Source: Squalus acanthias (Eukaryota). Taken from it: a stretch of DNA of 64,000 nt. The notes under the pieces are model-generated. The model saw nothing but the letters and a program-made list of their open reading frames with translations, ran no database searches and had not been told where the DNA came from. The position numbers and the translations under genes were made by a program. Positions 1 through 64,000 of the stretch are shown here, in pieces. Where the stretch lies: assembly GCA_030390025.1 (NCBI GenBank), contig CM059432.1, forward strand, positions 97,094,001-97,158,000, written 5' to 3'. Within the stretch, counting starts at the first letter, position 1. The number at the start of each line of letters is the position of its first letter.

Positions 1-450
1 GAGCGTCTTAAAGGAGGAGAGAGAGGTAGAGAGGTGGAGAGGTTTAGGGAGGGAATTCTAGAACTTAGCACCTAGGAAGCTGAAGGCTGAAGTGAGATGA
101 CTAAAATCGGGGATGTGCAAGAGGTCAGAATTGGAGGAGCACAGAGATCTCAGAGGGTTGTAGTTCCTGGTAGGACCCGGTGCAAGTTAGGATATGGGCA
201 TCAGAGTTTTGGATGAGCTCAAGTTTATGAATGGTGCAAGTTGGGAGACCAGCCAGGAGAGTATTGGTATTGTAGAATCTAGAAGTAACAAAGGAATGAA
301 TGAGGGTGTCAGCTGCAGATGTGTTGAGGGAGGGGCAGAGACGGGAGAGGTTACAGAGATGGAAGTAGGCGGTCTTGGTGATGGAGAGGATATGGGGTCA
401 GAAGCTTAGCTCAGGATCAAATAGGACGGCAAGGTTGTGAATGATTTGGA
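1..450 (-). mobile_element. L2-clade LINE remnant (3' part of ORF2)
   Basis: Reverse strand near 1-90 translates as ...NSLPKPLHLSTSLSSFKTL, typical of an L2 ORF2 C-terminus; degenerate. Confidence 0.6.
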
Positions 451-2074
451 CTCTAAATCGCTATCAGCAGATGAGTGGCAGAGTGAACCTTGAATCCACT
501 GAGTGGAGTGGAGTGGCCCAGACCCCATCCAAGGAAAAGCTTCATTTTTATTCCTCCTACACCCAATGGAACAAGTGGGCCTCTTATGGAAGTTAAGCAA
601 TCCCTTTAGGGAAAAGTTTTGGGGTCTTCATGAGGCCTTAACCTGGAATCATGGCAGCTTTCAGTTAGTGAGAGTAGCCCTTAAGCCTTATAAGGGCCAA
701 ATAGATAGAATTTCTGGTTTAGCCCAGGAACCCCCCCCCCCAGGTGAGCCCCCTTGAGATGAAGGCTGAGTTGGTGGAAGATCGACCAGATTTTAAAAAC
801 CAACTCCAAAATGTTGAGTGGGTACAATGGGAGCCAAGAGAAAGAGCAAATCTAGTAGGAGATCTTCTCTATGTGTAGAAAAGTATTCTTTATAAGCAGG
901 TTTAAAATGTGACATTTGTAAACAGAAAATATTGCCTGATGGTGATTCAAAGTATTAAACTTAATGGTATTAGAAAAGAAAAGACTGATTTGATTAGCTG
1001 TGAGGAAAAATCCTCCAGGAGTGAAAGGGTTAAAGATCAAATGAAAGATTGAAATAAGAACCACATTTAAGCTAAGATTCCATTAGCTCAATAATATGAG
1101 AACAGGTTAAGCAGACGCTCCTTTTTTTTTGTGATTGAATGAATCTGTCAGCCATTTTCATGAGTTAATATCCACTGGTTACCTCTTCTCAGCTGAATTA
1201 GATACATTTGATTGTGAATTGCCTATCACACAACGTGCTGACTGGCCTTGTCTTGTTCCATTTTTTAATGTTTTTCTTCTGATGACCCCATTTTCACTTT
1301 TCAATTTGCTTTAAGGTAGCTGGAAAGGTTTCACTACCAGTTAGGTATATAGGATTTCTAATGTTAGCAGAATTCTCTTTCAACAAAACCTTTTCTGGTA
1401 AGTCTGGAGTAAAATTATTTTTACTACTATATATTTAATTCTTTTGAACTGGAATCCTTTTCGAAATTGAGAAAGCAAGGTAGAGGGCTAAGGCTCATAG
1501 CACAGAACACTGCGAAGTTTCAACAGATATAAGAGCAGATATAAAGCAGAAAGCAAGGATTAAAATACACTAAGATTTGGTTTTAAAACCTATGAGGGCT
1601 AAATTGGGCTGTCTAGCACCCAATTTTTATGTGCTACATAGACACATAAGGCCCCAAATAGGGGATCAAGATGGGAACTACGTAGGATGCCATCTTGGTA
1701 AAGGGGTTTCGTGCGCACGCCTACCGACAACATACAAAAAAGAGAGATGATGACGCGAATCAGTGTGCAATGCTGATTTAAAGCCACTGCTGCCATTTTT
1801 GAACACCACGCTCCAGCCTACACCCTGTCTGAACCTTGCACAGCTGAACATGATGTTAAGCGGCATGAAGGACCCCCCACCAGTGCTATTTAAAGGGATC
1901 ATGGATTACTTACAGGTTAGTTGCTGGATTATTTCTTCAGGCTGCTGGTGCAATTGTACGCATTTTTGGAGCTTTCCTATACTTTACTAAAGTTTGAATA
2001 CGCTGCAGGGTCTTGCAGTCTTGCAGTACTTTTTTTGTCATTCAAAAAATTGTGCTGAAAGAAGTTGCTTCCAG

Positions 2075-3612
2075 GCATGATTGGCCTGGTAGGACTTCCT
2101 CTGGGAATTGAACATGACTGGGAGAATGAAGAGAGGTCATGCAGAGCAGGACAAGCTTCTAGAAGAGGGAGGATGGGGAGAAGGGCTCTCAGCAGGAGGC
2201 CTTTTCTGCAGGGGGTCTTCAGGGAGCAATTCTCTTACCTCAATTAATGAGTACAGTAGCATAGTGGTTATGTTACTGGTACTCGTAATCCAGAGGCCTG
2301 GATTAATGATCTGGGAGACGTGAGTTTGAATCCCACCACAGGCAGATGGGGAATTTAAATTCAATTAAATAAATCTGAAATTAAAAACTAGTATTATGAA
2401 ACTACCAGATTGTCATAAAAACCCATCTGGTTCACCAATGTCCTCACCTGGTCTGGCCTATATGTGACTCCAGACCCACAGCAATGTGGTTGACTCTTAA
2501 CTGCCCTCTGTGGTTCAAGAAGGCAGCTCACCACCACCTTCTCAAGGGCAATTTGGGATGGGCAATAAATGCCAGCCTTGCCAGCGACGCCCACATCCCA
2601 TGAATGAATTTTTAAAAACTTCACCGAGGACCAGTGCTTGAGACGTCTTTGCTTCATGAAAGAGGTCGAGACTGAAATCTGTCAACTGCTGCAGCCACAA
2701 CTGCAACCTCAAAACAGGGCAAGGACAGCATTTCCTTTGGCTGTCAAGGTGCATCTGGCTCCTTTCAGGCTGCTGCTGGAGATACAAACAACATCTCAAA
2801 GTCTGCAGTGCACTGCTGTATAAGGGACATCACGGCAGCTCTCTAAACAAAGAGAAACTCATTCATCTCATTCCCTCTTGCCAGACACAAGCAGGAGGAG
2901 TGAGCATGAGGGTTTGCTTGGATTGCAGGCTTCCCCATGGTACAGGATACCATTGACTGTATGCACATTGCCTTGTGTGCGCCTCATGTGAACTCTGCCA
3001 TTTTCATGAACTGAAACGGATTCCACTCCCTCAATGTGCAGCTGGTGTGCGACCACAGGCAGCTCATCATGCAGGTAAATGCCCATTAACCTGGCAGCAG
3101 TCATGATTTCTTCATTCTGTCCTCTGTTCCACCTGTATTTGACCCACAACGGCAAGTCAAAGACTGGCAACTGGGCGACAAGGGTTATCTTCTCATGACA
3201 TGTCTCATGACATGGCTCATGACCCCAGTCCGGAACATACACAGCAAGCCCGGAATATACACAGCAAGCCTACAATAAGAGCCATGCTGCCACAAGGAAC
3301 ATTATAGAGCACACCATCAGCATCCCAAAGCAACACTTCCAGCACTCTGGAGGATCCCTGCAGTACGTGGCTGAGCAGGTATCAAGATTTGTGGATATAT
3401 GCTGTATGCTGCACAACCTTGTCAGTATGAGGTAACTGTCCTTGCCACCACCTATCAGGTGAGAAGCTGAGGAGCAGGAGCATGAGAACAAAGAAGAGGA
3501 GAGGAGGAAGTGCAACAGGAAATGGAGGAACAGGAAGAGGAAGGGAGGATACAATGTAGACAACCCCTTTCTGCCCAAGCTCTACATGATCACATTATTC
3601 ATGAGCAATACC
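2075..3612 (+). pseudogene. Harbinger (HARBI1-like) DDE transposase pseudogene
   Basis: Motifs [68 protein letters not shown]; stops, frameshifts and a SINE insertion. Confidence 0.85.
2250..2618 (+). mobile_element. tRNA-headed SINE made of the 5' head plus 3' tail of family B LINE
   Basis: A box TAGCATAGTGG, B-box-like GAGTTTGAATCCC; 2250-2510 matches ~8888-9176 and 2511-2618 matches ~12005-12110. Confidence 0.85.
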
Positions 3613-3829
3613 AGTAACCTCAACCACACCTCCCCACGCTCCTTACCTTTTCTCTATCACTGACTATCACATCCTCCTCTTTCTGACAACACAAAATTAA
3701 ACCCATCAGAAAATGAACATTCAAATCCAATTTTATAAATTCCCTCAGTAAATAATGCATACAAAATTAAACAAATCACTCTTGTGCATTCCCTTAGTGC
3801 CTGTCTTCCATGTGCCTTTGCCTATCCTA

Positions 3830-4835
3830 GTGCTCCTATGAGGTGCTTCCCCTGTGGCTGCAGCATGGGTGGTGGAAGGCTGCTGACCTTCAATTGAGGA
3901 GACTACAGATGGCCTTGGAGGACGACCTTGAGCAGCTCTGGGCCGAGAGGCCTGGCTTCAGACTGCGCCATCTCAGCTTGGGCTGCAGCTGTCTGGGCTG
4001 GCTGGCTGATAGGCAACAGCAAGGGCACTGACGGAGTGGTGGGGTGGGACCAAGGCATGCTGTCATTCTGAGAGAGGACAGCAGGTTCGTGCTCCATGGC
4101 ATCACTGACACTCTCCCAGAGCGGCACCTCAGCAATCCTACTGATCTGTTGAAGAACAGATTGATGAACTGCTGTGACACCCTGGAAGCCTCTTTGAACA
4201 GTGGTATCCAAAGCCATGATGGCAGCAGTCTGAGCTTTGGCTGAAGCACTCAGACCTTTGTTGGAAGCTGTTTGTGCTGCAATGAAACCGTGATATTGGC
4301 CATCAGATGCTGCATCATGTTGGGTTCCACAGGTGTGCTGATGGTGGTGACCAGCTGTTCCATGTTAGAAAGGATGGGCTCCAAGCTCTGCACAAAGTCC
4401 TGTGCCAAGTTCGTGCTGGAGTCCTCCATGCTCCTTGACATTGAGTAAGGGTATCTGGCAGGCTTTCCAGTGCACCAAGCATTTGGTTGTGTGGACTTCT
4501 TTTGTAGCCTGGCTCATCAAAGTCCTCATCTGACTCCTCTGCAGCAGAACGAGTGTGCGATCTCGCACCGCACAACAACCACCACCCCCCCGCCCCCCCA
4601 ACCCCCCGGCTAGCTGACACCTGTCCTATCCTTCCCCCCACCCTGGCTCCTGCGCACTTGTGTCCAGTGTCTCACCACGTGCTGATCCCTCCACTTTCCT
4701 AGCCTCTAAAGTACGCGCAGTGTCAGTGTCTGGGAGTGGCTGCAAGTGTAAGATCGAGTGACAGTGTCTCTTCATCTTCACTGCCTTCTTCCTCTTCCTC
4801 CTCTGACTGGGAAGCTTCCAGTTCTTGGGTATCTG
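3830..4835 (-). pseudogene. Last exon remnant of Harbinger Myb/SANT partner gene
   Basis: Peptides QSVLQQI and AVLSQNDS resemble QSVLQQI/AVLSHDDS in exon 3 of the intact gene at 30276-32095; minus-strand TTTCAG acceptor near 4833. Confidence 0.65.
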
Positions 4836-5081
4836 AAATGATTACACCATCTGCAGCTTGTAAGTTAGAAGAGATTGTGGGATGAGAGGAGAAGAAATTG
4901 TGTGGAGGACGATTTCATGGAATATATGCAAGATAGTTTTCTTGATCAGTATGTTGAGGAACCAACTAGGGAGCAGGCCATTTTATATCCAGTATTGTGC
5001 AATGAGAAAGGGTTAATTAATAACCTTGTAGTAAAGGGGCCTTTTAGGAAGAGTGACCATAATATTAAAGAATTTTATATT

Positions 5082-7245
5082 GGGCTATATTTGGGTTATA
5101 TTGGGCTTATATATGGGTGCTTACGAGGTGTGTACGCACCCATAGGGGTCATGCAAGTGCTGGGTTTAGGCATTCGAAGCGCATACGCTAAAACCCAGCA
5201 CTTGCGATCTGTCAAGAATCCTCTTGACAGATCACATGCATGCCCGGGAGATGGGCCTCCGCGGGCAGGGAGTTGCGCTTTCTGCACAACTTCCGTCCGC
5301 TGAAAACCTTTAAATATCTTACACCTGGTAAAAGCAGGCATAAGGCCTGCTTTTACCAGCATAAGAGTTTAAAAAAATAAAAAACAATTTTTTTTTCACT
5401 GATTTATAATTTAAAAATACTTTAAAAAATACTTTTAAAAAAGGTAACATAAGCACATAAGAACATAAGAAATAGGAGCAGGAATAGGCCACTTGGCCCC
5501 TCGAGCCTGCTCCGTCATTCAATAAGATCATGGCTGATCTTGGGCTCAAATCCACTTCCCTGCCCGCTCCCCATAACCCTTCACTCCCTTATCTTGCAAA
5601 AATCTGTCTATCTCCACCTTAAGTGTATTTAATGAACCAACCTCCACAGCTCTCTGGGGCAGAGAATTCCACAGATTTACGACCCTCTGAGAGAAGAAAT
5701 TCCTCCTCATCTCAGTTATAAAAGGGCGACCCTTTATTCTGAAACTATGCCCCCGAGTTCTAGATTTCCCCACGAGGGGAAACATCCTCTCTGCATCTAC
5801 CTTGTCGAGCCCCCTCTGTATCTTATATGTTTCAATAAGATCACCTCTCATTCTTCTAAATTCCAATGAGTATAGGCCCAACCTCCTCAACCTTTCTTCA
5901 TAAGTCAACCCCCTCATCTCTGGAATTAACCTAGTGAATCATCTCTGAACTGCCTCCAATGCAAGTATATCCTTCCTTAAATAAGGAGACCAAAACTGTA
6001 CGCAGTACTCAAGGTGTGGTCTCACCAATACCCTGTACAATGGTAGCAGGACTTCCCTGCTTTTATACTCCAACCCCTTGCAATAAAGGCCAACATTCCA
6101 TTTGCCTTTTTGATTACTTGCTGTACCTGCATGCTAACTTTTTGTGTTTCATGCACAAGGACCCCCAGGTCCCTCTGAACTGTAGCATTTCGTAATCTCT
6201 CTCCATTTAAATAATAATTTGCTTTTTTATTTTTCCTGCCAAAGTGGATAACCCCACACTTTCCCACATTATACTCCATCTGCCAAATGTTTGCCCACTC
6301 ACTTAGCCTGTCTATATCCCTTTGCAGATTCTTTGAGTCCTCTGCACAACTTGCTTTCCCACCCATCTTTGTATCATCCGCAAACTTGGCTACATTACAC
6401 TCGGTCCCTTCATCCAAGTCATTAATGTAGATTGTAAATAGTTGAGGCCCCAGCACCAATCCTTGTGGCACCCCACTAGATACCATTTGTCAACCGGAAA
6501 ATGACCCATTTATCCCGACTCTCTGCTTTCTGTCAGTTAGCCAATTCTCTATCCATGCTAACATATTACCTCCAACTCCGTGAGCTCTTATCTTATGCAG
6601 TAACCTTTTATGTGGCACCTTGTCGAATGCCTTCTGGAAATCCAAATACACCACATCTACTGGCTCACCCTTATCCACCCTGCTTGTTACATCCTCAAAG
6701 AACTCCAGCAAATTTGTTAAACATGATTTCCCTTTCATAAAACCATGCTGACTCTGCTTGACTGCATTATGATTTTCCAAATGCCCTGCTACTGCTTCCT
6801 TAATGAAGGACTCCAGCATTTTCCCAACGACATAAGTTTAATTTTAGCCCCTTAAAAAAAAATGTAATTACATTTTTGTTTAAAATATTTAATTTAATGT
6901 CATTTTAATTAATTTTAAATTTGTGATGTTTTTAAAATTTATTTAAAGTTTTACTGTGTTTTTTAAGTGATCCCCATTCATACTTTTGACGGTTCTGTGC
7001 GTACAGACCTGTCAAAAGTGTGAAGGGGGATTCCCTTCTTTGATTGCTTCCCCATGGCCCATGTGATCCCAGGGACACTTGCGAACCGCATACGCCCCTG
7101 GGATACCTGGGCCTCTGCGCATTTCGCAGAGCAGAGGCCCAGGATTGCAAGCCTCGGGACCTACGGAGCCAACAGGTAAGTGCGTAGATTTTTTCCGATC
7201 GGAGGCATCCGCCCGCATGAAGCATCCAATCGGAAATTCAGGCCC
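5082..7245. mobile_element. Harbinger-type non-autonomous element (MITE) carrying a nested CR1
   Basis: Ends GGGCTATATTT / GAAATTCAGGCCC; 3-bp TSD ATT (5079-81, 7246-48); host CR1 frame rejoins across it. Confidence 0.8.
5447..6836 (-). mobile_element. 5'-truncated CR1 LINE (RT and 3' UTR)
   Basis: QHGFMKGKSCLTNLLEFFE, LDFQKAFDKV, SGVPQG, FADDTK; (TTCTTATG)n-like tail; ACATAAG at both ends (5447-53, 6830-36). Confidence 0.93.
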
Positions 7246-7785
7246 ATTGAGTTTGAAAGTGATTTAGTTAAATCCGAAACTACCGTCTTAAATCTAAACA
7301 AAGCAAACTACATAGGTATGAGGGGCGAGTTGGCTAAGGTAGATGGGGAAACTACATTAAAAGGTATGATGGTAAAGAAGCAATGGCTGGCATTTAAAGA
7401 ATTAATACATAGGTTACAACAAATATACGTTCCTTTAAGGCACAAAAACCCCACAGGAAAAGTGGTCCAACCGTGGCTAACAAGAGAAGTTAAAGATAGT
7501 ATTACATCAAAGGAAGTGGCGTATAATGTTGCTAAAATGAGTAATAAGCCTGAGGATTGGGAGGATTTTAGAATTCAGCAAAAGTGGAACAAAAAATTGA
7601 TAAAGAAAGGGAAAATAGAATATGAGAGTAAACTAGCGAGAGACATAAAAACAGATTGTAAAAGCTTCTATAGGTATGTAAAAAGGAAAAGATTAGCAAA
7701 AGTAAATGTGGGTCCCTTACAGGCTGAGACAGGAGAAATTATAATGGGGAATAAGGAAATGGCAGAGAAATTAAACAAATACTTT

Positions 7786-8222
7786 GGGCTGGATTTTCAA
7801 TGACCCGTGGAGTCGGGTTTGGAGGCGTGTGGGGGGTTAAAGTTGCAGATTCGGGGGTCCTGACCCCATCCCGACTCCATTCCGCCTCCACGCAATTTTG
7901 ACAAAATCGGTCTCGGGGTTCCCGACTCCGTCCCGCCTCCAAGAGGCGGGAGAGGCCATTAAAGCACTTAACAAGCCCTAAATTGGCTCTGTAATGCCAT
8001 TTTGAAACATTTTAGCTAGTTTAACCCTTTTCCGACGTGAAGTACGCCTGATGTGAAACACGCCAGTGAAACCTGGCGGGAGCACAAGTGGATAGCTGAC
8101 TATCAGCTGCAGGTCCACTATTACAACGGAGATGTGATGAAGGTAGTAGTAGTATTAGGTCTGAAAGTCGCCTCTGATGCTACTGCATTGAATGTCTTCA
8201 GAGACTGCCTGGTTGCAAAAAA

Positions 8223-8292
<70 letters not shown>

Positions 8293-8564
8293 CTCAGATG
8301 CTGCTTATTTTGCATCCAGGTCCTCTCACAGCAAAGGCCAGGCAGTCTCTGAGACCAGACAGTCTCTGACCTGCAATGATGACATCATCAGAGGCGACTT
8401 TCAGACTGAAACCACTAATTGGTTCATGGGTTCCCACATGCTGGAACTCAATTGCCCAATTAAGTGAAAATTGCATCAATCTCCCACATCAAATTGCAGG
8501 CGGGTGGATAACACAAAATGCGGATGACACGACCCCAACCCGCCCCAGTATCAAAATCCAACCC
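7786..8564. mobile_element. Harbinger-type MITE or chimera of two MITE ends
   Basis: TIR pair GGGCTGGATTTT / AAAATCCAACCC (11/12), but flanks TTT vs ATG differ and the CR1 does not resume. Confidence 0.55.
8226..8296. repeat. (CT)n microsatellite
   Basis: Direct reading. Confidence 0.95.
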
Positions 8565-8887
8565 ATGATCTCCACTCTTTTTGTTGGGGGTTATCCAATT
8601 TAACCTCCTTTATGTTTGTGGGAGGAAGAAAAGACTTCGGCCGGAATTTTCTTTGGGGAGGCGGGTTAGGGCCAGGAGGGTCCAAGGCGGGCGGGAAACC
8701 CGGGAGGCCGTGCCGACTTTACTGGCAGGGCCTAATTTGAATGTGAGGCTTTGGATTCCTGCCCACAGCCAGCCAGCCTCTTGTGCATCCCTTTCCCCCT
8801 ACGCCCCACCATTGGTGGCCATTCCTAGGCCTTATGCTATACAATTCTCTCCCTAAGCCCCTACGCCTCTCAAATGTAGAAATGTAG

Positions 8888-8980
8888 GAACGGTAGTATA
8901 GTGGTTATGTTACTGGATTAGTTAATCCAGAGGCCTGGACTAATAAGCCTGAAACATGAGTTCAAATCCCACCATGGCAG
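8888..8980 (+). promoter_or_regulatory. tRNA-like internal Pol III promoter (A and B boxes) at LINE 5' end
   Basis: TAGTATAGTGG (A box), CTGGA...TCCAG anticodon-like stem, GAGTTCAAATCCC (B box). Confidence 0.7.
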
Positions 8981-11900
8981 CTGTGGCATTTAAATTCAGT
9001 TAATTAAATAAATCTAGAATAAAAAGTTTGCATGAAAAGGTGACCACGAAACTACCGAATTGTTGTATAAAACCCATCTGGTTCACTCATAAAGGAAATC
9101 TGCCGACTTTACCTGGTCTGGCCTATATGTGATTCCAGACCCACAGCAATGTGGTTGACTCTTAATTGTCCCTTTGAAATGGCCTAGCAAACCACTCAGT
9201 TGTAACAAAAAACAACAATAAGAATAAATCCGGACGGACCACCTGGCATCAACCTCGGCACCGGCTTTGGAAACGACAACAGCACATTCAGCTCAGTCGA
9301 TTCTGCAAAGTCCTCCTCACTAACATCTGGGGACTTGTGCCAAAATTGGGAGAGCTGTCCCACAGACTAGTCAAGCAAGAGCCTGACATAGTCATACTCA
9401 CAGAATCATACCTTTCTGCCAATGTCCTAGACACCTCCATCACCATCCCTGGGTATGTCCTGTCCCACCGGCAGGACAGCGTCACCAGAGGTGGCGGCAG
9501 ATTGGTATACAATAGGGAGGGAGTGGCCCTGGGGGTCCTCAACATTCACTCCGGATCCCATGAAGTGTCATGGCATCAGGTCAAACATGGGCAAGGAAAC
9601 CTCCTGCTGATTACCATCTACTGCCCTCCCTCAGCTGATGAATCAGTACTTCTCCATGCTGAACACCACTTAGAAGAAGCACTGAGAGGAGCAAGGGCAC
9701 AGAATGTACTCTGGGTGGGGGACGTCAATGTCCATCACCAAGAGTGGCTCGGTAGCACCGAGCTGGCCGCGTCCTGAAGGTCATAGCTGCCAGGCTGGGC
9801 CGGCAGCAGGTGGTGAGAGAACCAGCATGAGGGACAAACCTACTTGACCTCGTCCTCACCAATCTAATTGTTGCAGATGCATCTGTCCATGACAGTATTG
9901 GTAGCAGTGACCACCGCACAGTCCTTGTGGAGATGAAGTCCCGTCTTCACACTGAGGACACCCTCCATCGTGTTGTGTGGCACTACCACTGTGCTAAATG
10001 GGATAGATTCAGAACAGATCTAGCAACTCAAAACTGGGCAACCATGAGGCGCTGTGGGGCAGCAGCAGAATTGTATTCCACCACAATTTGTAACCTCATG
10101 GTCCGACATATCCCTCACTCTACTATAACCATCAAGCCAGGGGACCAACCCTGGTTCAATAAGGAGTGTAGAAGAGCATTCCAGGAGCAGCACCAGGCGT
10201 ACCTAAAAAGGAGGTGCCAGCCTGGGGAAGCTGCAACACAGAACTACATGCATGCTGAAAAGTGGAAGCAGCATGCTATAGACAGAGCTAAGCGATTCCA
10301 CAATCAACGGATCAGATCAAAGTTCTGCAGTCCTGCAACATCCAGTCGTGAATGGTGGAGGTCTATTTCACAACTAACGGGAGGAGGAGGCTCCATGAAT
10401 ATCCCCATCCTCAATGATGGTGGAGCCCAGCACGTGAGTGCAAAAGACAAGGCTGAAGCATTGGCAACCATCTTCAGCCAGAAGTGCCGAGTGGATGATT
10501 CATATCGGCCTCCTCCTGAGGTCCCCACCATCAAAGAAGCCAGTCTTCAGCCAATTCGTTTTCCTTCACGTGATATCAAGAAATGGCTGAGCGCACTGGA
10601 TACAGCAAAGGCTATGGACCCCGACAATATCCCGGCTGTCGTGCTGTAGACTTGTGCTCCAGAACTAGCTGCACCTCCAGCCAAGCTGTTCCAGCACAGC
10701 TACAACACTGGCATTTACCTGACCATGTGGAAAACTACCCAGATATGTCCTGTCCACAAAAAACAGGACAAATCCAATCCGGCCAATTACCACCCCATCA
10801 GCCTACTCTCAATCATCAGCAAAGTGATGAAAGGTGTTTGTCGACAGTTCTATCAAGTGGCACTTACTCACCAATAACCTGCTCACCGATGCTCAGTTTG
10901 GATTCCGCCGGGACCACTCGGTTCCAGACCTCATTACAGCCTTGGTCCAAACATGGACAAAGGAGCTGAATTCCAGAGGTGAGGTGAGAGTGACTGCCCT
11001 TGACATCACTGAAGCATTTGACCAAGTGTGGCTTCAAGGAGCCCTATTAAAATGAAGTCAATTGGAATCAGGGGAAAGAATCTCCACTGGCTGGAGTCAT
11101 ACCTAGCACAAAGGAAGATGATTGTGGTTGTTGGAGGCCAATCATCTCAGCCCCAGGAAATCGCTGCAGGAGTTCATCAGGGCAGTGTCTTAGGCCCAAC
11201 CATCTTCAGTTGCTTCATCAATGACCTTCCCTCCAACATTTGGTCAGAAGTGGGGATGTTTGCTGATGATTGCACAGTGTTCAGTTCCGTTCGCAATTTC
11301 TCAGATAATGAAGCAGTCCATGCCCGCATGCAACAAGACTTGGACGACATTCAGGCTTGGGCTGATAAGTGGCAAGTAACATTTGCGCCACACAAGTGCC
11401 AGGCAATGACTATCTCCAAGAGAACTTCTAACTGCCGCCCCTTGACATTCAACATCATTACCATTGCCGAATCCCTAACCATCAATATCCTGGGGGTCAC
11501 TATTGACCAGAAACGTAACTGGACCAGCCACATAAATACAGTGGCTACAAGAGCAGGTCAGAGGCTAGGTATTCTGCGGCGAGTGTCTCACCTCCTGACT
11601 CCCCAAATCCTTTCCACCATCTACAAGGCACAAGTCAGGAGTGTGATGGAATACTCTCCACTTGCCTGGATGAGTGCAGCACCAACAACACTCAAGAAGC
11701 TCGCCACCATCCAGGACAACACAGTCCGCTTGATTGGCACCCCATCCACCAATTAAACATTCACTCCCTCCACCACTGGCGTACCATGGCTACAGGGTGT
11801 ACCATCTACAAGATGCACTGCAGCAACTCGCCAAGGCTTCTTCAACAGCACCTCCCAAACCCGCGACCTCTTCCACCTAGAAGGACAAGTCACACACCAT

Positions 11901-12113
11901 CCTGACTTGGAAATATATCGCCGTTACTTCGTAGTCACTGGGTCAAAATCCCGGAACTCCCTCCCTAACAACGCTGTGGGAGTATCTTCACCACACGGAT
12001 GCAGCGGTTCAAGAAGGCGGCTCACCCCCACCTTCTCAAGGGCAGTTATGGATGGGAAATAAATGCTGGTTTGCCAGCAATGCCACATCCCTGGAACGAA
12101 TAAAAAAATAAAA
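8888..12113 (+). mobile_element. Full-length family B LINE (CR1/L2 group, APE-RT, no ORF1, tRNA-like head)
   Basis: APE motifs TNIWGL, DIVILTESY, VGDVN, SDH; RT motifs QFGF, QGSVLGP, FADD; A-rich 3' end; ORF broken by stops and frameshifts. Confidence 0.9.
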
Positions 12114-13114
12114 ATGATTTGGACTTGTTTGGGGCTGTTGGAAGGATGGAACCTAGATTAGAGGGCTTCAAACAGAGAGGAAAGGGAGATTGGAAATAAG
12201 GCATAGTTAGCAAAGAGAGAAAGGTCAAGGGTAGGTTTTCTGAGAAGGAGCGTTGACATTTGTTTTGAAATGGAGGAGGACAGTGCCTGAGGAGAGGGAA
12301 CCATTTTCAATATTATCTAGCATGGGAAATATCAGAAGAATGATTGCAGATACATTTTGCACCTTATTATCTAGTGATCTTTCATCATTGTAAAATTCCA
12401 ATGAATTAAATAACCAACTCCATGAGTCAGATTTCAGAGACCTGATACATAGCTTATAAACAAAGCCAAAGGCTACCTTCATTGCAAATAATCTATTATC
12501 TGAGATAATTATATAATTAATGAAGGAACTTGCTGAAGGATAACGGAAGTGTTTCACCACAACATTTTTAGAATTAAATTTAGTTTTATGATAATTACAT
12601 GATCACTATCTGTCCTGCTATGTTACCTAAATGAAATATTTGTTTTTTGCATCCATGCATAGACCACCCCCATCAAAGAAAGAGAGTGTAAGTACATCAA
12701 TGATCAAAAACCTGACACAAGATAAATAGAGGGTCACCCAAATTTCTACTTCAGGACCTTTAGAACTGACCATTTAATTTTAACCCCCGGTTCATAAAAA
12801 ACCACACATGCATTTGTAAACTGTTCAAAATATTTAATTTAAAAAGAAGATTGTAAGATATTGAAATATTAGCATCTTATTTAAACATATTTCCTTTTTT
12901 CTCCCCATTATTGCTCTTCATTCTGATTGTACCACCACAACAGCCCTCCATGATTTTTGTTCTTGACTGTGTTGGACATTTCTCATAAAAAGTTTTTTTT
13001 AATATATATATATATATATGTGTGTCTGGTTGTTGCTCACCACAATATTAACTTCTTTATTTAAGTCTCAGGTTTCTAGTCAATGATTTAATTTTTCCTC
13101 TCAGGGTAAATAAT

Positions 13115-13195
13115 GGGGTTGAAATTGGAAAACAAAGCTGGGTGCCGATTCACTATAGCCATTTCATACTTTTGCCAAAGACCAATTTCATCCTC
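13115..13195. mobile_element. 81-bp Harbinger-type MITE
   Basis: TIRs GGGGTTGAAATTGG / CCAATTTCATCCTC; TSD AAT (13112-14, 13196-98). Confidence 0.7.
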
Positions 13196-13767
13196 AATGT
13201 CATTTTATTACTCTCAGATTCTCTTATTAGCAATGATAAGAAATCTCTAATCTCTTAAACATTTCAAGCCAACCAAATGAAACTCATGTCCATGCTTCAC
13301 CCTTCCAAACACAACCTTCAAGCACCAATAACTTGTTATCATAAATATTTAAGTTTATCAATGTTACAGTGAGTCCTACTGTTAGGTTCTTGGTTTTAAT
13401 TCTTACTTTATTAATGCCTTTCCTCTCTCATTGCAACTATTTACCCTATGATTTGAATTTTTTCTTATTTTCATACTCCCCTCTGTTGTTCACAATTTAT
13501 ATTTATATTAACGATTTAGACTTTGGAATCAAAAACACAATTACTAAATTTGTGGATGACACCAAATTGGGGGGATAGTCAATACTGAGGAAGACTGCAA
13601 CAAGTTACAGGAGGACATTAATAGACTTGCAGAATGGGCATATAATTGGCAAGTGAAATTCAACAGAGAGGTATTACATCTTGGTAAGAAAAATAGGGAG
13701 GTCACATATTACTTGAAAAATAAGAATCTAAATGGGGAAGAGGAGCAATGTGATCTCGGAGTACAAG

Positions 13768-15589
13768 TGCATGCGAGTGCAAAAGACAAGGCTGAAGCAT
13801 TTGCAACCATCTTCAGCCAGAAGTGCCGAGTGGATGATCCATATCGGCCTCTTCCTGAGGTCCCCACCATCACAGAAGACAGTCTTCAGCCAATTCGATT
13901 CACTCCATGTGATATCAAGAAACGGCTGAGCACGCTGGATACAGCAAAGGCTATGAGCCCCGACAACATCCCGGCTGTCGTGCTGAAGACTTGTGTTCCA
14001 GAACTAGCTGCGCCTCTTGCCAAGCTGTTCCAGTACAGCTACAACACTGGCATCTACCCGACAATATGGAAAACTGCCCAGGTATGTCCTGCCCACAAAA
14101 AGCAGGACAAATCCAATCCGGCCAATTATCACCCCATCAGTCTACTCTCAATCATCAGCAAAGTGTTGGAAAGTTTTGTAGACAGTGCTATCAAGTGGCA
14201 CTTACTCACCAATAACCTGCTCACCGATGCTCAGTTTGGGTTCCACCAGGACCGCTCAGTTCCAGATCTTATTACAGCCTGGGTCCAAACATGGACAAAA
14301 GAGCTGAATTCCAGAGGTGAGGTGAGAGTGACTGCCTTTGACATCAAGGCAGCATTTGACAGAGTGTGGCATCAAGGAGCCCTAGTAAAATTGAAGTCAA
14401 TGGGAATCAGGGGGAAAATTCTCCACTGGTTGGAGTCATACCTAGTCCAAAGGAAGATGGTTGTAGTGGTTGGAGGTCAATCATCTCAGCCCCAGGACAT
14501 TGCTGTAGGAATTCCTCAGGGCAGTGTCCTCGGCCCAACCATCTTCAGCTGCTTCATTAATGAACTTACATCCATCATAAGGTCAGAAGTTGGGATGTTC
14601 GCTGATGATTGCACAGTGTTCAGTTCCATTCACAACTCCTAAGATAATGACGAAGGAGCAGCAGCTCCGAAAGCTTGTGATTTCAAATAAAACTGTTGGA
14701 CTATAACCTGGTGTTGTGCAACTTCTCATTTTTGTCCTAAGATAATGAGGCAGTCTATGCCCGCATGCAGCAAGATCTGGATGACATTCAGGCTTGGGCA
14801 AGTAACATTCGCGTCACACAAGTGCCAGGCAATGACTATCTCCAACAAGCGAGAGTCTAACCACCGCCCCTTGACATTCAACGGCATTACCATCACGGAA
14901 TCCCCCACCATCAACATCCGGGGGTCACCATTGACCAGAAATTTAACTGGACCAGCCACATAAATACTGTGGCCACAAGAGTAGGTCAGAGGCTGGGTAT
15001 TCTGTGGTGAGTGTCTCACCTCCTGACTCCCCAAAACCTTTCCACCATCTACAAGGCACAAATCAGGAGTGTGATGGAATACTCTCCACTTGCCTGGATG
15101 ATTGTAGCTTCAACAACACTCAAGAAGCTCAACACCATCCAGGACAAAGCAACCCGCTTGATTGTCACCCGATCCATCACCTTAAACATTCACTTCCTGC
15201 ACCACCGGCGCATCGTGGCTGCAGTGTGTACCATCTACAAGATGCACTGCAGCAACTCGCCAAGCCTTCTTTGGCAGCACCTCCCAAACCTGCGACCTCT
15301 ACCACCTAGAAGGACAAGGGCAGCAGGCGCATGGGAATACCATCACCTGAAAGTTCCCCATCAAGTCACACACCATCCTGACTTGGAAATATATCGCCAT
15401 TCCTTCATCGTCGCTGGGTCAAAATCCCAGAACTCCCACCCTAACAGCACTGTGGGAGTAACTTCACCACACAGACTGCACAGTTCAAGAAGGCTGCTCA
15501 CCACCACCTTCTCAAGGGCAATTAGGGATGGGCAATAAATGCTGGCCTTGCCAGCCACGCCCACATCCCAGGAACGAATACAAAAAAAA
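13768..15589 (+). mobile_element. 5'-truncated family B LINE
   Basis: SAKDKAEAF...QFGF...PQGSVLGP...FADD; 3' end GGAACGAATACAAAAAAAA; collinear with 10435-12110. Confidence 0.92.
14651..14734 (+). mobile_element. 84-bp Penelope pseudo-LTR fragment with 14-bp TSD
   Basis: Matches ~16849-16931; flanked by TCCTAAGATAATGA (14637-50, 14735-48). Confidence 0.88.
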
Positions 15590-16151
15590 CACAAATCACT
15601 AAAAGTATCGACACAGGTTAACAAGGCCATTAAAAAATCAAAACAAGCACCAGGGTTTATATCTAGAGCTATAGAATTGAAAAGTAGTGAATTTATGCTA
15701 AACTTGTATCGAACCTTGGTTAGACCACACTTGGCGTATTGCGTACAATTCTGGTCGCTATATTATCAAAAGGATATAGAGGCACTGGAGAGGGTGCAGA
15801 GAAGATTTACAAGCATGATAGCAGAAATGCAAGGGTATACCTATCAGGAAAGGATGAAAAGGCTGGGTCTCTTTTCTTTCGAAGAAAAGGCTGAGGGGTG
15901 ACCAAATAGAGGTCTTTAAAACCATGAAAGGTGTTGATAGATTAGATACAGAGAGAGTGTTTCCAGTTGTGGGGAAGAGCAAAGCTAGAGGCCATCAATA
16001 TAAGATAGTCAACAAGAAATCAGAAGTCGCACAACACCAGGTTATAGTCCAACAGTTTTATTTGAAATTACGAGCTTTCGGAGCTCTGCTCCTTCTTCAG
16101 GTACAGTGAGGGAATATAAATCTATTACACAGTATATATAGACAGAGAACA

Positions 16152-16622
16152 ATGTGTCTGCAGAGATACAATCCGTCAGGGAGGCATTACATCAAAGACT
16201 GCCACGGCAACCTCTGCAAGACATGCCAGATCATCAACACAGATACCATCATCACACGTGAGGACACTACCCACCAGGTACATGGTACATACTCATGTGA
16301 CTCGGCCAACGTTGTCTACCTCATACGTTGCAGGAAAAAATGCACCGCGGCATGGTACATTGGCGAGACCATGCAGACACTGAGACAACGTATGAACGGA
16401 CACCGCGCAACAATCGCCAGGCAGGATTGTTACCTCCCAGTCGGGGAACACTTCAGCAGTCAAGGACATTCAGCCTCAGATCTGCGGGTTAGCGTTCTCC
16501 AAGGCGGCCTTCGAGACACACAACAACGCAAAATCATCGAGCAGAAACTGATAGCCAAGTTCCGCACCCATGAGGACGGCCTCAACCGGGATCTCGGGTT
16601 CATGTCACGCTACAGAACGTGA
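16152..16622 (+). CDS. Penelope GIY-YIG endonuclease C-terminus (N-terminal 16 codons come from the inverted arm)
   Basis: CKTC...NVVYLIRC...WYIGET...RQRMNGH...VGEHF...H...EQKLI...GLN. Confidence 0.8.
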   Translation: MCLQRYNPSGRHYIKDCHGNLCKTCQIINTDTIITREDTTHQVHGTYSCDSANVVYLIRCRKKCTAAWYIGETMQTLRQRMNGHRATIARQDCYLPVGEHFSSQGHSASDLRVSVLQGGLRDTQQRKIIEQKLIAKFRTHEDGLNRDLGFMSRYRT

Positions 16623-16844
16623 CTCGACATCGTTGTCTGGTTTCCCAGTTTTTAAAAAAAAGTTAAAAGCCTAACTGCAGACTGCAGCATCTGACACGTT
16701 GGACCCCCTGTGACCCACCTCATTGTCTTAGCTGTACGCTGATGTGTCTTTGATGTAATGCCTCCCTGACGGATTGTATCTCTGCAGACACATTGTTCTC
16801 TGTCTATATATACTGTGTAATCGATTTATATTCCCTCACTGTAC

Positions 16845-16881
16845 CTGAAGAAGGAGCAGAGCTCCGAAAGCTCGTAATTTC
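16845..16881 (+). ncRNA. Minimal hammerhead ribozyme-like motif in pseudo-LTR
   Basis: CTGAAGA - stem II GGAGC-aga-GCTCC - GAAA; stem III weak. Confidence 0.55.
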
Positions 16882-17552
16882 AAATAAAACTGTTGGACTA
16901 TAACCTGGTGTTGTGCGACTTCTCATTTTTGTCCACCCCAGTCCAACACCGGCATCTCCGCATTATGACCAAGAAATCAAATAGGGAATTCAGAAGAAAC
17001 TTCTTTACCTAGAGAGTGGTAAGAATGTGGAACTCGTTACCACAGGGAGTGGTTGAAGCGAATAGTATAGATGCATTTATGGGGCAGTTAGATAAACAAA
17101 TGAGGGAGAAGGGAATAGAGGGTTATGCTGATAGGGTTAGATGAGGAAAGACGGGAGGCGGCTCGAGTGGAGCATAAATGCCGGCATGGACTGGTTGGGC
17201 CAAATGGCCTGTTTCTGTACTGTATATCCTATGTAATCCTATGTAATCCCCTGTCCCTTCTTTCAAATATTTCTCAATTGAAGTAAATTGGATGTTTTTT
17301 GTCCTATCTCTGTATATGTTTAATTTTAGTCCATCTCTTCTAGACATCAAAAGCATTTCATAAAAAACAACCCAAATTTAAACTTGAACTATCAAATCCT
17401 ATAGTCCCACCGAATGTCAGATTCTATTGTTAAGGACAGCTCTAATAAAGTATGAAAGCCATTTCATCCATTCTGATTACATCAGAATGGATCCAGTTCT
17501 CCTTCTTATTCTTGATGTACTTTAAAATTGTATGCAAACAATCTGAATTAGC

Positions 17553-18532
17553 TTGCTGTTTGTAGTGTACATTAATGATTTAGATATGAATGTAGGAGGT
17601 ATGATCAGTAAGTTCGCAGATGATACGGAAATTGGTGGAGTGGTAAATAGCGAGGAGGGAAGCCTTAGGCTACAGGACAATATAGACAGGTTGGTTAGAT
17701 GGGCAGAACAGTGGCAAATGGAATTTAACCCTGAAAAGTGTGAGGGGATGCATTTTGGGAGGACTAACAAGACAAGGGAATACACAATGAATGGTAGGAC
17801 CATAGGAAGGACAGAGGATCAGAGGGACCTTGGTGTGCATGTATATAGATCCTTGAAGGCAGCAGGACAGGTAGATAAGGTGGCTAAAAAGGCATATGGG
17901 ATACTTGCCTTCATTAGCCGAGGCATAGAATATAAGAGCAGGGAGGTTATGATGGAGCTGTACAAAACGCTAGTTAGGCCACAGCTTGAATACTGTGTGC
18001 AGTTCTGGTCGCCACACTTTCAGAAGGATGTGATTGCTTTGGAGAGGGTGCAGAGGAGATTCACCAGGATGTTACCTGGGCTGGAGCACTTCAGCTATGA
18101 AGAGAGACTGGACAGTCTGGGGTTGTTTTCCTTAGAGCAGAGAAGGCTGAGGGGGGACCTGATTGAGGTGTACAAAATAACGAGGGGCATAGATAGGGTA
18201 GGTAGAAAGGAACTTTTCCCCTTAGTAGAGGGGTCAATAACCAGGGGGCATAGTTTCAAGGTAAGGGGCAGGAGGTTTAGAGGGGATTTGAGGAAAAACT
18301 TTTTCACCCAGAGGGTGGAATCTGGAACTCACTGCCTGAAAGGGTGGTAGAGGCAGGATCCCTCACAACATTCAAGAAGCATTTAGATGAGCACTTGAAA
18401 TGCCATAGCATACAAGGCTACGGACCAAGTGCTGGAAAATGGGGTTAGAATAGACAGGGCTTGATGGCCGGCGCGGACACGATGGGCCGCAGGGCCTCTT
18501 TCTGTGTTGTATAACGCTATGACTATGACTCT
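17553..18532 (+). mobile_element. 5'-truncated CR1 LINE (family D)
   Basis: YINDLD...FADDTE...LYKTLVRPQLEY; (CTATGA)n tail. Confidence 0.92.
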
Positions 18533-18883
18533 AAAACTATTGACAGTCACCTAAATTAGACAGATTAATATTTACTTGCTCTTCCTTCATTTCATTAATT
18601 TGTGTTCTGAATGACAGTTCAATTTTTGTTTTCTTGCCCCCTCATCACAAACATACACACAAATCTGCAGGATTTGTAGCAAGAGCTCCACATTTGTTCT
18701 TACCACATTTTTTCTCTTTTTCCGATGTTCTTACATCCATTTTAAGCTGCGATTAACAGCAAAGCAGAAGGAAAGTCCATTACAAATGCAAAATACTGCA
18801 GATGCTGGAAATCTGAAATAAAAACAGAAAATGCTGGAAATACTCAGCAGATCAGGCAGCATCTGTGGAGAGAGAAACAGAGT

Positions 18884-18913
18884 TAACGTTTCAGGTCGAT
18901 GACCCTTCGTCAG
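18884..18913 (-). ncRNA. Minimal hammerhead ribozyme (Penelope type)
   Basis: Minus strand CTGACGA-AGGGTC-atc-GACCT-GAAA-CG-TTA with palindromic AACGTT stem III. Confidence 0.75.
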
Positions 18914-20074
18914 TCCTAACACCAGCAGCACCAGACAGACCAGCAGCACCAACAACAACACCAACCTTTTCTGCAATCACCTGATGCTGCACAGGACAGA
19001 GGGCATCAGCACCCAACCACATTGCTGCCCGGGAGGCCAGGGATCGCCTCATCATGGCCAGATTTACTTCACTTGACGCTGTACACCCTGGCTGCCACAT
19101 AATGCGCCAGTTTGGCACCACCCCACACCAGCACCATAAAGCAACCCTACAATGTCCAAGCCATCCCTTTCATACACATCACCATTGTGGGGGGTACTGT
19201 TATGTCTCACCATTCACTGCCACTCACTAAGCCACTTCCGAAGGTGCACACAAATCTGTCCAAGAAAGCAAAGTGTTGAAGATGAAAGTTTCAATGTTTG
19301 ACACCACATTAACAGAAACTTTACATGAACATTGGCTAAAACATCCAAGTGCCTACCCTTGTGTGTTGTTATTTGGTATAATTGGACTAGGATGAAGGTG
19401 AGTGTGAGGGGTGGCTAGTGAGATGGGGAAGTGATAATGTCGATAGAGAGGGATGGGTGGAGGTACAAGGTAAGTTGGTGTGAGTAAAGATGTGCAGTAG
19501 GGTAGGGAAGGCAGAGTGATGGGGACGTGATGAGAGGCACAGCAGGATGAGGTTGAGTGTAGCTTTGCAGTAACGTTTCGTGATCTACTGAGATCATTGC
19601 AAGTTTTGCACCACTGCAGCCTGGTCCTCCTGATGACATCCCTGCTTGTGCCCTCCTGTGCAATGTGCAACCAGGCTGCATTGATCCCCATGGGAAGGGA
19701 AGAGAACCTCCCTGTGTGCTGTGACTCCCTCCATAAGCATATGGAGGGAGTCATGGGAGAGCCTGAGTGCAACTGTGCACCTCTGTGCAGTGATTGTCAG
19801 TGTTTGCAGCACCTCAATGCTGTAGAGCATTGACAGCACAAATGTCAAAATAAATTTGCGCATGGTCCCTTTAAGGAAACCGGCTGATGAAGCATCATCA
19901 AATGACGTCATCAGACCCGCTTCCTTCAATTGGCCGGCAAACGCACTGCGCGAGCTTAACAAGCCCAATCAACATAAAATCATTCTACAGAGTGGGCTGG
20001 ATCCAGCAACGGGGTTGGGACCTGCCACTGACACTGCCCACCCTGGACCCACCGAGGTTGGGGAAATCGCGGCC
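18914..20074 (-). mobile_element. One-ended Harbinger fragment with degenerate Myb/SANT exon 1
   Basis: TIR-like GGCCGCGATTTCCC at 20074; peptides LMEGVTAHREVLFP and AWLHIAQE...RTRLQWCKTCNDL homologous to 30276-30512. Confidence 0.75.
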
Positions 20075-21037
20075 GTCAACTCTGTTACTCTCTCCACAGA
20101 TCCTGCCTGACCTGCTGAATATTTCCAGCATTTTCTGTTTTTATTGTAGGAAATTCCATTATCCCTTTTTCTCAAGTCTATTTTTTTGTGCTCATTAAGT
20201 CCCAGAGAAAAGTTTATGCTGAATTTTTATAATAGAAGCATCAGTAGATGTCACTGTTGCACTGTAATAGTTGCATTTCCATGGCTCCGAGATCATTAAT
20301 GAGATACCTGATGACAGAGAAAATTAAAACCCTTTTGGGCAAAGGGCAGTAATGCAGAAAGTTTACTCGTGGGGAATAAAGTTGTATTAAATATTCTTTC
20401 AAGCCCACCTCAACAAATTGTTATTGTTAAATGCTTTGATTGAAAATGGAGTCTTAACAGCTTTTTGTTCAAGATTTTACAGACTCTTTGAGACAGAATT
20501 CTACCACACAACTGAAAGATTGCCAATAAACTGTCTACATCTTGTAAGTGATGACACAAAATCCAACAAAAATAACTAACGTGTCATCCTATAATATCAT
20601 CTGAATGGGAAACATTTAATTCTCTGGATAGAAAGGGTCACAATTAAAATGTATTTAGTGTTACAAGTTTTTAATTTTTGTTATTTATTTTACAGTTTGA
20701 AAATTGATTGATAATGAAATAATGCAATGACATCTAGTCTGTGAACATGTCCAGTATTCTGAAAAAAACCATGGTAGGTAATGTTCAATTGCCTTACAGT
20801 AATTATGATATCTGTACAGACAGTTTACAGATTAACAGTAGCATTTGTCAAGTACATTGACTGTTAAATAAATCAGCAATTTGATTGTATTTTAAATTAC
20901 CAAGCTAGATGAAATGAGTTTTCTCTTGGTTAACTCTTTGAGTGCTGTAACACACTACACAGGATTTTAGGTTTGAACAGAGCACAAAAAACAGTGAAAT
21001 AGTTGTGGTTGGAATTTCTAATTTCTACAATAGGTCA

Positions 21038-21186
21038 ATACTGCAGATGCTGGAAATCTGAAATAACAACAGAAAATGCTGGAAACACTCAGCAGGCCAG
21101 GAAGCATCCGTGGAGAGAGAAACAGAATTAACGTTTCAGGTCTGTGACCCTTCGTCTGGCGAAGGGTCACAGACCTGAAACATTAG
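21038..21186 (-). mobile_element. 149-bp Penelope tail insertion with fold-back hammerhead segment
   Basis: 15-bp TSD TTCTACAATAGGTCA (21023-37, 21187-201); hairpin 21129-21156 / 21158-21185. Confidence 0.88.
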
Positions 21187-21559
21187 TTCTACAATAGGTC
21201 AGTCTGGCAACAAGTCACCACTATTGATCACTGGTGAAAAATGCACTTACTAAAAATTAATAACCTCCATTTTGAACATAAAGATGCATGAAATGAAAAG
21301 GCTATTTGGCCCATAAAGACTGCTCCTTACACACCATGTATAACCTCCCTTAATATGCATTTTATCCCAGCTATTTAATCTCCCAAGAGAAAACTTGTCA
21401 AATATGATCCCCAAAGGTAATCAACTGAAACTCTAGAAAACCAATCCTACTCCAAGTTTCGGCTATTCAACTTTGGCTGGTTGATCTCCAGAAGTAACAC
21501 TTATCTCCTGATCCCAGCAGCACAGGAATCATTGTTTCTTGCAGCATCTTTGATCTTCT

Positions 21560-22500
21560 CAGTCTATACTTATCCTTTTTATCTTAAGCCTCATTTCCAA
21601 ACAGCTCTTTTGTGAAGGTGTTAAGTGACATTGCATCACATTATTTTGCTGTGTGTATGTTCCATATATTCACTTCTCTGTAGGGAAACATTTTTTTAAT
21701 CTCTAGTCTCACTTGACACTTATTAATTTTGAACTTGTGTCCTCTAGTCCTTCCCTCAGAGTCTGTGTAAAAAATTCTGCTTATATATACAGCATCTATG
21801 CCTCTCAGCAATTTAAAGTCATTGATCATATCATCCCTCAATATCCTTTTCTCCAGTGAAAATAAATTTAGCTCTTTGAATCGCTCCTCATAATTTAATT
21901 TAGAGCCCTAAGTCCTACATTCATCCTAGTCAGTGTTTTCGTTTGAAGGTAGGGTGTCCAAAATTACACACAATGTTCCAAGTACGGTGTCACCATTGAT
22001 TTATGGAAGAGTAGAATTTTTTAACCCAGTCAATTGCCCTTGAGATGGATTCTAGTATTCAATTAGTTTTGTTGATAACAGCTTCACAGTGACTGAAATT
22101 TTTCAGCAAATAATCAATAATTACATTCAAAGCCTTTTTCACTCTCCATCCTTGCAAATGAGCAGCTTTTCGTTGCATACACAATTCATGTTTCCTACTC
22201 CTCACTTTATGTATTGCCTCACATTTACATCCGCATTAAATATCCATCTGCCTTTCCCTAGGTCAAGTATAAATTTGTCCAAATCTCTCTGAATGTTTGT
22301 CATTGGGACACTTAGCATGAGATCATCTGCAAATTTTATAACATTACAAAAATAATATGAACATGAGTACTCAGAACACATGCATGTGGAACTCCATCAA
22401 TCACTATTCCCTACAAAGGCTTTTCCATTAATCATCACCTTCTGATTTTGATTGTCAAACCAATTATCAATCCAGCTAGTTAATATGCCAGTAATTTCAT
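21560..22500 (-). mobile_element. Old degenerate CR1 fragment
   Basis: RTRGHKFKI peptide and FADD-like codons on minus strand. Confidence 0.6.
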
Positions 22501-24027
22501 AAACCTTTTTAACTACTTTTTTATTTGAGATTTTAAACAATAAACAAAAAAACCTTACAAAATTGATCAAGCTAGAATAGTGATTATTGTGGGTTTATAT
22601 CCTAATTACCATTATGATTCAATAAATAATTTACACAACATCTTATTTTAATGAGTAGGCATTACTTCTCATTAGCAAAAAAAAGCAAATTGACCATTAA
22701 GCTTATTGTGACCTTAATACAATAAAGATGGGCTGCAGGCTTCAACAACAAGGGTTATTAAAGGTAAATTAAATTGGGATAGCTACAGAATACGGCAATA
22801 AGTGATAACACCCTTAAATACAGCTTTTAATAAATCACTTTTCTTATGAATAATTTATTTAGAAATGACAATAAAGTTCTTGAGAGGCTATTATACAAAA
22901 CAAATAATATAAATACTTTGAGTTCACATTAAAATTTATTTCCAGCTTGTTACATTGCTATTCTCTGTAGAAATAATGTTGGCTATCGTACTGTTTGTCT
23001 GCATGAAGGATACCTTGAGTATTATATCTATTTCTTCCACCTTAGTTAAGAAGATTGTGCATACTATAAGGTGACAAGAATACATTTCAAAAGAGAATTA
23101 ACTGTCTGGCAAAGAAGTTTGATGTTTGCTGCACTTCACAACAGGTATTTTGTGTGTTTTCTCAATTGATTCTAGATTATGCTCTTCTATTTAGCAAATG
23201 ACAGTGAGCTTCCATCTGTGATGGTTTGAGAACAAATGAGATTGTCTTTGATTAGTTTTTGCGTGTAGAAGTTTATGGAGTATATTTCAGTGGCAGGTAG
23301 AATTAGATGTAAATTATATATAGCTGACATTGTCTTCAAGAGATGAGATGGGACGTATCCAATTGTTGCAGGTAATGTGAGCAGCCACTTTATTAAAGCC
23401 ATTTTTGGATAAGGTCTTGTTTGAAGTGACTTAAAGGTAAGTAGATGTGTCCATCAGCTCTCCTGTATCCTATGTATGAATCTACACATGGCAGACCTCA
23501 ATGATTACAGTGGCTTCTGTAATTTGCTCAGAGAAAATGACTGTGACCATCATTCTGTCCATTTGATAGAAATGAGGCAAGGTTAACAGCAGCTGAAAAC
23601 CGATCTCCTTCAAACAGAAATATAGCTTGCAATTTGAATGGAAAATTGAATGCAATAATAAATTGAGAAGAATACACCCTTTGAATGCTGAAATCAATAA
23701 TATTCCATTCCAGTGGTTATTAATGCCAGCAGTAAAGGAAAGGAGAGATGGAGATGAGCATTAATTTGGGTTGTAGAAAATTACTGTTCAAGACAGGGGC
23801 AGTAATTGAAATGCCATTGATGAAAATAACCATCAGATACTGCCACTCAGGAGAAAATTATACCATGTGTCATTTTAATTATCGTAATGAGCCTTGCATT
23901 GATCAATTCTAAAGTATCGCACAAAATATTTAATTACATCACAATGAAAATTTGTTGCAATACTTACAACTTCAGTGACATTTTTAAATGTGTGTGCTCA
24001 CCATACTTTGCTGTATTTTGCTTGCCT

Positions 24028-27023
24028 TCCTTATCTGGTCTGGCCTATGTGTGACTCCAGACCGACAGCAATGTGGTTGACTCTTAACTGCCCTCTGAAA
24101 TGGCCTAGCAAGCCACTCAGTTGTAACAAACCGCTACGAAACACAATAGTAAGAAAGAAACCGGACGGACCACCCGGCATCGACTTTGGCACTGGCTACA
24201 GATAAGGCAACGGCACACCCAGCCCAGTCAACCCTGCTATGTCCTCCTCACCAACATCTGGGCACTTGTGCCAAAATTGGGAGAGCTGTCCCACAGACTA
24301 GTCAAGCAACAGCCTGACATAGTCATACTCACAGAATCATACCTTTCAGCCAATGTCCCAAACTCCTCCATCACCATCCCTGGGTATGTCCTGTCCCACC
24401 GGCAGGACAGAGCCACCAGGGGTGGTGGCACAGTGGTATACAGTCGGGAAGGAGTGGCCCTGGGAGTCCTCAACATTGACTCTGGACCCCATGAAGTCTC
24501 ATGGCTTCAGGTCAAGCAAAGCCAAGGAAACCTCCTGCTGATTACCACCTACAGCCCTCCCTCAGCTGATGAATCAGCACTACTCCATGTTGAACACCAC
24601 TTGGAAGAAGCACTGAGAGTAGCAAGGGCACAGAATTTACTCTGGGTGGGAGACTTCAATGTCCATCACCAAGAGTGGTTCGGTAGCACCACTACTGACT
24701 GAACTGGCTTAGTCCTGAGGGAAATAACTGCCAGTCTGGACCTGCGACAGGTGGTGAGAGAACCAACATGAGGAACAAACCTACTTGACCCCGTCCTCAC
24801 CAAGCTACCTGTCGCAGATGCATCTGTCCATGACATTGGTAGCAGTGACCACCGCATAGTCATTGTGGAGATGAAGTCCCATCTTCACACTGAGGACACC
24901 CTCCATCGTGTTGTGTGGCACTACCACCGTGCTAAATGGGATAGATTCAGAACCGATCTCGCAGCTCAAAACTGGACATCCATGAGGCGCTGTGGGCCAT
25001 CAGCAGCAGCAGAATTGTATTCCAGCATAATCTAACCTCATGGCCCGGCATATCCCTCACTCTATCATTACCATCAAGCCAGGGGACCAACCCTGGTTTA
25101 TTAAGGAGTGTAGAAAAGCATGCCAGGAGCAGCACCAGACATACCTAAAAATGAGGTGCCAACCTGGGGAAGCTGCAACACAGGACTACCTGCATGCTAA
25201 AAAGCGGAAGCAGCATGCTATTGACAGGGCTAAGTGATCTCACAATCAACGGATCAGATCAAAGCTCTGCAGTCCTGCCACATCCAGTCGTGAATGGTGG
25301 TGGACCATTAAACAACTAACGGGAGGAGGAGGCACCATGAATATTCCCATCCTCAATGATGGTGGAGCCTAGCACGTGAGTGCAAAAGACAAGGCTGAAG
25401 CATTGGCAACCATCTTCAGCCAGAAGTGCCGAGTGGATGATCCATCTCAGCCTCCTCCTGAGGTCCCCACTATCACAGAAGCCAGTCTGCAGTCAATTCG
25501 ATTCACTCCATGTGATATCAAGAAACGGCTGAGCGCACTGGATACAGCAAAGGCTATGGGCCCCGATAACATCCCGGCTGTCGTGCTGAAGACTTGTGCT
25601 CCAGAACTAGCTGCGCCTCTAGCCAAGCTCTTCCAGTACAGCTGCAAGACTAGCATCTATCCGACAATGTGGAAAACTACCCAGGTATGTCCTGTCCACA
25701 AAAAACAGGACAAATCCAATCCGGCCAATTACCACCCCATCAGTCTACTGTCAATCATCAGCAAAGTGATGGAAGGTGTCATCGACAGTGCTATCAAGCA
25801 GCACTTACTCAACAATAACCTGCTCACTGATGCCCAGTTTGGGTTCTGCCAAGACCACTTGGCTCCCGGCCTCATTACAGCCTTGATCCAAACATGGACA
25901 AAGGAGCTGAATTCCAGAGGTGAGGTGAGAGTGATTGCCCTTGACATCAAGGCAGCATTTGATCGAGTGTGGCATCAAGGAGCCCCAGTAAAACTGAAGT
26001 CAATGGGAATCGGGGGGAAATGCTCCACTGGCTGGAATCTTACCTAACACAAAGGAAGATGGTTGTGGTGATTGAAGGTCAATCATCACAGCCCCAGGAC
26101 ATCACTGCAGGAGTTCCTCAGGGCAGTGTCCTAGGCCCAACCATCTTCAGCTGCTTCATCAATGGCCTTCGCTCCAACATAAGGTCAGAAATGGGGATGT
26201 TCACTGATGATTGCACAGTTTTCAGCGCCATTCTCAACTCCTCAGATAATGAAGCAGTCCATGCCTGCATGCAACAAGATCTGGACGAGTCTAACCACCT
26301 CCCCTTGACATTCAACGGCATAACTATCGCTGAATCCCCCACCATCAACATCCTGGGGGGTCACCATTGACAAGAAACTTAACTGGACCAGTCACATAAA
26401 TACTGTGGCAACAAGAGCAGGTCAGAGGCTGGGTATTCTGTGGCGAGTGTCTCACCTCCTGACTCCCCAAAGCCTTTCCACCATCTACAAGGCACAAGTC
26501 AGGAGTGTGATGGAATACTCTCCACTTGCCTGGATGAGTGCAGCTCCAACAATACTCAAGAAGCTCGACACTATCCAGGACAAAGCAGCCAGCTTGATTG
26601 GCACCCCATCCACCACCTTAAACATTCACTCCCTCCATCACCGGCGTACCGTGGCTGCAGTGTGTACCATCTACAAGATGCACTGCAGCAACTCGCCAAA
26701 GCTTCTTCGGCAGCACCTCTCAAACCCGCAACCTCTTCCACCTAGAAGGACAAGGACAGCAGGCGCATGGGAACTGTACCACCTCCAATTCCCCTCCAAG
26801 TCACACACCATCCTGACTTTGAAGTATATCGCCGATCCTTCATCGTCGCTGGGTCAAAATCCTGGAACTCCCTATCTAACAGCACTGTGGGAGTACCTTC
26901 ACCACACGGACTGCAGCGGTTCAAGAAGGTGGCTCACCACCACCTTCTGAAGGGCAATTAGGGATGGGCAATAAATGCTGGCTTTGCCAGCGATGCCCAC
27001 ATCCCATAAACAAATTTTAAAAA
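24028..27023 (+). mobile_element. Near full-length family B LINE (tRNA head truncated)
   Basis: Collinear with 9110-12110; PKLGELSHRL, VGDFN, PQGSVLGP, FTDD; small deletion near 26288. Confidence 0.92.
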
Positions 27024-27454
27024 TTATTCAAGTCACGCTTATCTTACCTTCAATCCAAATCTTAACAACTTTTGTCTCCAATAATTTTCTTGCTGAACCT
27101 GAACCTAGATAACCTTTGAGCTGAACATATTGATTGAAACCAGGTCGATAAAGACATGGAAAGTTAATTGCTTAATAGCCTCTCTAGGCATTAAATAAAC
27201 TTGCAATCTCCTATGTGAATCATTACTGATAAAACTTCTTCCAACTGCATTAGTTCAAGTTCTGATTTGTGCAGATAATTTTTCAATACCGATTACCACA
27301 CCAAAACTGCTTAACTGTTACATCACATAATTGCTCGGCTGAGGACATAAGTAGTGAGTCACCAGCCTAAAGTGTTACATTTAGTAACATTTCTAAATTA
27401 ATAAACAACAACTTTACTGAGAGATTTGTTTACTGAAAGTGAATTAACATTTTA

Positions 27455-28270
27455 TATTGAGTTACATCGAATCTACAGCGGAGAAAACAGGCCATTCGGC
27501 CCAACTGGTCAATGCCGCCATTTATGCTCTGCATGAGCCACCTCCCACCCTAGTTCATCTCACCCTATCAGCATATCCTTGTATTCCTTTCTCTCTCACA
27601 TGCTTTTTTATCTCTCACTTAAATGTATCTATGCTATTTGCCTCAACTACTCCTTGTGGTAGTAGAACCACAGAGTTTTGTTGTGCTAAACAGTTTTCAT
27701 TTAGTGCAATGGTGTTATTCTGATCAGATAATCATAGAAGTTTACAGCACAGAAGGAGACTATTTGGCTGATGTGCCTGAGCTGATATGCTTGCTAGAGC
27801 AATCCAAAACTAATCCCACTGCCCCATTCTCTCCCCATAGCCCTGGATCTTTATCTCCTTCAAAAATGTATCCACTTTTCCCTTAAAGATACAATGGTCT
27901 CTATCTATATTAACTTGATGACCTCTTGTCACTGACTCCTGAACCAGAGGAATTAATTACCCTCTCAAAACCCGGCATAATTTTAAAAACCTCTATTAAA
28001 TCTACTCGTAGCCTTCTCTGTTCCGATGGAAATAGTCTCAGTATCTCAAGTCTCTTCTCACAACTAAAGGTTGCAACCTCTTGCAACATCCTGGTGAATC
28101 TATGTTGTATACTCTCCATGGTTTTGAAGTCCTTTCCATAATGGGGCACCCAAAACTATACACAATGGCCTTTCCAACAGATTGTACAAATTTAGCATTA
28201 TTTCTTTACTCTTGTAACCTATGCCCTATTTATAAAACTCAAAACGCTATTGGCCTTTTTTATGGCTTTA
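27455..28270 (-). mobile_element. Two adjacent CR1 3' fragments
   Basis: 27455-27662 resembles the family C 3' UTR; 27735-28270 encodes EQRRLRVDLIEVFKIM. Confidence 0.7.
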
Positions 28271-28305
28271 TCTACGTAAACTTACACTTTCCTTTCAGAG
28301 ATGTA

Positions 28306-29676
28306 TTTTTTTAAATTCGTTCCTGTGATATGGGTGTCGCTGGCAAGGCCAGCATTTATTGCCCATCCCTAAATGCCCTTGAGAAGGCAGTGGTAAGCCG
28401 CCATCTTGAAACGCTGCAGTCCATGTGGTGAAGGTACTCACATAGTGTCAAAGGTAGGGAGTTCCAGGATTTTGACCCAGCAACGATGAAGGAATGGTAC
28501 TATATTTCCAAGTCAGGATGGTGTGTGACTGGGAGGGAAATTGCAGATGATGGTGTTCCCATGCGCCTGCTGCCCTTGTCCATCTAGGTGGTAGAGGTTG
28601 CGGGTTTGGGAGGTGTTGTCGAAGAAGCCTTGGCGAGTTGCTGCAGTGCATCTTGTAGATGGTACACACTGCAGCCATGGTACGCCAGTGGTGGAGGGAG
28701 TGAATGTTTAAGCTGGTGGATGTGGTGCCAATCAAGCAGGCTGCTTTGTCCTGGATGGTGTCGAGCTTCTTGAGTATTGTTGAAGCTGCACTCACCCAGG
28801 CAAGTGCAGAGTATTCCATCACACTCCTGACTTGTGCCTTGCAGATTGTGGAAAGGCTTTGGGGAGTCAGAAGGTGAGACAATCACCGCAGAATACCCAG
28901 CCTCTGACCTGGTCTCGTAGCCACAGTATTTATGTGGCTGGTCCAGTTAAGTTTCTGGTCAATGGTGACCCCCAGGATGTTGATGGTAGGGAATTCGGTG
29001 ATGGTAATATGTTGAATGTCAAGGGGTGGTGGTTAGAGTCTCTCTTGTTGGAGATATTCATTGCCAGGCACTTGTTTGGCATGAATTTTACTTGCCACTT
29101 ATCAGCCCAAGCCTGAATGTTGTCCAGGTCTTGCTTATGCGGGCATGGACTGCTTCATTATCTGAGGAGTTGCGAATGGAACTGAACACTGTGCAATCAT
29201 CAGCGAACAGCCCCACTTCTGACATTATGATGGAGGGAAGGTCATTGATGAAGCAGCTGAAGATGGTTGGGCCTAGGACACTGACCTGAGGAACTCCTGC
29301 AGCGATGTCCTGGGGCTAAGATGATTGGCCTCCAACAACCACAACCATCTTCCTTTGTGCTAGGTATGACTCCAGCCAGTCAATAGTTTTCCCCCTGAAT
29401 TCCATTGACTTCAATTTTACTAGGGCTCCTTAATGCCACACTCGGTCAAATGCTGCCTTGATGTCAAGGGTAGTCACCTCATCTCGAGAGTTCAGCTCTT
29501 TTACCCATGTTTGCACCAAGGCTGTAATGAGGTCTGGAGCCGAGTAGTGATGGTGGAACCCAAACTGAGCATCGATGAGCAGTTTCTTATTGGTGAGTAA
29601 GTGAGGCTTGATAGCACTTTCGACGACACCTTCCATCACTTTGCTGATAATGGAGAGCAGACTGATGGGGCGGTAA
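28306..29676 (-). mobile_element. 5'-truncated family B LINE
   Basis: LDIKAAFDRVWH, SHLLTPQSLSTI; same 3' end as other copies. Confidence 0.9.
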
Positions 29677-30275
29677 CAGGGAGCTGCTCCATTGGACAGG
29701 CACCACTTAAACCGGGCCGGGACCAGTGTCCTGCTGAATCGAATAATCAGGGCTGTAGATAGGGCTTTAAACTAAAAAGGGGGGACGAGTCAGGTGAGGG
29801 GAAATTTAGAAATTTAAAGAGAAAAGTCAAGGCAATGGAGCAGTATATCGATTTGTGTAAAGATACTGTAGAATTCGCAAATTATCGCGATTTAAAAATA
29901 ATGAGAAAGAGAAATAGGGGGAGAAATTAGGTCGTGCCCCATTTGGGGCGCAAATATCGTCTGGACGCAAAAATTAGCGCCTGGCGCTAATTATCGCCAC
30001 TGACTGGAAACTTCACTTTTACCGCCCCGGGAGGTGAGTGGAGCGCTAAATCAGGCGCTGCACACCTGTCTTAAGGCGCAAAGGCCGAGCAGTGAGGCGC
30101 TAACTCAGCGCGCGAGCGCAGCGCAGCTGCTGCCAGTTAGCGAGGGAACACAGACATACTGGCGCCGGCCAGTTCTTAAAGGGGGGAGGGCCAACTTGCT
30201 CCCCAGCCACACCCTGCTCATTGCAGCCTTGAATCTCGGCCTGGAGAGACCTGTGAATTCATTTTGCTGCCAAGG

Positions 30276-32095
30276 ATGGAGAGGGTGAGAGAACGAGCTC
30301 AGCGCTTCACCGAGCGGTCCTTGGATGCTCTGGTTGGCGCGGTGGAGCGCAGAAGATCTATACTCTTCCCTGAGAGTGGCAGGAGGCCTTTGCCACGCGA
30401 GTACAGAAGAGTGTGGAGGGAGGTGGCTCAGAGCGTCTCCTCCAGGAGCATGGTGCCCAGGACCCATGTTCAATGCCGCAAAAAGTTTAACGACCTCACT
30501 CGGGTCGTCAGGGTGAGTGGCTTTTTCTCAATACCTCTCCATCCCTCCATCTCAACCTCACTCTATGGCCAGAGGGTCTTAAAACCCCAATGCACAACAC
30601 TCATCCAAAACCTATGGCCCTTTCATGAAACACACACACACATTCTACACTTTGCATACAGTAAGGGCTATTCACCTATGGGAGGCACATCAGGCAAGAC
30701 CATGGCTGTATACAGTAAGGGCTATTCACCTATGGGAGGCACATCAGGCAAGACCATGGCTGTATATTTACTCAGATGCTGTCCTTTTTCTTGCAGGCCA
30801 AGCTGGCGCATAATGGGAGACAGCAGCAACGGACAGGTGGAGGGCGGCCTCAGCTGCAACCCCTCAGCGATCTTGAGGAGCGCGTCCACAGGATTGTGGC
30901 AAGCCGGGTGATCGGTCCCGTCGCCACTGGAGACGCCGACCCCGTTCTGGACAGCAATGGTAAGGTCATCACCTTTTTGTCCTCTGTCCTTCCACTTGTC
31001 CCTCACAACACCAGCCTTTGACACTTTCAATCCAACTTACTAACTCGCTGCACTTATTCCTCCCTTACTGCCACCCTGTCCTCACGCTAAAGCCACTCTT
31101 GTACCTCCCTGCTTTCAGATGGTGATTCACCAGCTGAGGAGACGGGCCCTGAAGCTGCCAGTGGGAGTGAAGCTGCAGCCGAGGAGGAAGAGGAAGCTGG
31201 AGCATCAGTGCCACCCTCTCCCGAGGAAGCCCATGCCCACACTGGGAACACGCCTTCCCTGGAGGGGAGCAGGGGGGAAGGGTCTGATGAGGGTGAAGCT
31301 CCAGGACCCAGCGGGCTGCAGCAATGCCATGGGGGTAGGGAAGAACGGGGGCCTTCTCCCCAGAGGGAGAGTATGCCAGCAACTCCTACTGCAATGGACG
31401 CAGAGGAGGAGCGGCTGATCGCAGAAATGAACACCCAGGCGGTGGGCATGCACACTGAGCTCATGGGTGCAGTGGGAAGGGTGCCCGAATGCATTGAGTC
31501 ACTGGCAAGGAGTGTGGAGCACTTCGCTGTAGCACAGGCGGATGCCACACTAATGCTTAGTGCTGCAATTCAGTCACTGACTGCCGTGATCCCATCTCTG
31601 ACTGCTCTCATGCAGACTCAGATTGAGGCCACGCGAGCACTGACTGCTGCCAACCTCGATGGTTCGTTCACATGTCCCCGGGGCTCTCACCGCGCCGCAG
31701 CAGGCCAGCAATCTGTGCTCCAGCAGATTGCTCCGGATGCTGAAGTGCTGCCCCGTGGGAGTGCCAGTGTGTCGGTCGAGCAGGGAGTTGCTGTCCTCTC
31801 TCACGACGACAGCATTCCTGCTGCCAACACTGTCACTTCTCCACTGCACTTGCCACCGCCTGTAGGACAGACTGCTGCTGACCATGCAGAGTTGGTGCAG
31901 TCTGCAGCCGGGCCCTCCAGGCCCAGAACTGGTCGAGGCCGTCCTTCAGGGGCATCTGCAGTGTCAGGGTCTGACAATCAGCAGCCTTCCACCAGCCTTG
32001 CTGCAGCCACTGAGGTCCCATTACGGAGGAGCAGTAGGGTTAGAAGGGGGGAAGTGCGCAAGGGAAGGAGATCACCCTCGAAGGGCAAAAAGTAG
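30276..32095 (+). CDS. Myb/SANT-like (trihelix) DNA-binding partner protein, 3 exons (30276-30512, 30797-30959, 31119-32095), 458 aa
   Basis: RAQRFTERSLDALV...RRSILF...WREVAQSV...RTHVQCRKKFNDL, TGGG motif, basic C-terminus; GT-AG introns of phase 0 and 1 give one stop-free frame. Confidence 0.88.
30656..30763. repeat. Perfect 54-bp tandem duplication in intron 1
   Basis: 30656-30709 = 30710-30763. Confidence 0.95.
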
Positions 32096-32407
32096 GAGGT
32101 GTGACAAAATGCTGGTCATTTTTTTATTAAAGGCCGAGGTTCGTGGTCCAACTTTTGTCTAGTGTTTTGGACATTATCTCCAGGTTGTGAGAACCAGTTA
32201 TGTTAATGATTGTTTTTTTGTGTTTATTTCTATGAGTTTGTCATGAGGAAATGACACACACAGAGTTTGTAAAATAAATAAGTTTTTGTATTCAAAATAT
32301 ACATGTTTGGTGTTTGGAATCATTGGTGCCTTGGCCGGCTTAGGGGTTGCGTGCTGGGTTCATTGATGTTGTTAGCAATGGCAGAAGCCATTTCCACAGC
32401 AGGGGCC

Positions 32408-33566
32408 CTAGAAGCGGCTTGCTATCAGCCGTTGACGGACGGCCCTTGCAGTTTCACCATTGTGGGCCGCCCTCCCGCCTTGGTGCTTCTGATGATCATC
32501 CTCCTCGTCCTCTTCCTCCTCTTCCTCCTCCTCCTCTGGTGGTGCTACAAGGCCTGGTGGCATTGGCTGGGTCCTGACGATTGCCATGTTATGCAACATG
32601 CAGCACACAACTACGAAGTTGGATACTGGCTCAGGCGAGTACTGCAGGGCTCCTCCAGAATGGTCGAGACAGCGGAACGATTGCTTCAGCACGCCGATTG
32701 TGCGCTCAATGATGTTCCTGGTAGCTTGATGGCTCTCGTTGTACCGCAGCTCAGCAGGGGTGTTGGGCGTACGGAGCGGTGTCATCAGCCAGGTGCTCAA
32801 TGGATACCCCTTGTCCCCGAGAAGCCAACCAACTGGCTGATGCGGTGCCTCAAAGTTCTGCCACAGTAGTCTGGCGCAGGATGAAAGCATCGTGGCAGCT
32901 GCCAGGATAGTGGGCATTGACAGCGAGTATCAGCTGTCTGTGGTCACAGACCAACTGAACATTCAAGGAATGGAACCCCTTTCTGTTCCGGAATTCCTCG
33001 GCATTCTCATGTGGAGCACGCAAAGCCATATGCATGCAGTCAATGGCGCCCTGCACCATGGGGAAGCCCGCTATCCTCGCAAAGCCCCGAGCACGGTCAC
33101 GCTGCTTGTCTAGGGTCATGGGGAAAGAGATGAACTCTCGTCTCCTTTTAAAGAGGGCATTTGTGACCTGCCGGATGCAGCAATGCACCGCGAACTGGGA
33201 GATATTGGCGAGGTCCCCAGCAGCAGCTTGAAATGAGCAAGTAGCATAGAAGTTGAGAGCCACTGTGATCTTCACTGCCACCGACAGAGACGTCCTGGAC
33301 CTCAGTTGAGGCTGCAGATCTGGCTGCAGCAGGTGGCAGAGCTCAGTGACCACCTCCTTGCTGAATCGCAGCATTCGCAAACACAGCTCCTCAGACATAT
33401 GAATGTAGGAGAGCTGTTCACGATATACCCTGGGAGGGTAAGCTCTCCTGTACATACGCCTGTTGGCCCTCCTCCATCTGGCCATCATTGCCACTCTCTC
33501 TCTGCGTCTCTGTGTCCTCCGATTCAGCTGGAGCAGGACGACGCCCCCATTCGGTGCAGCCCCCAT
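32408..33566 (-). pseudogene. HARBI1-like DDE transposase with a single frameshift near 32852
   Basis: GAIDCMH, NRKGFHSLNVQ, PGSCHD | [24 protein letters not shown]; two ORFs overlap at AEL/FEAP. Confidence 0.92.
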
Positions 33567-35881
33567 AGTCTCTTTGCAAGCAAAGTTATGAAGGACAGCA
33601 ACCAAAGTACCAGCGAAGTTAGGATCAGTAGGCAAAACTACCTCACAAAGCGTTGACTCAATGCAGAAGTCTCTCTTTCTCTCTCTCCGAATCTCTCTCT
33701 CTCTCTCAGAACGAGTGGTGCAAAAATGTCAACCACAGAAAAAGACAGGACGAGGCCCCCTTTAAATAGTGCCCCCCCCCCCCAGCCCCACAGCGATTGA
33801 TAGTGTTCCAGTCTTCCGGTCGTTGGATGCGCCAGGCGGTAAGGCAGGGTGCGCCACTCAACTTCCGCTCCGGGGCGCTACAAGGGCGTTGCACCATGGA
33901 ATGACATCACAATCTGCGCGCGCAGGTGGTCGCGGAGGTAAAGTTTAGCGCCGCCGCACAATGTCTAGTTAAGTTCCCGAGCGGCGCAAACATCGCTGCG
34001 CCCGGGCGCTAGCGGCTTTGCGCTCCATTAGCGCCCTCTTAAGGCCCTAACGGGAGGCACAACCAACTGAATTTTTCCCCCATACAGTTTCGTAAACACA
34101 GCTTTATTTCTGCAAAATGCTGTCAGGTTTCAAAACGGACACAAGCAGCCTGTAAAATGGCCACCACGCCTCGTGGCAGAAGGTTCTAGACTTTCAGCAG
34201 GCAGACAAGATGGCGTTTCAATAAACATTTCAGCAAGATCGGACAGGACTCAGCATATTGAGATAAGGCAAGACGAGATCGTTTTGCATTTTAACACCCA
34301 AGCCAGGAATATAATTGCTGGAATCGGGTTTTTCCATGCACAAATGAGAGCTATTGTACTGGGCAATCAAGGGGCCCATCCAAAAGACATTGATACGCAA
34401 ATTCCCCACGGCTCTACGATGAGAGAGCCGTTCGCGGGTACTCATAGCAAGAATTTGGAGGCCCCCAAAACCCCTCCAGGGAGACTCCTAGCCAGTTCCA
34501 CAAGGGGAGAAATATTAACGGGTACTCAGACAGTTACAAGTATCACCGAAACCCATTAACAACAAGTACCACCCCATACAAGAAGTTTGAGCGCCAAAAC
34601 ATGACAAAAGATGGACATTAAGATTGGGCGGGAGATAAGGAATTACAGTACTATAACTGTAGTGTCCAAACGTCCATCTTTCTCTTATTCCTTTGACTCG
34701 CTTCTCTGATCCGTTGATTTTCCGGGAGTCAACCTCGTGGCTTGCCGCGAAGATCTGTGGAGAGCTGGTCTGCGAAGGCCTGAAAGTGGGCGCACCATCC
34801 CGAGAAGTCGGTAAACGGTGTTGGAACCGAAGGCCCGAGAGGAGATGAGATGAGATGAGATGAGAAGAGAAGAAGACGATTACACGTGCCGCCGCGGTCA
34901 GTAAACCCCGACCGCGCCCGAAAATCGATTAACCACTTCTTCGAATTCTATCGGCTACTCCACAACTGGCCCTGGAAGACTTTTCTTCGAGTTCTACTGA
35001 CAACTGGTGTTGGTCCAGAAAGACTCTTCTTTGAATTTTACCGGCTAACTGGTGTCGAGCACAGGAAGACTCTTCTTTGAGTTTTATCAGAGTTCCGAGG
35101 TCAACACAGATCTTCATGACAGCAGACGGTCCAGCCTGCTAGCCGGAGCAAAGCGAGTAAACAAGTGGGGTACAGGGACCCCTGATCAACCCGTGAATAG
35201 TCAGGTGCTGTGGTGAAAACATCCGAGCAGCGTTTCGGAATTCTCTGAGTTATCACGAGTGGTGAGCATGAGTCTCGATCCTACAGATCTAGATTAGGAC
35301 AGGTATTGATAGGGCAGGGTTTATGTTTTAAGGATAATTATAATGTGTGTCCCCTTTTACGATGTGTCGTGCGCTCCTCGTTTCCCTAAACCTAGTTGCA
35401 TAAATGTATGTAAGTTTGTACTGTCATTAATCTGTGCTTATGACATGTATTTCGTAATCTTGAATAATATGCAATAAAGATTTTCCATTTCGTACTATTC
35501 AACCGGGTCTACCTGAGTTTTCTCTGCATTATTGCTCTCGCACCTAAGTCCAGTGTCAGAACCGTAAGGGCGAGTGGGTCGAACCACTCACAGGTGTCTA
35601 GTGTTACCAGGCTGGCTGGAGACCAGAACAGGCAACAAGGCCTAACCCCGCACTAGCACCCAGGCTAAGCACAGAGCCACGCGAACCCCTTACAATAAGC
35701 AGAGTGTGCCAGGAAGGGACAGAGAGTTTAACGGTAATAGTGCATCAGCGAATAAGGTGAAAGCAGGGAATAATGGTAAAAAGTTAAAATTAAAGGCTTT
35801 TTATCTGAATGCATGAAGCATTCGTAACAAGGGATCTACAAGAAATTAAACCAGCCTAAATATAAATGCAACAGGAAATGA

Positions 35882-35966
35882 GAGCAGAGGGCTGGTGGGA
35901 CAGAGGGAGCAGAGGGCTGGTGGGACAGAGGGAGCACAGGGCTGGTGGGATAGAGGGAGCACAGGG
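35882..35966. repeat. 25-bp minisatellite, ~3.4 copies
   Basis: Unit GAGCAGAGGGCTGGTGGGACAGAGG. Confidence 0.85.
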
Positions 35967-38167
35967 TTAAAAAATAATGTGAGAGGAACTGCAATTAAAA
36001 ATGATTTACACTGTCTGTACAGCAATGCACACAGTGTCCATAATATAACAGGGGAACTGAAGGCAATAATAGGGTTGTGAGGAACCAGATATAGTAGGAA
36101 TTACTGAGACATGGCTACAGAAAAATCAGGACAGGGAATTAAACATTGCAGGGTATAACATATTTAGAAAAGATAGAGAGGGAAAAAGGGGAGGTGGAGT
36201 AGCTGCACTTATTAGAGATAACATAATGGCAGTAGAAAAAAGTTACTCTGTTTATCCCCTTTACCTACCTCTTCTGGCCAATTAATTTCAGGGTATTTGA
36301 AATCCCCCATGATAGAAAAGCCAATTTTGAAGGGCTGAGAATAGAAGTTGGGAAAATAAAATGAACAACAATATTGGCAAACAATGATGTAGAACAGCAA
36401 TGGGAAACATTTAAAATGGTGTTCAACAGGATCCAGGAAAAATATATTCTGCTAAAAAACAAGAACAAGCTAAACATTAATGAGACATCATGGATGAATA
36501 AAGACATTAGGGAAAAATTGAGGTAAGGAAAGAGGCATACACTAAGTACAGAGCATGACGAGGGAGAATACGAAGAGATTAGGAGAGAATTAAAAAAAAT
36601 TAGGAAGTCAAAGAGGAACTATGAAATTAAATTATCAAGGAACATAAAACAAAATAGTAAAATATTCTACAGGCACATAAATAAAAAAAAGGAAAGCCAG
36701 GATGGGAATAGGGCCACGAAGGGACGGTCAGGATAAAATCACAGGCAATGATAGCGAAATGGCAGAAATATTAAATAATTACTTTGCTTCAGTAATTACC
36801 CAGGGAGACAGATCAGGTGAACATGACATCGGAATATGAGATTAAATATTATATAACTGCATTTAAAATAAAAAGAGGAGAAATATTAAATAAACTATTC
36901 AAACTCAAAGAGGATAAGACCCCATGTCCAGACGGATTATATTCGCACATTTTAAAAGTACCTAGGGAGGAGAGAGCAGGGGTGCTATTACACATATTTA
37001 ATAATTCATTAGAAAAAGGTGTAGTGCCAGAGGACTGGTGGATAGCCAACGTAATACCGATATTTAAGAAGGGAGATGGAACATGTCCAGGGAACTATAG
37101 ACCAGTCAGCTTAACATCGGTGGTAGGAAAAATAATGGAATCCCTACTAAAGGAAAAAATAGAAGAACATCTAGAAACCAAAAATATAATAATGAATAGT
37201 CAGCATGGATTTCAAAAAGGAAAGTCTTGTTTGACCAAAATCATTGAATTCTTTGAAGAGGTAACAGAGAGAGTGGACAAGGGTAATGCAATAGATATAA
37301 TTGATCTAGATTTCCAAAAGGCCTTCGATAAGGTACCATATAATAGACTACGAATAAGGTCAGAGAATGTGGGGTCAGGGGACAAGTAGCAGAATGGATA
37401 GTTAGCTGGCTTAAAGACAGGAAGCAGAGAATAGGGGTAAAGGGTAGCTATTCAGAGTGGTGGAAAGTGGGGTCCCACAAAGATCAGTGCTGGGACCAAA
37501 GTTGTACACAATTTATATTAACGATTTAGACGATAGAATCAGAAACACAATTTCTAAATTTGCAGATGATACCACATTGCGGGTGGGGGGGGGGATAGTC
37601 AATACTGAGGACGACTGTAACAAATTAAAAGAAGGCATTAATAAACTTGCAGAATGGGCATATAATTGGCAAATGAATTTCAACACAGATAAATGTAAGC
37701 TATTACATTTTCGTAAGAATAAGGAGGTCACATATCACTTGGAAAATAAGAATCTAAATGGGGTAGAAGAGCAAAGGGATCTCGAAGTACAAATACACAA
37801 ATCACTAAAAGTAGTGACACAGGTAAATAAGGCCATAAAAAAGCAAACCAAGCACTAGGGTTTATTTCTAGAGGGATAGAATTGAAAAGTAGAGAAGTTA
37901 TGCTAAACTTGTATCGAACCTTGGTTGGACCAGAAGTGGCGTACTGTGTGCAATTCTGGTCGCCATATTATAAAAAGGATAGAAAAGCACTGGAGAGGGT
38001 GCAAAAAAGAGTTACAAGGACGATACCAGAAATGCAAGGGTATACATATCAGGAAAGGATGAACAGGCTGGGTCTCTTTTCTCTTGAAAAAAGAAGGCTG
38101 AATTTGACCTAATAAAATTATGAAACATTTTGATAGAGTAGACACAGAGAGAGTGATTCCACACAGA

Positions 38168-39144
38168 AGGCTGAATTTTAAGGAGGAAGGTGGGTTGGAG
38201 GCGGGGGGGCTCCGAGCCGGTCGGCAAATCTGGGAGGCCAGGTTTCCTGCAGGCCCTGCCGGCTTTAACGGCATGGCCTGATTTGCATGTGAGGCCTCTG
38301 TTTCCCACTCGCAGCCAGCCAGATTGAGAGGCTGGCTGGCTGCAAGCAGGTAGGCCTGCAGCACTAGGCCGCACAGAGGAGGGAAGGCGGGATCGGGTGG
38401 GGGCCGGTGCCGGCCTCTGGAGGATGGAGGCGGAGGGGGAAGATCAGGGACATCATGGGATCGTGCCATGGGGTGGGGGGTGCGGGGTGAAGAACTCGGA
38501 CATCATGGGACCAGGCCGGGGGGGGGTGGGGGGGTGGGGGAGAAGATCAGGGACATCGTATGACCGGCGGAGGGGAGAAGACCGGGGACGTTGTGCAACT
38601 GGGTTGGCGGGGAAGGAGGAAAGATCACTTCGGGGCCAGCCACCAGAGGATCGTGGCCATCCTGATGCTGATGGTGGGGGGCGGGAAGGAAGATCCGGGT
38701 CAGCCACCATGGGATCATGGCTGGCCTCAGGATGATCGGTGAGAGGGGGAGATCGGAGGCCTTGTGGGGGGGTCTCTGATCATGGGAGTTGGCTATCTAG
38801 GGACCCTGGATCCAGGAGGTAGGTGTAAAGACACTTATCTCCTGGATGCAGCAGTCCCCGCCTTGCTGTAACTGCCAGCTTTTACATTGTGTGTAAAACC
38901 CGGCCACATGCAGTTAAAAACAAAATGGATGTTAAAGTAGAGGCTATCCAGCCTCATTATAATATTTAAATTGACGTCCCGCATCTTGGCAGTGGGTTGG
39001 CTGCCCGCCCCTGTCCTGATTCCCGTCCCACTTTCGTTAAAACCGAAAGTACGTGGGTTGGAGGCTGGTTCTGGTCAGGAATCCGATTTTTAACAATCTA
39101 ACCACCCCCACACTCCAAATCCACCTTTTTTTAAAATTCCCCCC
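38168..39144. mobile_element. Harbinger-type MITE with G-rich core
   Basis: AGGCTGAATTTTAA / TTAAAATTCCCCCC; TSD AGA; related in reverse orientation to 50686-51614. Confidence 0.8.
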
Positions 39145-39465
39145 AGAGACAGTGTTTCCACTTGTGGGGAAGAGCAATACTAGAGGCTATCGATATAAGA
39201 TAGTCACAAAGAAATCAAATAGGGAATTCACCCAGAGAGTGGTGAGAATGTGGAACTCGCTACCACAGAGAGTGGTTGAAGTGAATAGTACAGATGCATT
39301 TAAGGGGAAGTAAGATAAGCATATGAGGGAGAAGGGAATAGAGGTTTATGCTGATAGACTTAGATGAGGAAAGACGGGAGGAGGCTCGAGTGGAGCATCA
39401 ATGCTGGCATGGACTGCTTGGGACGAATGGCCTGTTTCTGTGCCGTATATCCTATGTAATCCTAT

Positions 39466-40149
39466 GTAATTGGCCGGATTGGATTTGTCCTGCTTTTTGT
39501 GGACAGGACATACCTGGGCAGTTTTCCACATTGTCAGGTAGATGCCAGTGTTGTAGCTGTACTGGAACAACTTGGCTAGAGGCATGGCTAGTTCTGGAGC
39601 ACAAGTCTTCAGCACGACAGCCGGGATGTTGTCAGGGCCCATAGCCTTTACTGTATCCAGCGTGCTCAGCCATTTCTTGATATCACGTGGAGTGAATCGA
39701 ATTGGCTGAAGACTAGTTTCTGTGATGGTGGGAACCTCAGGAGGAGGCCGAGATGGATCCTCTACTCCGCACTTCTGGCTGAAGATGGTTGCAAATGCTT
39801 CAGCCTTGTCTTTTGCACTCGTGTGCTGGGCTCTGTCATCATTGAGGATGGAGATGTTCATGGAGCCTCCTCCTCCCATTAGTTGTTTAATTGTCCACCA
39901 CCATTCACGACTGGATGTGGCAGGACTGCAGAGCTTTCATCTGATCCGTTGGTTATGGAATCGCGTAGCTCTGTCTAGCTTCCACTTTTTAGCATGCATG
40001 TAGTCCTGTGTTGCAACTTCCCTGGGTTGGCACCCCATTTTTAGGTACACCTGGTGCTGCTCCTGGCATGCTCTTCCACACTCCTCATTGAACCAAGGTT
40101 GGTCCCCTGGCTTGATGGTAATGTTAAAGTGAGGGATATGCTGGGCCAT
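39466..40149 (-). mobile_element. Internal fragment of family B LINE
   Basis: TIKPGDQPWFN...SAKDKAEAF...KSNPANY; abuts the CR1 tail. Confidence 0.88.
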
Positions 40150-40189
40150 TTTGCACTCCTAGCCAACTCTGTTCATCTATATCCTTGAG

Positions 40190-40950
40190 TGTCTTACCAT
40201 TGAATGTGCAAACTCCCATTATTTTTCCTCCCAAAATGTGTTGCCTCAAACTTCTCCACATTAAATTGCACTTGGCACTTGACTGCCTGTACTGCTAACC
40301 TGTATATCCACGGAAGTCTTTCGCAGTTAATCACAGTCAATATTTTTGTGTTATTTGCATATTTTGATATTGTCAAGCCTATCCCCAGGTCCAGGTCATG
40401 CCTGTATATTAAAAAGAGCAGTGATCACAACAATGGCCCTTAGGGGACACCATTGTTTACATTTTTGGTAATAACTGATGAGTTGGAGCCTCCTTGGAAA
40501 AGAAGATTATGGTTATAGGGATGAGTTCAGTGAGAAGTAGGTTGAACGCATGAGCCTGATGTTCCTTTCTCCTCTTGAGTACATAACATCTCTCCAGTCA
40601 GAAAGACATTGATTAATCACTACTCTGTTTTCTGTCCTTTAACCAACTTCCTATCCATACTGCCAAATACCATTTACCTTACTTTTTTCAACAAGCCTCC
40701 GATGCAGCACCTTACCAAAAGCCTTTTGAAATTTTATGTATACAAATTTGACTGTATTCCCTTTATCACTGCACCCTATTATTTTCCCCAAATAACTCAA
40801 ATAAATTTGCCAAGCATGACTTGTCTTTTAGAAATCCGTGCTGGGTTGCCATTAATTAACCCATTCCTTCCTCAGTTATTATTATTATTTTAATCCCATA
40901 TGGCATCTAGAAGTTTACCCAATACCATGGTAGGCTGACTGGTCTATATT
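40190..40950 (-). mobile_element. Old CR1 RT fragment
   Basis: ISKYANNTK (degenerate YADDTK) and QKAFGK-like codons. Confidence 0.6.
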
Positions 40951-42385
40951 GTACCAGAGATTTGTAGGACTCATATGAACATGCAAAAAAGGACAGGAAA
41001 AGACCAACTGATCCATTCAACATGTCCCATCCAGGTATGGTGCAGCCTACTTACACCATCAACTCAACCCGTTCGCCAGCCATACAGTTTCCCGGTAGAG
41101 GCAAACAAAAGAGAGAAAAAACATAGCCCAATTTAGGGGAAAATGCATAAATTTCCTATCTGACATCCAAAGGCAAGGCAAGCTCCAGTTTAAACCTGTA
41201 TAGTAAGCTATAGTTATCCTAGAGGAACCAAGTGGAACTGAACCACAACTCCAGAGATATGTAAAGGGACACTTTCACTTTGATCTGTCAAGGGTTTGTG
41301 ATTTTATACTTGTCCATTGAGTACCTTGCAATATTTTTCAATTCTTTCTCAATCTGGCTAGAATAATGACTTGACTATCAAAAATCTTGGATTTTTTGGT
41401 TGGTTTGTCTTTCTTCTTGGTAAACCTAAATGCTTCAGTTTTCATTTTTATTCTTTGAAATAAGCATAAACTTCTAACACAAATGAAGTAATGTACTCAA
41501 GTAAAAAGGCCCCAGCTATAAATAACACAAGTTCAGCCAGAAATGTTTTTGTAAAAAGCTTAAACTATTTGTGCCTTCAGTGTTATAATGGCTTTAGGTG
41601 TAGGTATATTTAATCTGCTGGATTTTTACATATGTATTATTAATTATGCCTTTCATCAAATGATTGGTATGCAGTAGCTCCAGGTCTGCCATACCACTGT
41701 CATTGACGGAATCAGTGACAAATAACTGGTTTTTACTGAAAAAAGGCTGCTTGAGGCGCTCCCAGATGATTCCTTAAACAGACAGAACTACACCAACTGA
41801 CACTCGCTTGTAGCTATCAGAAAACAAAACCCCATCATAGTAAATGTTAAGATGAGCCAGGATTTTGGGTCAGCTGTGATGCCCCTGCAGTTGAATAGAC
41901 TGCCAACGTTCACTGTTTTGTCTAAGACACTAAAGAAAAGTAACTTCGGTAAGATATAAAAGGGCTGCCAGCATCCATGGAACACAATTTCAGCATGGAA
42001 CTTCTACATTGTGGTGAAGAGGATTAAAGGGAGAAAATTGAAGGAAAATTTAAAAAAAATCTTGTACATTAATTAATATTTGTATAATTCATTATTAGTT
42101 TCTGGAAGCAACAATTTTGTAAATATCGCTAAATTATATGATGAGAATGTCCAGAAAAGCTGGGTAAGAATTGTACTGTGACAATAGCAATCATTTGAAA
42201 GATTTAGTTTCCTTTTAATTGTTTAATCTGCAGCTTTTTAGAATTTTATAAAATAAGTTTGGCTTGGCATTATTTGTTCATCTTTTTCTCAAATGCAAAT
42301 ACACCAATAAGGTAAATAAGGCTGTTTCCATATTGTTAGGAGTATTTTGATTCATGTCAGCTGTGGCTCAGTGGGTAGCACTCTC

Positions 42386-44417
42386 TCGGTGGGAGCGGCT
42401 AGGAGTGAGCAGGTGCTGCTGGGTGCTTGATTACCGCAGGGAGTTGGAGTAAGTTTGTAAAACGTTGGTGGTGGGTTTATTTTCAGGTTTTAGGCCGATT
42501 TTGGTCCTTAAACAGCAGCCAGATGGCTGCTGAGGGGCCTGGAGTGCCGGGCCCCTCAGAGGACAATGTTCCCAAGATGAAATGAATCAGGGGAGAAAAT
42601 GTTGGGGGAAGGGTAAAAAAACAAACAAAGATTTGGGCCGAGACCCCAGGAGATTTGGAAAAGAAAACATGGTGGTGGTTCAGTGCGAGGATAAGGAGAT
42701 ACAAGCTTGGGATATTATCCAGGCGGTACATGAGGACTGCGGCGAGGGAAGCTGCTTTGCCTGCCGACCAAATCCGAATGTTGGGTTTGAGGTGATGGTC
42801 AGTGGCCGAGAGGAGGTAGAAAGACTTTTACTGAGTTTGAAGGTTGGAGATAAGTTCTTGGAGGTAATTCTGCTATATTCTGAAGAGGTGGTGGTCTCAT
42901 TCTTAAACCTGCCGGTTTATATTGAGGACGATGTGCTAATAAAAAGGTTGGAGTCGTGGGACTTTAAATTTGCTCAGCAATAAAGAGGAGATACTATCCA
43001 GGAACATGGGTAGCAGATGGAACCCGTTATGTAAAGGTGCGGTTCCCAGAGGGGGTGAAGCCGTTGCCGTATAGCATGAAATTCGAGACAATGGAAGGGG
43101 TGCAGTACTTCCAGGTACTGCATGATAGCCAGGTGAAGGTTTGTTATTATTGTCTTGGACATGATCATCTTGTAAGAAGCTGTCCAGACTTGGACTGTTA
43201 TAACTGCGGTGAGTCTGGACACATCGCTTGGAGCTGCAAGGTGGAGAGCTGTGGGGTGTGTCACAAAGGCCCCACCCGCTGTGAGTGTGAGGCAGAAGGA
43301 AGCCCCTTCAGTGATGAGGAGGAGGAGAAGGAGAAGGAGCAGGAGGTGTGATTGGAGCGGCTGGAGGAGCAGAGCAGGCGGAGGACACAGCTGATGAATG
43401 GAAGGAGAAAAGAGTGCAGGAAGAGGCAGAAAATTGCAGAGCAGAGAACAGGATGGAGATGGTGGAAAACACACCAAGTACAGTGGAAAAGGACAAAGAC
43501 AGCAGCGGGCTGCACGGGTCGAGGGCAGAGTCAAGCCATAATACGGCTCGGTTCTCCCTAAAGAACCTGGTGTCCGCGGGGGGAGAGGAGGTGGGAGCGG
43601 GGTGCGGGCTAAGTGTAAGTATTACAAAGAAAGACGGGTAGTCGGACACCTCGGGGAGCAGGAGGGGGCAAGACAAGGAGAGGGTGCAAGAGGCAGGAGC
43701 CTTAAAGGGACAGCAGGGCAGGAGTGGGGAGACAAGGACGCCAGAAGGGAGCAAGATAGGTGCAGATGTGCTATTGTCTCAGAGAGAAGAAACGGGGAGC
43801 AAGGGTCAGCAGTGGAGATGAGGCCGAAGGGAGTGGCACTATTGGAGAAACCGTGATAGCAGGAAGACTCTCTAAGGGAGATTATGTATCTGACGGGAAG
43901 CAGCGATGCGAGGTTACAGAAGAACTCGAGAGTGAGGAGTCAGAGGGGCACAGAGGCATGGAAGTGGGGGGTGGGGTGGCATCATGTGGAAAGGGAAAGA
44001 TTAGTGAGGGACAGAAGGAGGGAGAAGGGGCAGCTCCTTGGCCCAAACCTAATGTAAGGAAGAGGCTGAAACTGCAAGGAAGATTCAAACAGGAGGTGAA
44101 AAAGAGCTGGAGGCTGCAGGAGAAAGCAACAGCTGCCCGAAAAGTTGGGAAGGAGCATGAGAGAAGGGAAGGGCCAGAGATTAAATCATGGGGGGATTAT
44201 CAGGCACACTTCCCTTATTCACAGCCATGATTACTGATCAATTTTTAAAGTACAATAGATTAGTATATGTTATGGGAGACAAATTAAACTTCAGGTTTTG
44301 ATAATATGTGGTGGAGGAATGGCTGTGCAGAGCAGCAGAATGGATTTGTATGATACAGTGGAATGATCACGATGTTGTAAATGTTTTTAATGTTTAATAA
44401 ATAATAAATTTAAAAAA
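42386..44417 (+). mobile_element. ORF1-only Tx1/L1-group non-LTR retroelement (~2.0 kb)
   Basis: 5' UTR, zinc-knuckle ORF1, no EN/RT, AATAAA plus A tail; 16-bp TSD AGTGGGTAGCACTCTC / AGTTGGTAGCACCCTC. Confidence 0.85.
42523..44230 (+). pseudogene. Tx1-type ORF1 (ZCCHC3-like, CCHC zinc knuckles), frameshifted
   Basis: VSFLNLPVYIEDD, ADGTRYVKVRFP, LPYSMKF, CYYCLGHDHLVRSC, CYNCGESGHIAWSC. Confidence 0.8.
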
Positions 44418-44704
44418 AGTTGGTAGCACCCTCGCCTCTGAGTCAGAAGGTTGTGGGTTCAAGTCCCACTCCAGAGACTTGAGCACATAAATCTAGGTTG
44501 ACATTCCAGTGCAGTACTGAGGGAGTTTTGGAGCTTTCAAGACTGAGATCAATAGATATTTGTTAGGTAAGCTTATCAAGGGATATGGAGCAAAAGTGGG
44601 TAAATGGCGTTGAGGTGCAGATCAGCAATGATCGAGTAGAATGCTAGAGCAAGCTCGAGGGGCTGAATGGCCAACTCCTATTCCTAATGTCCCCATGTTC
44701 TTTG

Positions 44705-44970
44705 GTGGTACTGGTTGAAGGATAAATCTTGGCCTGAATATCAGATAAAGTCCCTTCTCTTCCTTGAATATTTTTAACTTTCACCCCAACATGTAGTTGT
44801 GGCCACAGTTTAACATTGCAACTCAAGGAATACATCTCCAAAAATGGAGTGTTCCCTCAATATTGCATTGGAATTTCATCTTGGATTATGTGTTAAAGTC
44901 CTGAAATGGAGCTTGAATCCACAACCTACTGTCTGAGATGAGAGTACTACCAACTAAACCAAGCTGACAT
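44705..44970 (-). mobile_element. Degenerate tRNA-derived SINE
   Basis: Minus strand ATGTCAGCTTGGTTTAGTTGGTAGTACTCTC...GGATTCAAGCTCC resembles the SINE at 42355. Confidence 0.65.
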
Positions 44971-45161
44971 GTTCATAATGCATAGCTTTATGAATTTACA
45001 AATATGCATTTTTGATTTCTGTACTATTAATATATGCATGTCTTTCCAGTGAACTTAATGTATTGTGATGGTTTTTACAATCCAAATACAAATTAAAGGA
45101 GGTTTGGTCTGGCATTTATTTTATTCTAAAATTTCTCAAATAGGGAGATTAATGCCTTATT

Positions 45162-45925
45162 TAGAATCATAGAATCATAGAATGTTTACAGCACAGAAGG
45201 CGGCCATTTGGCCCATTGAGCCCGTGCCGGCTCTCTGCAAGAGCACTTCAGCTGGTCCTACTCCCCCGCCCTTTCCCCATAGCCCTGCAAAAATTTTTCC
45301 TTCAGGTACTTATCCAATTCCCTTTTGAAGGCCACAATTGAGTCTGCCTCCACCACCCTTTCAGGCAGTGCATTCCAGATCATAACCACTCGTTGCATTA
45401 AAAAGTTTTTCCTCATATCGCCTTTGGTTCTTCTGCCAATCACCTTAAATCTGTGTCCTCTGGTTCTTGACCCTTCCGCCAATGGGAACAGTTTCTCTCT
45501 ATCTACTCTGTCTAAACCCCTCATGATTTTGAACACCTCTATCAAATCTCCTCTCAACCTTCTCTGCTCTAAGGAGAACAACCCCAGCTTCTCCAGTCTA
45601 TCCACGTAACTGAAGTCCCTCAACCCTGGAACCATTCTTGTAAATATTTTTTGCACCCTCTCTAAGGCCTTCCCATCCTTCTTAAAGTGCGGTGCCCAGA
45701 ATTGAACACAATACTCCAGTTGAGGCCGAACCAGTGTTTTATAAAGGTTCATTGTAACTTCCTTGCTTTTGTACTCTGTGCCTCTATTTATGAAGCCCAT
45801 GATCCCGTGTGCTTTTTTAACCGCTTTCTCAACCTGCCCTGCCATCTTCAATGATTTGTGCACATATACCCCCAGGTCTGTCTGTTCATGCACCACCTTT
45901 AGAATTGTACCCTTTAGTTTATATT
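45162..45925 (-). mobile_element. 5'-truncated CR1
   Basis: [17 protein letters not shown]...RTRGHRFK; (ATTCTATG)n tail. Confidence 0.92.
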
Positions 45926-47872
45926 GGTGGTCTATAGAATACACCTAGTAGTGTAATGGCGCCTCTATTGTTTCTCAACTCCAACCAAATAGATTCTGTC
46001 CTTGACCCCTCATTATTTTGACGATGCACAAGGATAAATTTAACTAATCATGTGCTGCTAGCAGTTAGCTGTGCTTGGAGGGAGTATGGCTCAGAGAATC
46101 CATGCTACAATGTTGCAGCCCTATCTCCAACCTGTGCTCCCTTGAAGTGTGGTTCTTCCTGAAGCATGGTATTTGTGAATTTACCCAATAGTTTAAGCCT
46201 TAAACTATTTGCCATCAGAATACAATGTGAGATTTGGCTTGACATCATCAAGCTCTACTGGGCCTCATTGTATTCTGCCAAAAACTTCTACTAATCTAGA
46301 ATCATCCTGGTGGGAAAAGATAACCTCCGGCTCCTTTTCTCTTGTTCTAGCTGCCTCCATAAAGCCCTCTCCCCTCCCCCCTCCATCATCACCTCTAACA
46401 ACAATTGTGAAGAACTCAAGAATGTTTTTGTCCACTGCCTCTGCTGCTTCTCCCTTTCTCCTTGGCCTCCAAGCCAAACCTCCCCACAGTCCCCCTCCTA
46501 CCCTAGCCCTGAACCCCTAGACTCTCCCCAAGCTCCTCCTTTCCATGAGATCTATCACCTCCTCCCTTGACTCCATTCCGACTAAACTCCTGACCATCTA
46601 ACTTCCCTTCCTGGGCCCCAAGCTAGCTGATGTTGTAACTGGTTCCCTCACCTCAACTACTCTTACCATCCCTTTGAAAACCACCTCCTCAATAAAATAC
46701 TCAACCCTGTCCTTATTAAACTACTGCCCCACCTCCAACTTCACTTTTCTTTTCAAGGTCTTTGAAAATGTCGTCATCTCCCAGAACTATGCCTGTAACT
46801 CCCTGTTTGACTCCCTCCAATCAGGCTTTCATCCTTCCCACAGCACTAACCAAAGTCATGAATGGTATTCTCTGGGAGTGTGATTGTGGTACAATATCCC
46901 TCCTTGTCCTCCAATCTCCCTGTAGGCTTAGATACGGCTGATCACACCATCCTCCTCCAATATCTCTCCTCTGTTGTCCAGCTCAGTGAGATGACCTTCG
47001 CTTGGTTCACACTCTTACTTATCTGATTGTAGCCAGGGAATTTATAGCAGTGGTTTCTCTTCTCAGCCCCACAATATCCTTTGTCCCCACCTCTTTCTTA
47101 TTTACATGTTGCCTCTTGGCGGCATCATCTGAAGACATCAGCTTCCATGTGTACACTGATGACATCCAGCTCTACCTCTCCATCACCTCTTTTGACCCTT
47201 CCACTGGCTCTGTACTCTCAGACTGCTTGTCTGACATTCAATTTAGATACGATGCGATTTTCTCCATCTAAATATTGGGAAGACCAATGAACAGGAAAAT
47301 CAGGCAGCGTGTATAACGGACGACCGATCCAATACCATCAGTTTACCTCCCCCACCAAAGTTGAAAATCACCCCCTTGTCTTCAGTCTGCACCATTAACG
47401 CTGGACCCTGGCCACTGACTTTATCTCCCTCCCTGATCAGTATCTTGGGCTAAACCGTAGAATTCATGATTATTGGCTTGATCCTGAGCTGAGTTTTCAA
47501 CACCATGTCCTCTCCACCACAAAGACTGCCTCCTTCCATCTCAGTAACATTACCGATCTCGGCCCTTAATTCAGCTCATCTGCTGCTGAAGCTTTTTTCC
47601 TTGCCTTTGTCACCTCCACACTTGATTAGTCCAATGCTTTCCTCGCTGGCCTCTCATCCTCCACATTCTATTCTTCTCACTCATCAACCTGGTCTTTGTT
47701 TTTTTAAATTTGTTTATGGGATGTGGGCGTTGCTGCCAATGCCAGCATTTATTGCCCATCCTTAATTGCCCTTGTTTGTTGGCCAATCCCCTAATGCCTC
47801 AAATTTAAAAATATTCATCCTTGAGTTTAAAACCTTCTATGGCCTTGCCCATTCCTATCTCTGTCACCTGTT

Positions 47873-49140
47873 ATCATAGAATTAAAAATTGATACACATT
47901 CAGCCGATCGTGCCTGTGTCGGCTCTTTGGTAGAGCTATCCAATTAGTCCCAGTCCCCTGCAATGTTCCCTGTCTGTTGGTCCCGCACAGCCCGGGACCG
48001 GCTTTACCAATGTGAAATTTTGCGCATGCGCAAAACTTTGAATAGGCCGTGCAGCCTGTTAAAGGGACCGTGCACCCAAATTTAAAATTAGGGGGAACAT
48101 TGGTCCCCTGTTCTTTCCCCATAGCCTTGTAAATGTTTTCCCTTCAAGTATTTATCCAATTTCCTTTTGAAAGGTACTATTGAATCTGCTTCCACCACCC
48201 TTTCAGGCAGTGCATTCCAGATCACAACAACTCGCCGTGTAAAAAAACATATTTCCACATGTTGCCTCTGGTTCTTTTGCCAATCACCTTAAATCCATGT
48301 CCTCTGGTTACCAACCCTTCTACCACTGGAAACAGTTTTTCCTTATTTACTCTATCAAAACCATTCATGATTTTGAACACTTCTAACAAATCGCCTCTTG
48401 ACCTCTCTGCTCTAAGGAGAACAATCCAGCTTCTCCAGTCTCTCCACATAACTGAAGTCCCTCATCCCTGATGCCATTCCAGTAAATCTCTTTTGCACTC
48501 TCTCTAAGGCCTTGAAATCCTTCCTTAAGCTTGGTGCCCAGAATTGAACACAATGCTTCAGCTGAGGCCTAACCAGTGTTTTATAAAGGTTTAGCATTAC
48601 TTCCTTTCTTTTGTAACCTATGCCTCTATTAATAAAGCCAAAGATCCAATGTGCTTTTTCAACAGCCTTCTCAATTTGTCCTGCCACCTTCAAGGGTTTG
48701 TGTACATAGACACCCAAGTCTATATGTTCTCCACCCCCTTTAAAATTGTATAGTTTATTTGATATTGCCTCTTCATCCTCCTCATATTTACTACATTTTC
48801 AAATTTTGTGTCATCTGCAAAGTTTGAAATTATGCCCTATATACCCAAGCCCAGGTCATTAATATATATCAAAAAGAGCAGTGGTCCCAATACCAACCCC
48901 TGAGGAACCCTACTGCATTCTTCCCTCCAGTCTGAAAAACAACCATTCACCACTACTCTCTGCTTTCTGTTCCTTAGCCAATTTTTTATTCACCCAGCTA
49001 CTGTCCCTTTAATGCAATGGGCTTTAATTTTGCTAACATGTCTATTATGCGGTATTTTATCAAACGCCTTTTGAAAGTTGAATATACACAACCGCACTAC
49101 ACTCATCAACCCTCTCCATTACGTCATCAACGAACTCAAT
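47873..49140 (-). mobile_element. CR1 3' fragment
   Basis: LYKTLVRPQLKHCVQFW, RGDLLEVFKIM. Confidence 0.85.
47961..48102. mobile_element. 142-bp hAT-type MITE
   Basis: Perfect TIR CAATGTTCCC / GGGAACATTG; perfect 8-bp TSD GTCCCCTG. Confidence 0.92.
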
Positions 49141-50142
49141 CAGCCCTATTATCCCTCCTCAAACCTTCTGTTCCTCTGACTCTGGCCTCTTCTGTACCCT
49201 TTAAGGACTGCTGGTTAGGCTGTTCAATGCCTGGTACAATGCACAATGTACAATTGTGTATCTAAAAATTGCAATCGGGGTCCTACAACTGGCTTACGAC
49301 CCCAAAATGCATATTTAAGCAGCCTCCACCAGATGCAGTCAGCATGTTGCTCGCCCATTTACAGGCTCACCTGAAAATTACATCAGGTGCCCCTTAGGCA
49401 TCATTGGGGTGGCTGAGGTGCCCCCTCGATTTTCAATTACTAGTCTCCCATTTATCAGGTGAGAAACAGACAGCTGGCCTTGAAAAATGGAACCCTGCAA
49501 CTTCTTAACTTGCCATCAGCGATAAGCTAAAACTTCCAATGGGAAATTAGTTTAATTAATTCAAATTTCCTACTGTAACGAATATAAGTTAACGTGACTT
49601 ATGGCGTTATGACAAGAAAGGGAAGCACTCAGCAATGTATAGGAAAACTGCAATGTAGAACATATTTGAATGGGCCCAAGTTATTTGTTTATGAATCAAC
49701 AAATGAAATGGAAAGATGCAGTTCTTGGAAGTAACAACATACCTCCTACAACAGTTAAAAGTTCTGGGCTATTATAATGAATGCCAAAATGTTCTGAAAT
49801 GCAAGGGATTGTAGAAACTAAATTAATGACGTGAAATGTGGCTTGGTTAAAAACAGAACACTCCAAAATACTTACCAAGCCAGAAAAAAGAATTGCAACC
49901 ATTAACAATATTTTGGAATGTCCTCTGACTCTTCGAATTCTGCTAAATCATAATATGTTTTCTCATAGATATGAAATAATAATCACAACTTTGAGTTGAT
50001 TTTTATCAAAAAAGTTTAGCATAGTCTTGCAAATCAGATATATTACATTCTTTGTCCATAATCATTTGCTGTTCACGACGTAGATAAATCAATTATTGTT
50101 TTTCTGTTTTCTGGGCAAGTTGTTGTAACTGTAAAACATATT

Positions 50143-51797
50143 GGCCCGGATTTTACAGTAAAGATAACGGTGAGGCTATCAACGTTCAACATTATTACGG
50201 AGAAAATCAGACAGCAACTGTCGGCGAGCGTACATGCGCAGTTAAATGTGGAAATCAGGAAGTTGCTGTCCTAGTTGCCCTGCTCCTCCAGAAGCTTTGC
50301 TCTCATCCAGAAACTTGCCATTCAAATACATGGAACATGTGAAGTTATGGTACTTACCCATTAGATACCTACTGAACTTGTCAGATCCATTCCAGTGTAA
50401 GTGAATTTTTAATGGTGTGGTACATCTTAATTACTGCTAAACAACCCCTCTGGCAGTGAAAATTAACTTTTACAAGTGTGGAGTCTGATTCCTACAGATT
50501 TAAATTATTGTTGTAGATTTAAAAAAATTAAAAATTAAAAAATTATTATTTTTACTTTTTCTTTCTGGCTCTTTTTCTCTCTCTCTTTTAATTCCATGTT
50601 TTATCCATCTCTTTTTCTCGCTTTCTGCACATGATTTGGCATTGAATTAAATATTCTAACTTACATTTGCTTGTTCAGACTCTGCGGGGGGAATTTTAAC
50701 CTCAAAAAAACAGGTGGATTGGCCCAACCTGCCTCCAACAAGCCCAATTCCAGTTTTAACGGAGGAAGAATGGGGGCGGGCAGCCAACCAGCTCCCAGAA
50801 GGCGGATCGGGCATTTAAATATTTTAATGAAGCTTGCATGCCTCATGGTTATCCACCATTCCAAATTTAACAGTGGCTGGTCGGGTTTCCCGGGCTTTGG
50901 TGAACCCACCAGCTAAAGGAAGGTAAGGACTGCTGGATCCAGGAGGTAAGTGCCTTTACAATTACCTCCTGGATCCAGCGTCCCTGTCTCACCAGCCCCC
51001 ACCCCACCCCCACTGTGATTGGATAGCTCCCTGAGGCCTCCGATCTGCGCCCCCCCCCCATGTATCCAATCCCCCCCCCCCCGCCACAAGGCCTCCGATC
51101 TTCCCCTGACCTCTCCTCGCCTGAAGCACCCGATCGCCTTTCCGGCCCCACTCACTGCAGCCCCGATGCTCCAGCGACCCCCAACCAACCACCACCTCCC
51201 CCCCCAACCAGGATGCTCCTCCGGCCTCTCTCCTCCAGCCCCAATGCTCCTCCGGCCTTCCTTCTCCAACCCCGATGCTCCTCCAACCCCCCACCCCATT
51301 GTCCTCCGGCCCTAGATCATCCTCTGGCTCCCCATTCCACCCCCGTTCCTCTTCCAGCCCCCGACCACACCACACCCCGCCCCCCAATCCGATTGCTCCC
51401 TCCACCCTCTCTGTGGCCTAGTGCCACAGGCCTATCCGACCGCAGGCAAGCAGTCTCTCCATTTGGCTGGCTGCAGGCGGCAATCGGTGCATTGAAATGC
51501 TAATCAGGTCTTGCCATTAAATTCGGCAGGACCTGCAGGTAACTCGTTCTCATGGGTTTCCCGTGCTTTCTAGCCACCCTGCTCCCGTTCCGCCTCTAGA
51601 TTAAAATTCCGGCCTGCGTGTCTCAGTAAGGATTCTTCAGTCTGATTGGTTACGGAGATACATAGTTGCTTGCCGTGTTCACACAGGTCCCAGATCCCCT
51701 GTAGAGGTCGCTCCGTCAAAGTGCTTTCGAATCACAGCACGTTCAAGTGCAAAGATCCACAGAAGGTCTATGGGTAACTACAAGTGCAATGAACGGC
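50143..51797. mobile_element. Outer Harbinger-type non-autonomous element, right end unclear
   Basis: Starts GGCCCGGATTTT; hosts the inner MITE and the duplication breakpoint. Confidence 0.55.
50686..51614. mobile_element. Harbinger-type MITE with C-rich core
   Basis: GGGGGGAATTTTAA / TTAAAATTCCGGCC; TSD TGC. Confidence 0.85.
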
Positions 51798-54022
51798 AGG
51801 CGCCAGAGCCACCCAAAGTGAAAGCCACTTTTCCCATCCCAAATTGCGAGGCTGGAGTCATTGGCATGGCTCATGTTGCACCCAGCCTGACTGAGGCCCG
51901 AAATGTCTCAATGACTCCATGTCATTCCAACACAGCAGATGCTCCTGTAAAAGGCCTCATGTGAACAGAGTGGCCCCAAATGGAGCTATCAAGCTATTGC
52001 TGAAAGTAATTGCCCCCTCAAGGAATTATTACTTGTTCCCTCCAGTGTTCTGTAGCCTTTACTAGGCGCTCAGCAGGCACAGGTTCTGTTGGGCCTATCA
52101 GTAGGCAGAAAGGGTGGAATATCCGAGGAAGTCCGGATACTCTCTCAGCTGTGCCCCCTTGACATGGAGTGTGGGGTCTCAGTAGATCTACCCTTGGCAT
52201 CCCTACCAGTAAATACAATTTTTCAGTATCTTTTTAGTATGCTTGTTGTTAAAAAATGTTTTACCCATTTGTCACACCATTTGCAGTGACCGGTAGTTAC
52301 AGCTGAAAAATATGGCTGATAGACCTGGTTGGTAACTAAGATCCTAGAATAGCTACATACATCAAGTTCATTGTAACATTTCATACCACCAGATGTATTG
52401 TTAAGAGGAACCTTTGGCCTCTTACAAAGAGTCTACAGTTTCTGGGACATTTCTGTTCCTCGACTTCAGTCCAACCCTAAGAATATCTATAGCTCTTATT
52501 CCTCTGATATTCTCAATCTTTCACAACATTGCTGAGAGTTGTGACATTCATGTGAGTTAGAATTAGATTTTCAGGTGCAACAGAATGACAAAAGATTGCC
52601 AATGACACAGTCATAGATTCTCAACAGACTGTGATCTGACCAGAAAAGTCAAAGCAACATTTAATTACGGTGTAGTTATTTAACTGGTATTTAACAAAAA
52701 ATACCAGTTTAGTCGTTTAGTCTTTTTTTTCATTACAATTTCTCATTTAAATAATCAGCAATCTTTTAAGATTGTAAGCATTTATCATTTTTTTCATAAC
52801 TTGTTGGCAACACCCATTACGGTTGGATTTTCTGAAAGTTTGCTTTTTTAAGGACTTATGGAAACCTCTCAAAATTACTTAAACAATGCATGCTAATGAT
52901 ATAAATCAAAGGTTTATGTCTGTGGAAGAGTCAGTCACATCTAAGGAAAATTCTGCACTTTATTGAAGGTGTTTGGATATATTCTTTGACTTCAAGGACT
53001 CACAAAATCTAGCAAGAGACAGCTCTCATAGCTGAGAAAGCAGAGGTGTAGAATGTCTATCTCATCAACTGGCCATGTGCAGGAATTCATAAGAAATCCT
53101 CTGATGTATCTAAATCAATGCTGGAATTATTGGGACCCAATGCTTTTGGATGCTGTTGCTATAGTCACATGCAGGGCAACCTAACAATACACCATTTCAC
53201 TGCTTTGATTATATGGAAGCAATTTACTGCTCAGTACTCTGCATATGTTTCCAACATCCTGTGTGAGAAATGAAGTCCCATAAGATCTATTTCTAGAGAC
53301 ATCAGAAGAGAATAAGGTAGCCCATTGGACCCCACTCTGTACCTGCTCATCCTTCTTCATCCACTACCTCTTTTGCTGCTTCATTACCAATGCCTATTGT
53401 TTCATGCAGTTTTTCCTCAGTAGATCATACATGGCTGCCACCCTATAGGATAAACTTTGCAAGGCCCGAAGCCATTGTGGCCTGGCTCACAGCCAGTGCA
53501 TATTATAAATTTGTAGGTGCACTGTTATTGCTTTTGTGATATGTACTGGCTGCCCATGAGGCTGCGCTGGTGGCACAATGCCTCACAAATTTTACCCTTA
53601 TGAGTGTATAAGCCTACTTATCCATTTAGGTCATTGTCAGCACATGAACTATTAAGCATGTGCTCTGTACGTGTTCAAATATGTGAGAATTCAGGCCCTA
53701 TAAGGTCTATATCCAAAGTCATTAGAAGAGGGTGAAGCACCCATTGGACCTTCTCTGATTTCTCTTCTTTGTCCCTGATCAGTTTTTCATAGACTGAATG
53801 GACATATTTACATAAGATAGGGAACAAAGTACAGAAAGATTTTTTAAAAACCTGATTTGTATAGCATCTTGTGACATCTTTCAGAAACATCCAAAGTACA
53901 TCACATGCAATTAATTAATTTGAAGTGTAGCCACTCTTATGTAGGCAAATGTAGCTGTCATTTTGCACATTGTGTGACCCCACAAATGCTAATGAGATGA
54001 ATGTCTAAGAAGGGTTTTATAG

Positions 54023-55061
54023 ACAAGCAAAATACTGCAGATGCTGGAAATCTGAAATATAAACTGAAAAAGCTAGAAATACTTTGCAGGTCAGGCAGCA
54101 TCTGTGGAGAGAGAGCAAAGTTAACGTTTCTGATCGATGATCTTTCATCAGAACTGGAACAGGTTTTAAAATGTAACAGGTTTTAAGCAAGTACAGAGAC
54201 TTGAAAAGGAGTGAGGGGAGGAAAGAACAAAGGGGAGGGTCTATGGTAGGATGGAAGGCAGGAGAAATTAAATGACAAAAGGTATGATGTTGCAAGGCAA
54301 AAGGGGGTGGTAATGGGACAAGTTAAGAAACAAAAGGCGGGTCTAGAGGAGGTGTAAATGGCAATAGCAGAATCATTACCAACAGCTGTTGTCCGAAAAA
54401 ATAGGAGCGGTGGTTATGATCTGAAATTGCTGAACTAAATGTTGAGTCCGGAAGGCTGTAAAGTACCCAATAGAAAGATGAGGTGCTGTTCCTCGAGCTT
54501 CCATTGAGCTTCATTAGAACAGTGTAGGAGGCCGAGGACAGAGAGATCAGAGTGGGAGTGGGGCGAAGAATTAAAATGACATGGATTGAACGGAGGTGTT
54601 CTGCAAAGTGATCACCCAATCTGCGTTTGGTCTTCCCAGTGAAGAGACCGCATCGTGAGCAGCAAATACAATATACTAAATTGAAAGAAGTACAAGTAAA
54701 ATTTATGTTTCATCTGGAAGGACTGTTTGGGGCCTTAGATGATGGGAAGAGAGGAGGTAAAAGGGCAGGTGTTGCATCTCCTGCGCTTGCACGGGACGAT
54801 GCCATGGGGAGGGGAAGGGTTGTTGTGGGTGATTGAACAGTGGATCAATGATGTTATGGAGAGAACAGTCCCGACGGAATGCTGAAAGGGGAGGAGAGGG
54901 GAAGATGTGTTTGTTGGTGGTGTCACGCTGGAGGTGGCGGAAATGGCGGCGGGTGACCTGTTGAATGTGGAGGCTGGTGGGGTGTAAGGTGAGGACAAGT
55001 GGAACCCTATCGTGATTCTGGGAGGGAGGGGAAGGGGTGTGAGCAGAATTGCGGGAAATGA
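54023..55061 (-). mobile_element. 5'-truncated Penelope-like element (GIY-YIG and hammerhead tail) inserted in a SINE
   Basis: CKRRRCNTC, GDHFAEHLRSI, LEEQHLIF, GLN; TSD GTTTTATAG (54014-22, 55062-70). Confidence 0.88.
54122..54151 (-). ncRNA. Minimal hammerhead ribozyme
   Basis: CTGATGA-aa-GATC-atc-GATC-a-GAAA-CG-TTA. Confidence 0.7.
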
Positions 55062-55371
55062 GTTTTATAGTGTTGATTGAGTGAGTAATATTGGCCAGGA
55101 GATCAGAAGATTCCCTGCTCTTCCTTTTTTAGGTCCTTGGAATAGTTGGCATCCACCTGAACTACTGGAACAGGCTGACAGCGCCTTAGTTTAATGTTTC
55201 ATCCACGTGAACTAGCAAAACAGTCAGATGGGTTTAATGTGTCCTCTTGCAGAGAGCCAGCACGGGCTCGACAGACCAAATGGCCTTCTACCATGCTGTA
55301 ACCATTCTATGATTCTATGATTCCAAAGACAAGATCACCATACATTTGATCAGTAAACTAGGCTAACACTT

Positions 55372-55704
55372 CAGTGAAGTACTGTAGGAGTGCTACATTA
55401 TTGGAGGAGCTCTCTTTTGGATGGGACATTAAACCAAGGCCTTGTTTGCAATCTCGGGTGCATATAAAAGATCCCATGGCAACATTCAAAGAAGAGTTTT
55501 CCCAGTATCCTGGCCAACATTTATCCCTCAACCAACATCACTAAATACAGATTATCTGGTCATTTATCATATTGCTATTTGTTGTGCACAAAGTGTCTGC
55601 TACTTTTCCCTACATTATAAAAATGACTACACTTGAAGAACACCTCATTGCTGGAAAGCATTTTGGGACATCCTGAAAGGTGCTATATAAATGCAGCTTC
55701 TTTC
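55372..55704 (+). mobile_element. Degenerate SINE body and tail with L2-like 3' end
   Basis: Ends TGAAAGGTGCTATATAAATGCAGCTTCTTTC; related minus-strand copy at ~53835-54003. Confidence 0.6.
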
Positions 55705-55710
55705 TTCTTT

Positions 55711-56147
55711 CATAGAAACATAGAAACATAGAAACATAGAATCTAGGAGCAGGAGTAGGCCATTCGGCCCGTCGAGCCTGCTCCACCATTCAATACGATC
55801 ATGGCTGATCATTCAAATCCAGTACCCTGTCCCTGCTTTAATCCCCACAGTACACATATCCCACCCTACCCCCGTATTTAATTCCCCCTAACATATCCCA
55901 TCCTATCCCCATAACCCCACATATTTAATCCCCACCTAACACTAAGGGTCAATTTATCATAGCCAAATCAACCTAACCCGCACATTTTTGGACAGTGGGA
56001 GGAAACCGGAGCACCCGGAGGAAACCCACGCAGACACGGGGAGAATGTGCAAACTCCACACAGACAGTCAGCCGAGGTCAGATTCGAACCCGGGTCCCTG
56101 GCACTGTGAGGCACCAGTGCTAACCACTATGCCACCGTGTTGCCCCG
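55711..56147 (-). mobile_element. HE1-like V-SINE
   Basis: A box TGGCATAGTGG, B box GGTTCGAATC, V-domain TGTGTGGAGTTTGCACATTCTCCCCGTGTCTGCGTGGGTTTCCTCCGGGTGCTCCGG, CR1-type tail (TTCTATGT)n. Confidence 0.88.
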
Positions 56148-57367
56148 TTTCTTTCACTGTTTTACTGTGAATCATTACACTTGTGCACAAAGGCTATTCT
56201 GCATACAGAGTAACATTTGATCTCACAACCTTACGGAAGCCTTGACAAAGTTGCATAAAACGTTACCTCATTTCTGGGTCCTGAGCAGCCTAACCAATGG
56301 TCCTTAAAGGAACCACTGGATGCCACTCAAAATTTTGTGGATTCAGAAGGAGGAGGAGTGCTCCTGCTGGTTTCACAAAACAATTGCAGGCCGCTACTGA
56401 CCCACCCTCACTCCCCTCCCTATCACCTCTACTCCACCCCACACTCCCTTCCCAGACTTACTTCTGGGCTTCGGTATAGACAAGCTGCATCGGGACACTT
56501 ATTTGGCACCTGCAACTGACTTGATTTATTTTTATGAGGCCTGAGGACTAATTTCCTGTGGTCCTTGGGCCTTTCCGTTACGGCACACTGTTGCTTCGTG
56601 CCACTGGAATTGCACCCGCTTTGGGGCGCTATGGATTTCAGACCCCACAGTGATTTTGAGAGCCAGCAAGGCAAAGACTTGCATAAATATGGTAACACCA
56701 TTGAATTGATAGATACAGAATTAATAAAAATGTTTTATATGTATATAGGATGTAGAGAAGCTGATCCCACTTGTGGGGGAGTCAAAGACTAGGGGTCATA
56801 AATATAAAATAGTCACTAATACTCCAATAAGGAATTCAGGAGAAACTTCTTTACCCAGAGAGTGGTTAGAATGTGGAACTTGCTACCACATGGAGTAGTT
56901 GAGGCAAATAGCATTGATGCATTTAATGGATGGTGTGTGACTTGGAGGGGAATTTGCAGGTGGTGGTGTTCCCATGCACTGCTGCCCTTGACCTTCTATG
57001 TGGTAGAGGTCACGGGTTTGGGAGGTGCTGAGATAATTCAAGAGTTAAAAATACATATGGGTATTTACAGACATAATCTGAGGGCTGCATGAATGTTGAA
57101 AGAGTAGGAAAGAGCTCTACTGCCATTATAATAGCTATCAGATATTCCAGCAAATGTAAGACATCAAGGAATAGGAGACAAACCAATCCTCTTGCAAATC
57201 AGGGGAAAAGCTCTTGATAAACTGATTACCTAGTAAGTGACATCAAGAACTTTTGATTTATTACCTACAACGTATCTCTAGAATGTATCAGACATTTTCA
57301 CTTTTTGTCTTTTGCTTCCCAGTTCCCTTCCCTTGACTAAATCTCTCCCATGTTCTTGTCTTCACAG

Positions 57368-57420
57368 ATGGTAAAACAGTTGTATTATTGGAAATGGTGT
57401 TTCCTTGCAATGTTTCTGGC
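57368..57420 (+). other. Candidate host exon start cut by the duplication junction
   Basis: Long pyrimidine tract, branch-like TTGACTAA and TTCACAG acceptor; two frames open (DGKTVVLLEMVFPCNVSG / MVKQLYYWKWCFLAMFL); no homology recognised. Confidence 0.3.
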
Positions 57421-60400
57421 TCTTTTTCTCTCTCTTTTAATTCCATGTTTTATCCATCTCTTTTTCTCGCTTTCTGCACATGATTTGGCATTGAATTAAA
57501 TATTCTAACTTACATTTGCTTGTTCAGACTCTGCGGGGGGAATTTTAACCTCAAAAAAACAGGTGGATTGGCCCAACCTGCCTCCAACAAGCCCAATTCC
57601 AGTTTTAACGGAGGAAGAATGGGGGCGGGCAGCCAACCAGCTCCCAGAAGGCGGATCGGGCATTTAAATATTTTAATGAAGCTTGCATGCCTCATGGTTA
57701 TCCACCATTCCAAATTTAACAGTGGCTGGTCGAGTTTCCCGGGCTTTAGTGAACCCACCAGCTAAAGGAAGGTAAGGACTGCTGGATCCAGGAGGTAAGT
57801 GCCTTTACAATTACCTCCTGGATCCAGCGTCCCTGTCTCACCAGCCCCCACCCCACCCCCACTGTGATTGGATAGCTCCCTGAGGCCTCCGATCTGCGCC
57901 CCCCCATGTATCCAATCCCCCCCCCCCCACAAGGCCTCCGATCTTCCCCCAACCTCTCCTCGCCTGAAGCACCCGATCGCCGTTCCGGCCCCACTCACTG
58001 CAGCCCCGATGCTCCTGCGACCCCCAACCAACCACCACCTCCCCCCCCAACCAGGATGCTCCTCCGGCCTCTCTCCTCCAGCCCCAATGCTCCTCCGGCC
58101 TCCCTTCTTCAACCCCGATGCTCCTCCAACCCCCACCCCATTGTCCTCCGGCCCTAGATCATCCTCTGGCTCCCCATTCCACCCCCGTTCCTCTTCCAGC
58201 CCCCAACCACACCACACCCCGCCCCCCAATCCGATTGCTCCCTCCACCCTCTCTGTGGCCTAGTGCCACAGGCCTACCCGACCGCAGGCAAGCAGTCTCT
58301 CCATTTGGCTGGCTGCAGGCGGCTATCGGTGCATTGAAATGCTAATCAGGTCTTGCCATTAAATTCGGCAGGACCTGCAGGTAACTCGTTCTCATGGGTT
58401 TCCCGTGCTTTCTAGCCACCCTGCTCCCGTTCCGCCTCTAGATTAAAATTCCGGCCTGCGTGTCTCAGTAAGGATTCTTCAGTCTGATTGGTTACGGAGA
58501 TACATAGTTGCTTGCCGTGTTCACACAGGTCCCAGATCCCCTGTAGAGGTCGCTCCGTCAAAGTGCTTTCGAATCACAGCACGTTCAAGTGCAAAGATCC
58601 ACAGAAGGTCTATGGGTAACTACAAGCGCAATGAACGGCAGGCGCCAGAGCCACCCAAAGTGAAAGCCACTTTTCCCATCCCAAATTGCGAGGCTGGAGT
58701 CATTGGCATGGCTCATGTTGCACCCAGCCTGACTGAGGCCCGAAATGTCTCAATGACTCCATGTCATTCCAACACAGCAGATGCTCCTGTAAAAGGCCTC
58801 ATGTGAACAGAGTGGCCCCAAATGGAGCTATCAAGCTATTGCTGAAAGTAATTGCCCCCTCAAGGAATTATTACTTGTTCCCTCCAGTGTTCTGTAGCCT
58901 TTACTAGGCGCTCAGCAGGCACAGGTTCTGTTGGGCCTATCAGTAGGCAGAAAGGGTGGAATATCCGAGGAAGTCCGGATACTCTCTCAGCTGTGCCCCC
59001 TTGACATGGAGTGTGGGGTCTCAGTAGATCTACCCTTGGCATCCCTACCAGTAAATACAATTTTTCAGTATCTTTTTAGTATGCTTGTTGTTAAAAAATG
59101 TTTTACCCATTTGTCACACCATTTGCAGTGACCGGTAGTTACAGCTGAAAAATATGGCTGATAGACCTGGTTGGTAACTAAGATCCTAGAATAGCTACAT
59201 ACATCAAGTTCATTGTAACATTTCATACCACCAGATGTATTGTTAAGAGGAACCTTTGGCCTCTTACAAAGAGTCTACAGTTTCTGGGACATTTCTGTTC
59301 CTCGACTTCAGTCCAACCCTAAGAATATCTATAGCTCTTATTCCTCTGATATTCTCAATCTTTCACAACATTGCTGAGAGTTGTGACATTCATGTGAGTT
59401 AGAATTAGATTTTCAGGTGCAACAGAATGACAAAAGATTGCCAATGACACAGTCATAGATTCTCAACAGACTGTGATCTGACCAGAAAAGTCAAAGCAAC
59501 ATTTAATTACGGTGTAGTTATTTAACTGGTATTTAACAAAAAATACCAGTTTAGTCGTTTAGTCTTTTTTTTCATTACAATTTCTCATTTAAATAATCAG
59601 CAATCTTTTAAGATTGTAAGCATTTATTATTTTTTTCATAACTTGTTGGCAACACCCATTACGGTTGGATTTTCTGAAAGTTTGCTTTTTTAAGGACTTA
59701 TGGAAACCTCTCAAAATTACTTAAACAATGCATGCTAATGATATAAATCAAAGGTTTATGTCTGTGGAAGAGTCAGTCACATCTAAGGAAAATTCTGCAC
59801 TTTATTGAAGGTGTTTGGATATATTCTTTGACTTCAAGGACTCACAAAATCTAGCAAGAGACAGCTCTCATAGCTGAGAAAGCAGAGGTGTAGAATGTCT
59901 ATCTCATCAACTGGCCATGTGCAGGAATTCATAAGAAATCCTCTGATGTATCTAAATCAATGCTGGAATTATTGGGACCCAATGCTTTTGGATGCTGTTG
60001 CTATAGTCACATGCAGGGCAACCTAACAATACACCATTTCACTGCTTTGATTATATGGAAGCAATTTACTGCTCAGTACTCTGCATATGTTTCCAACATC
60101 CTGTGTGAGAAATGAAGTCCCATAAGATCTATTTCTAGAGACATCAGAAGAGAATAAGGTAGCCCATTGGACCCCACTCTGTACCTGCTCATCCTTCTTC
60201 ATCCACTACCTCTTTTGCTGCTTCATTACCAATGCCTATTGTTTCATGCAGTTTTTCCTCAGTAGATCATACATGGCTGCCACCCTATAGGATAAACTTT
60301 GCAAGGCCCGAAGCCATTGTGGCCTGGCTCACAGCCAGTGCATATTATAAATTTGTAGGTGCACTGTTATTGCTTTTGTGATATGTACTGGCTGCCCATG

Positions 60401-63400
60401 AGGCTGCGCTGGTGGCACAATGCCTCACAAATTTTACCCTTATGAGTGTATAAGCCTACTTATCCATTTAGGTCATTGTCAGCACATGAACTATTAAGCA
60501 TGTGCTCTGTACGTGTTCAAATATGTGAGAATTCAGGCCCTATAAGGTCTATATCCAAAGTCATTAGAAGAGGGTGAAGCACCCATTGGACCTTCTCTGA
60601 TTTCTCTTCTTTGTCCCTGATCAGTTTTTCATAGACTGAATGGACATATTTACATAAGATAGGGAACAAAGTACAGAAAGATTTTTTAAAAACCTGATTT
60701 GTATAGCATCTTGTGACATCTTTCAGAAACATCCAAAGTACATCACATGCAATGAATTAATTTGAAGTGTAGCCACTCTTATGTAGGCAAATGTAGCTGT
60801 CATTTTGCACATTGTGTGACCCCACAAATGCTAATGAGATGAATGTCTAAGAAGGGTTTTATAGACAAGCAAAATACTGCAGATGCTGGAAATCTGAAAT
60901 ATAAACTGAAAATGCTAGAAATACTTTGCAGGTCAGGCAGCATCTGTGGAGAGAGAGCAAAGTTAACGTTTCTGGTCGATGATCTTTCATCAGAACTGGA
61001 ACAGGTTTTAAAATGTAACAGGTTTTAAGCAAGTACAGAGACTTGAAAAGGGGTGAGGGGAGGAAAGAACAAAGGGGAGGGTCTATGGTAGGATGGAAGG
61101 CAGGAGAAATTAAATGACAAAAGGTATGATGTTGCAAGGCAAAAGGGGGTGGTAATGGGACAAGTTAAGAAACAAAAGGCGGGTCTAGAGGAGGTGTAAA
61201 TGGCAATAGCAGAATCATTACCAACAGCTGTTGTCCGAAAAAATAGGAGCGGTGGTTATGATCTGAAATTGCTGAACTAAATGTTGAGTCCGGAAGGTTG
61301 TAAAGTACCCAATAGAAAGATGAGGTGCTGTTCCTCGAGCTTCCATTGAGCTTCATTAGAACAGTGTAGGAGGCCGAGGACAGAGAGATCAGAGTGGGAG
61401 TGGGGCGAAGAATTAAAATGACAGGCGACAGGAAGCTCAGCATCACGCTTGTGGATTGAACGGAGGTGTTCTGCAAAGTGATCACCCAATCTGCGTTTGG
61501 TCTTCCCAGTGAAGAGGAGACCGCATCGTGAGCAGCAAATACAATATACTAAATTGAAAGAAGTACAAGTAAAATTTATGTTTCATCTGGAAGGACTGTT
61601 TGGGGCCTTAGATGATGGGAAGAGAGGAGGTAAAAGGGCAGGTGTTGCATCTCCTGCGCTTGCACGGGACGATGCCATGGGGAGGGGAAGGGTTGTTGTG
61701 GGTGATTGAACAGTGGATCAATGATGTTATGGAGAGAACAGTCCCGACGGAATGCTGAAAGGGGAGGAGAGGGGAAGATGTGTTTGTTGGTGGTGTCACG
61801 CTGGAGGTGGCGGAAATGGCGGCGGGTGACCTGTTGAATGTGGAGGCTGGTGGGGTGTAAGGTGAGGACAAGTGGAACCCTATCGTGATTCTGGGAGGGA
61901 GGGGAAGGGGTGTGAGCAGAATTGCGGGAAATGAGTTTTATAGTGTTGATTGAGTGAGTAATATTGGCCAGGAGATCAGAAGATTCCCTGCTCTTCCTTT
62001 TTTAGGTCCTTGGAATAGTTGGCATCCACCTGAACTACTGGAACAGGCTGACAGCGCCTTAGTTTAATGTTTCATCCACGTGAACTAGCAAAACAGTCAG
62101 ATGGGTTTAATGTGTCCTCTTGCAGAGAGCCAGCACGGGCTCGACAGACCAAATGGCCTTCTACCATGCTGTAACCATTCTATGATTCTATGATTCCAAA
62201 GACAAGATCACCATACATTTGATCAGTAAACTAGGCTAACACTTCAGTGAAGTACTGTAGGAGTGCTACATTATTGGAGGAGCTCTCTTTTGGATGGGAC
62301 ATTAAACCAAGGCCTTGTTTGCAATCTCGGGTGCATATAAAAGATCCCATGGCAACATTCAAAGAAGAGTTTTCCCAGTATCCTGGCCAACATTTATCCC
62401 TCAACCAACATCACTAAATACAGATTATCTGGTCATTTATCATATTGCTATTTGTTGTGCACAAAGTGTCTGCTACTTTTCCCTACATTATAAAAATGAC
62501 TACACTTGAAGAACACCTCATTGCTGGAAAGCATTTTGGGACATCCTGAAAGGTGCTATATAAATGCAGCTTCTTTCTTCTTTCATAGAAACATAGAAAC
62601 ATAGAAACATAGAATCTAGGAGCAGGAGTAGGCCATTCGGCCCGTCGAGCCTGCTCCACCATTCAATACGATCATGGCTGATCATTCAAATCCAGTACCC
62701 TGTCCCTGCTTTAATCCCCACAGTACACATATCCCACCCTACCCCCGTATTTAATTCCCCCTAACATATCCCATCCTATCCCCATAACCCCACATATTTA
62801 ATCCCCACCTAACACTAAGGGTCAATTTATCATAGCCAAATCAACCTAACCCGCACATTTTTGGACAGTGGGAGGAAACCGGAGCACCCGGAGGAAACCC
62901 ACGCAGACACGGGGAGAATGTGCAAACTCCACACAGACAGTCAGCCGAGGTCAGATTCGAACCCGGGTCCCTGGCACTGTGAGGCACCAGTGCTAACCAC
63001 TATGCCACCGTGTTGCCCCGTTTCTTTCACTGTTTTACTGTGAATCATTACACTTGTGCACAAAGGCTATTCTGCATACAGAGTAACATTTGATCTCACA
63101 ACCTTACGGAAGCCTTGACAAAGTTGCATAAAACGTTACCTCATTTCTGGGTCCTGAGCAGCCTAACCAATGGTCCTTAAAGGAACCACTGGATGCCACT
63201 CAAAATTTTGTGGATTCAGAAGGAGGAGGAGTGCTCCTGCTGGTTTCACAAAACAATTGCAGGCCGCTACTGACCCACCCTCACTCCCCTCCCTATCACC
63301 TCTACTCCACCCCACACTCCCTTCCCAGACTTACTTCTGGGCTTCGGTATAGACAAGCTGCATCGGGACACTTATTTGGCACCTGCAACTGACTTGATTT

Positions 63401-64000
63401 ATTTTTATGAGGCCTGAGGACTAATTTCCTGTGGTCCTTGGGCCTTTCCGTTACGGCACACTGTTGCTTCGTGCCACTGGAATTGCACCCGCTTTGGGGC
63501 GCTATGGATTTCAGACCCCACAGTGATTTTGAGAGCCAGCAAGGCAAAGACTTGCATAAATATGGTAACACCATTGAATTGATAGATACAGAATTAATAA
63601 AAATGTTTTATATGTATATAGGATGTAGAGAAGCTGATCCCACTTGTGGGGGAGTCAAAGACTAGGGGTCATAAATATAAAATAGTCACTAATACTCCAA
63701 TAAGGAATTCAGGAGAAACTTCTTTACCCAGAGAGTGGTTAGAATGTGGAACTTGCTACCACATGGAGTAGTTGAGGCAAATAGCATTGATGCATTTAAT
63801 GGATGGTGTGTGACTTGGAGGGGAATTTGCAGGTGGTGGTGTTCCCATGCACTGCTGCCCTTGACCTTCTATGTGGTAGAGGTCACGGGTTTGGGAGGTG
63901 CTGAGATAATTCAAGAGTTAAAAATACATATGGGTATTTACAGACATAATCTGAGGGCTGCATGAATGTTGAAAGAGTAGGAAAGAGCTCTACTGCCATT
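57413..64000 (+). repeat. Tandem segmental duplication, unit 2 (runs off window)
   Basis: Near-identical to 50562-57127; includes copies of the MITE (57535-58456), PLE (60865-61934) and V-SINE (62584-63020). Confidence 0.97.

Follow-up and report, generated by a model that had tools for sequence, protein, structure and literature searches.

LINEs and SINEs are usually kept apart by two properties, LINEs being coding and transcribed by RNA polymerase II (Pol II) and SINEs being non-coding and transcribed by RNA polymerase III (Pol III), which terminates at runs of four or more thymidines (T4). L2 elements without an ORF1 exist, uncapped R2 RNA undergoes non-AUG translation, and translated Pol III RNAs have been reported. 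According to the bipartite model of non-autonomous elements, as far as it is set out in the available part of PMC5786205, a tRNA head joins a deleted element later and the autonomous LINE remains a Pol II transcript. Persaeus, a short element, carries the 5' end of the lepidopteran LINE Zenon and, in the accessible part of its description, has neither tRNA homology nor a Pol III promoter (PMC6740152). In a mammalian assay, as excerpted from PMC2666806, Pol III transcripts were retrotransposed without ORF1p, whereas a Pol II-driven Alu needed it.

Here, we analyzed a 64,000-nucleotide stretch of the Squalus acanthias genome (contig CM059432.1, positions 97,094,001 to 97,158,000, forward strand), referred to as the window, which holds an autonomous-type LINE that itself begins with a tRNA-derived head. 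In the titles and abstract openings listed by our literature searches, a tRNA-headed autonomous LINE is not described; Repbase, Dfam and most subscription journals lay outside this search, and it is quite possible that so abundant a family already has a database entry.

The LINE family and its tRNA-derived 5' end

The element at 8886-12113 on the plus strand is a degenerate member of an abundant LINE family, 3.3 kb in length, with a single frame encoding an endonuclease (APE) and a reverse transcriptase (RT), both of which are recognized by Pfam in this copy. The copy is dead, with several stop codons and frameshifts, and is 92.7% identical to the family majority, compared with 93-97% for the other copies. 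The family alignment comprises the window copy and 28 of the 40 fetched copies, the other 12 having been excluded because of large indels or rearrangements. As in other LINEs, APE and RT share one frame, dispersed copies are 5'-truncated and the tail is A-rich or made of repeats. Four further long pieces and a short form of the family also lie in the window (Table 1).

Table 1. Positions in the window of the 8886-12113 element, its parts and the related copies
Feature	Position	Strand	Basis or remark
tRNA-Thr(AGT)-derived head	8886..8977	+	tRNA alignment; full-length copies start here
A box of the head	8894-8904	+	sequence
Anticodon-like arm of the head	8913-8930	+	sequence
Anticodon arm, second copy	8935-8951	+	sequence
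B box of the head	8960-8969	+	sequence
Non-coding leader body, common to long and short forms	8978..9204	+	several out-of-frame or very short upstream ATGs
Single APE-RT frame, broken by stops and frameshifts in this copy	9205..12046	+	Pfam, family alignment
Basic N-terminal stretch at the start of the APE-RT frame	within 9205..12046	+	translation
Endonuclease motif	from about 9322	+	within the APE-RT frame
RT motif FADD	11259-11270	+	within the APE-RT frame
Short 3' UTR, stem-loop and A-rich tail	12047..12113	+	folding of the family majority
Short non-autonomous form, with head and leader fused directly to the final ~100 nt of the LINE	2249..2620	+	one of several junction types that were amplified
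Second long copy, with its 5' truncation in the leader	24023..27030	+	repeat comparison, Pfam
5'-truncated copy, interrupted near 14650-14737	13769..15590	+	repeat comparison, Pfam
5'-truncated copy	28304..29676	-	repeat comparison
Internal fragment of the tRNA-headed LINE family	39466..40149	-	repeat comparison

In 60 arbitrarily chosen stretches of 10 kb at round coordinates (600 kb in all) of this 3.7-Gb genome, the family covers about 3.7% of the sequence (matches may overlap) and contributes about 20 3' ends. Leader sequence occurs in six elements of the sample: three short forms, two elements that continue into the endonuclease and one that skips to the middle of the ORF. Contigs of four other organisms cover the whole element and also contain head-to-tail joints, so the family occurs outside the S. 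acanthias genome as well. Contig sets from four sequencing runs, guessed to be RNA, cover 30 of the 30 element bins and are uninformative on start, strand and level. At two loci (L121:1-122 and L127:1-179), family tails directly or closely precede the 5' end of another copy, which hints at tandem or preferential insertion.

The first 92 nt of the element can be aligned from end to end with tRNA-Thr(AGT) genes of the same genome when an insertion of ~20 nt is allowed; the inserted nucleotides repeat the anticodon arm. The alignment score is 58 against one gene (L371; maximum in 500 shuffles, 50.6) and only 52.4 against another (L373; shuffle maximum, 50.7). The A and B boxes fit the consensus. 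A head with these two boxes, a feature of tRNA-derived SINEs (SINE2), is present here in a LINE, and the A box, anticodon-like arm and B box noticed in a preliminary description of this DNA, made from the sequence alone, are borne out. The duplicated arm and the short form at about 2249-2620 were missing from that description. Neither ARAGORN nor Rfam calls the head, probably because the anticodon arm is duplicated; Rfam finds nothing near threshold in the leader, ribozymes included, and folding of the leader is not unusual (z between -2.0 and +0.5).

The head is the fixed 5' end of the LINE family. With a query consisting of the endonuclease only, taken from a different copy, 30 loci were retrieved, 29 of which extend upstream into the same leader with scattered breakpoints, and nine of which reach its first bases (eight independent, two being a local duplicate, and two with internal deletions). 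The 400-bp upstream flanks share no sequence abutting the element, the local duplicate aside, and no longer copy with an ORF1 is found among these loci, in line with the ORF1-less structure first proposed. With a leader-biased query, 12 of 29 non-self loci start within 10 bp of 8888. Genome-wide, an exact two-motif pattern of leader plus LINE-specific sequence has 1,952 matches, compared with none for the reversed control, so the head is not limited to a few chimeric copies. Long and short copies share the start base, 8 nt before the A box, and the recurrence of the leader in the second long copy, previously placed at 24028, was found at 24023. Further downstream, the first 360 nt of the element contain three AATAAA motifs, and family nt 330-470 form a CpG-rich stretch (O/E 1.2), a possible Pol II element that the short forms lack and that codes for an Arg-rich peptide.

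The leader was compared with three SINE domains, Deu, Meta and UCON3, and matches none of them. A Deu motif from PMC7245038 is absent from the element, about 10 nt of which resemble the Deu start by eye, and no significant similarity links the element to the Deu-like SINE of the window (best E 0.07). The sequence after the head does not match the published Meta (PMC4824008) and UCON3 domains by eye. The Deu-domain SINE of the window, at about 55400-55700 with a duplicate near 62300-62600, is probably SacSINE1-like and is unrelated to the LINE. The window also contains a 6.6-kb near-tandem duplication (50562-57127 and 57413-64000, 99.1% identity, reaching the window end), which is either recent or an assembly artefact, and, at 30180-33728, a Myb/SANT-like frame (+) and a DDE_Tnp_4 frame (-) arranged as in a Harbinger-type DNA transposon, with related DNA at 2626-4174.

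No tRNA head was seen in relatives at 120 metagenome or MAG loci, which are distant (23-44%), in many cases have no 5' end and give only noise in relaxed ARAGORN output; viral contigs yielded no tRNA-headed relatives. Animal-type LINE ORFs in contigs labelled as bacterial MAGs (L271-L310) are most likely host contamination.

Depletion of T-runs, coding frame and 3' end

The preliminary description counted one T4 in each of three copies and considered the consensus apparently T4-free. The runs at 10559 and 26219 are as reported, the one given at 14164 lies at 14174, and there are extra runs at 14729, in a stretch that does not align, and at 27015, in the tail. T4 is indeed absent from the majority sequence of the 29 aligned copies, 18 of which have no T4 at all, the others having private or tail runs. 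Zero T4 by itself is only marginally beyond chance, with 3.95 expected from base shuffles (P 0.017), 1.43 from dinucleotide shuffles (P 0.20) and 1.86 from synonymous permutation (P 0.12). The suggestion that T-runs are rarer than in shuffles and in CR1s thus holds for T-runs in general and does not hold for T4 alone against dinucleotide or codon shuffles. With protein and codon usage fixed, 5 T3 runs are observed against 11.2 expected (P 0.0045) and one word with four Ts in five positions against 5.5 (P 0.02; 6.9 expected from dinucleotide shuffles, P 0.01). A4 runs are not depleted in the codon-fixed test, and the depletion concerns sense-strand T-runs only. At synonymous sites, T occupies 5 of 60 positions where a run of at least three would form (19.1 expected) and 0 of 6 positions where a run of four would form, and no such avoidance is seen for C, A or G runs.

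Two co-resident CR1 families served as controls that are distant from the family and of differing composition, rather than close head-less relatives; their majorities (27 and 29 copies) contain 8 and 13 T4 in ORFs of 2.1 and 2.5 kb. At run-forming synonymous sites they show a mild deficit of T (34/77 with 42.2 expected, P 0.04; 36/87 with 43.9 expected, P 0.056), and CpG decay may inflate the expected T rate in the LINE family and in both CR1s. The 28 family pieces of the 600-kb sample (20.8 kb) contain 8 T4 (0.38 per kb), a number that rises to 32 when each piece is shuffled once; CR1-like pieces have 3.4 and 4.6 per kb, so that T4 runs are about tenfold fewer in the family copies than in the co-resident CR1s. 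A second set of 71 family pieces has 19 T4, compared with 127 when shuffled. An older sister family was considered as a close control and rejected: the diverged pieces L330 and L098 have best matches of 71-82%, and the 29 checked loci of the first query belong to the main family at 89-96%. One CR1 family of the classical type (L025:330-650 and L241-L270) is very young and probably active now, as every one of its 40 scored matches shows 100% identity across 321 bp.

The observed-to-expected ratios of the family are 0.31 for T3 and 0.11 for four-in-five-T words, whereas the lowest values among 98 RT frames of at least 500 aa, drawn from the 120 distant loci and not mutually independent, are 0.72 and 0.80. 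One of these frames, on a metagenome contig (L185, 912 aa), has zero T4 against 5.7 expected, with normal T3 and with its 5' end off the contig. The TT dinucleotide is depleted in the family as well (O/E 0.71), which could reflect a general compositional bias.

The family majority has one frame of 973 codons from nt 330. An APE-RT frame some 350 bp behind the head had been proposed; Pfam confirms the frame, while the distance needs correction, as the endonuclease motif lies ~435 bp after the head start. The frame has no in-frame AUG before the endonuclease, its first Met being residue 286, as had been suspected. The leader of the majority contains 8 ATGs, none of which opens the main frame, a poor fit with cap-dependent scanning. 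The frame start is rich in Lys and Arg, and so is that of P0001, the best homologue, in which the Met precedes the endonuclease Asn by 37 residues. In the family, codon 39 before this Asn is ACG in 22, ACA in 17 and ATG in 8 of 64 copies, 17 being unparsed, and the ATG variants are scattered across copy clusters. Such a spread is the CpG decay pattern expected from ACG and makes this ACG a candidate translation start, judged from codon variation among copies; the 8886-12113 copy has lost this position through a 10-nt deletion. Further downstream, 11 of 63 copies share a 3-nt indel that leaves the frame intact, which is weak evidence since the indel lies in an AAT repeat. A separate upstream frame of 76 codons, opened by an ATG at family nt 274, runs in another register across the main-frame start (family nt 274-504; window 9205-9325), and by eye it contains no canonical slippery site.

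At the 3' end, the UTR of the family majority forms a stem-loop with a z of about -3, and the 8886-12113 copy has no clear target-site duplication. T4 or longer runs occur at a fixed site before the A tail in 9 of 68 tails. We rejected these as a built-in terminator, because their length distribution is no different from that of AA-T(n)-A4 sites in the genome (Fisher P 0.20-0.54), and slippage of the same kind is seen at an internal site.

Short forms and the transcription of the family

Two leader-to-tail junction patterns have 649 and 403 exact matches genome-wide. Among the matches listed, several junctions recur, some of them at short shared sequences, alongside many one-offs. The head with the same duplicated arm begins 29 of 40 fetched short forms, and in some short forms, L365 among them, bases continue into the LINE-specific part. 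We infer from these junctions that the short forms arose by repeated internal deletion of the LINE, followed by amplification. Since the head-plus-tail forms were amplified separately, a sufficient promoter would lie within the first ~300 nt. The short forms are short and non-coding like SINE2 elements, whereas the long form encodes APE-RT. The short form may resemble AmnSINE2.

On this sequence evidence we lean slightly towards Pol III transcribing the full element, from which terminators have been purged, with the RNA being translated without cap or AUG. TFIIIC would bind the A and B boxes, and Pol III would start just upstream of the A box, read through owing to the selective loss of terminators and end at a T-run in the flank. 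Cap-independent translation would begin at the ACG or nearby, and the protein would recognize the 3' stem-loop and insert a copy by target-primed reverse transcription. Template jumps during reverse transcription would give rise to the short forms, which retain promoter and tail and would thus behave as SINEs. The complete picture of a Pol III-transcribed 3.3-kb mRNA with cap- and AUG-free translation and of SINEs born by internal deletion, the reverse of the model in which the head is added later, is one on which we are evenly divided.

One objection, that a SINE inserted by chance or a single SINE-LINE chimera accounts for the head at the 8886 locus, could draw on the short head-plus-tail repeat in the same window; the same leader upstream of 29 of 30 endonuclease-selected loci with unrelated flanks, together with the 1,952 exact junction matches, refutes it, and we give it practically no credence. 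A more serious alternative, which we judge unlikely though credible, is that a SINE head was captured long ago and that the LINE is transcribed by Pol II from leader elements or by host read-through, the A and B boxes driving only the short forms and the poverty in T stemming from a compositional bias or from avoiding U-rich signals for cleavage or decay. LINEs are generally regarded as Pol II transcripts (PMC5786205), and the lepidopteran Zenon leader is described as non-tRNA (PMC6740152). The generally low TT content points the same way, and it is textbook knowledge that a translated RNA normally needs a cap. The CpG-rich stretch would be a natural place for a Pol II element, but it is missing from the short forms and codes for the Arg-rich peptide. 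This alternative also has to accommodate that the co-resident CR1s do not avoid T4, that long and short copies start at the same base just before the A box, and that a capped transcript would present upstream ATGs and AATAAA motifs in its first 360 nt and no in-frame AUG.

Both polymerases might be used, with Pol III RNA being reverse-transcribed and the protein supplied in trans by another, capped transcript made by Pol II or by read-through. Such a division would explain the avoidance of T-runs and the many successful short forms without translation of an uncapped RNA. However, the capped RNA would still require a non-canonical start, and strong trans action should favour short forms, yet the long-form pattern has more matches than either short-form pattern of similar length (1,952 against 649 and 403); we regard this arrangement as improbable. 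Returning to Pol III transcription of the whole element, the initial idea of a SINE-headed LINE selected against Pol III terminators is partly supported, by the head and the T-run depletion and not by the missing ORF1. If it is true, a family of tens of thousands of copies would straddle the usual split between LINEs and SINEs, would provide a natural Pol III mRNA of >3 kb on which translation without cap or AUG could be tested, and would offer a direct route by which the head, body and tail of a SINE arise together from one LINE. If Pol II is used instead, the family is still an unusual LINE with a captured SINE head.

Comparison with Zenon, CR1 and known SINEs

The best full-length homologues of the family protein are mostly APE-RT proteins of 930-1,020 aa with 35-40% identity, on contigs of about 3.1-5 kb, a size that suggests single-ORF relatives; a shark protein fragment (P0116) is 80% identical over 31% of the query. 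In a quick tree of 69 RT regions, built without named Zenon references and with long branches that make deep placement unsure, the element falls in a clade of 54 rows with an SH-aLRT support of 99, far from the two resident CR1s. This clade includes a metagenome element (L137; 35% identity over 612 aa) whose motifs fit the printed Zenon-1_Hmel by eye. The family is probably Zenon-type. Zenon is described as having about 3.3 kb, one APE-RT ORF, a short leader and a poly(A) end, as in the shark family, and by eye Zenon-1_Hmel and Zenon-1_PXu look like our family in their endonuclease motifs, in their C-terminal motifs and in the DNA where the ORF ends (PMC6740152). The vertebrate CR1s, represented by the two co-resident families, are APE-RT LINEs too, but share ~30% identity over the RT core and occupy a separate long branch, and their classical ORF1 upstream of APE-RT is absent from the family; in protein motifs and 3' end the family is nearer to Zenon than to vertebrate CR1. 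The lack of ORF1, once read as a sign of Pol III, is normal in Zenon-type relatives and is therefore an inherited, ordinary trait that gives no evidence for Pol III.

Zenon also gives rise to internally deleted short forms, such as Persaeus (PMC6740152). Zenon-1_Hmel differs from the shark family by an annotated ATG start and several runs of T4 or longer in its printed sequence, and the tRNA-derived 5' end of the shark LINE has its counterpart in a leader that this source presents as non-tRNA (PMC6740152). The head, the missing AUG and the avoidance of T-runs are what sets the family apart from Zenon. Among cartilaginous-fish SINEs, SacSINE1 (Deu), CmiSINE (CORE) and HE1 (V) are built like the short forms, with an A/B-box tRNA head, then a body, then a tail taken from a LINE; as described in PMC5499810 and PMC3747384, they share only the tail with their LINE, whereas in the shark family the LINE itself has the head and body as its 5' end. 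The short forms also resemble the bipartite non-autonomous LINEs and SINEs reported for RTE and Vingi, in which a 5' part and a 3' part of the LINE are joined by internal deletion (PMC5786205, in part). In contrast to the bipartite model, the autonomous element of the shark family itself already bears the head.

Follow-up and report, generated by a model that had tools for sequence, protein, structure and literature searches.

In the 64-kb window (the whole stretch of DNA analysed here), an ORF1 with zinc knuckles lies between the marks of retrotransposition, and neither an endonuclease (EN) nor a reverse transcriptase (RT) accompanies it. The locus raises the question of whether it is a single LINE that lost its ORF2 in place or a member of a family that has multiplied in this shortened form. 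We hold with good confidence that the window copy is a decayed member of a multi-copy family that lacks ORF2 and derives from a two-ORF LINE, likely of Tx1 type, and that this family was likely spread by its own ORF1 protein together with the EN and RT of a full-length relative.

Structure of the insertion and its ORF1

The element (42386–44417) was 2,032 bp long and consisted of a 5′ UTR, ORF1, a mini-ORF, a 3′ UTR and a short A tail (Table 1). The two copies of the 16-bp target site duplication (TSD) were identical at 14 of 16 positions, and the tail comprised 6–7 letters (A6, 44412–44417) behind AATAAA repeats. At this locus the TSD and the A tail mark the element as having been retrotransposed as a unit. 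The original prediction of a complete insertion with a 5′ UTR, an A tail and a 16-bp TSD was borne out, the duplication being imperfect and the tail just 6–7 letters long.

Table 1. Coordinates of the element, its remnants and its target site in the window
Feature	Position	Strand	Details
5′ piece of target, tRNA-like SINE head	42355..42385	+	A-box-like 42364–42374; left TSD copy 42370–42385
5′ UTR	42386..42522	+	137 bp; TSD to first ATG; high contig depth
ORF1	42523..44230	+	Starts at first ATG (42523); ~569 codons in span; broken in window copy
Two CCHC zinc knuckles and third Cys cluster	43142..43288	+	PF00098, E 1.4e-7; Cys/His columns invariant in 24 aligned sequences
ORF2 5′ remnant	44227..44234	+	Start codon overlapping ORF1 stop (ATGA), up to deletion point; 19 run-on contigs of X14
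ORF2 3′ remnant	44235..44301	+	~Last 21 codons and stop, in frame with start; C-terminal profile rank 1
3′ UTR	44302..44417	+	110 bp with AATAAA repeats, then A6 tail
Right TSD copy and rest of split SINE	44418..44524	+	Right TSD copy 44418–44433; B-box-like 44456–44466

The conserved half of ORF1 (42600–43290) was followed by a low-complexity charged tail. In the window copy, the frame was interrupted by two in-frame stops outside the repeat stretch (42583–42585 and 43639–43641) and by four frame changes (near 42613–42626, 42965, 43349–43352 and 43780); its last open part (43760–44230, 156 codons) was ended by the TGA of ATGA. The predicted zinc-knuckle ORF1 was upheld as regards the knuckles, which were matched by the zf-CCHC profile within the piece 42977–43348, but the breakage of ORF1 by stops and frame changes had been overlooked.

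A full HMMER search with 42977–43288 retrieved 1,058 proteins at E ≤ 0.001, including 343 at E ≤ 1e-10. The top 150, when mapped back, followed one frame up to ~42960 and the next frame from there. Among the clusters of these relatives that were looked up, five of ten carried names: four were from teleost fish and the fifth from a bacterial MAG contig. Two pieces of ORF1 gave no matches in word-index protein searches, which is weak evidence; single-protein scans of metagenome and genome contigs also gave none, and five matches to viral contigs yielded no locus. A weakly supported KPN-type motif occurred near the ORF1 end in about 10 of 110 sequences. In a quick ORF1 tree (102 rows, with the careful search unfinished), the element stood on a long branch to which no family name was given, and its ORF1 was not grouped with 5S-associated loci.

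The relatives included the ORF1s of two-ORF elements of 5.5–5.8 kb (L001–L003), whose ORF2 of ~1,280 aa started within a few bases of the ORF1 stop. Of eight related loci examined, L002 lay in a 5S rRNA gene (Rfam E 1.6e-9) and L008 had a weak 5S match (0.038); L001 and L003 showed the same 5S 5′ flank by eye. These 5S-associated loci indicate that the related group includes elements targeting Pol III genes, like Mutsu. Zinc-knuckle ORF1, APE-RT ORF2 in the parent and poly(A) end together correspond to the Tx1 clade, and RRM/zf-CCHC ORF1s of non-mammalian animals have been linked to Tx1 (PMC5203782). By its ORF architecture, the parent is a likely Tx1-type LINE. The excerpts of PMC13343379 contained no mention of Tx1.

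Several contigs carrying the ORF1 relatives P0010 and P0122 and their clusters were ~1.8–2.2 kb long (P0010: 1,935–1,938 bp three times), unlike other ORF1 relatives, which were found on contigs of 5.3–6.1 kb. The short contigs may represent further ORF1-only elements or mere contig breaks. Further, L007, L008 and P0011 were animal-type LINE sequences found on contigs deposited as bacterial MAGs, where they probably represent contamination from the host.

The missing ORF2 and the 24-codon frame

Two of the ORF1 relatives were gene models fused to an RT. A search with that RT retrieved 99 proteins, 47 of which were full-length ORF2s of 1,244–1,283 aa. The profile of these 47 detected no EN or RT in the element (best E 1.7 over 78 six-frame segments), in agreement with the predicted absence of both. 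Re-reading of the sequence and its reading frames also confirmed that the stop of the ORF1 region overlaps an ATG (ATGA, 44227–44230) opening a frame of 24 codons (44227–44301). An alternative in-frame ATG at 44188 would extend the mini-ORF to 37 codons. The ORF2 start was placed at 44227 because contigs running on into ORF2 read in frame from there.

Parts of the stretch occurred in 20 listed runs from seven studies with six organism labels, each of which contained less than half of its words. Four runs were compared as Logan contigs: X1 (organism A), X6 and X17 (organism C), and X14 (organism E). In X14, 19 contigs departed from the window sequence behind 44234 with a consensus agreement of 0.81. 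Translated by hand in frame from the ATG at 44227, this consensus reads MITLVSINVNGL, a typical N-terminus of a LINE endonuclease. It was identical at 10 of 12 residues to the start of the related ORF2 P0198, and such an N-terminal motif was located near the start of 32 of the 47 related ORF2s. In L001, L002, L005 and L007, ORF2 started two to three bases behind the ORF1 stop or overlapped it, a spacing consistent with the ATGA overlap.

The 3′ part of the frame was compared with a profile built from the C-terminal 40 residues of 45 ORF2s (the 47 without two duplicates). The mini-ORF scored a modest 9.2 bits, ranking first among the 1,677 stop-terminated 24-mers of the window, and 11 of 5,000 shuffles did as well. 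The ungapped, end-anchored score was weaker: 9 of 1,676 decoys did as well, and so did 44 of 2,000 shuffles. On the 3′ side, the best-laid contig of X14 started at 44242. Aligning the mini-ORF to ORF2 termini, the check that had been proposed, thus gave its best score against related C-termini, and this result together with the endonuclease reading of the 5′ run-on supports the predicted fusion of the ORF2 start to its extreme C-terminus. ORF2 has been deleted between the two remnants. Splicing was rejected as an unlikely cause of the deletion, as there was no GT at the break in the parent-type sequence.

Copies in other organisms and the target site

Median element depth over the flank was 3,020 in X1, 3,680 in X6 and 1,120 in X14, with unique flank bins at a depth of 5–8; these rough values are read as 'very many', since Logan contigs merge repeats and summed depth is no copy number. 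The flank diverged from the window by 2 letters in 430 in organism C, by 40 plus 17 gap letters in 670 in organism A, and by 54 plus 21 in 636 in organism E. The flank contig of organism A entered the element by 30 letters, one short of the bridging rule, and the insertion site is probably filled in that organism too.

Twelve letters before the break, at 44222, family-letter contigs reached 64 (X1), 46 (X6) and 72 (X17) letters on each side and therefore cross the junction. In X14, all 26 family-letter contigs at 44222 ended within 13 letters, at 44235, and the same end was seen in the rows for 44221 and 44187. One X17 contig (record 21) covered 44146–44293 ungapped with 6 differences in 148 (~4%), against ~0.5% in the flank of organism C, and X17 showed the family letters at 44187, 44221 and 44222, where the window differs. 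This contig is very probably a paralogous copy bridging the same junction, given its divergence relative to the flank rate (P 8e-5, or 0.04 if the rate is set to its upper bound). The junction is present at more than one locus: the search for further copies, as originally proposed, gave bridging contigs in X1, X6 and X17, the one in X17 being paralogous, and hence at least one extra copy. Record 21 had a depth of 9.8, within the 4.0–12.9 of the ORF1 pieces listed for X17, and the single-copy flank bins were empty, which argues that the junction form is common in this run.

The run-on loose end at 44234 was not among the six rows listed for X1, nor among the six for X6, a list that includes rows of 6 and of 18 contigs. 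X17 and this absence from the listed rows are the grounds for the probable dominance of the half form in organisms A and C. Beyond the rows listed, the comparison of the four runs comprised a further 1,755 loose-end rows, 117 joints and 512 substitutions. No contig spanned the whole element in the four runs, so that half and full copies are not countable. At the ORF1 end in organism E, every informative contig was of the full-length type, and depth was high and even. The proposed search for an autonomous partner was thus successful to the extent of this full-length-type run-on in organism E, but no full-length partner was seen in organisms A or C. The parent type was visible in organism E only, by 30 letters of sequence, and the copies there could be deleted further inside ORF2. 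It is likely that the ORF2-less family spread in one lineage and that full-length-type copies persist in another. No RNA run was listed as containing the stretch; the RNA status of X17 is a guess and was not counted as evidence of expression.

Other copies also informed the reading of the ORF1 breaks. Their contigs, in which half and full forms are mixed, had different letters at 42582 and 42584, so that the first stop was absent, and showed indels or loose ends at 42613–42626, 42965 and 43780, corresponding to three of the four frame changes. The fourth (43349–43352) lay in the repeat skipped by the contig comparison, and the stop at 43639–43641 had no row among those listed. The checkable breaks are accordingly private to the window copy. 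In the substitution count (37 of 40 listed rows, with 44062, 44334 and 44337 left out), 29 of 35 coding differences were private to the window copy, 20 non-synonymous and 9 synonymous. This shows neutral decay of the window copy, as in a dead copy, and carries no information on the family.

In run X6, six contigs with unrelated upstream sequence joined the element at 44346 and matched the final 70 bases of its 3′ UTR. The tail from 44346 on may be common to another family, either a partner or a second derivative.

The element inserted into the head of a tRNA-like SINE, duplicating 16 bp of it; this target had been overlooked in the original prediction. Both flanks are halves of one SINE, as judged from an uninterrupted copy (44853–44975, minus strand) that aligned to the left and then the right flank and contained the duplicated 16-mer once, and from SINE contigs that left the left piece with exactly the sequence of the right flank (loose ends 42385–42388). 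Loose ends piled up before 42354/42355 in all four runs. The stretches marked A-box-like and B-box-like in Table 1 are what we take to be the Pol III boxes. Since the A box contains the start of the duplication, the A and B boxes now lie 2 kb apart. No tRNA was found at the target by Rfam or ARAGORN. The SINE presumably resembles SacSINE1 or Deu-SINE.

Three lines of contig evidence suggest that other copies occupy the same site. At 42396, ten bases into the element, family-letter contigs reached 44, 42, 45 and 34 letters on each side in the four runs, so that contigs of other copies include the SINE head in all of them. In addition, an X14 contig starting at 44242 continued into the right TSD, as far as 44432 or beyond, and a joint in X1 (42381 to 44238) was read as a 5′-truncated copy at the same SINE site. 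No pile of loose ends was found at 42386 or at the tail among the 24 rows listed. A preference for this SINE site is, on balance, fairly probable; the targeting criterion in PMC4494074 is 20%, according to its excerpts. The SacSINE1 family has been described (PMC5499810). In the related locus L004, the 5′ flank directly before the element (25–62) aligned to the SINE site through a common motif, and no tRNA was matched in this flank by Rfam. We take L004:25–62 to look like the 5′ half of a tRNA gene, as a lead only.

Origin, alternatives and comparison with known elements

One deletion in the parent removed nearly all of ORF2, amounting to ~3.7 kb if the parent resembled the relatives of 1,260–1,283 aa. 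It left the ORF2 start codon and the five bases behind it fused in frame to roughly the final 21 codons, and spared ORF1, the 3′ UTR and the A tail. By analogy with LINE biology, a 2-kb RNA would be transcribed from the 5′ UTR and translated. The ORF1 protein would coat its own RNA and join the particles of the partner, as proposed for HeT-A, HAL1 and Ag-Sponge (PMC5786205). Because the element has no RT, its mobilisation would be in trans, with the borrowed ORF2 protein nicking the SINE head inside the A box and priming reverse transcription at the A tail. Complete copies were probably made more often from the short RNA than from the 5.5-kb parent, which would have let the half form overtake the parent in number in organisms A and C. 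More tentatively, the element may be a site-specific parasite of a parasite, with an ORF1 under selection, a fixed insertion point in a Pol III A box that is thereby cut from its B box, and thousands of copies, having overtaken its parent in one shark lineage while the sister lineage kept the parent.

The case that had been named as contradicting the prediction, a single copy whose ORF2 was deleted after insertion with all relatives full-length, would fit the finding that no second copy of the element lies within the 64-kb window, but is highly improbable because the 4%-divergent contig with family letters at three sites bridges the junction in organism C. It is also improbable that the half form is a handful of deleted copies in a full-length family, with the depth coming from ordinary full-length and truncated elements. 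Such a family would agree with organism E, where the informative contigs are uniformly of the full-length type at high and even depth, and with the few bridging contigs among the rows listed. The depth of the bridging contig in X17, equal to that of the ORF1 pieces while the unique flank is uncovered, and the lack of the run-on loose end in the rows listed for X6 and X1 argue against it. Selection could instead have kept the 24-codon ORF, for example if re-initiation at AUGA and a nearby second stop stabilise the RNA or recruit the ORF2 protein in trans; this is quite improbable. The frame is open in the old window copy and runs ungapped up to 44293 in X17 record 21, but one in three random deletions keeps the frame, 72 bases easily stay open at a divergence of a few percent, and the retained 3′ 183 nt contain no unusual fold or recognition hairpin (z 0.04). 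The mini-ORF is most likely a deletion scar, not a gene, and has no job; it could conceivably be translated by re-initiation, and nothing suggests a function.

A further alternative accepts the half family as real and regards ORF1 as a passenger under no selection, the RNA having moved through its 5′ promoter and 3′ end like the bipartite non-coding LINE derivatives of the Bov-A or RIME type, which are well known (PMC5786205). We regard this as rather unlikely, since the full 1.7-kb ORF1 has been kept, the first stop and all but one of the four frame changes are absent from other copies (in contigs that mix half and full forms), and the ORF1 of HAL1 has been reported to remain coding for 29–44 Myr (PMC3627910, excerpt). 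The reading that we prefer remains a derivative that supplied its own ORF1 protein and borrowed ORF2.

With a LINE ORF1, no EN or RT, TSD and A tail at this locus, and a junction shared by several copies, the element belongs with the ORF1-only LINEs. HAL1, the half-L1 of mammals (Bao and Jurka 2010, as cited in PMC5753468, PMC5786205, PMC3627910 and PMC13756887), is likewise a non-autonomous derivative that arose by internal deletion and retains only the 5′ part, ORF1 and the LINE 3′ end, and its own ORF1 protein plus a borrowed ORF2 protein are thought to be needed. The shark element is not a HAL1 in the strict sense: the ORF1 of its parent is of the zinc-knuckle, fish Tx1 type, with named relatives from teleost fish, instead of a mammalian L1 ORF1, and the element appears to prefer one SINE site. 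HeT-A and other ORF1-only telomeric Jockey elements of Drosophila (PMC13534243) and Ag-Sponge of the CR1 clade (PMC5786205) also depend on the ORF2 of another family. They belong to other clades. The apparent target of the shark element is a dispersed SINE head, with no known host benefit. Bipartite non-coding derivatives (Bov-A, RIME, NARTc and Vingi derivatives; PMC5786205) share the joining of LINE 5′ and 3′ ends by internal deletion, but are without ORF1 and derive from the RTE, Ingi, Vingi and R2 clades.

Target-specific LINEs of the Tx1 clade include Tx1L, Keno, Mutsu (5S rRNA), Dewa (tRNA spacer) and Tx1-Mar (PMC4494074, PMC3706591). They insert with a TSD at a fixed site in a multicopy target, as the shark element apparently does, and some ORF1 relatives of the latter (L002 and, by eye, L001 and L003) lie inside 5S rRNA genes. 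Unlike the shark element, they are autonomous, and the targets given in the excerpts are transposons, microsatellites, snRNA genes, 5S genes and tRNA spacers, not a SINE head. The overview in PMC5786205, as excerpted, lists ORF1-only LINEs in the L1, Jockey and CR1 clades only. Neither an ORF1-only Tx1 element nor a Tx1 element targeting a SINE head was found in the literature searched, a scope that excluded Repbase and Dfam; the family may already be catalogued in one of these databases or in the supplements of PMC4494074. By analogy, the element would work like HAL1 and HeT-A.

The element has a precisely defined breakpoint and many copies, and its parent type survives in a related organism; these features make it suitable for tests of whether ORF1 is needed in cis, and the presence of half form and parent type allows one to ask whether the former suppresses the latter. 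The element also bears on whether site targeting favours ORF1-only parasites, as suggested for fly telomeres; in Drosophila, ORF2 was lost repeatedly in targeted (telomeric) lineages, with no such loss seen outside the telomeric ones, according to the excerpts of PMC13534243. The SINE-head preference, if true, would be a new target class for this LINE group. The parasite-of-parasite reading, if true, would make the element the counterpart of HeT-A in vertebrates and allow the idea to be tested that targeted LINEs are those that breed ORF1-only parasites.

Elsewhere in the window, an apparent tandem duplication with a period of ~6.87 kb comprised 50913–56135 and 57762–63008, as indicated by matching ORFs (54703/61576 and 50989/57762) and SINE heads (56117/62990). 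The segment 30180–33728 has what we take to be the look of a Harbinger-type transposon pair, with a Myb/SANT-like frame on the plus strand and a transposase-like frame on the minus strand. In addition, the frames at 16110–16622 and 54703–55128 (minus strand) presumably resemble Penelope-type elements (GIY-YIG-like).
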